Part shown: one piece after another, positions 1 through 64,000 of the stretch | Position numbering within the stretch: the stretch's first letter is position 1 | Layout of the letters: every line of letters starts with the position of its first letter | Source: a virus | Lineage: Duplodnaviria > Heunggongvirae > Uroviricota > Caudoviricetes | IMG/VR virus record: IMGVR_UViG_2799112923_000002 | Coordinates: 1 to 64,000 of that record | DNA length: 64,000 nt | Reading direction: 5' to 3' (one strand) | Made by a program: the position numbers and the translations under genes | Notes under the pieces: generated by a model | Databases searched by the model: none | Seen by the model: only the letters and a program-made list of their open reading frames with translations | What the model was told of the DNA's origin: nothing

Positions 1-577
1 ATTGTCCTGCAATTTTAAGTTTTCCATCTTCAGATGTTCAGGACATTAAAAATTCAGGATAAACTGCATTTGGAAGATCTAATTCAAAATAATTTCTTGG
101 GCAATCATATAAACCAGATGCTTCTGCATATCCATATTTGGAAAAATCAAACTGAGTGTTCCCATAAAAAGTATTTTCCATTAAAGAGTGGACATAAGAT
201 CCGTGTTCGCAGGCCTCATCTCTATTATTTGCTCAGTCTAATTTAATTTTTTCAACTTCTTTATTAAATTCTTCCTCATTTATATTATATTTTTCTAATA
301 TATTAGAATTTCATTTTTTAGTTGTTTGGAGTTTTATTTTAAGATTTGATCAAACATCTCCATCTAAAAATAATTCTAAAGCTTTATACTTAGATCAGAA
401 ATCCTCATCAAATTTGTTTTCATATTCTCCAATTAAAGTGGTAACTGAAATATAATGAGATCCGTCATTTTTGTTTATATAAAGATGGTTTGCATCATTA
501 AAAAACAATTCTTTATTTTCTTTATCTACACTCAGTCCATACAATTCTTTATATTCAATTCCATCTAACTTTGGCAT
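1..577 (-). CDS. Hypothetical protein, 5' partial in window (start codon at 577, runs off the window start); contains in-frame TGA codons
   Basis: ORF 395..577 continues downstream through TGA codons when TGA is read as Trp; the DGSHYISVTTLIG stretch is weakly nuclease/recombinase-like. Confidence 0.35.
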
Positions 578-620
578 TTTTAATTCATTTTACATTATTC
601 ATAATCATCTACAATTTATT

Positions 621-1013
621 CTATTCGATTTCTTCTGCACTCTTTGCTATAGTTAATTCTTCGGGCGTAAGTTCAGAATAACCAAACGGAGGAATCCTTG
701 TTTTGCATCCTAATTTAGAACATCTCATTAATGTGGCTTTAGCTAAAGCTGTATTGGTTTCGTCTAACTTTTGTCTAAGGGATGCGTTAATATCTTCAAG
801 TTCTGTAATACGTGCATCTCTTTTTTCTGCACGTTCGTTTAATTTTTCTATTTGCTCTTGAAGTTCATTTACTAATTTGCTTCATCTATTGTCTTCTTTT
901 TCAGCATTGTCTATTTTCATGCTTTTTTTAGTTTCTCTAATAGTCAATAGACTTATTAGTCCGCCTCCAGCTAACGCTCCGATTATTGCAATTATAATTG
1001 ATACTCAATCCAT
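621..1013 (-). CDS. Membrane protein with N-terminal transmembrane helix and coiled coil (about 130 aa, one TGA=Trp)
   Basis: Manual reverse translation: MDWVSIIIAIIGALAGGGLISLL..., heptad-like EKLNERAEKRDARITELEDINASLRQKLDE, TAG stop at 621-623. Confidence 0.45.
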
Positions 1014-1212
1014 TTTTCTACTTTAAGATTAGTTATTTTACAATACATGTACTTATAGTCCTATTATTTTCCGGGCAAATATAATAATTTATTTTGATAT
1101 TTCCAAATTTTACACTTGTAATTTTGAAAGAAAATTCTTATATTTGTGCCAAAATATAAAATATAATGAATTATGAACGAAAAGATTGAATATTTAATAA
1201 ATGTTAATGTAA

Positions 1213-1962
1213 ATGGACAGTAAAAATAAATTTGATATTGAAAAATTTAAGCATCTAGGTAAATACATGAACTATGAGCTCAATATGCCTAATTTTAAAG
1301 AAATTAATGGAATTATATATAAACTTTGTACAAAATGTAAGAAATATAAACCAATGACGGACGAATATTTTTACAAAAGATCAAATGTTAAATGCGGATA
1401 TAATTCCACTTGTAAAGATTGTGAGAAAGAAAAAGAAAAATCTAGAATAAGAGTTCCTTCATTTAATGATAAAGGTGAATTATATTGTCGTACATGTAAA
1501 ACATACAAGCCTGTATCTGAATTTTATACTGGATCCGGAATAAAGTGTAGAGAAAATTATTCACTGGAATGTAAAGAGTGTGAAAGTAAAAGAAAGAAAA
1601 TTGCTTGAGCTTCAAAACAAAAAGACAATAAAGAATTTTTCTTAAAACACTTACTTTATGGTTGTAAAACACGAGCTTTAAGAGAAAAACTTCCATATAA
1701 TCTAGATGCAGAATTTATAGCACAATTATATAATGAACAAAATGAAAAATGTGCCCTCAGTAATTTAAAAATGTCAACTACTGTTCAGTCTGGAAAGAAT
1801 CCATACAATGCATCAATTGATAGAATTGTTCCAGAATTAGGATATATAAAAGGGAACGTACGACTTGTATGTTCTCACGTTAATATGATGAGATCAAATT
1901 TAGAAGATGAACAATTAATTAAATTTTGTAAAGCAATTATTAATTATGCAGAATCAAAGTAA
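1213..1962 (+). CDS. HNH endonuclease with N-terminal CxxC zinc-ribbon repeats
   Basis: ORFs 1213..1608 and 1771..1962 are in one frame joined across TGA (1606-1608) read as Trp; C-terminal SIDRIVPELGYIKGNVRLVCSHVN is a typical HNH motif. Confidence 0.6.
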
Positions 1963-2211
1963 AATAGAATCATTATTAGCTTTTTTGAAGAAAGGTAATA
2001 AAATAAAAATAAAACCAGAAAATAAAGGCAAATTTTCTTCTTATTGTGGTGGAAAAGTTACTGAAGCGTGTATCCAGAAGGGTTTACATTCTTCAAATCC
2101 CGCAACAAGAAAGAGAGCCAATTTTGCTAGAAATGCAAGACGTTGATCAAAGAAACATCAGTTTGGTGGAATTATAGATGAACCTATTGTTAAATCACTT
2201 ATAAAATGATA
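1946..2211 (+). CDS. Small basic protein (reads through two TGA=Trp)
   Basis: ORF 1946..2146 extends to a TAA at 2209-2211 when TGA=Trp. Confidence 0.3.
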
Positions 2212-2301
2212 AAATGATTTAAGAAAAAAACTCCAAGAGCTTGACAATTTGGAGATAAACCAAAAGTACATTGATTATCTACTAATAAATCAAAGTATGA
2301 T

Positions 2302-2692
2302 ATGGAAACCTTTTGTAAAATTGCGTTAACTCAGATATTAAATATAAATGATATAGAGTTAATAATAATTACAAACGATAAAGTACTTAACAGATTCGAT
2401 TCTTCAAATATAGAGATGCAAGCATTGCTACAATGTGATTTTGAAAAGCATAAGTATCGATTAACTTTACATAGTAAAATTAGTCAATCGATGCTTTCTA
2501 TAATTATATGTCATGAATTAATTCATTTAAAGCAATATGAAAAAGGAGAATTAAAGGCTGCAAAAGGTGGAATGATATGAAAAGGAGATTTTTATAAAAA
2601 GGAAACTCCTTATTTTGACAGACCTTGAGAAATAGAAGCTAATAAAGAAATGGAATTTTTAGAAAAAGATGTATTAAAGTTGTATTATGAAT
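2302..2692 (+). CDS. Hypothetical protein with HExxH-like motif (CHELIHL), two TGA=Trp
   Basis: ORF 2302..2580 extends through TGA to a TAA at 2690-2692, overlapping the amidase start. Confidence 0.4.
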
Positions 2693-3352
2693 AATGTTAT
2701 AGAATTAAAACCAGCCGTGGTTACAGGTTATAGATTTTGAATATTATTAGATAATGGACATGCTAAATCAACCCCTGGAAAACGCTCCCCTAAGTTTGAA
2801 GATGGAAAGCAATTTTTTGAATATGAATTTTCAAGAGATATTGTAAAAAGAATTTCTTTAGAACTCGAAAAATTAAATATTCCTTATAAAATAGTTACTC
2901 CAGAAGTAGATCAAGATATAGCTTTGACTACTCGAGCAAATAGAGTAAATAGATATTGTTCAAAATTTGGAAAGAATAACTGTTTATTAATTTCTGTTCA
3001 TGCAAATGCTGCAGGGATGGGAGATAAATGAATGAATGCTAGAGGATGAAGTGTTTGAACAACAAAAGGAAAAACAAAATCAGATGAATATGCAGATGTT
3101 TTTTATAAAGAGGCAGAAAAACTCCTACCTTTATATGGAATGACTTTAAGAAAAGATCTTACAGATAAGGATTATGATTACGAATCTGATTTTACAATTC
3201 TTTACAAGAGTTGATGTCCTGCAATATTAACAGAAAATCTTTTTCAAGATAATAAAATAGATTGTGAATTTTTAATGTCTGAAAAAGGACGCGAAGTTAT
3301 TGCACAAATTCATGTAAATGCAATAAAAAAGATTGTAATTGGTGAATCTTAG
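2687..3352 (+). CDS. N-acetylmuramoyl-L-alanine amidase (Amidase_3-type endolysin), 221 aa with five TGA=Trp
   Basis: Manual translation gives LLISVHANAAGMGDKWMNARGWSVWTTKGKT...AILTENLFQDN, matching conserved amidase_3 blocks only if TGA=Trp; ends at TAG 3350-3352. Confidence 0.8.
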
Positions 3353-3384
3353 TTTATATTAACAAATTAAAAATTAAATAATTA

Positions 3385-3564
3385 TGGCAAAAACAAATGA
3401 TTTAAAAGTCCTACACGAAGCTGTTGTAGGCCGCACTATTCCAATGGAAATGGATTTTGATCCCAAAGAATTATCAGATCAGTATGCACACACACCATAT
3501 GTTGATCCTAAATGTAAATTATATGGTATGCCTGATGCTGAAGAATCACAAAGTGAAGGATAAT
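3385..3564 (+). CDS. Small hypothetical protein (59 aa)
   Basis: ATG...TAA ORF between the amidase and the membrane protein. Confidence 0.3.
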
Positions 3565-3568
3565 AATT

Positions 3569-3838
3569 ATGTTTAAACTTTTAAATGCTATTGGAAAAGA
3601 CAAGTGGATGCATTTCACACTTAGTCTTATATTAATGCAATTAATTTATGCTGTATTATCAGCTGTTGGTCTTGGCGTATATGCTATTATACCAGCACTT
3701 GTTGTTACAATGGCTGTAGGTATAATAAAAGAATTTAAAGATAAGAAAGAAACAGGTCTTTTTGATCATCATGATATTGTTGCAGATTTTCTTGGATGCT
3801 TTACAGCAACAGTTATCGCTTCATTATTATTAATCTAA
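3569..3838 (+). CDS. Putative holin (small two-transmembrane protein next to the endolysin)
   Basis: 89 aa with two hydrophobic helices; position after the amidase; terminator follows at 3860-3890. Confidence 0.5.
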   Translation: MFKLLNAIGKDKWMHFTLSLILMQLIYAVLSAVGLGVYAIIPALVVTMAVGIIKEFKDKKETGLFDHHDIVADFLGCFTATVIASLLLI

Positions 3839-3859
3839 ATGATTTAAAAATAAAACAAA

Positions 3860-3890
3860 AATCCCGACTCAAAAGAGCCGGGATTTTTTT
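3860..3890. terminator. Rho-independent terminator (aatcccg...cgggatt + T-run)
   Basis: 7-bp GC-containing stem followed by tttttttg. Confidence 0.6.
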
Positions 3891-4124
3891 GTTAAAAGCG
3901 TCTGTGAGAAGCTTTTAAATAATATTAAAAATATTAAAATTTTTATAATTGAGTACCATCATATAGACAGACTCGTTACGAATCATCATATAGACAAAAC
4001 TTTTGAGAAATATCTTATAGACTCTCCTCAATTACAAAGATAAATATTTTTTTTGAAAAAAGCAAATTTTATAGAAAATTATTTTACATTTTTAAATCCG
4101 CCATAAAATATAAGTTTCTGTACT

Positions 4125-5075
4125 TTATGCGGTTTCTATAGTCCAGCCAGAAGGAATACCGTTGTCACCAGTTACATCCCAGTCAGCTAAAGTAGATTTC
4201 ACGAAAGTTCCGGTGTCACTAACTCCAGATACCCATCCGCCAGTATAAGTGCTTGACGGTGTGGTTGTAAACAACGCTTTTATATACGAAAGATTATTGC
4301 AATCGTAAAACATAAATTCATAGCAATAATTTACGAGCGTAGTTGCCGGAAGAACTGGAGCTTCGATTAAGGAAGTGCATCTGGAAAACATATTCGCATA
4401 GCATTCTCTTGCGAGCGTAATTGCCGGTAATTTTGGAGCAGCTACCAAAGAAACACAGCGATTGAACATATTTGCATAGCAACTTTCTGCAAGCGTCGTC
4501 GCCGGGAGCACTAGCGGACTTCCATCTTTGCTTAATACCCACGAATAGCTAAGATCCCTATAATAGTCTGCGAAGAAATATGCAAAAGCGTATCTTTCTA
4601 CTGAGTTCAAATCCTCAAAGTTCGCCTTTCTAATCAAAGACATAATATTCCCATACACATAACATGGCTTGTTTGACCAAAAATTACAATTATTAGCAGC
4701 AAAACCATAACCCTCAGAATAATATCCATATGAAGAATTATTCCCTCGGATTAGAACTTTATCTCCAGAATTAAGAGAAGCAATCGTTGCGCCGCGAACA
4801 CCATCGTCCGTAACGACAGCTTCCACTTCTATTCATGTCACTCCATTATCAGTAGATACATCTACCTTCAGAGGAGCAATACCATCAGATTCAGCTAAAG
4901 CTGTTTGCCGGAAATAAATCGTTGTACCATCTTGTGTGGCTTCTATAGTAAATGGAACGAGTAGATCCCCGTATACTTTTTTACGAAGGTCGTCAATCTT
5001 ATTTTTGACAAAGGTCTCGACTTCCTTATAGGTGTGCCCGTTCCAGGGCTCTTGTAATGTGTTTATTGTACTCAT
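4125..5075 (-). CDS. Tail fibre / receptor-binding paralog A with BspA-like LRRs (about 316 aa, one internal TGA=Trp at 4833-4835)
   Basis: ORFs 4833..5075 and 4125..4826 are joined by TGA; shares the FTIEAT...PLKVDVSTDNG N-terminal block and the YIKALFTTTP...GWV...GTFVKS...SGWT C-terminus with 5088..6677 and 7564..9315; repeated LPATTLA..CY..MF..C.SL units. Confidence 0.7.
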
Positions 5076-5087
5076 ATTTTCTTAGTT

Positions 5088-6677
5088 TTATTCAGTTTGA
5101 ACGGTCCAACCGGAAGGAATTCCGTTTCCACCAGTAACATCTCAAGCGGCAGAAGCAGACTTAACAAAGGTGCCGGAAAGACTTACACCTTGTACTCAGT
5201 TGTAAGTGTAAGTATTGGAAGGAGTAGTGGTGAACAACGCCTTAATGTATGAAAGATTTCTGCAACCATCGAACATTGTGTTATAGCAGTATGGTGCCAG
5301 TGTAGTAGACAATAGCTCCGGTGCAGTAGTTAATGAAGTACAGTTTTGGAACATAGAATCATAACAGCTGTTTACTAATACTGTCGCAGGAAGTTCCGGT
5401 GATATAGTCAACGAAGTGCAATTTCGAAACATACGTCTATAACAGTTGTCTGCAAGTGTCATTACAGGAAGTTCTGGAACAGTTGTTAATGAAGTACAAC
5501 CCTGAAACATACCTGAATAGCAACTATCTGCAAGTATCGTTGCAGGAAGTTCTGGAACAGTCGTCAATGAAGTACAACCAGAAAACATATTATTATAACA
5601 ACCATTTGCTAATGTCGTTGCAGGAAGATTTGAAACAGTTGTCAATGAAGTACAACCACGAAACATGTCTCGATAACAAAGTTTTTCAAGAGATGTTGCT
5701 TTGAGATCAGGAGTTTTAATTAACGAAATACAATTAACAAACATATTACTATAACAACTAACTGCCATTGTAATTGCTGGTAATTCTGGAGCAACGGTTA
5801 AAGAACTACAACCAACAAACATAGCTGAATAGCAATAACTCTCAAGTTTCATTACTGGTAATTCCGGAGCAGCAAGCAATGATGTACAATTCTGAAACAT
5901 ACCTGAATAACAAGAAGGTGCGAGTACTGTTGCTGGTAATTCTGGAGCAATTGTTAATGAAGAACATCCTCTAAACATATTACTATAACAACCTAATGCG
6001 AGTACAGTCGCTGGTAATTTCGGTGTAATAGTTAATGAAGAACATCCTCGAAACATATCACCATAACAATTCTTTGCAAGTGATGTTGCAGGAAGAAGTA
6101 TTGGACACTCATTTTTATTTAGTACTCAAGACCAATCTGGATCTTCATCATAGTCATTGTAATCAGAGAAAAAGTATGCAAAAGCATTTTTTCCAATCGA
6201 CTGTAATTTCTCAAAACCTGTTTTTCTGATTAGAGACATCATGTTGCCATATACATAACATGGTTTATCTGCTCAAAAATGACAATGATATATGTCCCTT
6301 TCAGCAGATCCTGAAAAACACCCATATGCAGAATTGTTACCTTTAATTATTATTTTGTCCCCAGGATTCAAAGAAGCAACGATACTGCCTGGAATACCAT
6401 TCTCTGCAGGAGCTGCGGTGATCTCCCTTCATGTCTGTCCATTATCAGTAGAAACATCTACTTTTAGTGGATCTAATTCGTCATAAACAGAATCAATAGA
6501 CTGTTGAAAATATATTTTTGTGCCGTTCTTAGTAGCCTCGATGGTAAATGGTCTCTTCTCGGGGTATTTCTCATACATCTTTTCTCCGCCCTTTTCCCAA
6601 AGATCCCTAAAAGCATCCTTCACATATTTTTCTACTCCAGAGTAGTCTATGTCTTTCCAAAGTTTGCTATCTACCAT
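5088..6677 (-). CDS. Tail fibre / receptor-binding paralog B with BspA-like LRRs (about 529 aa, several TGA=Trp)
   Basis: ORFs 6429..6677, 5196..6056 and the C-terminal piece TYTYNWVQGVSLSGTFVKSASAAWDVTGGNGIPSGWTVQTE join when TGA=Trp; TAA stop at 5088-5090. Confidence 0.65.
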
Positions 6678-6679
6678 AA

Positions 6680-6799
6680 CTATTCCTCCTCTTCGGTTAA
6701 TATTTCGTCCAGCTGCTCTAACTGATCCTTTATGAAATCCTCTATCTCCTTAAAGGTATGTCCTTTCCAGGGTTCATCTAAATTTTGAATCATACTCAT
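6680..6799 (-). CDS. Small ORF (39 aa) homologous to the extreme N-terminus of paralog A, abutting the start of paralog B
   Basis: MSMIQNLDEPWKGHTFKEIEDFIKDQLEQL vs paralog A MSTINTLQEPWNGHTYKEVETFVKNKIDDL; TAG stop at 6680-6682 lies 2 nt from the paralog B ATG (6675-6677) in another frame. Confidence 0.45.
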   Translation of the reverse strand: MSMIQNLDEPWKGHTFKEIEDFIKDQLEQLDEILTEEEE

Positions 6800-6818
6800 A
6801 GTAATTTTATTAAATTAA

Positions 6819-7458
6819 TTAAATAATTCCAATTCCATAATAGTCTCCTTCTTCACCAGAAATCTTAATTGGCAGAACATCTGATCATAAAGACTCTGAG
6901 ATTCCTTTATAAGTAGCATTTTTTAGATTTGTATTTTCTCTTGTCCACTCTGGATTTGGAATTCTTAGGCCTAGGCCAAAATGTCTATTAAAACTGATAC
7001 CATTATTATCTAAAAAGTCATATAGTTCGTCATAGGATGTATTACTATTAAAGACGAAATATTCGGTTGGAATACTTCCAGAAGCTACACATCATCCTTT
7101 TTTAGATCTAGTATGTATAGACACATCTTCGTCTGAATCATATTCCTTTTTTCTGTTATGTTTAGCGTAATGCAAAAGAACAATCTCTGCACCTTCGTAA
7201 TTCATTAATGGATGATATACTTCATATCTTCTATCTCCGTGTTTTAGATCTCCTCTAATAGTTAATGTAGGAGCAGAGTTAAGAAGACTTAGAGCATCAA
7301 TATCTCCACCACTCTTTCCAGGTCAGACCAATTTATCATCTCAAATATAAGGATCTAGTCAAGCGATATAAGGTTCAGTTGCAGTAAGTCGTTCGTTAAG
7401 ATTCTGAATTATATACCTTCTATGAATAGCGTCGTAAATAACTTTTTTATCGTTCATG
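6819..7458 (-). CDS. Tail-associated protein sharing the N-terminal anchor module (MNDxKxIYDAIH) with 7564..9315; about 212 aa with five TGA=Trp
   Basis: Manual reverse translation MNDKKVIYDAIHRRYIIQNLNERLTATEPYIAWLDPYIW... ends TAA 6819-6821; no ORF is listed here because of the TGA codons. Confidence 0.5.
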
Positions 7459-7563
7459 CTTATATAAATTTTAAAATAGTGTCTGTGAGAGGCTTTTTGT
7501 TAGTAATGTTTTTATTTCTTAGATTATTTATTGTTGTGCAATCTGTGATATAGTTGTAAAATG

Positions 7564-9315
7564 TTAAAATTCAAAAAATTCAACTCTACTTTCATCCCCG
7601 GCCAATTTAATCCGGGCCATGAAACCAATTTCACTAATTGAATCTCTTGACCCAAAGACAAATTCGACACCCGTAGCAAACAGATAACGACATGATTCGT
7701 TTAAACAGTAGTACAGGATTTGATCATAATTATAACGCAATAAAATGTTCCGTTTTTCGTCAACCAAATTCCGCATCTCATCATAAGAAACGGATTTTCC
7801 GTCAATCTTAAAACAACTCAATGCCGTTTCCAACGATAGATCTCTTTGGTTATGAAATTCTTCCAAATCAATGATAATTGGATCTGAAATGCCGATATTC
7901 TCTCTAATCTGCTCTTTCTGTGCTTCTGTAAGGCTCATTGGTGCAGTGGTGACAGGCACATTTCCTGTACTCTCACCTTCTTTGACTGTCCAACCGGAAG
8001 GAACCCCATCATCGCCAGTAACAGACCAAGTTGCAGATGCAGACTTCACGAAGGTACCGTTTGCCGCGACGTTGTTCACCCAGCCACTTGTGTAGGTGTT
8101 CCCCGGCGTTGTGGTGAAGAGCGCCTTGATATACGCAAGGTTCGTGCAGTTGAAGAACATATAGTTGTAGCATTCGTTCGTAAGAGTAGTGGCGGGAAGC
8201 TCAGGAGCAGCAGTCAGTCCCGTGCAGCCCTCAAACATACTGCCGTAGCAGGCCTCCGCGAGCGCGGTGGCGGGTAACGTAGGCGCAGCGGTTAACCCAG
8301 TGCAGTCCCTGAACATATTGGAGTAGCATCTATTCGCAAGAGTAGTTGCTGGGAGTTCTGGAGCAGTAGTCAGACCAGCACAATGGTCGAACATTTGGTT
8401 GTAGCAAGACTCCGCAAGAATAGTAGCGGGGAGTGCGGGAGCACTTGTAAGACTCGTGCAGCCCTGGAACATACTGTAGTAGCAGCGTTCTGCAAGAGTG
8501 ATGGTGGGAAGCGCGGGAGCAGCGGTCAAACCAGTACAACCGGAGAACATCCAGGTATAACATCCCAGTGCGAGAGTAGTAGCTGGAAGTTCTGGAGTGC
8601 TCGTCAGTTCAGGGACACTTTGGAACATACCACAGTAACAGAACTCAGCGAGGGTAGTGGCAGGAAGCAGAAGTGGATCTTCCTCGTCGAGCACAACCCA
8701 CGGCTCGAGTTCTGAGTTATAATCCGAGAAGAAATATGAGAACCCATAATCCGCAACTGTGCGAAGTCTGGCAAAGTCATCCCCGCCAACAAGCGACATA
8801 ATATTACCTGACACCTTGCATTCATGGTCAGCCCAAAAGTTGCAGTTATCAACCGCTTCGCCCTCCGAATCAGAAAGATACCCATAAGCCTGGTTTCGTC
8901 CACGGATAAGAACCTTTTCCCCAGCATTAAGGGAAGCAAGGGTTGCACCAGGTACATCATCTTCTGCAGGGGCAGCTGTAACTTCAGTCCAAGTTGCACC
9001 ATCATCGGTTGAAACCTCGACTTTTAGAGGGTCCAACCCATCATTTACTGCATAATCAGATTGACGGAAATAAACTGTAGTCCCATCTTCAGTAGCTTCG
9101 ATGGTAAAATATTCCTTATACTTATCTAAATCAACACCCACTTCATTAGCCAGTTCAGTAACCTTATCATTAACAGCTTTAGCGGTAGGATACTGTTCAT
9201 TAGATTCAGTTACAGTTGATACCTTATTACTTTTATCTTCCTTTCTAGTCAATGAATTCACAAGATCTTTATATTTCTTATGAATGGCATCATAAATAGT
9301 TTTTATATCGTTCAT
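7564..9315 (-). CDS. Tail fibre / receptor-binding paralog C (583 aa) with BspA-like LRRs; GC-rich LRR core contains no TGA codons
   Basis: Single uninterrupted ORF; N-terminus MNDIKTIYDAIHKKYKDL; middle 7870-9000 is markedly GC-rich with repeated LPATTLA..CY..MF..CTGLT units; conserved C-terminal block. Confidence 0.8.
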   Translation of the reverse strand: MNDIKTIYDAIHKKYKDLVNSLTRKEDKSNKVSTVTESNEQYPTAKAVNDKVTELANEVGVDLDKYKEYFTIEATEDGTTVYFRQSDYAVNDGLDPLKVEVSTDDGATWTEVTAAPAEDDVPGATLASLNAGEKVLIRGRNQAYGYLSDSEGEAVDNCNFWADHECKVSGNIMSLVGGDDFARLRTVADYGFSYFFSDYNSELEPWVVLDEEDPLLLPATTLAEFCYCGMFQSVPELTSTPELPATTLALGCYTWMFSGCTGLTAAPALPTITLAERCYYSMFQGCTSLTSAPALPATILAESCYNQMFDHCAGLTTAPELPATTLANRCYSNMFRDCTGLTAAPTLPATALAEACYGSMFEGCTGLTAAPELPATTLTNECYNYMFFNCTNLAYIKALFTTTPGNTYTSGWVNNVAANGTFVKSASATWSVTGDDGVPSGWTVKEGESTGNVPVTTAPMSLTEAQKEQIRENIGISDPIIIDLEEFHNQRDLSLETALSCFKIDGKSVSYDEMRNLVDEKRNILLRYNYDQILYYCLNESCRYLFATGVEFVFGSRDSISEIGFMARIKLAGDESRVEFFEF

Positions 9316-9331
9316 ATTTATATAAATTTTT

Positions 9332-9358
9332 AAAATAGCCCCATATAGGGGCTATTTT
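9332..9358. terminator. Bidirectional hairpin terminator (tagcccc-atata-ggggcta) flanked by A- and T-runs
   Basis: Perfect 7-bp inverted repeat between convergent/adjacent minus-strand genes. Confidence 0.55.
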
Positions 9359-9361
9359 GGT

Positions 9362-12300
9362 TTACGGTGTATTTAATGTCTCTCAGTTACCATTATTGTA
9401 ATACTTTATTCCAGAACTGTCTATCTTTAGACCATAAGTTCCATTCGTTAAGAATTCTAATGTTAGAGAATTGTTTGTATTTACAACCTTGAAGTAATTA
9501 TTTGCATTTATACCATGTATGAATCCATTTGCTCCAATTTCAGTAAATTCTACTAACGTTGATGCAGCTGTATGATGGTTTATAATCGGATCAAATGTAA
9601 CTCAGTTTAGATAAACCTCTGGGTTATATATTCCAGAAGGAAGTCCAAATTGACCGTCCGTCATAAGCATTAATTCTGCTTTAACATACATCGTATAATC
9701 ACCTCCTGTTATAGGGAACGCTTCATTATCTATATCAGAAGAATTAGCTCTCATATCTACTGTAAATGGATCACTAGATAATGTAAAATGATCATAATGT
9801 TCTTCAAATGTAGTTAAATCCTCCTCTCCTTCATGTTGATATCATTCCTGAACTATAGCACCTGTGTTTTGATTAACAGCATAAACATCTAAACTAACAC
9901 TACATTGAATATTGTGTCCAGTAACAACTTCTTCTAAACCTTGACCTTTAAGATGAACTGTTCATTGTTGAGGGATATTTTCGGAATAAATTAAGTCTCT
10001 TTGTGTTCCAGATGAAACAGCATTAATATGAACCGTACCTAATGTATAAGTTCCTTCAAAGTATGCGGGTTGTCCAGAATATGCTGAATCGTCTATTACA
10101 GGTCCACCTAAGAATTCATTACCAGGAGAAGTTCCAACAATAATTTGTTTATGATTATCAAAGTTAGTAGAAACATCTTCTCCAGATATCTTACATCTAG
10201 TTTGCCCATCTTGCTGTAAATTTATTACATTGTTCATAATATCTAGAGTTTCTCCATTATTATTACTTGTATGTAATTCTTTTACAGATAATTGATTTAC
10301 ATCAATTTGATTGGCTGCAATTTTATCTGAAAGTAAAAGTTTTGTTGCTACAAAATCCCAACCAACAGCTTGAACAAAATACTCTGTAAGTGTTGAAGGA
10401 TTTGAATTCGCAGTAATTGCAGAACTATCATATGGAAGTTTTTTCTTACATCTCCATAATCTATCTGCATTAGATGCTGCATTTGTTATAGTAATACCTT
10501 CATCAGCAACAGGCCAAATAGCGACATCATAATATGCAGCATTATCTTCTTCTCCAGAATACCATCCATCTTGGCCTTCTGCATCAGGATATGTATAACT
10601 TGTAGATCAGTTACGCATTCTCAGCATAGGACCAGCATGTCCATTTTCCCCAGCAGTACTAATGAGTTCATATTTAATATCTTGTAATGGTGCTGAAGTA
10701 TATACTGTTACAACTTTTTTCCATAAATATTTATATGTATTATCGGAAGGTTGTGAAGGAATAGTAGAACTTCATCCAGAAGCACTCTCAGCAGGATGGG
10801 AAGTTCCGCTATTGTATCACATATAATAATTAGTAACACTAACTATACCACGTCCATCATCACCAGGAGTACCAGGAGTACCATTAGAAACAATTGTTAC
10901 AGGAATGTCTTCTGGACCGTCTTCGATAGTACCTCCAGTTTTAGCAGTTGCTAAAAGTAAATGAAGATCCTGAATATTGGAATTCATGTTTAAAGGATAA
11001 GACTTGCTAACATCTGTCCAATTAACATCAACTGTACTACCGTCATATAAAAAGACTTTATATCCAGATGGCATTGCCGATGCTATTGCGGTACTTCCAT
11101 CTACATAAGATTCCTTCATAACTTTGACATTGATATTAACTTGTGAAGGAGAACTTGTTGTAGAATTATATACTATTGCTGCTGGTGTGAAGTCAAGATA
11201 ATAATTATCTTCTCCGATTTTCTTTCCAACTTCAAACTGTTTATAATAATGTGCATCATTATATGAGGCTTCAACCATTGCAATAGCACTATCAGCATTA
11301 GCTAAAATACCGGTTAATAAAACATCACCATTGGTTTTAATATATACAGTATTTGCGGCAGGATTTGCAGGAAATTCTGAAACAGCTGTTCCACCATTGC
11401 CAGCATAAACACCAGATACATTACTAATCGCTCATGTAACATTGCTTGCTAATGAAGCACCGTCATATAATCTTGCGGTTGTTGTAGAATTTCTTCTACT
11501 TATCTTAGTTCCATTATGATCATAGATTAATTCATCTTTATCGTTTGTAAAGTCGATGCGTATAGAATTTTCTCCACGAACTCTGGCAATATGCCAATCT
11601 TCCCATACACCATTTACTTTATTACATGTAGCCATCCATAACGGATCAACAATAGAATCATCATCTGCTCATACTCCTAAATTATGACTGCTACAATAAT
11701 TTCTCCATGCAGTTTCATCTATACCTTCTGGATTTGCATCGGTAACATAATTATTTAAACTAGGAAGTTGAGTAGATGCACCATCTTGAAGAATTGATGC
11801 AGAATATTCTACTTGGAAACGATCAGTGTCGGCCATTTTACTTGGAGAACTTCAAGTTGTACCTGATTGTCCAAATACTCTTTGTGTCATCCAAACTGTT
11901 CCGTTTCCAGCAGGAACAGAATCGTACCATGTTACAGTATGCTGCACTCCTCCTTTAGTATAACTGGAAGGATTTGGAATAGGATTACTTTCACTTCCAC
12001 CTTCGATTACTAACGCTGGACTTAGAGCAAGAAGATTTTCATTTGTTCTTGTAAATGCAAATGCTGTAAATATAGAAGCATCTACATAAGCTCATTTATT
12101 CCATAACTTTGGTTCGGAATACCAACTCCATACTTCATCTCTATATTTTCTAATAGAAACAAATTCCAGAGGTTCACTTGCACTAACATCTGATGGATCA
12201 TCTGTTCAATTCCTGTCCCATCCTAATGATTGAGGAACAGGATAATCACCTGGAATAAATTCGTCATTTTGATAAGCCTGTAATGCCAATTCATCAGAGA

Positions 12301-13381
12301 TTCCAGTTAAACGTGTAACTGCAAGATATTGATCTCTGCTCATTGGGGGAAATACTGTACTATCAACAAGTGTCCATGATCCATCTTCATTTTGTCTACA
12401 TTGATCTGGAGCAACAACATGGAAAATGTATTCTATACCATCTCCGTCTGTACCATCTTGTCCTCATACAGCTCAAGGCATAGGGCCAATAAACTCACCT
12501 CATTTTCCTGTAGTTTTATTTCTTTTTCTTGTGCACATTGCTTCTACAGGATAGACATCTGGATCTATAGCATTTGGCTGATCGGATCATCCTGCGGGAA
12601 TGTAATCATCTGTATCTGGATCAGAATAAGGAGTTTCTGCTCTAGAAACATCTTCTACACTATGAAATAATTTATAAATAAATTCAGTATTATCTCCATC
12701 TACACCATTGCGTCCATCTTTTCCATCTTTTGCATAATTTATACAAACTGGATCGGATCATTGGCCAACTAAGTTACCATCAGATGCTAAGAATGTACCA
12801 GTAGAAAGCCATGTAAACGAACCTGCTTGATGATGATTGTTGTCATCTCAGTAAACAATATCTCCTGTTGCAGTTCCATTTTTTCTAACTATGGACGTTA
12901 TTGGTTTCTCTAATACATTTAATTCTGGATCTCAATGTCCACCTTGTGGTGTATCTAATTCTACATCTCTGTCTGGCCATTCACCATAAATTAAAAAAAC
13001 TCTTGTGGAACCTGGTTCAATTCTAGGTTGAGAACCGCCTTCTCCAGTAGAATAAATTAATACTGGTTCTGTTCATGGGACATATACTTTTTCTGGACCG
13101 ACTATTGTGTATGTCATCCAGATATCATCTGTTAATCCGTCTGGTGTAGATCATCCAGAAGGATAATCAGTTGGATTATTAGAACTCATTACTTTTGTAG
13201 GAGTGCTTGGTTTCTCTGTAGAAGATTTAAATACAGGAATACAACTTACAGCATTATTTCCATTTATAAGTTTAATTCTTTCTGCATATTCTTCTGGAGA
13301 AACACACTCATCTACATCAACTCCCATTTCAATTATAGAGTTTCTAATATCACTAAAAATGTGTCTTAATTCTTCAATCAT
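9362..13381 (-). CDS. Large tail fibre/tail spike protein (about 1339 aa) with collagen-like GTPGTPGDDG motif; many TGA=Trp
   Basis: ORF fragments 13151..13381, 11432..11635, 10817..11278 and 9962..10237 lie in one frame and connect through TGA codons; TAA at 9362-9364; ATG at 13379-13381. Confidence 0.6.
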
Positions 13382-13383
13382 AA

Positions 13384-14889
13384 TTAATATTTATTATAAT
13401 AAGGTGAGGATTTTCAGTCTTGAGGACCTTTATATTGAGAATAATCTACCTGTCTTCCATATTTATCTAATGATGGTCAATTTCAGTCATATTCACCTAA
13501 TGCCATAGCTCTTCTTGCAGCAGAACGTACTCCAAGTCAACCATTTGCAGATTTTGAATGAGTCATATGCTTTACTAATTCCTTTGGATCAGTAATACCA
13601 GAATTAATCATGTTCATTAAATTTGGACTACCTTTTATTGTACCAACTACACCTTTTCCGTTATAAGATGTGTCGACTAATGCCAACTGTACATTTCTTG
13701 GAAGATTTTTAAAATTTTCGACTCTATTCGTTCACTCATCGTATTCAGCTTGCAATTTTCTTTCCATCTCTTTTCTTGCAATCTCTTCAGTAAGTTTTCC
13801 TTGTTTAGCCAATTCTATAATTTTAGGATTGGCACTTCCATAACCTGCTAATGTTTGTGGTTTTCCTTCTGATGTATTTAATATATATGCATCGGGACGA
13901 AATGTTTCAAAACTACCTGTAAATTTAGCAAGATCTGCAATAGTTTTTTCTGGTGTAACAGTAACTTCTGGTAATTCGATAGCCGGTTCATTTGCAATAA
14001 GATTATATTGTCTTTGATAACCTTTTGGTTTTTCTTGTATTAACATCATTGGATGATGTTCTTGTGGCTGCCAGAATTGAATATCTGTTACGTGAGAATT
14101 GTTTAAAGTTGGATTTGATTCCACTTTCTTTCCGCTTTGTGTTCTTAAAATACCACCGCCTTTATAACCCATTACTTCTAATGCAGTTTTACGTCTTCTA
14201 TCAGAATGATTATTAAATGTTTTTCCATACATCTCTTTATGTTTCGCATCGTACATTCTTTCTATACCGCTTATAATACTTTGAATGTTATTCTTATTAA
14301 CATTTCTGTGATTAGCTGCAGTATACATGGCATATGTATAATCAGAAGCTTCTTCTGGAGTTTCCGCAGTACGCAAAGCTGCTAAAAATTCTGGATACTT
14401 TCGTTGTATTTCATCCATTGCGAAATCTAATTGAGATTGTAATGAATTGCCATGACTGTTAACTCAATTAACATAATCATTATGTCTTTTTCCAGTTCAT
14501 TGTCCAATTCCTATTCCATATTGTGATGAACTAACTGAAGAATTTTTACCAGCTTTTTCTGCAGCATTTTCAGCATTTGTATTTAATCCTGATTCCGATA
14601 GAAGATTTGCAATAATTCCAGATGATTGTGCCTTGGTTAAGCCAAGTCCGTTCATTAAATAATCTCTAGCTGTTCTGCTCCTACCTTGTCTAGAAGAATC
14701 GTTTCAATCGATAGAAACTACAGGTGTTTGTACAACAGTTTCTTTTAATTCCGGTAATGGCGCCAGTGATATTTCTTCTTTTGGTTTTTGAACACTTTTT
14801 ACAATAGGTATATCGAAATTATCCGGTTCTATTGGTTTAAATTGTGTTTGTATTTGATTTACATAAGGTGTGTACTGTATCTGTGCCAT
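13384..14889 (-). CDS. Tail-associated peptidoglycan hydrolase / tape-measure-like protein (about 501 aa, several TGA=Trp)
   Basis: ORFs 14704..14889 and 13732..14418 plus a manually translated C-terminus to TAA 13384-13386; contains GLGLTKAQSSGIIANLLSESGLN resembling the phage tail lysozyme motif (GIxGNxxxESG). Confidence 0.55.
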
Positions 14890-14995
14890 TTTCGTTTTGA
14901 TTTAATTCATCTTCATCTTTATATTCTATGTTTGCAGTATCATTCAAAATTGCATTTTGAATTGCTAATTCCTTTTTAAGATTATACTTTTCCAT
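14837..14995 (-). CDS. Small hypothetical protein (52 aa) overlapping the start of the lysozyme gene
   Basis: ORF 14837..15055 with internal Met MEKYNLKK; TAA stop. Confidence 0.25.
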   Translation of the reverse strand: MEKYNLKKELAIQNAILNDTANIEYKDEDELNQNENGTDTVHTLCKSNTNTI

Positions 14996-15071
14996 AAACT
15001 TCTTATTTATAGTTAACGCGCAAATATAAGAAAAAAAATTGAAATTTCCAAACAAATATCATAAAAAATAA

Positions 15072-15101
15072 AATCCCGAACGGGAGAGTTCAGGATTTTA
15101 A
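15072..15101. terminator. Hairpin terminator (aatcccgaac-gggaga-gttcaggatt) with flanking A/T runs
   Basis: 9 of 10 bp stem plus T-run. Confidence 0.5.
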
Positions 15102-15145
15102 TATTTACAGTTTTGAATTTAATTATCCACAATATAAATCTTTTA

Positions 15146-18100
15146 TTACTTTAATTTAATATGAATTTTACCTCCATTCTCAAACTGAGTATCGTATAAT
15201 TCATTTTGTCCGGTTAGTGGATCATAATATTCATATAACCCATTTTCTGTCATTCCAATAAACCGAAGTCTTCCTATAAATTCATCACTGTCTTTGTTTT
15301 CGCCGGTAAACTCGCTTATGTGAAAACCACCATTCATTCCACCAGCGAGTGATCTTGGAATATAAATATATCTACCGTCCTTTCCAATTCTTTTAACTAA
15401 AGAGCTATCTCTAATTAATTGTTTTCCATCACCTCGTTGTCAATTACGAAGCAGTGTTCTACCGTCTTTATCCCTGGTTTAAACGCAGTGATATAGGTTC
15501 TTGTGGAATCATCTCTTTTTATCCAAGGTGGTAAACCATTATTAGGAGTTCCTTTTTGGGCTTTTAAGATTCCACCTTGTTTTCTATATATTAATCTACT
15601 ACCTCATTGTGGTTTTATTCTAAAATCATAAGGTAAGAGATGTTTTGCATTACGAATATTAAAATTCGGAAGAGCATAATAATCAAATTCAAAGTGTTCA
15701 TTTTCTCTTAAAGGAGAGTATGCATCTGATTTTAGTAAACCTTGACCTTTTGATTCAGCATCAGTTAGAATCTGTCTTATTCTAGTCGCAGATTGATTTC
15801 TATCAACATATGGTGAATTTTTAAATTTCGGTACTCCGTTTATATCTATAAATTCACCTCCCATTTCCGGAGATATTTCAGAACTAGCATTTCTTATAGA
15901 CGGAGTTCTAACAACAAATGCGTTTATATCGTTACTATTCGGTTTTGCTAATTCAGAAGAAATCTTTCTTCTTCTTATTTGTTGGCCATACATATTAAAA
16001 GGTTCTGATATATCGTAACTCAAATATTTTTCAGGAATATTTATATCAGCACCTTGTTGTCTAATTTTGTTTCCGTTTCAAATAATTCTTTCACCTGTAG
16101 CAGAAGGAAATACTGTTGTTGCTCCTCCAGGATATTGATGTACATAATGAATATATCTTTCAACACCTTCTCCTGGTCCGCCTAATTGTCCAAGAAATAA
16201 ATTACCAAAAGAGTTATCCATTGATCCTGTGCCTTTTGCCAAACTTTCAGGTTCTGCTACTTTTCTTAAAGCCGGAAACCGTTTAGTATCACCTCTAAAT
16301 AAAACTAAAGGTTCCCCAACTTCATTTCTAGCAGCGGTATTTCCACCAAGCTCTAATGCTTTTTTGTAAAGACTCCCAGCAATTTCATCATCTGTAATAT
16401 TAGTGTTTCTAACTAATCCATATCGTTCTCTTGCTTCTGGCACATATTTGCGAAGTTGCTCTATAATTTGAGAGTTTTCTGGAATCTCTGCAGTTCCATA
16501 TTCTTTGAACATTTTTACAGCATCCTCACCTTGTAGATGTTTTCTAGGAAGTTTATATCCCATCTGATGTAATTCATCTAATGTATATTTACCATTGCGT
16601 TCAAATTCAGTTATAGGTCTACTTAATGGTTTAACTTCCTTATTTAAAGCTCTTGCAACTTTATTTGCTTTCTGTGTAGCTGTTAATTCTTGTGCTACTT
16701 CCGGATTAATTCCCATAAGAGGTAACGCTGCCATAGATGCTCCAGCAATAGCCCCGGCAGCATCTCCAGATTTTACAGCTTCTTTTGCTTCTCGAATACC
16801 TTGAGCACCTCATGTAGCTAATAATCCTGCATCGGCATATGGGGAAATAGCAGTAGCCGCTTTAGCTACTTTTGGAAAAGTTTGTCCAATTCCTTTAAGA
16901 AGAGCACTTGGCATCATTTTTTCTCCAACCCATTCAAGACCTTTAGCTGTAGCAGGACCAGCACCTCTAAGAAGTAGAAGTGATCCTATAGGATGTTCTT
17001 CTTTTAAAGGTACTTCTGCAACTATACGTCCATTATCATCTCTAACGATTCCGTCATCTCTACCTCGCAAACTTTTTGTTACATTATCAAAAAGCTTTTG
17101 AGTTTGCCTATCTTGTTTTCTTCATCCCATTTAAGTTTCCTCCTTGCTTTTTTGAATATGTAATCAAATTATTAAAATCAATATCAGATATTTTAGTGTC
17201 TTTAAATGAAACGTCAATATCTGAATCAGAACCTTTTATTAAATCATATATAGTTTGCTTTCCTTTTCCGTTTAATTTATTGTTATAATAATCGTTTATA
17301 AGATTTTTGAAGCTTGCTTCTTCTTTATCTGTAGCAGTTTTAAAAATTTCATCAAATCAAGCTTCTGGTGCATTATCATATTGTGGACCCACATAATCAT
17401 CAAGCGTTGTCTCTTTTGCCCATTTTTCAAAAGTTGGAGCTTTTATTTTAAATAGCGAATTTACGACACCATCGTTTGTAGCAAAATGTACATTGTAATT
17501 ATCTATAGAAGATTTTGGTATTCGTTCAGAACCTCATGTCGTTCTAGTAACGACAGGTGTTCCATGAGAATCAACGAAATTTAAACCTCAGTTCACAAGA
17601 TTATTTTTGATTCCTCCATTTGCCCATCTAGCTTTATAATCTTTCGGCTGAAACTTTCAAATATCTTGTCTTCTACGATATAATCCACCTTCCCCAATAC
17701 CTTCTTCTACAATATGACCTCCGGCGTCAACTTGAAAACCTCCACTAGGAGTTCTAAAGATTAAATTAGAATTGTCATTTTTAGATTTTATAGGAATAAC
17801 CTTGTCAGTAGTAGGATTGTCCATTACATCATTACCTTCATACACTCTTATTTTCCCATATTTATGAGGATATTTTTTTCTAATATATTCATCGTGAATA
17901 CCATATTTTCCTTCTCCAGTTACTTCATGTAGTTCTGGAATTGGTTCATCATATAAGAAGGCTCTTACCATGTTTCCATGTCCGGTCTCTCCACCTCATC
18001 CGTTTACTCCTGATCCGAAATAAGAATTCATTGATCCGAGTATTTCGCCAGGTTGTTTACCTTTACCAGTAAAGATATATTTGGCAAAATCCTTTTTGCC

Positions 18101-18813
18101 TTGTTTATCTAAGTTTCTAAAAGTATATTTTAACTTTTCAATTGGAATAGATGCACCACCAGAAGCAGTCATTGCAGATTCAATTGCACGTTTTTCTGTA
18201 TTTCAACCTCATTTGTATCCTTTAACACCTGCAGGTAGAGATGTTAAAAGTGTAGCAGCAGTTCTTTGTTCTGGAGTAAATCTTGTATCTGTTGCATTTT
18301 CAATAAGATTCATTCCAGCATCTGTTGCTTTTGATGCAACAATACCTGTACCCAATCCAGCTGAAGTTGCTAATGGTGCGTAATAAAAACTAAAAGGTAA
18401 TGCTGCAGTTCCTGCAATAGTCATTCCTTTAAGTGCAGTTGAGCCCATTCTTTTTAGTTCTTGTCCTTGCGCACTTTCAGAAAGCGGAACTTCTGCATTT
18501 AATTCTCTATTATATCCATCTGTAAATGTCGGCGGAGAAGTCAGATGCAATTTGTCAGTAAGATTATTTACTAGTTTTTGAGCAATCGACGGATTAGAAT
18601 TATATCTACGTTGTCCAAATAAACTAGATTGATTTATTCTATAATCATTTGGTTTTGATCCAACTGCTTTTCTTCCGGAATCTATTGTTTCTGAATTAGT
18701 TCTAACTATAGCTGGTTCTAATTCCCCAGCATATATTCCATATCTATTATTTGCTTGTAATCTACGCTTTCATTGTGCTATAGATTCGCCTTGTTGTCTT
18801 TCATTACTCATAT
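15146..18813 (-). CDS. Large virion structural protein (about 1220 aa, Ala/Gly-rich central region); many TGA=Trp
   Basis: ORF fragments 18209..18550, 17657..17971, 16810..17070, 16078..16734, 15604..16023 and 15146..15337 form one reading frame when TGA=Trp; start MSNERQQGES at 18813. Confidence 0.5.
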
Positions 18814-19361
18814 ATTATTGTTTTTAGTTTATACAATTATTTTCGCAAATATAAACATTTAAAAGGAGAAATCCAAATAAAAGTGAGAAAATCCGAAATA
18901 AAAAAATGTGGATGTTATAGGGGTGGAAAGAGACACTACGAAATCGGCCCCCCGGCATGCGCCGTGGGAAAACCGATTTCGAGTGCAACCTTTGTCCAAT
19001 TCTTGGACGAAAGAAAAATAGGAAGCGAATGCTCCGCATCGCTTCTATTTCCAGAGTCCCGACCGTAGGTCAGCACGTTAAGTGCTGGCCACTGTCGTTC
19101 CCCTGCAGTTTAACTGCAACTCGCTAACGAGTTTCCGTTAGATACCGTAAAGTCGGCGGGAGTACCGACTTCCATAGGAGCGCGACAAGTCCGAACAAAG
19201 TCGTTAAGACAGCTTTACCGGAGAGAGAAACGAATTCCGGTCGGACACCTATGGTTGGACCATCTATGGTACAAATTAACGAGTTGCGTAAAACGCTGCC
19301 TTGGATAAGTAGCGTCTCATCATTCTGGGGAAGATGATGAGTTTAACTTCCAATCGCAAGG

Positions 19362-20054
19362 ATGGACCTGTCCAACACCAAGCGCGTATCCCTCGAAACC
19401 GTTAACCAGATCGCCGAGTCTCAGGGCATCGACATGATCGACCGCACGGTCGGTCAGATTGTTCCTCTCGACGAGAGTGATCTGATCACTCTTGGAGCCA
19501 TCTTCCTCACGAATATGGGGAAGAGCGTGCTCTCGGAGGACGGGGCCGATTGGGCCAAGGGCTGCTACTGGGTCTCCGAGTGTGACCACAAGCACGGAGA
19601 CGTCTCCGTCAAGACGGATGTGGCCGATTCGGCCTTCGCTCGTGGCGGGAAGAAATTCCCGTCTCTCGAGGAGAAGGTCACTGTCGGCCGCCAGGTCGAG
19701 GACAATCTCGGAGGCTTCAGCCTCTATGAGGAGATCCTCAAGACGCTCACGCCTGCCCAGCAGGCTCTGAACCTGGATCTGTCCAGGCAGGAGCCCGCTC
19801 TGGACAAGCTCAAGCGACTCAAGGGTCGCACCTTCCGCGTGATCAAGCGCGTGAAGGCGTATCGGCTCCGTCAGCGTCCCAAAGATGCTGGTGATGACTG
19901 GGGATCCAAGCCGTCTCATTGGCGGCCTGTGTATCTCCTCTTCTTCGAGGAGGTCCTTGCAGCACAGCCTGCAACAGCTCCAGAACAGGTAGCGGCACAG
20001 CCTGCTCCTGCTCCTGCTCCGCGTCGCGGTCGTCCTCGCAATACCAACAATTAA
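19362..20054 (+). CDS. Hypothetical protein in GC-rich island; C-terminal RRGRPRNT AT-hook-like motif; standard code (no TGA)
   Basis: 230-aa ORF with GC3-rich codons unlike the rest of the window. Confidence 0.4.
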   Translation: MDLSNTKRVSLETVNQIAESQGIDMIDRTVGQIVPLDESDLITLGAIFLTNMGKSVLSEDGADWAKGCYWVSECDHKHGDVSVKTDVADSAFARGGKKFPSLEEKVTVGRQVEDNLGGFSLYEEILKTLTPAQQALNLDLSRQEPALDKLKRLKGRTFRVIKRVKAYRLRQRPKDAGDDWGSKPSHWRPVYLLFFEEVLAAQPATAPEQVAAQPAPAPAPRRGRPRNTNN

Positions 20055-20145
20055 TTGTTGGTGATCCATTCGCATCAGCAAGAGTTATCGCTTTGCTCGC
20101 TGATGAATCCAAGCGATTCCATTTAATATAGACACAACTAACACC

Positions 20146-20415
20146 ATGAGACTGTCTAAAGACTTTTTCGAAGAGAGACTTCTTCACATCATTGCCGCAT
20201 ATCTGCGGTTAACTCGCTCGGGCACCAAGCCCGAAAATGTTCCTGTGAAACTGCTGGTTTTCCAGTATGGTTTCGTTCGATTCACCAGGACCGAATCGTT
20301 AGCCATCGCTCTGAAAGAACTTGTTTGCTGGGTCGATCGCCATCGTCAGAATGACCATAGAGGCAATTCTCCTAGCAAGGAACAAATGCTGACCTTCATC
20401 AAGAATCGAATCTGA
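20146..20415 (+). CDS. Hypothetical protein (89 aa) in GC-rich island
   Basis: ORF followed by a strong terminator at 20419-20464; uses TGG for Trp. Confidence 0.4.
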   Translation: MRLSKDFFEERLLHIIAAYLRLTRSGTKPENVPVKLLVFQYGFVRFTRTESLAIALKELVCWVDRHRQNDHRGNSPSKEQMLTFIKNRI

Positions 20416-20418
20416 AAT

Positions 20419-20464
20419 AAAGCCCTCGCAATCCATTTGGATTGTTTGAGGGCTTTATTTTTTT
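20419..20464 (+). terminator. Rho-independent terminator (aaagccctc...gagggcttt + T8)
   Basis: 9-bp stem with a nested inverted repeat in the loop, then a T-run. Confidence 0.65.
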
Positions 20465-20552
20465 ACCTACCTACTGGCCTACGGCCTTAAACACAAAACC
20501 CTTGTCCACTTCGTGGACCGTAGTATACTAAACATACGGTATTTTATTATCT

Positions 20553-21161
20553 ATGGAGATTAACGAGAAAACTTTAGCCGCCGCAAAGGAGATCTTTGAG
20601 GCAGGCCTCGGCAACAATACTTCTGTTGTCGAACACCAGAATGTGGAAGAGCTGAAGGAAGCGGTGGCTTCTGTAGGTCAGCGAAACACCACAGCTCTCG
20701 GTGATGGTGAGATCGCCGAATTCTTCGATGCCAAGGCGTACGAAGAGAACGCAGATAAATATCTCATCCACACTCAGTCAACCAGTTCCAATGGCCGCAC
20801 TTTCGACCGTGTGTACGCTCTGTGCAACCGTTACTTCCTTGTTGGCAACAAGAAGGTCGGCGAGCATCTGAGCTTCATCGACATCGGAGGTATGGTTCGC
20901 CGCCACTATGATCTCACCGGACTCGCTCCGGATGCTGAAGGCAAGATCAAGGGTGCAGTCCGCGTCGTCACTCCTGGTGACTTCAACAACAAGCTCGAAG
21001 CATACAAGCAGCCTTGGAGCATGCTCACGCAGTTCCTCGCTGGCAAGAAAATTCGCGCAAAGCGTTCCACCGACAAGCTCTTCTTCCAGGAGTTCGTCAA
21101 CCGCCAGCCTGTGCCTGACAAGTATGTCGAGCAGACGTACATGGTTTACAACTTTGCTTAA
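20553..21161 (+). CDS. Hypothetical protein (202 aa) in GC-rich island
   Basis: Balanced composition and GC-rich codons; overlapping minus-strand ORFs are likely artefacts of high GC. Confidence 0.45.
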   Translation: MEINEKTLAAAKEIFEAGLGNNTSVVEHQNVEELKEAVASVGQRNTTALGDGEIAEFFDAKAYEENADKYLIHTQSTSSNGRTFDRVYALCNRYFLVGNKKVGEHLSFIDIGGMVRRHYDLTGLAPDAEGKIKGAVRVVTPGDFNNKLEAYKQPWSMLTQFLAGKKIRAKRSTDKLFFQEFVNRQPVPDKYVEQTYMVYNFA

Positions 21162-22250
21162 GCTGTATACCGTAAAGGGATGATTGTCGCCATCCCTTGA
21201 TACCATAACTACCATTGGTGGCGATAAACTGCACGTCGCCAATGGTAGAGGGTATCCATTGTATGGACTATATGAGTTGTATAACTGTGGCAATAATTAT
21301 TGAATTATTGTCCATGCGTTTCAACCACCAAATTTTTTGAATATCTAGTTCCTCGAAGTGTGAATCGAGTATAAAGAAAACAATCTTGGCAGTTTAGTTT
21401 ACTGCACGAAGGGGATTGGTATCTATCAGGCAGCAATGAAGATAGAATGAGTTGAAAGTCCCTACTGCGAGGTGTAACGAGTCCTCGTCTTTGTTTAACT
21501 TTTAATTATCGCGAGCTCCCATGGGTCCACATCAGTCACAGTTTTTCTGACCTTCTGATTTCGGATGCTTATAATACAATCGCGTAAAAGTTAAAAGGGA
21601 GTATTTAATTTTTTTGGAGCCTAGTCGTCCCCATGTCTATGGTACTGGAGAACCGCAAACCCAATCCAGGAGAGTACGCATCCAGGACATTTGGCTCACA
21701 TATGATTCCAAACAGCAATGGGGTTGCCTGGTGTAAGCTGCCAGATTAGTAAAGCTAGTCCGTGTGATGAGGTCCCATAAGGATCTATTAGGAACATCTA
21801 ATCGGATCGTTGAGGCAGGAGTAATTAACCTGCGTGTTTAACAGCTCAATGAAGGTCGACAACCTTAGAAGGAATCCTAACCCCTTAAATAGTCCGTGCG
21901 ATTTGTGGTGCACCACTGTGTATGCGTAAGCACTAATCATACACAATCGTACGTTCTCTAATGTAGCCATTGGCGGTCACAAGCCCGCATGTGAAATATA
22001 GAGTGGAGAAAACGTTCATACTATGGCACTATTTCTTTTATTTTTCATTCTTTTAATTGTGTTTCTTGACACTGACATGTGTGCCAATTTATTTGATTCT
22101 AAATCCCATAAAGAGTGAAATCAATATGGGGGTTCTAATGCGGGAAAGACCCCCGGTTGGTCGCCGGGCCCGCTCCAAGCTTAAAAACGCACACAGTTTA
22201 ACGGTTTCCTTGTCATGTCATTGGTGTTAGTTGTTCATTGGTTGTTCGAA

Positions 22251-22287
22251 AACTCCAGTTTGTGCGTTCTGGAGTTTGTGTTTTTTA
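22251..22287 (+). terminator. Terminator hairpin (aactccag...ctggagtt + T-run)
   Basis: 8-bp perfect stem followed by tgtgttttttaaa. Confidence 0.55.
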
Positions 22288-22508
22288 AATGCTCGTGTCG
22301 TCTAGCGAATAGGACGATTATCTCTCCGGTAATTACGGTGGTTTGAATCCATCCGCGAGTACAAATAAACAGCGATTACTATGGAGCACAAGATTATGGG
22401 TCGCGCCCGATATATAACCTTGCCATAGGTGTAAAATTTAGTATAATAATTGCCCGGCCAGCAGACCGCTGTTTTAAATTGAAAGTGTTAGTTGTGTATT
22501 AAATAGGA

Positions 22509-22550
22509 AAACCCACAGCCTCGAGATGGGGTTGTGGGTTTTTATTTTTT
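22509..22550. terminator. Terminator hairpin (aaacccacagcc...ggggttgtgggttttt), probably bidirectional
   Basis: Stem-loop plus T-run immediately downstream of the minus-strand gene ending at 22553. Confidence 0.5.
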
Positions 22551-22552
22551 AT

Positions 22553-33586: not shown

Positions 33587-33964
33587 ATGACAAAAGAAGA
33601 AGCATACAATATTTTGTTAAAACTACGCGCTTGGAGGGCATGGGGTCATTCGGAACAGAATGGAGCAGACAGACCAGAACTGCCATCACAAAAAGAAATT
33701 GATCAAGCATTGGATGCATTCATTGAAGTTCTTTCTCAACATTCTCTTCTCGAAGATTTAGAAGAAGCGGCGGAGAAGTATAAAACTCAATGGGATGTAG
33801 AACATCCTCATTCCCCAGATATTGATTTCATCGCCGGAGCGAAGTGGATGAAAAGCAAGATACTAAAGCTCATTGAAACTCGTATTTCTGAAATAATTGG
33901 AGATGCCCAGCCTAATCCGGTGTTAAGAATAGAACTACAAGATATAATTGATAAAATTAAATAG
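33587..33964 (+). CDS. Hypothetical protein (125 aa)
   Basis: ORF. Confidence 0.45.
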   Translation: MTKEEAYNILLKLRAWRAWGHSEQNGADRPELPSQKEIDQALDAFIEVLSQHSLLEDLEEAAEKYKTQWDVEHPHSPDIDFIAGAKWMKSKILKLIETRISEIIGDAQPNPVLRIELQDIIDKIK

Positions 33965-34190
33965 AGAATGAAGTGTTATAGTATTTGGATGGAGGGGTTC
34001 AATATAACCGGATCAATTGCTCGAGCTAGTTTCGTTGGAACTTTTGAAGCAAATTCTTTTAAAGAAGCATGTCAAAAAGCTTTTAAAGGTAAATCGCTTT
34101 ACGATTCAGAAAGTAACACTTATTATGGGTGTCACTTGTATGATAATGAAAGTGATGCAAGAAGATCATTTGGATAAAATAATTTGTTTT

Positions 34191-34511
34191 ATGATGCCAG
34201 ATAAAATTTATGCAGGCTATAGGTATGAAAATAATAATGAAGACTTATATGCGAGAAAAACGCCTTTAACAAATAGAGATACAGAATATATTCGTAAGGA
34301 TATTGTAGATAAGACTATTGAATTGGCTGAAGATCATGCTATGCTGGCCGGAATGAACAAGATGGAACAGCAGATGATGGAGAAAGCATATGATACCATT
34401 ATGCAATTTGATGAACTTGACGATTTAGTTCCTACTTTTGAAGACATGCAAAAATTTGGATTTAAAGAAGGAGATAAAGTTAAGATTATAATTCTCAAAG
34501 ACAATGAATAA
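34191..34511 (+). CDS. Hypothetical protein (about 106 aa; the listed ORF 34017..34511 probably starts at the internal Met)
   Basis: The upstream part of the listed ORF overlaps 33968..34177 in another frame. Confidence 0.35.
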   Translation: MMPDKIYAGYRYENNNEDLYARKTPLTNRDTEYIRKDIVDKTIELAEDHAMLAGMNKMEQQMMEKAYDTIMQFDELDDLVPTFEDMQKFGFKEGDKVKIIILKDNE

Positions 34512-35266
34512 AGCTTTTAAAATTGCATGTAAGATTTATCCAAAAACATCTATGAAAGTTGTTTATTCGGATAATCTTGATAATGTATATTCAAAAGATA
34601 TATTCGATCCCCAACGTAGAGCATTTATTAAAGGTTATATTATAGCCAATAGAAGTCTAAAAAGGAGTTTATTAAAATGGGCAAAATCTGAACAAGAAAA
34701 ATGTTCTGATGAAACCCATCCTTATGCTCAGTTTATGAATGTTCTTATTGATAAATTAAATTCAATTTAATATGGAATTATATGAAATTCTATTTATTGG
34801 ACTTGGTTTAGTTTTAATTATTGGATTGGATCGAGTTTATCGAATAATGTCGGATATTAAAGAGAATGGAATAATGTCTATGGTTGAATACACTATTTCC
34901 GACGAAAGTATTCAAAAAATTGTAGATATTGTATTAGAATCTTTAAAAAAAGAAACCAATGTTAACAGCACAACAGAGGAGGAGTTACAATCTTCAGATT
35001 CTCACAGCACTTAATAGTGTTATTGAAATGTATCCAGATTTAAGATTTGGACAGATAATTGAAGTGTTTGCCAAAGATCAAGATGTAGATTTCTTCAATG
35101 AAGAACCGGACTCTATCTATGATAGAATAATTAAAAAATTAAATGGATTCAGACGTTAAAGAACCTGATGTAATCGGGTATCAAGTGATTAATATGTTTT
35201 TTCCTCCTGAAGATCAACCAAATCTTGCAGAAGAGAAGGAAGAAAAGAAAGAGGAATAAACTAAAT

Positions 35267-35340
35267 GGGAGCATAACTCAGTGGTTCAGAGTGCTACTCT
35301 TACAAAGTAGAAGTCCTGTGTTCAAATCACAGTGTTCCCA
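35267..35340 (+). tRNA. tRNA-Val (anticodon TAC)
   Basis: Acceptor gggagca/tgttccc, D-arm ctcagtggttcagag, anticodon arm ctact-cttacaa-agtag, T-arm ctgtg-ttcaaat-cacag. Confidence 0.7.
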
Positions 35341-36241
35341 CAAAATTTTTTATTATATGAAAGAGAAAATTTATGATTTAGTAGCTCAAGGAGTTCTTAC
35401 TAAAAAGCAGGCTGATATAGTCTGGAGCGTTGTCCACAAGTGTGAGGATGATGATCGTGAAGAAATGTTAATTTCATTATCTGAATGTGTATGAGAGAGG
35501 ATATAGAACTTTCCTTTGATACCAATATTATGATAGCTTTGTTTATTGTATTATTGATTCTTAAACTTGTTGGATGGGTATCATGGTCTTGGTGGTGGAT
35601 ATTTTCTCCACTTTGGATACCTGCTGTAATTTCTATTATTGCAGTTATTGTTAATAAACTCGCTTTTTTATTACGAAAAGATGGGAATATGTGATTATTT
35701 AGTATTGCTTTTTCTTATATTGAGAATATGTAATGTTATTAATTGGGCATGGTATTGGATAATATCACCTTATTGGATTCCCTACTTTTTAATAATGTTA
35801 TATGGTGCTGGTAAAGCAATATATGATTGGATTCGTTAATATAGTTACAAAAAAATTAAAATTATGCAGTCTCTTGCTCGTAGAATGAAACGTGGTACCA
35901 TTGGTGTAAGACATCTTAATGCCACTAAGAACAAACCTGGTCGTAGTCGTAGGACTCAGACTATCATTAAGAGTCGTTTTGCATCTGATGCAAATCAGCA
36001 GATTACCTTTACAATTCATCATCAAGATTGTGCCTAATATGGAAAAACTTTACGGTCTTTATTCTGTTATTTCTAATAAGACTGTTAGGAAACATGAAAA
36101 GAAACATGAAGTTTTTAGGAAGAAGGGTGTTCCCGGAGTTCTTATAAAGACTAATCGTGGTTATTTCATTGATGGACGACAGGTCGATCAGAAATCAGTA
36201 GAAATCTTTTTTGCAATGTATAATGCAAAATAAGTAAATAA

Positions 36242-36310
36242 CAAGTAATCGTTTAATGCAAAAGACAAAGCTTTTATAGTTTTATCTGAGTTCGAATCTC
36301 AGTTACTTGT
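36242..36310 (+). tRNA. Aberrant AT-rich tRNA-like gene (69 nt; apparent anticodon loop ttttata)
   Basis: Perfect 7-bp acceptor caagtaa/ttacttg and T-arm ctgag-ttcgaat-ctcag, but short D-arm and variable region and an ambiguous anticodon. Confidence 0.4.
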
Positions 36311-36550
36311 CTAAAATTTATTTAATATGATTTTTATTATTCTAATAGCGCTTTTGGCAATATGGTTGCCATTGTATCATTATCTATATCCTAGAGAAAA
36401 TTGTATCTATAAAGATTCACATGGCAATAAAGCAAAAGTAACGAAAGTGAAGAATTTTGTAGCTACACTTGTCTTTATTTTAGATGATGGTCAACAAGTC
36501 ACAAGTCCTCAAAATTGGGACTTAGTTGAATTTATAAAAACTTTTACATT

Positions 36551-37279
36551 ATGGAAAGAATTATAATTGTTCCAGATGTACATTGTAGAGATTTTTATAA
36601 ACCTGTTCTTAAAATAAAGGATACAAAGATAGTTTTTCTTGGAGATTATCTTGATCCATATCAATACGAAAATCTTTCTTTTGAAAAAGGTTTAGAAAAT
36701 CTTGAAGAGATTATTCAATTTAAAAAGAACAATCCTGATAATGTTACATTGTTATTAGGTAATCATGATTTTAACTATGTTTGGCAAAAGAATTGGGCTA
36801 CAAGATTTAATTCGGAATTTTCTTCAGAAGCTCATAGACTTTATCTAGATAATTTTAAATTATTTGAACCATATAAATTGATAGGTGATATTTTATTTAC
36901 TCATGCAGGAGTTTCTGATGGATGGATAAAATATCATAAAATAGAAGGAAATATTCCAGAATATATTGATATTAATTGGAATATCTTTTTATATGGTGCT
37001 GTTGGTCCAAAAGAAGAATCATATCTTCCAATTTTTGATTGTGGTAAGATTAGAGGTGGATGGGAGAAATATGGTGGAATTTTTTGGAACGACGTTCGAG
37101 AAATGGATTATTTGAATCCTATAGATTATGTTCAAATTTTTGGACACACTCAGTTGGGTTTAACCGGAGATACAATTGAAATGAAAGATGAACCATTTAA
37201 AGGTAAACCTAGATATTGTTGTGATTCTAGATCTATATTTGTCTATGAAAATAATCAATTAACACGATATGAAAATTAA
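36551..37279 (+). CDS. Calcineurin-like metallophosphoesterase (Ser/Thr phosphatase family)
   Basis: Motifs DVHC...GDYLD...GNHD...HAG. Confidence 0.6.
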   Translation: MERIIIVPDVHCRDFYKPVLKIKDTKIVFLGDYLDPYQYENLSFEKGLENLEEIIQFKKNNPDNVTLLLGNHDFNYVWQKNWATRFNSEFSSEAHRLYLDNFKLFEPYKLIGDILFTHAGVSDGWIKYHKIEGNIPEYIDINWNIFLYGAVGPKEESYLPIFDCGKIRGGWEKYGGIFWNDVREMDYLNPIDYVQIFGHTQLGLTGDTIEMKDEPFKGKPRYCCDSRSIFVYENNQLTRYEN

Positions 37280-37694
37280 TTTTACAAAAGAACATCTTGC
37301 CGCACTTAAGGCAAATATTGCGGAATTAGTTCTTAGAGGAACTATTATTCCTGGTCCTGTAGGACAGTCTTACGATATTTTTAATATTGTAAATACACTC
37401 TCTACTAGTTCTCTTCGTACGATTTCTGCATTTCTTCAGAAGAAGAAAGCCGGACTTTCTGTTGATGATGAATGGGTAGAAAATCCTCATAAAGCAGAGG
37501 TTGAAGAACTTCAGTTTATTATCGATACTATCTCTCTTGTTATAGGTTATAAGCTTAAGAACATTGAGATTGAAGATAATCTTCGTGAGAAAGCTCGTCT
37601 TGAGAAGCAGCTTAACGAACTTAAAGAATCTCAGAAGACTCCGGCAGAACTTATTGCCGAACTTGAAGCCAAAATCACTGCTATTGAAAGTTAA
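37269..37694 (+). CDS. Coiled-coil protein (141 aa)
   Basis: ORF; C-terminal heptad-rich segment. Confidence 0.4.
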   Translation: MKINFTKEHLAALKANIAELVLRGTIIPGPVGQSYDIFNIVNTLSTSSLRTISAFLQKKKAGLSVDDEWVENPHKAEVEELQFIIDTISLVIGYKLKNIEIEDNLREKARLEKQLNELKESQKTPAELIAELEAKITAIES

Positions 37695-37723
37695 TCGGTA
37701 TATAGATACATTTAATGTAACTT

Positions 37724-39544
37724 ATGGTACAAGTAGAATTTAATAAGAAGCAAGAAAATCCTTTTTATAAGCTTCCGCATTGTCTTTCTATTTTTCAAGG
37801 ACGAGCTATTACTCCAGGTTTATTGGATTTGGCTTGGCTTGAAGTTAGAGATGACAAGGTAAAGAAAGAGATGTTTTATTCTCTTTTGTTCTCTATTGGT
37901 GATATTACCAATCGTGAACATAATATATTTCACGGTAAAAAGATTGATTCCGGTGGTCAAGCAAGACGTGCTGAATTTTTTACAATCATGAATTGGATGA
38001 TTCAAACTGACTATGAACAGTTTAAGAAATTCCTTTATGCAGGATTGTTTGATGAATACACTTGTTTTGATCATCTCTTTAGAAATAGAGTGCAAACTAC
38101 TGCGAAAACAAATCGCATAGTTGCTGTTTATTCCATGCTTTCTAACGAACAATATCGTCATGATCTTGCCGATTATGTAGTTAATATTGTAAACGGGAAG
38201 AATCCATTTAAGAAACAACTCGTTGCAAAGTTCTTAACTCTTCCTAGACTTGGTAGAAGAAGTGGACATAAACAAATGATGGAACCTACAATGAAAGCTA
38301 TGCATGATAAAGCATTGTTTTTAGAGGAAGTTTCTGTCAAACTTGGATGGAAATACGTTTTTGTTGGAAATTATGCCAATTTTATTGATTATCGTAATTG
38401 GAGAAAGGAATACAATGCAGATCTTGAATCTGTACTTTTCTCTACCGGTAAAATCAATGAGTTTGATCAAGTAAACTTTATAGATTGGCTTGATAAACTT
38501 CCTTCTCAAGCAAGATTTCGTGTTAAGAATCGTATATTCTATTCTAAAGATGAAAACGGAAAAGAAAAGTGGGCAAAATTCCAAGCTTATTATAAAGATT
38601 GGGAGAGAGCTAAGGAAAAGGCACAGGAAGAACAACGTGTTCTTCAGGAAAAGGTCAGACAAGGAGTTGCCTCTGTTGAAGATCAGGTTAGATTAAAAGA
38701 AGTTAAGAAAGAAGCTAAGGTTAATACTGGTGCTTCTACTTTTAAGGATTTGTATAAAGAAATCCTTAATGGAAACCCTGATAAACTTAAACTGGAAAGC
38801 TTTGTACAGAACAAGGTAAATCTTCCTTTTAACTTCTTGACTATTATCGATGAGTCTGGAAGTATGCGAGGAGCTCCATTTAGTTTTGCAACATTCCTTG
38901 CTTCTGTTCTTCTGTACAAGAATCCTGATGATGTTGCAAGAAATCTCGTTGGATTATTTTCTAGTAAAGCACGATTTGTATCTGCTATTGACAAGAAATC
39001 CAATATTACACCAAATTCTTTCTGGTATCGAAACAATGTCACAGATATTGCACCAGAACCATTTGTTGTTCCTGAAAAGAGTTTCTATGACAATTATCAG
39101 AGAATTTCTAATTATTTAGGTACTATCTTTGCTGGAGGTGGAACATACATCAATACATTAGCTGAACGACTCAGAGAAATTTATAAGAATAATCCTGAAC
39201 TTATCGATGAGTTGGGTAATTATCCTGTTTGGGTTGTTTGTAGTGATGGAGATGTTAATAATAGTCGTAATGCAAGAGAGTCTATTCTTGAACTCCAACA
39301 CGCTTGTAAGCAATATCTTGGATTTGTTCCTTATCTTGTAATCATTGAAATTGATAACTATAATAACAAAAACATCAATAATTTTGCTAATCTTGATCAG
39401 GTGATGTATATTCCTGGAAAAGTTGAGCTTATTGAACAAATGTTGTCTAATTTCAAGGATATTGATGTATTCGATATATATACTCCACTTCTTTCTATTT
39501 ACCGAAGCAATAGATACGAATTAGTTAGAAATAATGTAATTTAA
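37724..39544 (+). CDS. vWA-domain protein (606 aa); N-terminal about 350 aa of unknown fold (Ro60/TROVE-like is a hypothesis)
   Basis: C-terminal half has MIDAS-like motifs DESGSM ... GGGT ... CSDGDV. Confidence 0.55.
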   Translation: MVQVEFNKKQENPFYKLPHCLSIFQGRAITPGLLDLAWLEVRDDKVKKEMFYSLLFSIGDITNREHNIFHGKKIDSGGQARRAEFFTIMNWMIQTDYEQFKKFLYAGLFDEYTCFDHLFRNRVQTTAKTNRIVAVYSMLSNEQYRHDLADYVVNIVNGKNPFKKQLVAKFLTLPRLGRRSGHKQMMEPTMKAMHDKALFLEEVSVKLGWKYVFVGNYANFIDYRNWRKEYNADLESVLFSTGKINEFDQVNFIDWLDKLPSQARFRVKNRIFYSKDENGKEKWAKFQAYYKDWERAKEKAQEEQRVLQEKVRQGVASVEDQVRLKEVKKEAKVNTGASTFKDLYKEILNGNPDKLKLESFVQNKVNLPFNFLTIIDESGSMRGAPFSFATFLASVLLYKNPDDVARNLVGLFSSKARFVSAIDKKSNITPNSFWYRNNVTDIAPEPFVVPEKSFYDNYQRISNYLGTIFAGGGTYINTLAERLREIYKNNPELIDELGNYPVWVVCSDGDVNNSRNARESILELQHACKQYLGFVPYLVIIEIDNYNNKNINNFANLDQVMYIPGKVELIEQMLSNFKDIDVFDIYTPLLSIYRSNRYELVRNNVI

Positions 39545-39644
39545 CTTGCATTATTGAAAATTAATTCATATCTTTGTAATTCAAATCTCTTATCGCGTGA
39601 TTGTGATAAGAGGTTCTTATTATGATACTTACAATACTATTTAT

Positions 39645-39729
39645 TTCTAAAGGTTAGAATGTTTGAATAGGGTTCAAAATGTAGTTGGTTCGATTCCAAC
39701 CCTCCCCACCAATTTTTAAAATGGGGAGG
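39645..39729 (+). ncRNA. tRNA-like element with D-arm, anticodon-like arm (loop atagggt), T-arm and a 3' cctcccc-acca tail but no 5' acceptor strand; the complementary tggggagg lies 10 nt downstream
   Basis: ttct-aaaggtt-agaa / tttga-atagggt-tcaaa / gttgg-ttcgatt-ccaac / cctccccacca ... tggggagg; the 13-nt motif lies 9-21 nt upstream. Confidence 0.4.
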
Positions 39730-39784
39730 TAATTCATTAAAAACGAAATTAAGTATCATAGACTTTTATAAGACACTTACAATA

Positions 39785-39828
39785 TGTAAAATCTTATTAC
39801 ATGAGTTCGATCCTCATATTACTCGCCA
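39785..39828 (+). ncRNA. Mini tRNA-like element (anticodon-like hairpin + T-arm + tail ending GCCA) about 44 nt
   Basis: tgtaa-aatctta-ttaca atgag-ttcgatc-ctcat attactcgcca; conserved motif gacacttacaata immediately upstream. Confidence 0.35.
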
Positions 39829-40006
39829 TTCATTTTGAGTGATTCGCCTAGTGGTTTTGGCAAAGATTTGAGTGTCTTTTATTTTTGATTTAAGTCCTAC
39901 TATTCCCTGATTAATATAAAAGATTATTCTTCACAAGCGCGCAGTCTAAGATTAATCGTTTAATCAAAGTAGTAGGTAGAGATATAAAATGTCACATACA
40001 ATATCA

Positions 40007-40079
40007 ATTACTTTAGCTCATTTGGTAGAGCGCCCGACTTATAATCAGGATGTAGTTGGTTCAATTCCAACAAGTGAAA
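40007..40079 (+). tRNA. tRNA-Ile-like (anticodon TAT), second copy
   Basis: Acceptor attactt/aagtgaa (one mismatch at 1-72), D-arm gctcatttggtagagc, anticodon loop cttataa, T-arm gttgg-ttcaatt-ccaac. Confidence 0.55.
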
Positions 40080-40438
40080 TCATTTGTGACATAGAAACAT
40101 ACAAAGGAAGGGTGAGAGAGTGGCAAATTCCATATATGTCGAGTTAAGGTGGGAGCTTAGTCAGCCATAATATACGGTGCGCACGAAGGAGTGACTTCTG
40201 AGGAACCACGTATAGCTGTATCTCTAAACATATGATAGTTGGTAGTGCACATAATTAATGATCCAACACTCACGGACTTTCGGGTTTCTTAAAGTCTTTC
40301 CTCCGGTTGATGAAATAAGACTTATTTTGTAATTTCTTTCATATAATATAATGTAACTTACAAAGTAATAATAAAAATAACACAACACTTATATATTTAT
40401 AATTTACGTATTAATTTTTATTAAGTTACATTTAAAAT

Positions 40439-40509
40439 TGAGGCGTGGTGTAATGGTAACACTCAAGTTTTTGGCACTTGCATTTTGAGTTCGAATCTCG
40501 ACGTCTCAA
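40439..40509 (+). tRNA. tRNA-Gln (anticodon TTG)
   Basis: Acceptor tgaggcg/cgtctca, D-arm gtgt-aatggta-acac, anticodon arm caagt-ttttggc-acttg. Confidence 0.55.
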
Positions 40510-40516
40510 CTAATAT

Positions 40517-40589
40517 TGCGGGATGATAGCAGTGGTAGCTAGACAGTCTCATAAGCTGTAGGTCCCTGGTTCAATTCCAGGTCCCGCAA
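40517..40589 (+). tRNA. tRNA-Met (anticodon CAT)
   Basis: Perfect acceptor tgcggga/tcccgca, anticodon arm acagt-ctcataa-gctgt, T-arm cctgg-ttcaatt-ccagg. Confidence 0.7.
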
Positions 40590-40833
40590 CAAATATGATA
40601 CTTATAATACTATATTTAAACAATAATCTTTTAAATTATGTAGTTGAACCAAGTATCATTTAGTAAAATAATGATTCATATAGAATCAATTAGAAGCTCA
40701 TAGAGCTAGTATTCACATTAAATTTAAATTGTTATGAAACACTAGATTAACTTAATTCCTCCATAAGCATTATAATTTTTATTTAAAACAAAAAAGAGAG
40801 ATTTTATTTATTTTACTTAAAAATTATATTGTT

Positions 40834-41106
40834 ATGAGAACGAACGCATTAAAATTTAAACAAGACATTAAAGACTGGGTTGCTTTAAAAGAAAAGAACT
40901 CACATTGGATGCATCCTATTTATTGTGCATATTATATTGTTAAGCATCAAATTTTAGATAATGAAAGACAGCAGTCTATTATCGAAGACGATATTAAGAG
41001 ATCGTATAAAGCTCTTAATTCCGATTACTATAAAAGATTATTTAGAAAAGTAGTTGATGAATACCTTAACAAATACCCAGAAGAGATTGTATGTACTGAT
41101 AAGTAA
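40834..41106 (+). CDS. Hypothetical protein (90 aa)
   Basis: ORF. Confidence 0.4.
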   Translation: MRTNALKFKQDIKDWVALKEKNSHWMHPIYCAYYIVKHQILDNERQQSIIEDDIKRSYKALNSDYYKRLFRKVVDEYLNKYPEEIVCTDK

Positions 41107-41362
41107 AGAACTTGATCCAGTATATGGTTGTGTTCAGGGTGGACATGCTGTAGCACAATATTTACTAGAACATCCAAAACAGAGTTGAAATAATCAATAT
41201 CTTATTTATTTATATGCAAACATTGATAAATGGAAACAGAAGTTAGATTTGTTTGAATTGGATTATTCTTGTTTTAAAGAACCAGATCTTAATAATGCTT
41301 TGACGGCAATTGCTGTGGAGGATGATGGAAAGATGTTTAAGAATTTAAAATTAGTTGAGTAA
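41057..41362 (+). CDS. Possible Pth2-like peptidyl-tRNA hydrolase (about 101 aa, one TGA=Trp)
   Basis: Manual translation MNTLTNTQKRLYVLISKELDPVYGCVQGGHAVAQYLLEHPKQSW... loosely resembles the Pth2 block DL.MS.GK.AAQ..HAA; overlaps the previous ORF in another frame. Confidence 0.3.
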
Positions 41363-41393
41363 ACGTTTGCCGGAACGTTAAATCCGGCATTAT

Positions 41394-41465
41394 GCCCCAT
41401 TGGTCGATAGGTAAGGCAACTCTCCCTAAAAGAGGCATATGCGGGTTCAAATCCTGTATGGGGCA
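41394..41465 (+). tRNA. Aberrant tRNA-like gene; anticodon arm ctct-ccctaaa-agag would present CTA (reads UAG) with C33
   Basis: Perfect acceptor gccccat/atggggc and T-arm GGGTTCAAATCC; 3-bp D-stem; 4-bp anticodon stem. Confidence 0.4.
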
Positions 41466-41595
41466 CATTATATGTGAAATGTATCTAGGACGCTAGAATA
41501 CAAAGTAACCGGGTTTGGCTACAACCACACTGGAAGAAACCAAAAAGCACAGTGTATTAAAGAGGTACCTGGGAACAGAAACCCTCTTATTTTAT

Positions 41596-41668
41596 GGGGT
41601 CTTAGTGATAACGGTTAGCACGATGGCTTTGCAAGCCATAGGTACGGTTTCGATTACCGTAGGCTCCA
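41596..41668 (+). tRNA. tRNA-Ala (anticodon TGC)
   Basis: Anticodon arm atggc-tttgcaa-gccat, T-arm acggt-ttcgatt-accgt, acceptor ggggtct/aggctcc with G-U pairs. Confidence 0.6.
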
Positions 41669-41712
41669 CAAATGGATCGACCTCGTAGCTCAGCTGGTAG
41701 AGCATTACACTT

Positions 41713-42343
41713 TAACTAAAAATTAATTAAATGTATGAATAGTAAAACAAAAGGTAATTTAGGAGAAATTGCAGTAGCACACGAATTTATAAAGTGAGGA
41801 TGTACTGTATCTTTTCCATTCGGAGACAATGCAAGATATGATTTAATAGTAGATGATGGTCAAAATCTGAAGCGAGTACAAATCAAATATACAGATTGTA
41901 AATCAGAAAACAATTCTTGAGCATGTAGATGTGAAAGTAGTAAAAATCATACTACAAATAAAAGAATGGATAAATATATCGGAGATGTAGATCTTATGGT
42001 ATTCTATATTGCTGAATTACAAACGTGTATAATGTTTACTATGGATGAAATTGGTCAGAGAACTACTATTAATGTAAGAGAAGAATATCCAAGTAATGGT
42101 CAAAGAAAAGGAATTATCTTAATAAAAGATCATACATTTAATAATTATTTTAAGAGTGCACAACTGGAAACAGTTGATGTAGAAGCAGGCGAATTCGACG
42201 AAACTCCTAAAGAGGACAACGACGAGCTAAATTCACAAGTTTGTGATAAATGTGTAGAGACTATGCACCTGCAACCTAAGTCCAGAGGATAAGGTTATGA
42301 AATAGTCCAGACTACAACGATGTAAATCGGTCATGGTAACATG
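41713..42343 (+). mobile_element. Group I intron (relative of the 31185..31592 intron) carrying an endonuclease ORF
   Basis: Same insertion point (after ctt of the anticodon loop); the same core blocks gtagagactatg (R-like) and gaaatagtccagac (S-like) overlap and follow the 3' end of the ORF. Confidence 0.6.
41735..42292 (+). CDS. Intron-encoded endonuclease, PD-(D/E)XK / Holliday-junction-resolvase-like (about 185 aa, two TGA=Trp)
   Basis: Manual translation MNSKTKGNLGEIAVAHEFIKWGCTVSFPFGDNARYDLIVDDGQNLKRVQIKYTDCKSENNSWACRCESSK... then the listed ORF 41966..42292; GxxGExxV...YDL..DD...R.Q.K pattern. Confidence 0.5.
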
Positions 42344-42416
42344 AAGTAGTAGGTTAATGTAGTGGTCACGAGTTCGAATCTCGTCGGGGTCACTTTAAAT
42401 ATTAATATAAATAATT

Positions 42417-42911
42417 ATGCGAAATTTTCCTATTAAAATCGACGCTCAAGAGTTCTGGGTTAGTCGATCAATTGCAACAGTAGGTTTTGTCATCTGTGTA
42501 GCATCTAAGAAAGTGTTTATTCTTGTTAATAAACGTGGAAACGGAACACCTGATTATCAGGGTTTTTGGAATTGTCCTTGTGGATATTTGGATTATCATG
42601 AGACACTTAAGGAAGGTTGTGCAAGAGAGATTTATGAAGAAACCAACTTTAAAATCGATCCTAATGAATTACATCTTTGGTCCATTAATGATGATCCTAA
42701 TGATGATCCTAAACAAAATGTTACTTTTCGATATTATGCTGTAGTAAAAGATGCAGCTTTAATACAGAAAATTTACGCTAAAGGACAAGAAAATGATGAA
42801 GTAGCAGATTGTATGTGGTTAAATGTTAAAGATATTGATAGATATGATTGGGCATTTGGCCATAAAGATCTCATCAAAGAAATATTGAAAACACTTAATA
42901 TAAAAATATAA
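42417..42911 (+). CDS. Nudix hydrolase
   Basis: Nudix box GYLDYHETLKEGCAREIYEETNF (Gx5Ex7REUxEExGU). Confidence 0.65.
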   Translation: MRNFPIKIDAQEFWVSRSIATVGFVICVASKKVFILVNKRGNGTPDYQGFWNCPCGYLDYHETLKEGCAREIYEETNFKIDPNELHLWSINDDPNDDPKQNVTFRYYAVVKDAALIQKIYAKGQENDEVADCMWLNVKDIDRYDWAFGHKDLIKEILKTLNIKI

Positions 42912-43525
42912 TGATTTGATTTATTTTAATAGTTTTATTAACAATAAGTCTATGTTTTTTATCATATAGAAAAGGTGCATTAAAAGAATTAGAAAAAATA
43001 AACAATTCTCTTGATAACTATCTTGAATCACATAAAAACATGGAAGAATTGTTTTATCCTGGAATTGAAGTCACAAAACATATCATTGATCAATTAAAAG
43101 ACCAATGATAATAATTGGGCCTGACTAGAATAGAACGATATGAGATTTATAATATAACATGTACGAGCTGAACAACTCGTTTATCAACTATTCAAACAAA
43201 TAAATGCCAAAAATCTCATTTCCGAAATTCGTAACAAGGTTATGGATTTCTGCAACAGTATTGTAAATTTCTTTGCTTCTGAAGCAAATTTTGCAATAGC
43301 TATTGCCTAGTTTCTTAATTCTATAAAAATTAAGTGGTGGAGATGGGAGATAGAATCCCGTTAAATAATGCCGAAAACGTGCCGGAGCGATATCGGGGAA
43401 GACTATGGTAAGAAGGCTTTCTTGTTAGTTTACAAAGAATGTTGAACTAACTAAACATGTAAATAATTATATTATTGATACGTAGGCGTGACTGAGGTGC
43501 GAATCCTCACAGGTCCACTATAAAT

Positions 43526-43597
43526 TGGGGTGTAGCTCAGAGGTAGAGCACGTGGCTGTTAACCACGGTGTCGAGATATCGTAATTCTCCATCCCAG
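43526..43597 (+). tRNA. tRNA-Asn (anticodon GTT) with non-canonical T-arm
   Basis: Acceptor tggggtg/catccca, D-arm gctcagaggtagagc, anticodon arm cgtgg-ctgttaa-ccacg; T-arm reads gaga-tatcgtaat-tctc (9-nt loop). Confidence 0.55.
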
Positions 43598-43615
43598 CTA
43601 TCAAATCTTAAAATT

Positions 43616-43945
43616 ATGACAATAAAATTCTATAAAAAGGAAGACTGTTGGTACTTTCAATATAAAACAGTTGAGTATCGTATTTTATGCGATATAATAT
43701 TAATTGAATTAAGCAAATTATTAGATAAAGATGATGTTATTTATCTAAAAGTTAAATTTTCTGAGCTTCCTAGAGGTCTATCATTGACAAGAATAGGATC
43801 GTCATCATTTTGGCCTACAGGTATGCTTATGAGTTTATTAAGATTGGCAAATGTTCATGTATTAGGAATCGAAATTGGTGAAGAAAATCAAGAGCTACCG
43901 TTTTCTGAAAAGTATATGTACATTAATATTTTAGATATTTTTTAA
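43616..43945 (+). CDS. Hypothetical protein (110 aa; true start downstream of the tRNA)
   Basis: Internal Met of the listed ORF 43568..43945, which otherwise overlaps tRNA-Asn. Confidence 0.4.
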   Translation: MTIKFYKKEDCWYFQYKTVEYRILCDIILIELSKLLDKDDVIYLKVKFSELPRGLSLTRIGSSSFWPTGMLMSLLRLANVHVLGIEIGEENQELPFSEKYMYINILDIF

Positions 43946-44038
43946 AGCTTTAAGTTATCTATAGTTACCTATATAGAGACAGTATGACATGGAGGTAAGC
44001 ATATGATCATACATGGCCCGTTAGCTTTGCGGGTGTGC

Positions 44039-44111
44039 GGATTCTTAGCTCAGTTGGTAGAGCACTTGACTGAAGATCAAGGTGTGCGTAGTTCGATTCT
44101 GCGAGGATCCA
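44039..44111 (+). tRNA. tRNA-Phe (anticodon GAA)
   Basis: ggattct ta gctcagttggtagagc a cttga-ctgaaga-tcaag ... cgtag-ttcgatt-ctgcg aggatcc a. Confidence 0.75.
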
Positions 44112-44114
44112 CAT

Positions 44115-44198
44115 GGGAAGATAACCGGTAATCGGTAGCCGCGTGGACTGTAAATTCACTCCTCAACAGGACTGGGAGTTCGATTCTCTCTCTTCCCA
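44115..44198 (+). tRNA. tRNA-Tyr (anticodon GTA), long variable arm
   Basis: Perfect acceptor gggaaga/tcttccc, anticodon arm gtgga-ctgtaaa-ttcac, extra arm, T-arm gggag-ttcgatt-ctctc. Confidence 0.7.
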
Positions 44199-44203
44199 CA
44201 AAT

Positions 44204-44276
44204 AGTGCGTTAGTGAAGTGGTTATCATCCCTGACTGTCACTCAGGGGCTCACGGGTTCGAGTCCCGTACGCACTG
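44204..44276 (+). tRNA. tRNA-Asp (anticodon GTC)
   Basis: Perfect acceptor agtgcgt/acgcact, anticodon arm cctga-ctgtcac-tcagg, T-arm acggg-ttcgagt-cccgt. Confidence 0.75.
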
Positions 44277-44281
44277 CTTTT

Positions 44282-44367
44282 GGAGAGTTAATTCAGACGG
44301 CTCTGAAGGTAGTCTTGAAAACTATTCGTACGGTGAAACGTATGGGGATCGACACCTCAGCTCTCCG
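44282..44367 (+). tRNA. tRNA-Ser (anticodon TGA), long variable arm, unusual T-loop atcgaca
   Basis: Acceptor ggagagt/gctctcc, anticodon arm tagt-cttgaaa-acta, extra-arm hairpin cgtacg..cgtatg. Confidence 0.55.
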
Positions 44368-44371
44368 CAAT

Positions 44372-44460
44372 GGAAGTATGCCTGAGTGGACGATAGGGGC
44401 AGCCTGCTAAGCTGTTGATCGCGGTAACGTGGTCCGAAGGTCCGAATCCTTCTGCTTCCG
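44372..44460 (+). tRNA. tRNA-Ser (anticodon GCT), long variable arm
   Basis: Acceptor ggaagta/tgcttcc, anticodon arm gcagc-ctgctaa-gctgt, T-arm gaagg-tccgaat-ccttc. Confidence 0.65.
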
Positions 44461-44479
44461 CAATAATTAATTAATACAT

Positions 44480-44746
44480 ATGAAAGGAATAGATTTAATT
44501 AGAGAAGAACGAGAAAAACAAATCGTTAAACATGGATATGATCGTAAACACGATCTTTCTAGAAGAAACAAAGAACTTTTATTTGGTGCACTTTCTTATC
44601 TAAAAGCTGCTATTTATGGTACAGCAATTGGTCGTAAAGATTGGCCATTTGAAGGTATTTATTGGCATCCCGAAGGATATATTGATTGTTTGAAAAAAGC
44701 TGGAGCATTTATTGCTGCAGAACTTGATAGAATAGAAACAGATTAA
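44480..44746 (+). CDS. Hypothetical protein (88 aa)
   Basis: ORF. Confidence 0.45.
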   Translation: MKGIDLIREEREKQIVKHGYDRKHDLSRRNKELLFGALSYLKAAIYGTAIGRKDWPFEGIYWHPEGYIDCLKKAGAFIAAELDRIETD

Positions 44747-44747
44747 T

Positions 44748-45905
44748 ATGAAACAACCAACTAGAACTTTACCACAAGCTCTTAAAGAGTTTCCTAAGTC
44801 TTGGAAAGAAGTTTTCTTTAATAATATACCTGAAAACTTTTATAACCTTCCTTATGAAGAAAAAATAAAGTGTATCGGTAATACGCGACAAACGTACTAC
44901 TGTTCATTTAAAAATAATAAGTTATTTTTTGGTTTAAAGTCAATAATTATTAAAAGGATTGGAAGAAAGTTTTATCCTGAACATTCTTGGACTAATACAA
45001 TTGTTATAGAAAATAATAAAATCGAAACTTCAAAATTAGACCATAATGGTGTGAAAAGATTTCTTTCTATTGTTGGATTAAATTTACCATTTTTATCAGA
45101 TAAAAATCTTTCTGCAAAACTATTAAGTTTCATTACAAGGTCTTATGTAATAGCGGACATTTTACGAAAGAAGGTTTATAGCGAAGAAACACTTTGTAGA
45201 TGTATTCTATCTAAGGGTTACCATTTAAAAGGTTTTGATTGGAAACTGTTTTACAAATATATAGAATGTGAGTCAAGTGATTTTATAAGTATTTTCGATT
45301 TAAAAGATTTTACAAAAGATTTAGCAAAAAGTATGCAAACTCTAATAAATCGAAATCCTTATATTTATGATAATACATATAGCGATTTGTTAAAATGTGC
45401 TGTAAAGTTAAATGAAATTGTAGACTTTACATGGTCTGAAAAAAGAATTCAGATAGAGCACCAAAGACAAATTACTGAATTAAATCGCATAGAAATCGAT
45501 AAAAAAGAACAAGTTCCTATATATGATGTATGTTTAGATGAACCAAACATTCATATGTTAAATACTGAAAAAGAAGTATTTATTGAAGGTACAAGTATGC
45601 ATCATTGTTTATACAATTGCTATTGGAACAAAATTCAAAGTAAGAATCATATTGCATTTCATATGACTAAACCAGAAGTTTGTACATTTAGTTTTGAAAT
45701 CAAAGATGATAAGGTTACATTGAATCAAGCTTTCTTGGCTTATGATAAACGTATTTCTGATTCTACTAGAGAAGTGATACTTGATTTTATGAATCGAAAT
45801 AAATCAGATTTGTATAGGTTATTAACAAATAAAGTATTATGTGAATGGCCTTTTGATGAAGATGATAATAGAGATGTAGTTGAACCAGTACCATTTCCAT
45901 TTTAA
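44748..45905 (+). CDS. Hypothetical protein (385 aa)
   Basis: ORF. Confidence 0.5.
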   Translation: MKQPTRTLPQALKEFPKSWKEVFFNNIPENFYNLPYEEKIKCIGNTRQTYYCSFKNNKLFFGLKSIIIKRIGRKFYPEHSWTNTIVIENNKIETSKLDHNGVKRFLSIVGLNLPFLSDKNLSAKLLSFITRSYVIADILRKKVYSEETLCRCILSKGYHLKGFDWKLFYKYIECESSDFISIFDLKDFTKDLAKSMQTLINRNPYIYDNTYSDLLKCAVKLNEIVDFTWSEKRIQIEHQRQITELNRIEIDKKEQVPIYDVCLDEPNIHMLNTEKEVFIEGTSMHHCLYNCYWNKIQSKNHIAFHMTKPEVCTFSFEIKDDKVTLNQAFLAYDKRISDSTREVILDFMNRNKSDLYRLLTNKVLCEWPFDEDDNRDVVEPVPFPF

Positions 45906-45914
45906 TATTTAGTT

Positions 45915-45990
45915 AGGGTAGTGCGGTAGTTGGTCACCGGCCACATTTGGGATGTGGACATTCACGCAGGTTCGAGTCCTGTCTACCCTA
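45915..45990 (+). tRNA. tRNA-Pro (anticodon TGG)
   Basis: Perfect acceptor agggtag/ctaccct, D-arm cggt-agttggtc-accg, anticodon arm ccaca-tttggga-tgtgg. Confidence 0.7.
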
Positions 45991-46019
45991 CAAGTGACAC
46001 TTACAATAATATTATATCA

Positions 46020-46091
46020 GGTAAATTCGTCTAGTGGTATGGACACAATTTTTTGGTAATTGCAGCACTGGTTCAATTCCAGTATTTACTA
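46020..46091 (+). tRNA. tRNA-Gln (anticodon TTG), Glu-like D-arm
   Basis: ggtaaat tc gtctagtggtatggac a caatt-ttttggt-aattg cagc actgg-ttcaatt-ccagt atttact; motif gacacttacaata 12 nt upstream. Confidence 0.6.
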
Positions 46092-46148
46092 ATACAAGTG
46101 TCATAATATTTATTATTTATTAACCAATCGCTCCGGATTGATAAATAT

Positions 46149-46222
46149 AGAGAGATCATCTAATAGGTTTAGGATACTAGTCTGATACACTGGCAATCCG
46201 AGTTCAAATCTCGGCCTCTCTA
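46149..46222 (+). tRNA. tRNA-Ile (anticodon GAT)
   Basis: Anticodon arm ctagt-ctgatac-actgg, T-arm ccgag-ttcaaat-ctcgg, acceptor agagaga/cctctct (6 of 7 bp). Confidence 0.6.
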
Positions 46223-46382
46223 CAATATGAAAGAATATTTATATAATGAATGGAGGATGAATAATCATCCTAGATATCTTCATTTATTTGAAGAATGGTA
46301 TAAAAATTTAACCGATAATCAAAAATTATATTATCGTACTTATGCAGAAGGAAAGAAAAGTCCTTTTTGTCTTTAAATTATT

Positions 46383-46454
46383 GCCAGCGTAGCTCAGTGG
46401 CAGAGCAGGGGTTTTGTAAACCTCAGGTCGAGATCTCGGTATTCTCCGCTGGCT
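46383..46454 (+). tRNA. tRNA-Thr (anticodon TGT) with the same non-canonical T-arm as tRNA-Asn
   Basis: Perfect acceptor gccagcg/cgctggc, D-arm gctcagtggcagagc, anticodon arm ggggt-tttgtaa-acctc; T-arm gaga-tctcggtat-tctc. Confidence 0.6.
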
Positions 46455-46487
46455 CAAAAAAGATGATTTTTAAATAATATATTAAAT

Positions 46488-46784
46488 ATGGAACATAGGC
46501 CAAAGATAAAATGAAAAAATTTTAAAATATGGTTTAAAGACCAAATAAAAAGAAAAACATGGTTTAAAAATTTCTTTATAACTAGAAATGCCTGGGGAGC
46601 TTTTAGTATTAATTCACATATTAATCAACATACCGGGCAACCTAAGATAACATATAATCACTTAGAAACTGCACTAAAATCTGCAGAAGCAATGAGTAAG
46701 AAACACAATACTCATTTTAGTACATATAAATGTTTATTTTGTGATGGTTATCATATAGGAAAAAATAGAGACAATAAAATATAA
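46488..46784 (+). CDS. Small basic protein (98 aa, one TGA=Trp)
   Basis: Manual translation MEHRPKIKWKNFKIWFKDQIKRKTWFKNFF...CLFCDGYHIGKNRDNKI. Confidence 0.3.
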
Positions 46785-46788
46785 TTTT

Positions 46789-46860
46789 GCAGGATTAGTA
46801 CAACGGTTAGTATGCTAGCCTTCCAAGCTAGATATGTCAGTTCGATTCTGATATCCTGCT
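46789..46860 (+). tRNA. tRNA-Gly (anticodon TCC)
   Basis: Perfect acceptor gcaggat/atcctgc, anticodon arm ctagc-cttccaa-gctag, T-arm gtcag-ttcgatt-ctgat. Confidence 0.7.
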
Positions 46861-46931
46861 CAATTCATATTATAGAAAAGATTACTTTTAATCTAAATAG
46901 CGATGTCGTGAGATATCGCTATTATTTTTAT

Positions 46932-47002
46932 GTCGAGTTAGCAAAGCGGTTATGCACAAGTCTGCAAAACTTGGTACAATGGTTCGATTCCATTACTCGA
47001 CT
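46932..47002 (+). tRNA. tRNA-Cys (anticodon GCA), CCA encoded
   Basis: Perfect acceptor gtcgagt/actcgac, anticodon arm caagt-ctgcaaa-acttg, T-arm aatgg-ttcgatt-ccatt. Confidence 0.7.
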
Positions 47003-47033
47003 CCAACTACAGCATTTTTAAATTAATTAATTT

Positions 47034-48059
47034 ATGAACAAGATTTTAGTTTACACATCTAATCTTACGAGCAAGCCAAAGAGTCTTGCTGACGTAATTG
47101 CATTTGCAAAGGAGAACGATAAGTTTCGTATTTGCAATGTAGGTCTTAACGCTCACCTTGGAAATGTTAAGCCTGGTGATAACATTATTACCGGTAAGGG
47201 TAATTCTATTTATGTAATTAAGGCTTTCGATCAGGAGATTGAGAATCTCTCTGGTGAAGATCGTGATTACATCGATAACCTTACTCGCAACTATGATATC
47301 AAGAAAGTTGGTATCACGAGTGTTTCTTCTGTCATCAAGTATGGTGACTGGTGCAAATTTGCAAAACCGCTTCTTAACGAGGCAAAAAATAATTCAACAA
47401 TGAAAGGTAACAATTCTATTAAGGGTTTCTCCGCCCGTCTGAAGGAGATGTTTATGCCCTCTGAGGCAACGGATGTGCGTATCGCCACCGATGGTAATAT
47501 TTGTGTAGAGACTGCTAATGGCTTTGTCGCCATTGGTGTTAATAACGACCTTGTAGCTTATCCTGAAGAGCTCACTCTTAAGCTGCCTGTGTTTATCGTT
47601 AGCAAGCCTATCGACCAGGTAAAGGTTGGCGACGTTATCGCTCGCGATCGTAGCTATGCTAAGGTCAAGTCGATCGATAAGAATAAGATCGGTGTTGTCA
47701 GCTATACTGGTGCTGGTTCTCAGATCTATCCGATCAAGGACTTCCTGCTTGGTCAGAGCCTTGTTCGCGTTGTAGTATCTCTTGCAGGTTCTATCAACGG
47801 TTCCATCAATCCTATGATTCTCCTCGCTATGAGTGATGGTGACAAGGATTCCATGCTTCCTCTGATGCTTATGAGCCAGAATAATGGTGCTCTTGGTGCC
47901 AATCCTATGCTCATGTATGCTATGATGAAGGACGGTGGTGACATGAAGGATCTTCTTATGATGTCCGCTCTCACTGGAAACAATAACCTGTTCGGAAATC
48001 TCTTTAGTGCTCCTGCTCCGGTAGCTGCAGCACCTGCAGAAGCACCTGTTGAAGGTTAA
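47034..48059 (+). CDS. Hypothetical protein (341 aa) with Met/Gly/Leu-rich C-terminal tail
   Basis: ORF; C-terminal PMILLAMSDGDKDSMLPLMLMSQNNGALGANPMLMYAMMKDGGDMKDLLMM; moderately GC-rich; terminator at 48074-48112. Confidence 0.5.
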   Translation: MNKILVYTSNLTSKPKSLADVIAFAKENDKFRICNVGLNAHLGNVKPGDNIITGKGNSIYVIKAFDQEIENLSGEDRDYIDNLTRNYDIKKVGITSVSSVIKYGDWCKFAKPLLNEAKNNSTMKGNNSIKGFSARLKEMFMPSEATDVRIATDGNICVETANGFVAIGVNNDLVAYPEELTLKLPVFIVSKPIDQVKVGDVIARDRSYAKVKSIDKNKIGVVSYTGAGSQIYPIKDFLLGQSLVRVVVSLAGSINGSINPMILLAMSDGDKDSMLPLMLMSQNNGALGANPMLMYAMMKDGGDMKDLLMMSALTGNNNLFGNLFSAPAPVAAAPAEAPVEG

Positions 48060-48073
48060 TTACGCATAACAAA

Positions 48074-48112
48074 AAAGGGTTCTGGGAAAGCTGTAGTTCT
48101 CAGAACCCTAAT
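48074..48112 (+). terminator. Rho-independent terminator (gggttctg...cagaaccc)
   Basis: 8-bp perfect stem followed by taatttta. Confidence 0.55.
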
Positions 48113-48121
48113 TTTATTATT

Positions 48122-48850
48122 ATGGATCCGCTTTCATTTTTAAATTACGATACAACATATTCTTTTAGAATAAAGGATCATACAAAAAATCTAGAACATC
48201 AAGCGTGCTTTTCATATATTTTTAGTATTGCTGATATTTCTCCAAAAGATTGTGTTCATTATACTATTTGGATTAATAGAGATCCAGAATATGCACAGAA
48301 TTCGAAATCAAATTACTGTTTTTTATCAAAGCAAGAACTTCATAATCATATAAGACTTGTTAAAAAATTATTTGATTTTAATTTTTCAATAGAAAGTAAA
48401 GACGATTCATTTTTAGTTCATATCGATATTTCACAGCCAAAAATTGCACATAAATATTTACTAACTTGGATTAGATATATTTATGAATATCCAATGAATG
48501 TGATGTTTTATGATGTTGATAGATTAAAGAGAGAAGAAAAGTGTTTTAAATTTACATCTAAAGCTAATTTATTCCTTCTTTTATCTTATTTTCGTTGGCC
48601 AGGTTATAGAGATATTCATTGTGTTCCTTCTGGAAAATGTGGTAAGTTTTTGACAAACACACAATTAAAAAACGCTATTTTTAAATCTACACATTTGAAT
48701 AATATTTATAAATCGTATTATTCTATTGATAAGCGTTATACTATACCAGCATGGAAAAATTATGATTATTGTGAAAAAGAAGAGTTGGATCGTACTTATC
48801 AAGAACGATTAGTTCATTATTTAGAATTTTATAACAAAGTTGTCAAATGA
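48122..48850 (+). CDS. Hypothetical protein (242 aa)
   Basis: ORF. Confidence 0.5.
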   Translation: MDPLSFLNYDTTYSFRIKDHTKNLEHQACFSYIFSIADISPKDCVHYTIWINRDPEYAQNSKSNYCFLSKQELHNHIRLVKKLFDFNFSIESKDDSFLVHIDISQPKIAHKYLLTWIRYIYEYPMNVMFYDVDRLKREEKCFKFTSKANLFLLLSYFRWPGYRDIHCVPSGKCGKFLTNTQLKNAIFKSTHLNNIYKSYYSIDKRYTIPAWKNYDYCEKEELDRTYQERLVHYLEFYNKVVK

Positions 48851-49467
48851 TAAAAGTATATGTTGTAGGAAACAGTAAGTATTATGCTAGTTTTCTAACA
48901 AATGTAGAATTAACAGACGATATTACTAAAGCAAAAATTGTATTATTTACTGGAGGAGAAGATGTTGACCCTTCTTTATATGGAAAGAAGAAACATCCTT
49001 CTACATATAGTAATTTGCAAAGAGATCTTTATGAAAAAGAAATCTTTAGTCAAATGCGTAAATCACAATTAGCAGTTGGTATTTGTCGTGGATCTCAATT
49101 TTTGTGTGTAATGAATGGAGGAATTCTTGTTCAGAATTGTACTAATCACGCTTTATTCCATACACATAGAATTTTTAATGCAGATCGAACATTCTTTTAT
49201 GAAATTACTTCTACGCATCATCAAATGCAATATCCATTTGTTCTTCCAAAGACTAGTTATGATATTTTATATCATGCAGAAGAAGGATCTTGTGTAGAAG
49301 GTGATGGTATTTCTTCTGATCCTATCGTTGAAAATGAACCAGAAGTAGTAGTATATCATAGAAAGAATTTACCAAAATGTATTGCTATTCAAGGTCATCC
49401 GGAAATGATTCCTAATAGTCCTGTAGCAAAAATGTTAGATGAACTTATAAAGTCTTATGTACATTGA
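48847..49467 (+). CDS. Class I glutamine amidotransferase-like / gamma-glutamyl hydrolase (peptidase C26) family protein
   Basis: FTGGEDVDPSLYG ... GICRGSQF (nucleophile Cys) ... QGHPE (catalytic His). Confidence 0.6.
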   Translation: MIKVYVVGNSKYYASFLTNVELTDDITKAKIVLFTGGEDVDPSLYGKKKHPSTYSNLQRDLYEKEIFSQMRKSQLAVGICRGSQFLCVMNGGILVQNCTNHALFHTHRIFNADRTFFYEITSTHHQMQYPFVLPKTSYDILYHAEEGSCVEGDGISSDPIVENEPEVVVYHRKNLPKCIAIQGHPEMIPNSPVAKMLDELIKSYVH

Positions 49468-50251
49468 TAATTTTACAATTGGTGCAGACCCTGAATTATT
49501 TATTGTAAATTCTAAAACTGATAAAGTTGTATCTTCTATTGGATTAATTCCTGGTGTGAAAGGCGATCCATATGTAGATAAATGTATGCCATCTGGATTT
49601 GGACTGGAAACAGATAATATTCTTGCAGAATTTAACATTCCGCCTTGTAAAACAAAAGAAAGTTTTGTTACAAGTATAGAGTGGATGAAAAGTTATATTA
49701 GGGATTTTGTTAAAAGAGTAAATCCTGATTATGACATTAAATGTTCTGCTAGTGAATTTGTAGATCCAGATCAACTTCAGAGTGATGAGGCAAAACAATT
49801 TGGATGTTCTGTAGATTATAATGCTTATACACAAGAACCTAATCCAAAGCCTAACGGACAGTCTACAAATCTTAGATCAGCAGGATGTCATATCCATATT
49901 GGATATAACGGATATAATGCAAGAACCTCTGTAAATCTGATTAGATTATTTGATTTGTATGTAGGTGTACCATCCATTCTTATAGATAATGATATTAGAC
50001 GTAGAAATCTCTATGGAAAAGCTGGTGCATTTAGATTAACATCTTATGGTTGTGAAGCGAGAATTTTATCAAGTTATATGATGTCCACACCTCAACTTAT
50101 AAGTTGGATATGGGACCATGTAATGCTTGTCATAGACGCTTATAACGCAGGTAATAGTTGTGCAGATACATCTGCCGTAGTTAAAGCTATTAATGAAAGT
50201 GATAAAGATCTTGCAACACGAATTTGTAGAAAATATAACATTCCTGTATAA
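49457..50251 (+). CDS. Amidoligase (carboxylate-amine ligase, GCS2/YbdK-like fold), copy 1
   Basis: N-terminal FTIGADPELFIV (cf. YbdK FTLGIELE) and GCHIHIGY (cf. GQHVHVG). Confidence 0.5.
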   Translation: MYIDNFTIGADPELFIVNSKTDKVVSSIGLIPGVKGDPYVDKCMPSGFGLETDNILAEFNIPPCKTKESFVTSIEWMKSYIRDFVKRVNPDYDIKCSASEFVDPDQLQSDEAKQFGCSVDYNAYTQEPNPKPNGQSTNLRSAGCHIHIGYNGYNARTSVNLIRLFDLYVGVPSILIDNDIRRRNLYGKAGAFRLTSYGCEARILSSYMMSTPQLISWIWDHVMLVIDAYNAGNSCADTSAVVKAINESDKDLATRICRKYNIPV

Positions 50252-51531
50252 TGTGTGGTATTTTTGGAATCATCAATAGAAAACCTAGTAAGTTTGATTA
50301 TTCTACTTTTTGTACATTAGGTATAGCTAATGATATTAGAGGTGGAGATTCTTGCGGTATTTTTATTGATGGAAAAACTGAATATGGTATTGGTAAAGAA
50401 AAGTTTTTCGAAGATTTTTTCTTACAAAGTGAACTCTTAAACGATACCGAAAGAGCTACAATTGCTTTAGGACATTGTAGAAAAGCTTCTGTTGGAGCTA
50501 TTAATTTGGCTACAGCTCAACCGATTGTAATTCAGGATGAAAACAATAATACAAAATTTGTAGTCATTCATAATGGTACAATTTATAATTATAAAGAATT
50601 AGCTGAGAAGTATATTCCAGATATAGATATTACTGGATTAACCGATAGTCAAGTTATGGCTAGAATATTCTATTATAAAGGATATGATGTTTTATCCGAA
50701 TATAATGGAGGAAGTGTCTTTGTAATTGTAGATTATCGCACAGTTAAACCAAAGGTTTTATTCTTCAAAGGTGTTTCTAAGAAGTATGACACTTCTACAG
50801 AAGCAACAGAAGAAAGACCTCTTTATCTTTGTTTTTCTAAAGATAAATTAGTATTTTCATCAATTTATACATATTTGGCAGCATTATGTCCAGATATGGT
50901 AATTTATACAGGTAATGCTAATTCGTTAGCTCAGTATGAAGATGGAAAATTAATTAAAGTACGTCAATATGATAGGTCTAAGTGTGTACAACAGCGTACT
51001 TATCCTGAAACAAAAAGTACCGGTCTTTATGAAGAATATGCAGGATATTTGTCGTTCGCTCTTAAGAAATTTCGTTACAGTCTTGATGGCGGTAAAAAGA
51101 TTCCTGTTGGCCCATATTTCATAAACGAGTGGGGAGGTACATATAAAAATAAACCTACTTATACTGCTTCAACACAGTATTATTTCTTTCATGGAATTCC
51201 ATTCTTAGATAGAAGTCGTTACGATTATGTATGGGAACATTATACAAAGGCTAAAACATGTATGGAAGATTTTATAGCGGATAATGAAATTTTGATTAGA
51301 TTTCTTAGTTCGAATCCGTTTATATTTAAAGATAATCGTTTATTTACTATAAAAGATCCAGATCATGTAGAACCATATACAGGTAATTTTGTTCCAATAG
51401 GTGGATCTAGAAAGTCAAAGTATAATGAAGGTATATTTGTATGTGAAGTTTATGATTATTCGCGTACAAATTTTAATTATTCCATAAAAGATATTAATCT
51501 TAATTCACTTAATTCATTATGGAAACTATAG
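50251..51531 (+). CDS. Class II (Ntn) glutamine amidotransferase domain protein
   Basis: Starts MCGIFGI with Cys2 nucleophile, then DIRGGDSCGIF, as in PurF/AsnB/GlmS N-terminal domains. Confidence 0.65.
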   Translation: MCGIFGIINRKPSKFDYSTFCTLGIANDIRGGDSCGIFIDGKTEYGIGKEKFFEDFFLQSELLNDTERATIALGHCRKASVGAINLATAQPIVIQDENNNTKFVVIHNGTIYNYKELAEKYIPDIDITGLTDSQVMARIFYYKGYDVLSEYNGGSVFVIVDYRTVKPKVLFFKGVSKKYDTSTEATEERPLYLCFSKDKLVFSSIYTYLAALCPDMVIYTGNANSLAQYEDGKLIKVRQYDRSKCVQQRTYPETKSTGLYEEYAGYLSFALKKFRYSLDGGKKIPVGPYFINEWGGTYKNKPTYTASTQYYFFHGIPFLDRSRYDYVWEHYTKAKTCMEDFIADNEILIRFLSSNPFIFKDNRLFTIKDPDHVEPYTGNFVPIGGSRKSKYNEGIFVCEVYDYSRTNFNYSIKDINLNSLNSLWKL

Positions 51532-52739
51532 ATGGAATTACAGGAAAAGTAATTCATAATCGTGTATTTCGATATATAGCTGAAGTAGTAAATGGGATTT
51601 TAATTTACGGAAATACTAGTAAAGTCGAGGAATTACGTAGTGTTATAGTTGTTGCTGAAGGTAGAAAAACTTCAGCATTTTGTGATCCTAAGTCAGTTAA
51701 AAATATTACATGGAGTCCTTTTCTAGGAGATTATGTTTTAATTGTCGATGATCATTGTCCAGATGCAACACATGTAAAATACGGATTAAATCCTGATTTA
51801 TATCCTTATACATTTCAGAAAAAATATGAAGCTGTACAACATTTTAATTTGTTTAAAGATAAGCAAGTTAAAATAGAAGATTATGATTTTCCAATTGCAA
51901 AGTATGTAACACGTACAATAGGTATTGAGTTTGAAACATCTTTAGGTGCTATTTCTGAAGAAGATTGTTTAAAATATGGACTTATTCCATTAAGAGATGG
52001 ATCTATTAGTGGTGTAGAATATTCAACTGTTATTTTACAAGGTAATTCTGGATTTAATTTACTCAAAAAACAATTAGATTTATTAAGACAGAATACATTC
52101 TTTAATAAAGATTGTTCTTTACATATTCATTTTGGTGATTATCCATTAGATCCAAAATTAATTTATAAACTGCAAGCCTTGTTATATAACATTCAAAATG
52201 AAATTCAATGTTATATTCCAAGATATTCCTTTTATACAGAAAAATATAAGAGTAATGGTAAAGCATATTGTAAACCACTTGCATCTTATAGTAGCTTTTC
52301 TGATTTCTTCGTAGCGTTAACAGGAACTCCGTTCTTAGGAAGTTTTACTCAACCTCATCCAAATGACATTACAAGAGATCATAAATGGAATGTTCCAACT
52401 AGATATTATTGGTGTAATTTCATAAATCTCTTATGTTATAATGTTAACAAAACTGTTGAATTCAGATTTTTGCGTCCGACTTATAATCTTGAGAAGATTT
52501 TAACTTGGATTTACATTCTCAACGGATTTTTGGAATATGCTTCGCGTGGATTAAGAACGCTTCGAGTTGATATTAGAACTGTATTATCTACGGTTTATCC
52601 TAAAGAAGTTTTTGAATTTTTATGTGTACAGTTAGATAAATTAACTTGTCTTAGGGACATGCAATGTCACAATTTAGATTACATTGGTGAGGACATTACT
52701 CTTGAGAACAGATTGTTTGATGATAATAAAATTATTTAA
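51519..52739 (+). CDS. Amidoligase (GCS2-like), copy 2 (406 aa)
   Basis: TIGIEFETSLG ... CSLHIHFGDY signature blocks parallel to 49457..50251. Confidence 0.45.
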   Translation: METIDGITGKVIHNRVFRYIAEVVNGILIYGNTSKVEELRSVIVVAEGRKTSAFCDPKSVKNITWSPFLGDYVLIVDDHCPDATHVKYGLNPDLYPYTFQKKYEAVQHFNLFKDKQVKIEDYDFPIAKYVTRTIGIEFETSLGAISEEDCLKYGLIPLRDGSISGVEYSTVILQGNSGFNLLKKQLDLLRQNTFFNKDCSLHIHFGDYPLDPKLIYKLQALLYNIQNEIQCYIPRYSFYTEKYKSNGKAYCKPLASYSSFSDFFVALTGTPFLGSFTQPHPNDITRDHKWNVPTRYYWCNFINLLCYNVNKTVEFRFLRPTYNLEKILTWIYILNGFLEYASRGLRTLRVDIRTVLSTVYPKEVFEFLCVQLDKLTCLRDMQCHNLDYIGEDITLENRLFDDNKII

Positions 52740-52761
52740 TATGTACTGATTTTGATAATAT

Positions 52762-52809
52762 AGCGCATCGTTTTGGTACTTTAAAAGGTTCGAATCCTTT
52801 GATGCGCTC
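52762..52809 (+). ncRNA. 47-nt tRNA minihelix-like element (7-bp acceptor stem + T-arm, no D or anticodon arms)
   Basis: agcgcat cgttttggtacttt aaagg-ttcgaat-ccttt g atgcgct c. Confidence 0.4.
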
Positions 52810-53099
52810 TAATTAATTTAAATAAATATGAAAAAAATATTATATCTTATCGGATTGTTTTTAGCAGCACTAATTATTGGTGGTTCTGTAATACTTATAA
52901 ATATAAATAATAAGAAAGAACAGAAAAATACTGAGTATTATAATGTAATATATTATAATTATGATGTTTCATTAGAATATCATGATGTAACTGATTTACA
53001 TTATGATACTATAGGTATTTATTTTAAAACACAAGATGGAGCTACCGTCATTTTAAATGGTGGAGCGATTGAAATTATACCATTAGATGTAGATTAAAT

Positions 53100-53714
53100 A
53101 TGATAACAAAATTTAGTGGAAATAATTTATTTTTCACATCGGATACACATTTTGGACATCAACATATTATTAAATTATGTAAACGTCCTTTTAATACAAT
53201 AGAGGAACACGATCAAAAGTTAATTGAGAATTGGAATTCTGTTGTAGGACTTGAAGATACAGTATTTCATCTTGGCGATTTTGGTTTTGGAGGAACACAA
53301 AAATGGAAAGAGATTCGTAATCAATTAAATGGACATATAATTCTTATCTTGGGAAATCATGATATGAAAAATGCATCTCAAGGTGCGTTAGATTTATTTG
53401 ATTATGCATCACAGCAAATGAAAATTCAAATAGACGACAGAACAGTTTATTTGAATCATTTTCCATTTTTAACATATGCCCATTGGAATCCTGAAGTATT
53501 TTCTCGTGAGTCCTTAGCGTTTGCTCTTTCTGGTCATACACATATTCGTAAAGGTGATACTGGATTTGATGCACAATTTACTTCTTTATATAAACCTACA
53601 CAGTACGATGTAGGTGTTGATTTTAATGAATACAAACCTATCGCTTGGAAAGAAATAAATAGACGTATTCAATATCAGTTAGATCATCATTGTAATTTGA
53701 CTAATTGGATGTAA
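53100..53714 (+). CDS. Calcineurin-like metallophosphoesterase
   Basis: TSDTHFGH ... LGDF ... GNHD ... GHTH motifs. Confidence 0.65.
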   Translation: MITKFSGNNLFFTSDTHFGHQHIIKLCKRPFNTIEEHDQKLIENWNSVVGLEDTVFHLGDFGFGGTQKWKEIRNQLNGHIILILGNHDMKNASQGALDLFDYASQQMKIQIDDRTVYLNHFPFLTYAHWNPEVFSRESLAFALSGHTHIRKGDTGFDAQFTSLYKPTQYDVGVDFNEYKPIAWKEINRRIQYQLDHHCNLTNWM

Positions 53715-53715
53715 T

Positions 53716-54126
53716 ATGACACAGGAAGAAAAACAACTGGTCTTACTTGACCTCAGTGCAAGATTATCTTGTGGTGTAATATGTAAAACACCAAAAGGTG
53801 ACGGTCATCTTTGTTCTATCAATCAAACTATCTTTGGGACCGAATATGGTATAAACATAAATTCCATCAAAAGGGACTACTTTAATGATAGTGAAGTTGA
53901 AGAACAAGTTGTCAAGCCCTATCTCCGTCCCTTATCAGATATGACTAAGGAAGAGTTGGATGAATGTAGAAATACTTGCAAATACCGTCAAATAGGTCAA
54001 TCTATTCTTAGTTGTGCTACTACAAAAACATTTGATTTTCTAATTACCCACCACATTGATTTCAGAGGATTGATTTATATGAGGTTGGCCTTAGAAGCAC
54101 CTAAAGGGATGTATAAAATTGAATAG
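53716..54126 (+). CDS. Hypothetical protein, member of a three-gene paralog family (with 54351..54722 and 54709..55095)
   Basis: Shared N-terminus MT(Q/H)EEKQL(V/L)L.DL.ARL and C-terminus RGLI.M.LALEA..GMY. Confidence 0.45.
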   Translation: MTQEEKQLVLLDLSARLSCGVICKTPKGDGHLCSINQTIFGTEYGININSIKRDYFNDSEVEEQVVKPYLRPLSDMTKEELDECRNTCKYRQIGQSILSCATTKTFDFLITHHIDFRGLIYMRLALEAPKGMYKIE

Positions 54127-54350
54127 AATATGGAAACACAGAAAATAAAGGGGTGGCTTGTACGAGACAAGGATGACTTCACTGCGGTCTATGGTGTTAA
54201 ACCAGTAAGGGGTAAGACCGAATGGGTTGACGGCAACCACCCGAAATCCCCCCGTGACTCAAGCTGCGTCCTGTCCTTTGTTGAATACATGTTCCCAGAC
54301 CTTAAGTTTGAGGACGAACCCATTGAAATTGAAATCACAATCAAACCAGT

Positions 54351-54722
54351 ATGACACACGAAGAAAAACAACTCTTATTGAAAGACCTTTGTGCAAGGTT
54401 GCCTTATGGGGTAAAAATTTTGGATATACCTGCCAATGTGGTTGGAGAGCTTTTCCTTGTTAGTACTACCGACACTGTTGAATACGAAACCAACGATGAT
54501 ACTGGAGTTCAAACATTGTGCAATATAAAGCCTTATCTCCGTCCGATGTCAAGTATGACTGAAGAAGAATTGGAAGAGTTTCACAATTATACAAATGTTG
54601 ACCCTATTTCATGGCTTCATTATGCTATTGATTGGCTCAACGAACACCACTTTGACTATCGTGGTTTGATCGAAATGGGATTAGCACTGGAAGCAAAGGA
54701 GGGAATGTATGAAAAGGAATAA
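54351..54722 (+). CDS. Paralog family member 2
   Basis: As above. Confidence 0.45.
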   Translation: MTHEEKQLLLKDLCARLPYGVKILDIPANVVGELFLVSTTDTVEYETNDDTGVQTLCNIKPYLRPMSSMTEEELEEFHNYTNVDPISWLHYAIDWLNEHHFDYRGLIEMGLALEAKEGMYEKE

Positions 54723-55095
54723 AACAGATGTACAAGACAGTGATATATCTACTATTTTATCTAGTCTTGGTTTTAAGAATATTACAGAAGAACGGCCAAT
54801 TCGTTTAATCGATGCTCTTCCTTATTCGTTTAACGATATATTTGATGTGCATAGTAGATGGATAAGAAAGTCTCAAGATAATATCTTTTCTGAAGTATTA
54901 GTTGGATTAACTTTTAATGGTAGATTTATAGACATCATTGTTTTAAGTGTCTGTGGTGAATGTAAAAGTCGAGCGTCTGAGCACATATACTGTATGAATT
55001 TTGAATGGGAGGGTTTCTTGAAAAAGTTTATCTCGCTTAATGAACAATGCGTTATTAGACTTGCTCTTGAAGCATCGAAGGATATGTATAGATAA
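54709..55095 (+). CDS. Paralog family member 3 (C-terminal motif only)
   Basis: C-terminal RLALEASKDMYR. Confidence 0.4.
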   Translation: MKRNKTDVQDSDISTILSSLGFKNITEERPIRLIDALPYSFNDIFDVHSRWIRKSQDNIFSEVLVGLTFNGRFIDIIVLSVCGECKSRASEHIYCMNFEWEGFLKKFISLNEQCVIRLALEASKDMYR

Positions 55096-55101
55096 AATAT
55101 T

Positions 55102-55422
55102 ATGAAGGCAAAAATATTCAAATTCCGTATTATTGAAAAATGTCGCCCTTGTTTGAATTATGATACAGAATTAATTACTAAAAACCGTTACTATTATTTA
55201 TACATAAAAGTTCCTTGGTATCTTGGTTTTTGGCAAGAAATTTATCCGTCTGCATGTAATGAATTAGGATACTTTGTTTCTGTAGAAGAAGCTAAAAGAA
55301 AGGCGCATAATTATGTAAAAAATTATGTTTTAAGTCAAAAAGAGAACGAAATTTATAAGAAGCATAAAAAGGAACTCAAAGTTACTACAGAAATTGTATT
55401 AGAATTTCAAATAACTTCTTAA
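55102..55422 (+). CDS. Hypothetical protein (106 aa)
   Basis: ORF. Confidence 0.4.
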   Translation: MKAKIFKFRIIEKCRPCLNYDTELITKNRYYYLYIKVPWYLGFWQEIYPSACNELGYFVSVEEAKRKAHNYVKNYVLSQKENEIYKKHKKELKVTTEIVLEFQITS

Positions 55423-55423
55423 T

Positions 55424-55867
55424 ATGATTACCGAAGATTATGTAAGTTTTGAAACTGCAAAACTCTTGAAAGAAAAGGGGTTTTATGGTGAGTGCTTTAG
55501 TATGTATCTTACACCCAAACCTCATTCGGGAATGGGAGATCCAAATGAAGCAAAGATTGCTCCACACGGTAGGGATAGTTATTACTACGAAGGTTATAGA
55601 TATCAATGCGAAGCCCCAACCATCCAAATGGCTATAAAATGGCTCACGGAAGCATATAATATTTTTATTTCTCCACAAATTGAAGTCAGTCGTAATGAAG
55701 AAGAAACGGGTATCCATCAATATGGACAACCAGGATATTATGTGATTATCACCTATGTCTTGAATGGAAATATATTACCTTATCAAGGAAGTCTTTATCC
55801 TACGCCAGAAGAAGCTTGTGAGACAGCCATTAAGTATTGTCTTGAAAATCTGATTTTAAAGTTATAA
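55424..55867 (+). CDS. Hypothetical protein (147 aa)
   Basis: ORF. Confidence 0.45.
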   Translation: MITEDYVSFETAKLLKEKGFYGECFSMYLTPKPHSGMGDPNEAKIAPHGRDSYYYEGYRYQCEAPTIQMAIKWLTEAYNIFISPQIEVSRNEEETGIHQYGQPGYYVIITYVLNGNILPYQGSLYPTPEEACETAIKYCLENLILKL

Positions 55868-56217
55868 AAAATATTAATTTTTTTATTATATTTGTATGAA
55901 CTTTTCATCTTTTCCTAAATCATCTTTAATTGCATATATCAAATATTTTAAAATGATATTAACTTATAAAGAAAATAAAAATGTAATTTCATTTTTAGAA
56001 GATTGTGAGAAGGAATTGAGTAAAAGAGAATAATTTTCGATATTTTAAAAACGATAACAATAATCGTACATCGAGGTTTAAAAGACTGAGCCTTATCAGA
56101 AATGTTTAAAACCCCTCCGTAGTATAATCTGTAAAACAGAGGACGTAAGCCGAGACAACGGAAAAAAGGGCTATATTAAGAGTAGAAACCTGAGCCCTTG
56201 CGCCTAAAGTGCAGAAC

Positions 56218-56265
56218 GACCTGTATATCAAAGTATAAAGCAGAATCAACCTGTATATCAAAGGG
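56218..56265. repeat. Direct repeat aacctgtatatcaaag (2 copies, about 32 bp apart) inside an ORF-free, moderately GC-rich segment
   Basis: gacctgtatatcaaag ... aacctgtatatcaaag. Confidence 0.5.
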
Positions 56266-56409
56266 TTAGGCAACAGCCCACGGTGTAATAACCAAGGAGT
56301 GCAGTAGACTACTAAACGTTTAAGCGGCATGTATGGGACTGGGTAGACCATACTCCGTAATTATTGTAAATCGGACGTAACATCAGACCGCGTAAGAGTC
56401 TGGTTTTAA

Positions 56410-56498
56410 CTCCCAGTGGTGGAATTAGGTAGACACCTATGACTTAGGATCATATGCGAAGTAATAGTAGCGTGCAGGTTCGATTCCTGCCTGGGAGA
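56410..56498 (+). tRNA. tRNA-Leu (anticodon TAG), long variable arm
   Basis: Acceptor ctcccag/ctgggag, Leu-type D-arm tggtggaattaggtagacac, anticodon arm tatga-cttagga-tcata, T-arm tgcagg-ttcgatt-cctgc. Confidence 0.65.
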
Positions 56499-56513
56499 CA
56501 AATAACTAATAAT

Positions 56514-57134
56514 ATGAAAATAATAGATAATTTTGATCTCTTTCGTGAGAAAATGAATTGGAATTCTCCAGATGAATTCTATTTCGTACAAATACTTATT
56601 AGAAGAAAAGATGGACATATAGAACCAGGAGTAAATGGGAATAATATGAATAGATTGATTAAATTTTATACTATTGGATCGTTAACCGATTTAGATAAAT
56701 ATGAAAACGAGATAAAATCTATTTGTGACGCCATTAATGGGAGAGCATATGTCCATCCTACTAAAAGAAGTTTTAATAACGTTGCAGATGAATGTTTACG
56801 TATAACTACGGATATCTATCTCTCTAAAACAAATAATGTTGGATTAAAAGCTGCTTATTCTACAGCTTGTGGTAAATCATTTATAAATTCAGACAAAAAA
56901 TATGTAATAGATTTAGATGATGATGCTGTAAATCAAAAAGCGGAAATAATTGAATTTATAGAATATCATTGTGAACCATTTAATTGTGTAAAATTTCAAT
57001 ATGAAGTTCCAACTGCACATGGTATTCATTTAATTACAACAAAATTCAATCGCGATAAATTTTGTGAACATTTTCCTAATATAGATGTTCATGCAAATAA
57101 TCCAACACTTCTGTATTTTAAGTGTTTAGAATAA
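56514..57134 (+). CDS. Hypothetical protein (206 aa; starts after tRNA-Leu)
   Basis: Internal Met MKIIDNFDLF of the listed ORF 56454..57134. Confidence 0.45.
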   Translation: MKIIDNFDLFREKMNWNSPDEFYFVQILIRRKDGHIEPGVNGNNMNRLIKFYTIGSLTDLDKYENEIKSICDAINGRAYVHPTKRSFNNVADECLRITTDIYLSKTNNVGLKAAYSTACGKSFINSDKKYVIDLDDDAVNQKAEIIEFIEYHCEPFNCVKFQYEVPTAHGIHLITTKFNRDKFCEHFPNIDVHANNPTLLYFKCLE

Positions 57135-57573
57135 CATCTCCTAAAAATAAGGCACTTACAATATTAAAAAATGATAACGATCATTATTACAAAAATTAAC
57201 TAACAACTCTATGCTGGTCATAGCGTGCGACACGCGTTAGTTTCCGTATCCAAAATACGTTATTAGGTGGCTTGTAAGTAAAAGTAACTTTCAGTGCCTT
57301 TATAGATTTTTTAACCTATTTTATTAAATCAAATGCCAAAGGTATCTGATTACGAACTTGAACATTGGTCTGAAAAAAGTGAAACTAATTTTCAGAAGGT
57401 TCGAAGCAAAAAGCCTAAATCTATAAAAGAACCAAAATATCCTGAGAAAAAGAGAAATCGGGAAAAGAAAGTTGATTTTTGAGATTTAGAAGAAAAAGAA
57501 TTTTAAAATTTAATGATACATACAATATTATTTTTTGCTCCATATTTTGCGAAAATAGATGTATCATAACATG

Positions 57574-57644
57574 GTGTTCCTAGATAAAGGTTAGTCGGCA
57601 GGTTTGTGGCACCTGAAATTCCAGTTCGATTCTGGAGGAACACA
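57574..57644 (+). tRNA. tRNA-His (anticodon GTG) with extra 5' G(-1) at 57573
   Basis: Perfect acceptor gtgttcc/ggaacac, anticodon arm caggt-ttgtggc-acctg, T-arm tccag-ttcgatt-ctgga, encoded CCA. Confidence 0.65.
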
Positions 57645-58131
57645 CCAATCTTTAAATTAAGATAATATGTTAAAAAAATTATTAGATATATTTAAAACAA
57701 AAGATGTCAAAAATTCAATAATTCTAAAAGAATTAAAAGATGCAGATCTTTTTGATACTATTTGGATTGTTGATAAATCTGGAACAATTTATGAAGGTTG
57801 GATTTATGATAAAACCAGAAAGCATATTATTGTTACTGTGCCTGTAGAACAGGGTGAATATCAAGATTATAGATTTATTATAAGTAAATCAAATAGATTT
57901 GATACAACAATAGAACAAAATCATAATATTTTACATTTTAATAAACCATGTTAGCTGGAGAAATTGTATACTTTCCATATAAAGATGGATTTGTAAGATA
58001 CAAAATTAGGAAAATTATGGACGATGATTTATTAGTTCTCACATATAAAAGTAATATTTCGAATTGCATTCCAATATCAGAAGTTTTAACTACTGAACAA
58101 TTTGCAAAAACATATAAAAATGAAATAATTT

Positions 58132-59262
58132 ATGAGTAGATTTGAAAAGTATTATATCACTCCGGCTATAAAAACATATGTAGATCATAGAGAGGAGTGT
58201 ATTCCTTATTACGATGCTTTTTATTCTGAAGAAGCTGGTGGATGGATTTTAGCAGGCGCATCTCTTCCAATTTTTGTTGCACCAATGGCGTGCATTATAG
58301 ACGATAATAACTGGAAAAAGTTTGATTCTGAAGGACTTAATGTAATTATTCCAAGAACTGTTGATTTTGAGAAAAGACTTAAACTTGCAAATGAGCAATT
58401 ACTTTGGATTGCTGTTGGATTGGATGAATTAGAAAAAATCTATAATTTATCTAATATTGAAGAAATGTATGTTTGTTTGGATATAGCAAATGGACATATG
58501 GCAAGTGCACTAGATTTATGCAGTAAAGTAAAAGAAAAATTTGGAAATAGAGTTACTTTAATGTTTGGAAATATTGCAAATGCTGATACATATTTGGAAT
58601 ATGCTAAAGCAGGAATTGATTATTGCCGTGTTGGAATTGGTGATGGTCAAGCTTGTTTAACCAACACTCTTACAGGTATTTCTCAAGATTTTCCAAAAAT
58701 AATTAAAGACCTTAATTACAGAAAGCAACGTGTTGCATCAAGTGGAGCTTTCTATAAAAGCGTTCCTAAAATTGTTATCGACGGTGGTATGTCTTCTATA
58801 CGTGATATAGTTATCGCTTTAGCAATGGGTGCTGATTATGTAATGTGTGGTAAGATTTTCGCTCAATGTGAAGAAGCTGCTGGTGAAATTGTTTCAAAAC
58901 TTATTGAAACAGTTGAACAATTTAAAAGGCACACTACCGAATTAAGAGATTATCCTTTTGATGAAGATTCAGAAGATGTCGATGGATCAGCTAAAACATA
59001 TCCTGTTTTGTTTGATAGTAAACAGTTTGTTTATCAACGTGGCAGAATGTATTACGGTATGTCAACTGAACGTGCTCAGAAAGAGATGGGAAACAAAAGA
59101 ATTAAACCCGCAGAAGGTAAAGAATATTGGATTCCTATTGAATATAAACTTAGTGAGTGGGTTCATCAGTTTGTGGCCGCAATAGCATCTACCATGAGTT
59201 ATTGCAACGTTACTCAACTTAAGGATTTTATCGGAAAAGTTACCATAAATAAATACGATTAA
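58132..59262 (+). CDS. GMP reductase / IMP dehydrogenase-family TIM-barrel enzyme
   Basis: VCLDIANGH ... VGIGDGQACLT ... IDGGMSSIRDIVIALAMGADYVMCG parallel the GuaC/GuaB active-site blocks. Confidence 0.6.
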   Translation: MSRFEKYYITPAIKTYVDHREECIPYYDAFYSEEAGGWILAGASLPIFVAPMACIIDDNNWKKFDSEGLNVIIPRTVDFEKRLKLANEQLLWIAVGLDELEKIYNLSNIEEMYVCLDIANGHMASALDLCSKVKEKFGNRVTLMFGNIANADTYLEYAKAGIDYCRVGIGDGQACLTNTLTGISQDFPKIIKDLNYRKQRVASSGAFYKSVPKIVIDGGMSSIRDIVIALAMGADYVMCGKIFAQCEEAAGEIVSKLIETVEQFKRHTTELRDYPFDEDSEDVDGSAKTYPVLFDSKQFVYQRGRMYYGMSTERAQKEMGNKRIKPAEGKEYWIPIEYKLSEWVHQFVAAIASTMSYCNVTQLKDFIGKVTINKYD

Positions 59263-59273
59263 AAATAAAAGAT

Positions 59274-59705
59274 ATGAAAATTACAAGAGCACAGAAAGAT
59301 GCAGTTCTTGATCTTCTTAGAGAAAAATTTGATGAGAAAGAATTTGAAGTTTTCAACAAATTTAAAGAAGATAACAAAAAGGATATTCAAACAAAGTATG
59401 CTAAATTAATTGAATGTTATAATAAACTACTTCAATTGAAAGCCGTTATTGGAGAAGAAATCAAAACGTTCAATGTTATTAGAAAGGCATTTGAGGAATT
59501 AGATTTTGATTATCACTTTAACGGTTCGGATGTAACCGGATATTATAAATCTGAAGATACGTTTATTGACGCCCTTTTAAAATTGAATTTTAAGAAACTA
59601 AAGCGTCCTGATTTTATTAAGGTGGAAAGACAGCTTGAACTAGACACATTAAGTAAAGATTTTAACTTAGATGCATTTATAGACAAATATCTTTCTGAAG
59701 AATAA
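59274..59705 (+). CDS. Hypothetical protein (143 aa)
   Basis: ORF. Confidence 0.45.
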   Translation: MKITRAQKDAVLDLLREKFDEKEFEVFNKFKEDNKKDIQTKYAKLIECYNKLLQLKAVIGEEIKTFNVIRKAFEELDFDYHFNGSDVTGYYKSEDTFIDALLKLNFKKLKRPDFIKVERQLELDTLSKDFNLDAFIDKYLSEE

Positions 59706-59767
59706 AAATTTGGAAATTTGAAAATTTTTTTGTAACTTTATATTCTGATACTTACAATCACAATACT

Positions 59768-59842
59768 GTGGGTTCGAGTCCCGCATTTGCTGCATTTTAG
59801 CGAATTGGTGTAAATGGTAGACACGAATGAATAGGGTTCATT
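59768..59842 (+). ncRNA. Candidate circularly permuted tRNA-like locus: 3' half (T-arm + acceptor 3' strand + GCA) precedes a 5' half (complementary acceptor 5' strand + Leu-like D-arm + anticodon-like arm with loop atagggt)
   Basis: gtggg-ttcgagt-cccgc atttgct g ca tttt agcgaat t ggtgtaaatggtagacac g aatga-atagggt-tcatt; atttgct pairs with agcgaat (6 WC + 1 GU); motif gatacttacaatc 15 nt upstream. Confidence 0.3.
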
Positions 59843-59870
59843 TTTATTAATAAGTATCAATAAGTGTATA

Positions 59871-59960
59871 GGAGCTTAGTGTAACGGTAGCACACAGGTC
59901 TTCAAAACCTGGGTAGCGGCGTCCAAAACCGCGGGTGTGGGTTCGAATCCTGCAGCTCCT
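59871..59960 (+). tRNA. Suppressor tRNA, anticodon TCA (decodes UGA), about 90 nt with long variable arm; candidate UGA-to-Trp decoder
   Basis: Acceptor ggagctt/cagctcc, anticodon arm caggt-cttcaaa-acctg (perfect 5 bp, anticodon 59902-59904), extra-arm hairpin gcgg-cgtccaaaa-ccgc, T-arm GGGTTCGAATCC. Confidence 0.65.
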
Positions 59961-60145
59961 GCAGTAAAATACAATTATTATGGAATTTATATTTATTTAT
60001 TCGATTCCTTGTATCATAAGTTTTTTGCTTATGAATCAATGTTACAAGAAAAATTTATTAGATTATCCAATGCTTTCTGCATTAAGTTGTATTATTCCTT
60101 TTGTAAATTGGATTGGATTGGTATGTTTTATATGTAAATTAAAAA

Positions 60146-61732
60146 ATGATTAATGAATTAAAATTTGGGAATTATGCAAAAGAAGCTCTTCTTACAGGAA
60201 TGTCAAAAATTGCAGAAGCTGTTGGATCAACACTTGGCCCAAAAGGAAAATGTGTAATTATTGATAATTATTCTAATGGACTTCCTCATGTAACTAAAGA
60301 TGGAGTTACTGTTGCAAAAAATATATTCCTTGAAAATAAATTTGAAAACGTAGGTGCTACATTACTTAAACAAGCTGCATTAAATACTGTGCGTTCTGTA
60401 GGAGATGCGACAACATCTTCAACAGTTTTAGCTTATAAAATGACATCTAATGCTTTTAAAACAATTGATGGACATAATTTATCATTAATAAAGAAAGGTA
60501 TTAATACAGCAGCTGATTTTGTTAAGACCACCATACAAGGGTCATCGATCCCTGTAAAATGGGATGAATTAGAAAAAATTGCATCAATTTCTGCAAATAA
60601 TGATCAAGAAATAGGAAATATTGTTGCAGAAGCATTTAGAAAAGTTGGATTGGATGGAGTAATTACTGTAGAAGAATCTGCAAATAATCAGACATCTATC
60701 GAAATAATCAATGGTATGCAATTTGACAGAGGTTTTATATCTCATTGGTTTATTACAGATAAAGCTAAAGGAGAATGTGTTCTTGAAAATCCTTTAATTT
60801 TAATTACAGATCAAAAAGTACAACTAATTCGTGAGATTCTTCCTGCTGCAGAATATTGTGCAAAAAATGGAAGGGCAATGTTAATAATTGCTCAGGATTT
60901 TGACGATGAAGTAATTCAAAATTTACGATTAAACCATATTCAGGGAAACATTAAGTGCTGTTTGGTAAAAGCTCCTTCATTTGGAGATTATAGAAAATAT
61001 GTCTTAGATGATTTAGCTTTACTTACAAATGCAAAATTAGCAACTTATGACAATGGTATAGAGCTTCAAAAAGTCGATGGTTCTATGTTAGGATCTTGTG
61101 GAAAAGTTGTAATTACTAAAGATTCCACTACAATATTAAATGGCTCTGGACAAGCAGATCTTGTCAATCAAAGGGTTTCCGAAATTAAAACCTTATTATC
61201 CACTTTACAGAGTGGAGAAGAAACTTTGATCAAATTTCATAAAGAACGTATTGCACGTTTAGTTGGAGGAATATGTTCCATTAAAGTTGGAGCAAATTCT
61301 GAATTAGAAATGCGTGAAAAGAAAGATAGAGTCGACGATGCTGTATGTGCTACTAGAGCTGCTTGTGAAGAAGGTATTGTTCCTGGAGGAGGTATTACAT
61401 TTTTAAAAGCATTTTTAGAAATGCCTACATCCGATAATAAAGATGAAAATGTAGGAATCGATATTGTGAAATCATCCTTGACTTCTATATTTGACAAGAT
61501 TGTAGAAAATGCTGGATATAATCCAAAAGAAATTGGCAGAGAAGTTTATCCTGCTGATAATATATCTTGGAATGCAGATACAGAACAATATGAGAATTTT
61601 CTAGATTCTGGAATCGTTAATCCGGCTAAAGCAGATCGTTTAGCTTTTGAAAATGCAATAGACGTATTAAATATGTTTATATCTACTAATTGTATAATAA
61701 CTGAAAAAGACATATTTAAAGAAATTAAGTAA
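60146..61732 (+). CDS. groEL: GroEL-like group I chaperonin (528 aa)
   Basis: Alignable by eye to GroEL: KFGNYAKEALLTGMSKIAEAVGSTLGPKGKCVII...LPHVTKDGVTVAKNIFLENKFENVGATLLKQAA...GDATTSSTVLA. Confidence 0.8.
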   Translation: MINELKFGNYAKEALLTGMSKIAEAVGSTLGPKGKCVIIDNYSNGLPHVTKDGVTVAKNIFLENKFENVGATLLKQAALNTVRSVGDATTSSTVLAYKMTSNAFKTIDGHNLSLIKKGINTAADFVKTTIQGSSIPVKWDELEKIASISANNDQEIGNIVAEAFRKVGLDGVITVEESANNQTSIEIINGMQFDRGFISHWFITDKAKGECVLENPLILITDQKVQLIREILPAAEYCAKNGRAMLIIAQDFDDEVIQNLRLNHIQGNIKCCLVKAPSFGDYRKYVLDDLALLTNAKLATYDNGIELQKVDGSMLGSCGKVVITKDSTTILNGSGQADLVNQRVSEIKTLLSTLQSGEETLIKFHKERIARLVGGICSIKVGANSELEMREKKDRVDDAVCATRAACEEGIVPGGGITFLKAFLEMPTSDNKDENVGIDIVKSSLTSIFDKIVENAGYNPKEIGREVYPADNISWNADTEQYENFLDSGIVNPAKADRLAFENAIDVLNMFISTNCIITEKDIFKEIK

Positions 61733-61733
61733 A

Positions 61734-61994
61734 ATGAAAACTATTATTAATCTTCCAGCAAGATACGGATATAACCATATATTAAAATATATTGGCGATA
61801 ATCTATGGCAATTCGAAGCAGATCCAAAAAGTACAGGAACATTTAGGGTTATTGGATTTGAAGGAGAATATCATGTTGGAATTAACTGTTCATCATTTGA
61901 TCCAGAAGGTGGACCTTTTATGTCTGTTGGAGATACAATTGATGGAAAGGTAATTAAATCTATTACAAGTTCTGGTATATTTGAATTAGAATAG
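61734..61994 (+). CDS. Hypothetical protein (86 aa) downstream of groEL; not recognisably GroES
   Basis: ORF; lacks the GroES mobile-loop signature. Confidence 0.4.
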   Translation: MKTIINLPARYGYNHILKYIGDNLWQFEADPKSTGTFRVIGFEGEYHVGINCSSFDPEGGPFMSVGDTIDGKVIKSITSSGIFELE

Positions 61995-61996
61995 TT

Positions 61997-62389
61997 ATGA
62001 AATTTATATTTAGTCTAATTATCTTACTTATCTCTGGAGTAATAATTGGACAAGAACGACAAAAATCACACGGCATTGTTGGAGTGCGATCTGTAACATT
62101 ATTAATGTTAGGTTCGTTCGTATTTGCATATATGTCTGATAAAATTGGAGGAGATCCTGCACGAATAGTAGCACAAGTAGTATCTGGTGTTGGTTTTATT
62201 GGTGCAGGATTAATATTTAAAAAAGATTCAGATAAAATTGCAAATATTACTACTGCTATTTTAATGTGGTGTCTTGCATCAGTTGGATGCTTAATTGGAT
62301 TAGGATTTATAATTGAAAGTATTGTTATAGTTTTGATTATATATCTTGTATTAAAATATTATAAAAATTTATTTACAGATGGGAGTTAA
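61997..62389 (+). CDS. MgtC/SapB-family membrane protein
   Basis: Hydrophobic 130-aa protein with GQERQKSHGIVGVRS...VSGVGFIGAGLIFKK...AILMWCLASVGCLIGLG pattern typical of MgtC. Confidence 0.5.
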   Translation: MKFIFSLIILLISGVIIGQERQKSHGIVGVRSVTLLMLGSFVFAYMSDKIGGDPARIVAQVVSGVGFIGAGLIFKKDSDKIANITTAILMWCLASVGCLIGLGFIIESIVIVLIIYLVLKYYKNLFTDGS

Positions 62390-62732
62390 ATATTATTATT
62401 CCGCCCCTACACAGATTCGGTGCGGATATTTTATTGCAGATGCAGAAGGTAAATGGCTTAATGATCTTCCCATTAAGTCAGAGTTAGTGAAAAACCTTCC
62501 TAGAGTTGTTGTATGTAGTGTTCTTGAAGGAAAAACCCTTTCTTTCGGATTTGCTACATGTTCTTCAAAAGAACAATATTCAAAGAAGAGAGGTCAAAGA
62601 ATTTCTTACGCTCGTGCAATCGGAAAACCTTATAAGGTTGTCGAGTTAGAAGATATTAAGACAATTCATGACGTTTCTGCACAAACAGTTGCCGAGATTT
62701 TTGCTTTGGAAACTGAAAGAATTTATAAATAA
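62379..62732 (+). CDS. Hypothetical protein (117 aa)
   Basis: ORF. Confidence 0.45.
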   Translation: MGVKYYYSAPTQIRCGYFIADAEGKWLNDLPIKSELVKNLPRVVVCSVLEGKTLSFGFATCSSKEQYSKKRGQRISYARAIGKPYKVVELEDIKTIHDVSAQTVAEIFALETERIYK

Positions 62733-62882
62733 TGTTTCATGTAATATTGCAAGGTTGAATCGAAACAGATGATAAAGATTTTGCCAAAAAATTAGAAGAT
62801 TTCATAATTAAATCTGATAGTAAACATATTGGAAAAACAAATATTTATGAAATTTCTACAATTTCTAAAATAGATTCAAAAG

Positions 62883-63284
62883 ATGATTAAAATTGAAAAA
62901 ATAACAATTCCTATTTATAATCAATGAGTTTATTTCATTCTTGGAGATCCTTATGAAGTTCAAGATTATTTGGCAGATGCTTATAGAGATCGTTTTGATT
63001 TTGATCCAGGAGTAACAAATGCAGTAACATTACACAAAGGATTAACTACTTGGATTTGGTTTGATACAGAAACTGTTACCGTTCCAGTAATTGTTCATGA
63101 GTTAGGTCATGCAGTATTTGATTTAATGATTGATTTAGGTTTAGAATTAACAGATCAAGAAGCGTTTTGTTATTTGGACGAGTTTTTAATGGAAAAATGC
63201 GTAAATTTATATGCTATACAGATGGGTCCTATCAATCTAGTAGAGGATCATCTGGACAAGGAGGATGAGCAAGCATCATCTTAG
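62883..63284 (+). CDS. Zinc metallopeptidase-like protein (HExxH), 133 aa, one TGA=Trp
   Basis: Extended upstream of the listed ORF 62970..63284 to the ATG at 62883 through a TGA; VIVHELGHAVFDL motif. Confidence 0.45.
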
Positions 63285-63658
63285 ATGAAAACGAGAATGT
63301 AATAGTCAAACTTTATCAAGGAATGACTAATACAACAAATAATAGAATGGAATTACGTGCTGTTCTTGAAACGTTAAAATATTTTGAAGAACCTGTAGAA
63401 TTAACAATTATTTCCGATTCACAATATGTGATTGGAGGAATCAACGGTGCTGCTAAAAAATGAATAGAAAATTCTGATCTAACTAAGAAAAATTTAGACC
63501 TTTGGTTTCAAATCGTTGAACTATTAGAGAAACACAAAGTTACAATGATTTGAACCAAAGGTCATATTGGCAATAAATGAAACGAAGAAGCTGATCGTTT
63601 ATGTGTATTTGCTGCACAATGTTATAATTTACCAAAAGATGTATGAACTATAGAATAA
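63197..63658 (+). CDS. rnhA: Ribonuclease HI (153 aa, four TGA=Trp), start overlaps the metallopeptidase gene in another frame
   Basis: Manual translation MRKFICYTDGSYQSSRGSSGQGGWASIILDENENVIVKLYQGMTNTTNNRMELRAVLETLKYFEEPVELTIISDSQYVIGGINGAAKKWIENSDLTKKNLDLWFQIVELLEKHKVTMIWTKGHIGNKWNEEADRLCVFAA; the Trp positions coincide with the conserved Trp of E. coli RNase HI (KQWIHNW, IKWEWVKGH). Confidence 0.75.
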
Positions 63659-64000
63659 GATTAAAAAAGTTAGGATCTCATTGGTATCCTGATATAGAGC
63701 ATAGTGATCCATATTCTTTAATATTAGATGAAAAAGTTGAAAAGTGCTTAAATTTATTTAATAAAAGTGGATCTGGAACACTTGATATGTATTTTTGGGA
63801 AACATATACTATTGTAGATGATTCTACAATAATGTTTGATGACTCAGATATATTAAGATATTTAACTACAGATGATGAATTCGATATTAAATTTTATTTG
63901 AATGATCATTTATACGTTGTATCTTCAAATTTATTTTATCTATTAGAGGGTATTTATAATTTTAATTTTCATAAAACTTTTTATAGAATTGAAATACTTG
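63643..64000 (+). CDS. Hypothetical protein, 3' partial (continues beyond the window)
   Basis: ORF MNYRIRLKKLGSHWYPDIEHSDPYSLILDEK... open to the end of the window. Confidence 0.4.
   Translation, partial: MNYRIRLKKLGSHWYPDIEHSDPYSLILDEKVEKCLNLFNKSGSGTLDMYFWETYTIVDDSTIMFDDSDILRYLTTDDEFDIKFYLNDHLYVVSSNLFYLLEGIYNFNFHKTFYRIEIL

What the first reader, a model, noticed from the sequence alone, without database searches (positions are those of the whole stretch)
59871..59960. TGA-to-Trp recoding across the window, with a phage-borne UCA-anticodon tRNA
Conserved enzymes read correctly only if TGA is sense. The amidase_3 endolysin (2687-3352) has five TGA, RNase HI (63197-63658) four, the HNH endonuclease (1213-1962) one, and the big minus-strand virion genes dozens. 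In RNase HI the TGA codons fall exactly on the conserved Trp positions of the E. coli enzyme, so TGA = Trp (code-4-like) rather than Gly (code 25). TGG is also used for Trp, and TAA/TAG are stops. The UCA-anticodon tRNA at 59871-59960 has a long variable arm, which points to a Ser/Leu/Tyr/Sec-type ancestor, not tRNA-Trp(CCA). A cell-wall-less Mollicute host is unlikely because the element encodes peptidoglycan hydrolases. More likely this is a recoded phage in a standard-code, probably Bacteroidota-type, host. Early genes such as the intron endonuclease and RNase H also carry TGA, so the suppressor must act from the start of infection.
Basis: partly seen in the sequence, partly recalled or inferred. 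Interest (0 to 1): 0.7.

Follow-up and report, generated by a model that had tools for sequence, protein, structure and literature searches.

The report
Suppressor tRNA carrying a spare Trp anticodon arm
This large phage, probably of Bacteroidota, reads the stop codon TGA as tryptophan in most of its genes (a known trick), but its UGA-reading tRNA is a tryptophan tRNA whose extra arm is a conserved copy of the normal Trp anticodon arm (CCA), which may be how the host enzyme still loads it with tryptophan.

Summary
A tRNA with anticodon UCA lies at 59870-59961 (Rfam tRNA model, 56 bits). TGA is a sense codon in the lysis and tail block at 1-24.6 kb (82 TGA against 53 TGG) and in RNase H. TGA means Trp. 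In the amidase, the TGA codons fall on columns where 120 of 120 homologues have W. Six of six TGA codons in two paralogues align with TGG in their relatives.

First, the tRNA is not of Ser/Leu/Tyr/Sec type. Its core is 74% identical to E. coli tRNA-Trp and it has A1-U72 and G73. Its "long variable arm" is a second anticodon-arm-like hairpin with a 7-nt loop GUCCAAA that carries the Trp anticodon CCA. Second, the suppressor need not act from the start of infection. A 35.5-kb block (27.4-62.9 kb) that holds nearly all the tRNA genes has no internal TGA in 9,197 codons.

TGA-to-Trp recoding with a phage tRNA is already published. The CCA-loop hairpin is not described in any paper I could search. 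It is in 43 of 45 long-arm non-Sec tRNA(UCA) genes from viral contigs and in 74 of 74 from metagenomes, and its stem covaries strongly. My best guess, not shown here, is that it offers TrpRS the CCA identity element that the anticodon has lost.

The parts
59870..59961 (+). tRNA with anticodon UCA (opal suppressor of Trp type), 92 nt up to the discriminator G73. CCA is not encoded in the gene.
   Evidence: ARAGORN. Rfam RF00005, 56 bits. Core 74% identical to E. coli tRNA-Trp, whose sequence was verified against annotated trpT in 5426 genomes.
59895..59911 (+). Anticodon arm CAGGU-CUUCAAA-ACCUG, with anticodon UCA at 59902-59904. Apart from U34, the loop is the same as that of tRNA-Trp (CUCCAAA).
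59916..59932 (+). Variable-arm hairpin GCGG(C)-GUCCAAA-(A)CCGC. It has a 7-nt loop with U-CCA-A in the anticodon positions; CCA is at 59923-59925. This is a second, Trp-anticodon-arm-like hairpin.
   Evidence: Sequence. Alignment with L001, whose hairpin CCGGU-CUCCAAA-ACCGG equals the E. coli tRNA-Trp anticodon arm. Stem covariation across 37 distinct hairpins. Independent RNAalifold five-helix consensus. Coordinates.
27390..62900 (+). Block compatible with the standard code. It holds the tRNA array (nearly all tRNA genes called in the window, including both suppressor tRNAs), amidoligase/GATase genes, an IMPDH-like gene and a GroEL-like chaperonin. It has no internal TGA.
   Evidence: 0 TGA in 9,197 codons under code 11; coverage 0.78 against 0.82 under code 4. 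for the annotations.
1..24600 (.). Recoded block. It comprises a lysis cassette (Rz-like spanin 621-1022, amidase 2687-3352, small membrane proteins) with an HNH endonuclease, and the minus-strand tail genes. TGA is sense here (82 TGA, 53 TGG).
2687..3352 (+). Amidase_3 endolysin with 5 in-frame TGA and no TGG.
   Evidence: Pfam. W at the TGA columns in homologues.
9362..13390 (-). Large tail protein of 1342 codons with 21 TGA and 20 TGG.
4125..9351 (-). Three repeat-protein paralogues (4125-5081, 5088-6749, 7564-9351), plus an unrelated ORF at 6819-7499 that lies between them. TGA in the first two aligns with TGG in the others. The third has 0 TGA.
63197..63658 (+). RNase H with 5 in-frame TGA. 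It marks the start of a second recoded region to the right of the standard-code block.
   Evidence: Ortholog and recoded replication genes in L001.
48848..48853 (+). TGATAA tandem stop at the end of a gene in the standard-code block. The same arrangement occurs at 43106-43111 and 49465-49470. If TGA is suppressed, only one residue is added before TAA.

Best explanation
The window comes from a large phage that uses two codes. Relatives are about 175 kb, and the host is probably a member of the Bacteroidota.

A 35.5-kb block in standard code carries the tRNA genes, including a tRNA with anticodon UCA. Once that tRNA is made, UGA is read as Trp in the recoded modules. These are the lysis genes, the tail genes and RNase H. 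In the closest relative the DNA polymerase and a helicase are recoded as well.

The tRNA is a tRNA-Trp derivative with A1-U72, G73, a Trp-like D arm, T arm and anticodon loop, and C34 changed to U. Its 'variable arm' is a duplicate of the tRNA-Trp anticodon arm that has kept the CCA triplet in a 7-nt loop.

The following are shown: the codon meaning, the block structure, the Trp ancestry of the tRNA, and selection on the hairpin (the UCCA loop is kept while the stem covaries).

The following is inferred. The hairpin offers the host tryptophanyl-tRNA synthetase the C34-C35-A36 identity element that the real anticodon has partly lost. That would let a standard-code TrpRS load the suppressor efficiently and specifically with Trp, without a phage-encoded TrpRS. 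TrpRS, like its relative TyrRS, is known from published structures (recalled, not tested here) to approach tRNA from the variable-arm side. That makes such a contact geometrically conceivable.
For: The tRNA is real and reads UGA.

TGA means Trp. Relative L001 has the same synteny, with the tRNA(UCA) in a TGA-free stretch and recoded RNase H, DNA polymerase and helicase.

Trp ancestry rests on three results:
- Core identity is 74% to E. coli tRNA-Trp against 51-58% to the window's Ser, Leu and Tyr tRNAs.
- BLAST of the 3' half (hairpin to 3' end) hits annotated tRNA-Trp genes from their anticodon arm onward in about 25 phage records, and the 5' part hits tRNA-Trp of Bacillus phages.
- G73 is present in all 43 of the long-arm non-Sec tRNAs that were parsed.

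The hairpin is under selection:
- In a viral-contig scan that did not specify the variable region, 43 of 45 distinct non-Sec long-arm tRNA(UCA) genes have UCCA in the hairpin loop. None of 20 tRNA-Sec-like genes and 2 of 64 other class II tRNAs from the same loci do (Fisher P = 3e-29).
- In a metagenome scan anchored only on the D arm and the UCA arm, 74 of 74 parseable sequences carry the arm, and none has a short variable loop.
- The stem is 93% paired, all 5 pairs show compensatory changes, and the covariation score is 0.985 against 0.255 in shuffles (0 of 500 shuffles reach it).
- RNAalifold predicts the fifth helix independently.

Over half of the 37 distinct hairpins have G at loop position 32 and two have U at 37. 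Both are unusual for a loop that decodes (my own knowledge). That fits a recognition element rather than a second working anticodon.

Bacterial Trp identity elements are G73, A1-U72 and C34/C35/A36 (PMC9976931). No ORF of TrpRS size in the window matched TrpRS or RF1. The Borges et al. preprint names the charging of suppressor tRNAs by host synthetases as an open question. In E. coli extract, 13 of 13 phage tRNA(UCA) tested inserted Trp (PMC12636597).
Against: No experiment or structural model here shows that TrpRS touches the hairpin.

E. coli TrpRS already charges ordinary UCA suppressors (cited). Short-arm tRNA(UCA) genes also exist in phages (16 loci, plus L002). A mimic is therefore not strictly required.

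A long arm together with G73 are also serine identity features (PMC9976931), so some Ser insertion cannot be ruled out from sequence alone.

The tRNAs compared may all descend from one duplication event, so the counts are not independent events.

Only 64 kb of the genome is visible. A TrpRS or RF1 gene could lie elsewhere.

The timing of expression of the blocks is inferred from codon usage, not measured.
Confidence: 0.5

Rival explanations
1. The hairpin is selected for a partner other than TrpRS. Possibilities include better A-site binding or competition with release factor 2 on the ribosome, a handle for a phage or host modification or processing enzyme, tRNA stability, or a decoy for a host nuclease that targets the tRNA-Trp anticodon loop. 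The tRNA would then be charged through G73, A1-U72 and C35-A36 alone.
For: The conservation and covariation show selection but not its cause. Ordinary tRNA(UCA) genes without the arm exist in phages, and E. coli TrpRS accepts UCA suppressors (literature quoted). U33 of the hairpin loop is as invariant as CCA, and it is not a listed TrpRS determinant.
Against: What is kept is exactly the Trp anticodon triplet in anticodon-loop geometry. It is kept on tRNAs with quite different D arms and acceptor stems. That is hard to explain by a partner unrelated to Trp identity. No candidate partner gene was found next to the tRNA.
Confidence: 0.27
2. The tRNA has two working anticodon arms. The five-way junction can present either the UCA arm or the CCA arm to the ribosome, so one molecule decodes UGA and UGG in two conformations. 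Alternatively, the CCA hairpin is the true anticodon arm and the UCA arm is the insertion.
For: In many members both hairpins are perfect 5-bp/7-nt anticodon arms, each followed by a 4-5-nt linker, as after a 22-nt tandem duplication. The CCA hairpin has the canonical 3' connection to the T arm and the UCA arm has the canonical 5' connection to the D arm. ARAGORN and Rfam can only model an insertion in the variable region, so their choice of arm is partly built in. The window has no separate tRNA-Trp(CCA).
Against: Over half of the 37 distinct hairpins have G32 and two have U37, which are poor features for a decoding loop (my knowledge). Many phages with this tRNA carry an ordinary tRNA-Trp(CCA) right next to it, so a second CCA decoder is not needed. 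U34 can already read UGG by wobble, as in code-4 organisms (established knowledge).
Confidence: 0.1
3. The tRNA is a Ser- or Sec-type class II tRNA, charged by SerRS. UGA would then be read as Ser (or Sec), and Trp at those positions would come from another decoder.
For: ARAGORN labels it SeC. It has a long extra arm and G73, which are serine identity features (PMC9976931).
Against: TGA falls on invariant Trp columns. The acceptor and T stems are 7/5 and the D stem is 4 bp. The Rfam tRNA model, not the tRNA-Sec model, is the reported clan winner. The core is most similar to tRNA-Trp and least similar to the window's Ser, Leu and Tyr tRNAs. True tRNA-Sec-like genes found by the same scan form a separate group without the CCA loop.
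Confidence: 0.03
4. The host itself uses code 4 (for example a Mollicute or another TGA = Trp bacterium). The phage would simply follow its host, with no switch of code during infection.
For: TGA = Trp is the code of such hosts, and tRNA-Trp(UCA) is their normal decoder (established knowledge).
Against: A 35.5-kb block avoids TGA completely although it uses 125 TGG, and six of its genes end in TGA. The phage has a peptidoglycan amidase. Its relatives are Bacteroides phages and Bacteroidota genomes.
Confidence: 0.03

Closest known systems
Stop-codon-recoded gut and rumen phages with TGA read as Trp and a phage suppressor tRNA (Borges et al. preprint 10.1101/2021.08.26.457843; Mgcod preprint 10.1101/2022.06.29.495998)
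   Same: In-frame TGA in lysis and structural genes, a standard-code block, a tRNA(UCA) gene in the standard-code part, low G+C, and a host predicted to use the standard code.
   Different: Here, and in relative L001, replication genes (RNase H, DNA polymerase, helicase) are recoded too. In the cases figured by Borges et al. they were in standard code. Those papers do not describe the structure of the suppressor tRNA.
Zeta crAss-like phage Lera (PMC12386605)
   Same: About 26 tRNA genes, including both SUP-TCA and SUP-CTA. TGA = Trp in many genes. TAG is not recoded and is followed closely by TAA. This is the same pattern as in the window.
   Different: The window is not detectably related at DNA level to any record in the phage collection. 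Its chaperonin points to large Bacteroides phages of the SJC03/DAC16 type rather than crAss-like phages. I could not check whether Lera's tRNA has the CCA hairpin.
Bacterial tRNA-Trp(CCA) and tRNA-Trp(UCA) of code-4 bacteria
   Same: A1-U72, G73, D-arm and T-arm sequences, and the anticodon loop CU-NCA-AA.
   Different: These are class I tRNAs with a 5-nt variable loop. The window tRNA carries a 25-nt variable region that contains a second anticodon-arm copy.
Class II tRNAs (Ser, Leu, Tyr, Sec) and allo-tRNAs with unusual cloverleaves (PMC5389517)
   Same: A long extra arm between the anticodon arm and the T arm. Some allo-tRNAs also bear stop anticodons.
   Different: In class II tRNAs the arm's loop sequence is not conserved, and it is not an anticodon copy: 2 of 64 contain UCCA in the same loci. 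Allo-tRNAs have 8/4 or 9/3 acceptor/T stems and Ser or Leu identity. This tRNA is 7/5 with Trp features.
Phage TrpRS:tRNA-Trp(UCA) 'code change' pairs (AP1 and HF2; PMC12636597)
   Same: A phage-borne tRNA(UCA) that inserts Trp at UGA. AP1 has a G73 discriminator.
   Different: Those phages bring their own TrpRS. No TrpRS was found in this window, and the tRNA may instead carry its own recognition aid. That paper set aside predicted tRNAs longer than 100 nt as low confidence and does not mention a variable-arm hairpin.

Membership tests
TGA-to-Trp recoded phage with mixed coding (code 4 in part of the genome) | Conserved genes are intact only if TGA is sense | tested here: met
   ORF coverage of 1-24.6 kb is 0.87 with code 4 against 0.52 with code 11. 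Amidase_3, RNase H, the tail protein and HNH are all interrupted by TGA.
TGA-to-Trp recoded phage with mixed coding (code 4 in part of the genome) | TGA aligns with Trp in homologues, not with Gly | tested here: met
   Amidase TGA columns hold W in 120/120, 120/120, 71/120, 37/120 and 26/120 homologues, with no G among the commonest residues. Paralogues give 6 of 6.
TGA-to-Trp recoded phage with mixed coding (code 4 in part of the genome) | Phage-encoded suppressor tRNA with anticodon UCA | tested here: met
TGA-to-Trp recoded phage with mixed coding (code 4 in part of the genome) | A genome block in standard code, with TGA absent or used as a stop | tested here: met
   27.39-62.9 kb has 0 internal TGA in 9,197 codons, and 6 genes end in TGA, three of them as TGATAA.
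TGA-to-Trp recoded phage with mixed coding (code 4 in part of the genome) | The host uses the standard code | tested here: inconclusive
   Only indirect evidence: relatives are Bacteroides phages and Bacteroidota genomes, and there is a standard-code block. No CRISPR or prophage link was tested.
TGA-to-Trp recoded phage with mixed coding (code 4 in part of the genome) | Recoding confined to late (structural and lysis) genes, as in the published model | tested here: not met
   RNase H is recoded here. In L001 the DNA polymerase (8 TGA) and a helicase (3 TGA) are recoded.
Bacterial-type tRNA-Trp | Discriminator G73 and first pair A1-U72 | tested here: met
   AGGAGCU...AGCUCCU-G. Determinants as listed in PMC9976931.
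Bacterial-type tRNA-Trp | Overall sequence closest to tRNA-Trp | tested here: met
   74% to E. coli tRNA-Trp and 71-75% to phage tRNA-Trp(CCA), against 65% or less to all other tRNAs of the window. BLAST hits are to annotated tRNA-Trp only.
Bacterial-type tRNA-Trp | Anticodon CCA at positions 34-36 | tested here: not met
   The anticodon arm has UCA. CCA is present only in the loop of the variable-arm hairpin.
Bacterial-type tRNA-Trp | Class I architecture with a 4-5-nt variable loop | tested here: not met
   The variable region is 25 nt and contains a hairpin of 4-5 bp with a 7-nt loop.
Bacterial-type tRNA-Trp | Charged with Trp by TrpRS | not testable with these tools
   Inferred from Trp at TGA positions. 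Needs an aminoacylation assay or mass spectrometry.
tRNA-Sec | 13-bp acceptor plus T helix (8/5), a 6-bp D stem, and a match to the tRNA-Sec model | tested here: not met
   The stems are 7/5 with a 4-bp D stem. Rfam reports RF00005 as the clan's best match. Genuine Sec-like genes from the same scan form a separate group.
Class II tRNA-Ser/Leu/Tyr | Long variable arm, identity-specific discriminator (A73 for Leu and Tyr, G73 for Ser), and sequence kinship | tested here: not met
   The arm is present and G73 fits Ser. But identity to the window's Ser, Leu and Tyr tRNAs is the lowest of all (51-58%), and the codon evidence is for Trp.

The most novel reading that the evidence does not exclude
A whole class of phage opal-suppressor tRNAs carries a decoy copy of the Trp anticodon arm in the variable-arm position. 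The host TrpRS reads the decoy CCA while the ribosome reads the real UCA. Identity and decoding, which for tRNA-Trp normally share the same three bases, would thus be physically separated. This would explain how phages reassign UGA in a standard-code cell without bringing a synthetase. It would also be a natural design for engineering suppressor tRNAs.
Probability: 0.4. Interest if true: 0.85.

Novelty: new variant of a known kind. Interest (0 to 1): 0.62.

Why it matters
How a suppressor tRNA gets its amino acid in a host that uses the standard code is an acknowledged open question (Borges et al. preprint).

For tRNA-Trp the anticodon is both the decoder and a main identity mark. Changing it to UCA should therefore weaken charging. 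A conserved, covarying hairpin that keeps the CCA triplet elsewhere on the same molecule suggests a concrete answer. A few mutant tRNAs and one purified TrpRS would be enough to test it.

If the idea is right, it is a new way for identity and decoding to be separated on one tRNA. It would be useful for genetic-code engineering. It would also improve annotation, because these tRNAs are now labelled 'SeC' or set aside as low-confidence long tRNAs.

Tried and rejected
1. TAG recoding. A tRNA with anticodon CUA is present at 41394-41466, but every in-frame TAG sits at a C-terminus with a TAA shortly behind it. TAG is therefore a stop here.

2. TGA = Gly (code 25). Rejected by the homologue columns.

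3. A near-identical known phage. Megablast of 4000-24000 against 50,697 phage records found nothing. BLAST of the tRNA found only half-length hits.

4. An exact match to the window's own anticodon and hairpin sequence in viral contigs. None was found, so degenerate patterns were used instead.

5. The single-sequence minimum-free-energy fold. It does not give the cloverleaf and is no better than shuffled sequences (z = -0.31). This is common for tRNAs, so the structure rests on the covariance model and on covariation.

6. The amidase against solved structures by sequence. No hit.

7. Local code-4 signal around the related tRNA genes. It is mixed, because the tRNAs usually sit in the TGA-free part of the genome. 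It supports recoding in many loci but not all.

8. The supplement of PMC12636597, which should list tested tRNA(UCA) sequences. It is not held.

9. Six literature searches for a description of the CCA hairpin found none. The library covers only open-access papers and preprints, so this does not prove that no description exists.

10. One script failed when ViennaRNA was called. The energy of the hand-drawn cloverleaf was therefore not computed.
Full report
**1. What is at the coordinates**

ARAGORN finds 25 tRNA genes in the window. One lies at 59870-59962 on the + strand with anticodon TCA and is labelled 'tRNA-SeC'. The Rfam tRNA model matches 59870-59961 at 56 bits (gathering score 29, E = 2e-9). 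It aligns all 71 model positions and treats 22 nt as an insertion in the variable region. The tRNA-Sec model is not the clan's best match.

**2. TGA is a sense codon in part of the window, and it means Trp**

With TGA as sense, ATG-started ORFs cover 87% of 1-24.6 kb, against 52% under the standard code. That block holds 82 in-frame TGA and 53 TGG, and 19 of 25 genes carry TGA.

- The block contains a lysis cassette. It has an Rz-like spanin at 621-1022, Amidase_3 at 2687-3352 and small membrane proteins. An endonuclease VII/HNH gene sits at 1213-1962.
- It also contains the minus-strand tail genes.
- I masked the five TGA codons of the amidase as X and aligned 120 full-length homologues. Those columns hold W in 120/120, 120/120, 71/120 (otherwise Y or F), 37/120 and 26/120. 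Every W-rich column of the family is a TGA in the window, and the gene has no TGG.
- Three repeat-protein paralogues give an internal control. All six TGA codons of 4125-5081 and 5088-6749 align with TGG-encoded W in a paralogue.
- Glycine (code 25) is excluded.
There are five TGA, not four. Against solved RNase HI structures they align with W/Y, W, K/W and Y/E.
- TAG and TAA are stops. Every internal TAG lies at a C-terminus with a TAA a few codons behind it.

**3. The genome is split into coding blocks**

- The + strand block 27.39-62.9 kb carries nearly all the tRNA genes, including the UCA tRNA. It also has amidoligase and glutamine-amidotransferase genes, an IMPDH/GMP-reductase-like gene and a GroEL-like chaperonin.
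- Real genes in this block have no internal TGA: 0 in 9,197 codons, with 125 TGG. At the TGA share of the recoded block (61%), the chance of that is about 2e-51.
- Six genes there end in TGA. Three end as TGATAA (43106-43111, 48848-48853, 49465-49470). Read-through would therefore add a single residue.
- To the right of this block, RNase H (63197-63658) is recoded again.
- In the closest relative found, L001, the order is the same. L001 is a 177-kb viral contig with 72% chaperonin identity. Its tRNA(UCA) and chaperonin lie in a TGA-free stretch. Then come an RNase H ortholog (6 TGA), a DNA polymerase (phrog_1252, E = 4e-145, 8 TGA) and a Helicase_C protein (3 TGA).
- So the suppressor is needed by the time of replication, not only late. 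It need not act 'from the start', because the block that encodes it can be translated with the host's code.
- The HNH gene lies in the lysis cassette, so it is not evidence for early use.

**4. Host**

The chaperonin's best annotated matches are Bacteroides thetaiotaomicron phages SJC03 and DAC16-23 (43%, 167-179 kb). The amidase's relatives in bacterial genomes are a Bacteroidales MAG (61%) and Saprospiraceae. A Bacteroidota host is likely but not proven.

**5. What the tRNA is**

With the hairpin removed, the tRNA is 74% identical to E. coli tRNA-Trp. I verified that sequence against annotated trpT in 5426 genomes. The core is 71-75% identical to phage tRNA-Trp(CCA) genes and only 51-58% to the window's own Ser, Leu and Tyr tRNAs.

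- It has A1-U72, G2-C71, G5-C68 and G73, a 7-bp acceptor stem, a 4-bp D stem and the anticodon loop CU-UCA-AA. These are the bacterial Trp identity features except for C34 (PMC9976931).
- The 'variable arm' is GCGG(C)-GUCCAAA-(A)CCGC at 59916-59932. It is a hairpin the size of an anticodon arm, with U-CCA-A in the anticodon positions.
- In L001 the hairpin is CCGGU-CUCCAAA-ACCGG, letter for letter the anticodon arm of E. coli tRNA-Trp.
- BLAST against 50,697 phage genomes finds no full-length match. The segment from the hairpin to the 3' end matches annotated tRNA-Trp genes from their anticodon arm onward. The 5' part matches tRNA-Trp genes of Bacillus phages.
- The gene thus looks like a tRNA-Trp in which the unit 'anticodon arm plus variable loop' (about 22 nt) is present twice. 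The first copy is mutated to UCA.
- This could have arisen by a tandem duplication. It could also have arisen by a deletion between adjacent UCA and CCA paralogues, which are often neighbours in related phages.

**6. The hairpin is conserved and under selection**

- I scanned the viral contigs with a pattern that fixed only the UCA arm and the T arm and asked for a long gap. That gave 67 distinct sequences.
- Twenty are tRNA-Sec-like and none has UCCA in the arm.
- Forty-five are 7/5 tRNAs. Forty-two of these have G73; the three of the L076/L096/L121 group have U73. They carry several quite different D arms and acceptor stems. Forty-three have UCCA in the hairpin loop.
- Other class II tRNAs in the same loci have UCCA in the variable region in 2 of 64 cases. 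Fisher P = 3e-29.
- Across 37 distinct hairpins the 5-bp stem is 93% paired, and all five pairs show compensatory changes. The covariation score is 0.985 against 0.255 in shuffles, reached by 0 of 500 shuffles, and it collapses when the partner is slid by one column.
- RNAalifold predicts the fifth helix on its own.
- A metagenome scan anchored only on the D arm and the UCA arm gave 84 distinct sequences. All 74 that could be parsed have the long arm with UCCA, and none has a short variable loop.
- The loop keeps U33-C34-C35-A36 and mostly A37. Position 32 is G in over half of the hairpins and position 37 is U in two. To my knowledge these are poor features for a loop that decodes on the ribosome.
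- With the same anchors, short-arm tRNA(UCA) genes occur in 16 viral loci. The arm is therefore common but not universal among phage UGA suppressors.
- Caveat: the sequences are related, so counts are not independent events. The variation in the stems shows long divergence with the loop held fixed.

**7. How it most likely works**

Shown:
- A Trp-derived tRNA(UCA) is encoded in the standard-code block.
- UGA is read as Trp in the recoded genes.
- The tRNA carries a selected second hairpin that displays CCA.

Inferred: the hairpin supplies TrpRS with the anticodon identity element. For tRNA-Trp the anticodon bases are main identity determinants together with G73. Changing C34 to U, which is needed to read UGA, should therefore cost charging efficiency in a standard-code host. 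TrpRS and its relative TyrRS approach tRNA from the variable-arm side. Bacterial TyrRS grips the long arm of tRNA-Tyr. This comes from published structures as I recall them and was not tested here. A flexible arm of anticodon-arm length on that face could plausibly reach the anticodon-binding domain.

No ORF of TrpRS or RF1 size in the window matched those families. Borges et al. state that the charging of suppressor tRNAs by host enzymes is unresolved. Seki et al. found Trp inserted by 13 of 13 phage tRNA(UCA) tested in E. coli extract. They also found two phages that bring their own TrpRS.

Against the idea:
- There is no direct evidence of contact.
- E. coli TrpRS accepts ordinary UCA suppressors.
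- Short-arm versions exist.

Rivals are a different partner for the hairpin, a tRNA with two working anticodon arms, Ser or Sec identity, and a code-4 host. I weigh each in the rivals section.

**8. Comparison with what is known, and novelty**

The recoding itself, the standard-code block and the phage tRNA(UCA) are all published. So is the odd presence of an unused CUA suppressor with TAG followed by TAA (Borges et al. preprint; Mgcod; Zeta crAss-like phage Lera). On that level the finding is a new member of a known kind. One difference is that replication genes are recoded too.

The CCA-bearing variable arm is not mentioned in any of the papers I could search or read. No phage genome in the reference collection has a full-length match. 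Current tools label these genes SeC or '???'. I therefore rate the whole as a new variant of a known kind. The search covers only open-access literature.

**9. Verdict**

Interest is 0.62. The recoding is ordinary for this kind of phage. The tRNA architecture is unexpected and widespread, and it turns an open question into a simple experiment.

Noticed in passing
window 41394-41466 (+): A second suppressor tRNA, with anticodon CUA (ARAGORN 'Pyl'; Rfam tRNA 46 bits). By my reading of the sequence it has C rather than U at position 33. TAG is nevertheless used only as a stop in the window, usually with a TAA a few codons behind. The same unexplained pairing is reported for the Zeta crAss-like phage Lera (PMC12386605).
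   Followed up: partly
window 43106-43111, 48848-48853, 49465-49470: Three genes of the standard-code block end in the tandem stop TGATAA. At 48847-48850 the TGA is also part of an ATGA start/stop overlap. This looks like a safeguard against read-through once the suppressor is present.
   Followed up: partly
window 7564-9351 (-) compared with 4125-5081 and 5088-6749: Of three neighbouring repeat-protein paralogues in the recoded tail block, the longest has 0 TGA and 7 TGG, while its neighbours use TGA. This may reflect recent acquisition or a different expression time.
   Followed up: no
window 19347-20054 (+) and 20532-21161 (+): Two TGA-free + strand ORFs lie in a stretch of higher G+C (about 0.40) inside the minus-strand recoded block. 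They have no family match. ARAGORN's minus-strand 'tRNA-Ser(gga)' at 20730-20822 lies inside the second ORF and is not supported by Rfam, so it is probably a false call.
   Followed up: partly
window 31067-31143 (+) and 46383-46454 (+): ARAGORN reports a 'tRNA-???' with a two-base anticodon right after tRNA-Leu(UAA). Rfam alone finds a further tRNA at 46383-46454, which I read by eye as Thr (UGU).
   Followed up: no
window 59712-59792 (+): A weak tRNA-like match (16.8 bits, E = 1.2) lies just upstream of the UCA tRNA. The stretch 59800-59840 resembles a Trp-like D arm by eye. This may be the remains of a neighbouring tRNA gene. In related phages an ordinary tRNA-Trp(CCA) sits next to the UCA tRNA.
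   Followed up: partly
window 48847-52739 and 58129-61732 (+): A cluster of Peptidase_C26/GATase, phiEco32-like COOH-NH2 ligase, class II glutamine amidotransferase and Amidoligase_2 genes. Further on lie an IMPDH/GMP-reductase-like gene and a GroEL-like chaperonin. All are in the standard-code block.
   Followed up: no
L001 13491-20074: In the closest relative, the RNase H ortholog (6 TGA), a DNA polymerase (8 TGA) and a Helicase_C protein (3 TGA) are recoded. In this lineage the replication module depends on the suppressor.
   Followed up: yes
L076, L096, L121 (viral contigs): A separate tRNA(UCA) type with discriminator U73 has a long arm whose short loop reads AACCA or AUCCA. It lies in loci with very strong code-4 signal (ORF coverage 0.09-0.13 rising to 0.61-0.65). 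This may be an independent version of the same idea.
   Followed up: no
window 59879-59894 (D arm of the UCA tRNA): The D stem has U11-A24. In E. coli tRNA-Trp the pair is U11-G24, and the classical Hirsh UGA suppressor is the G24A change (from memory, not checked here). The phage tRNA family thus already has the suppressor-type pair.
   Followed up: no
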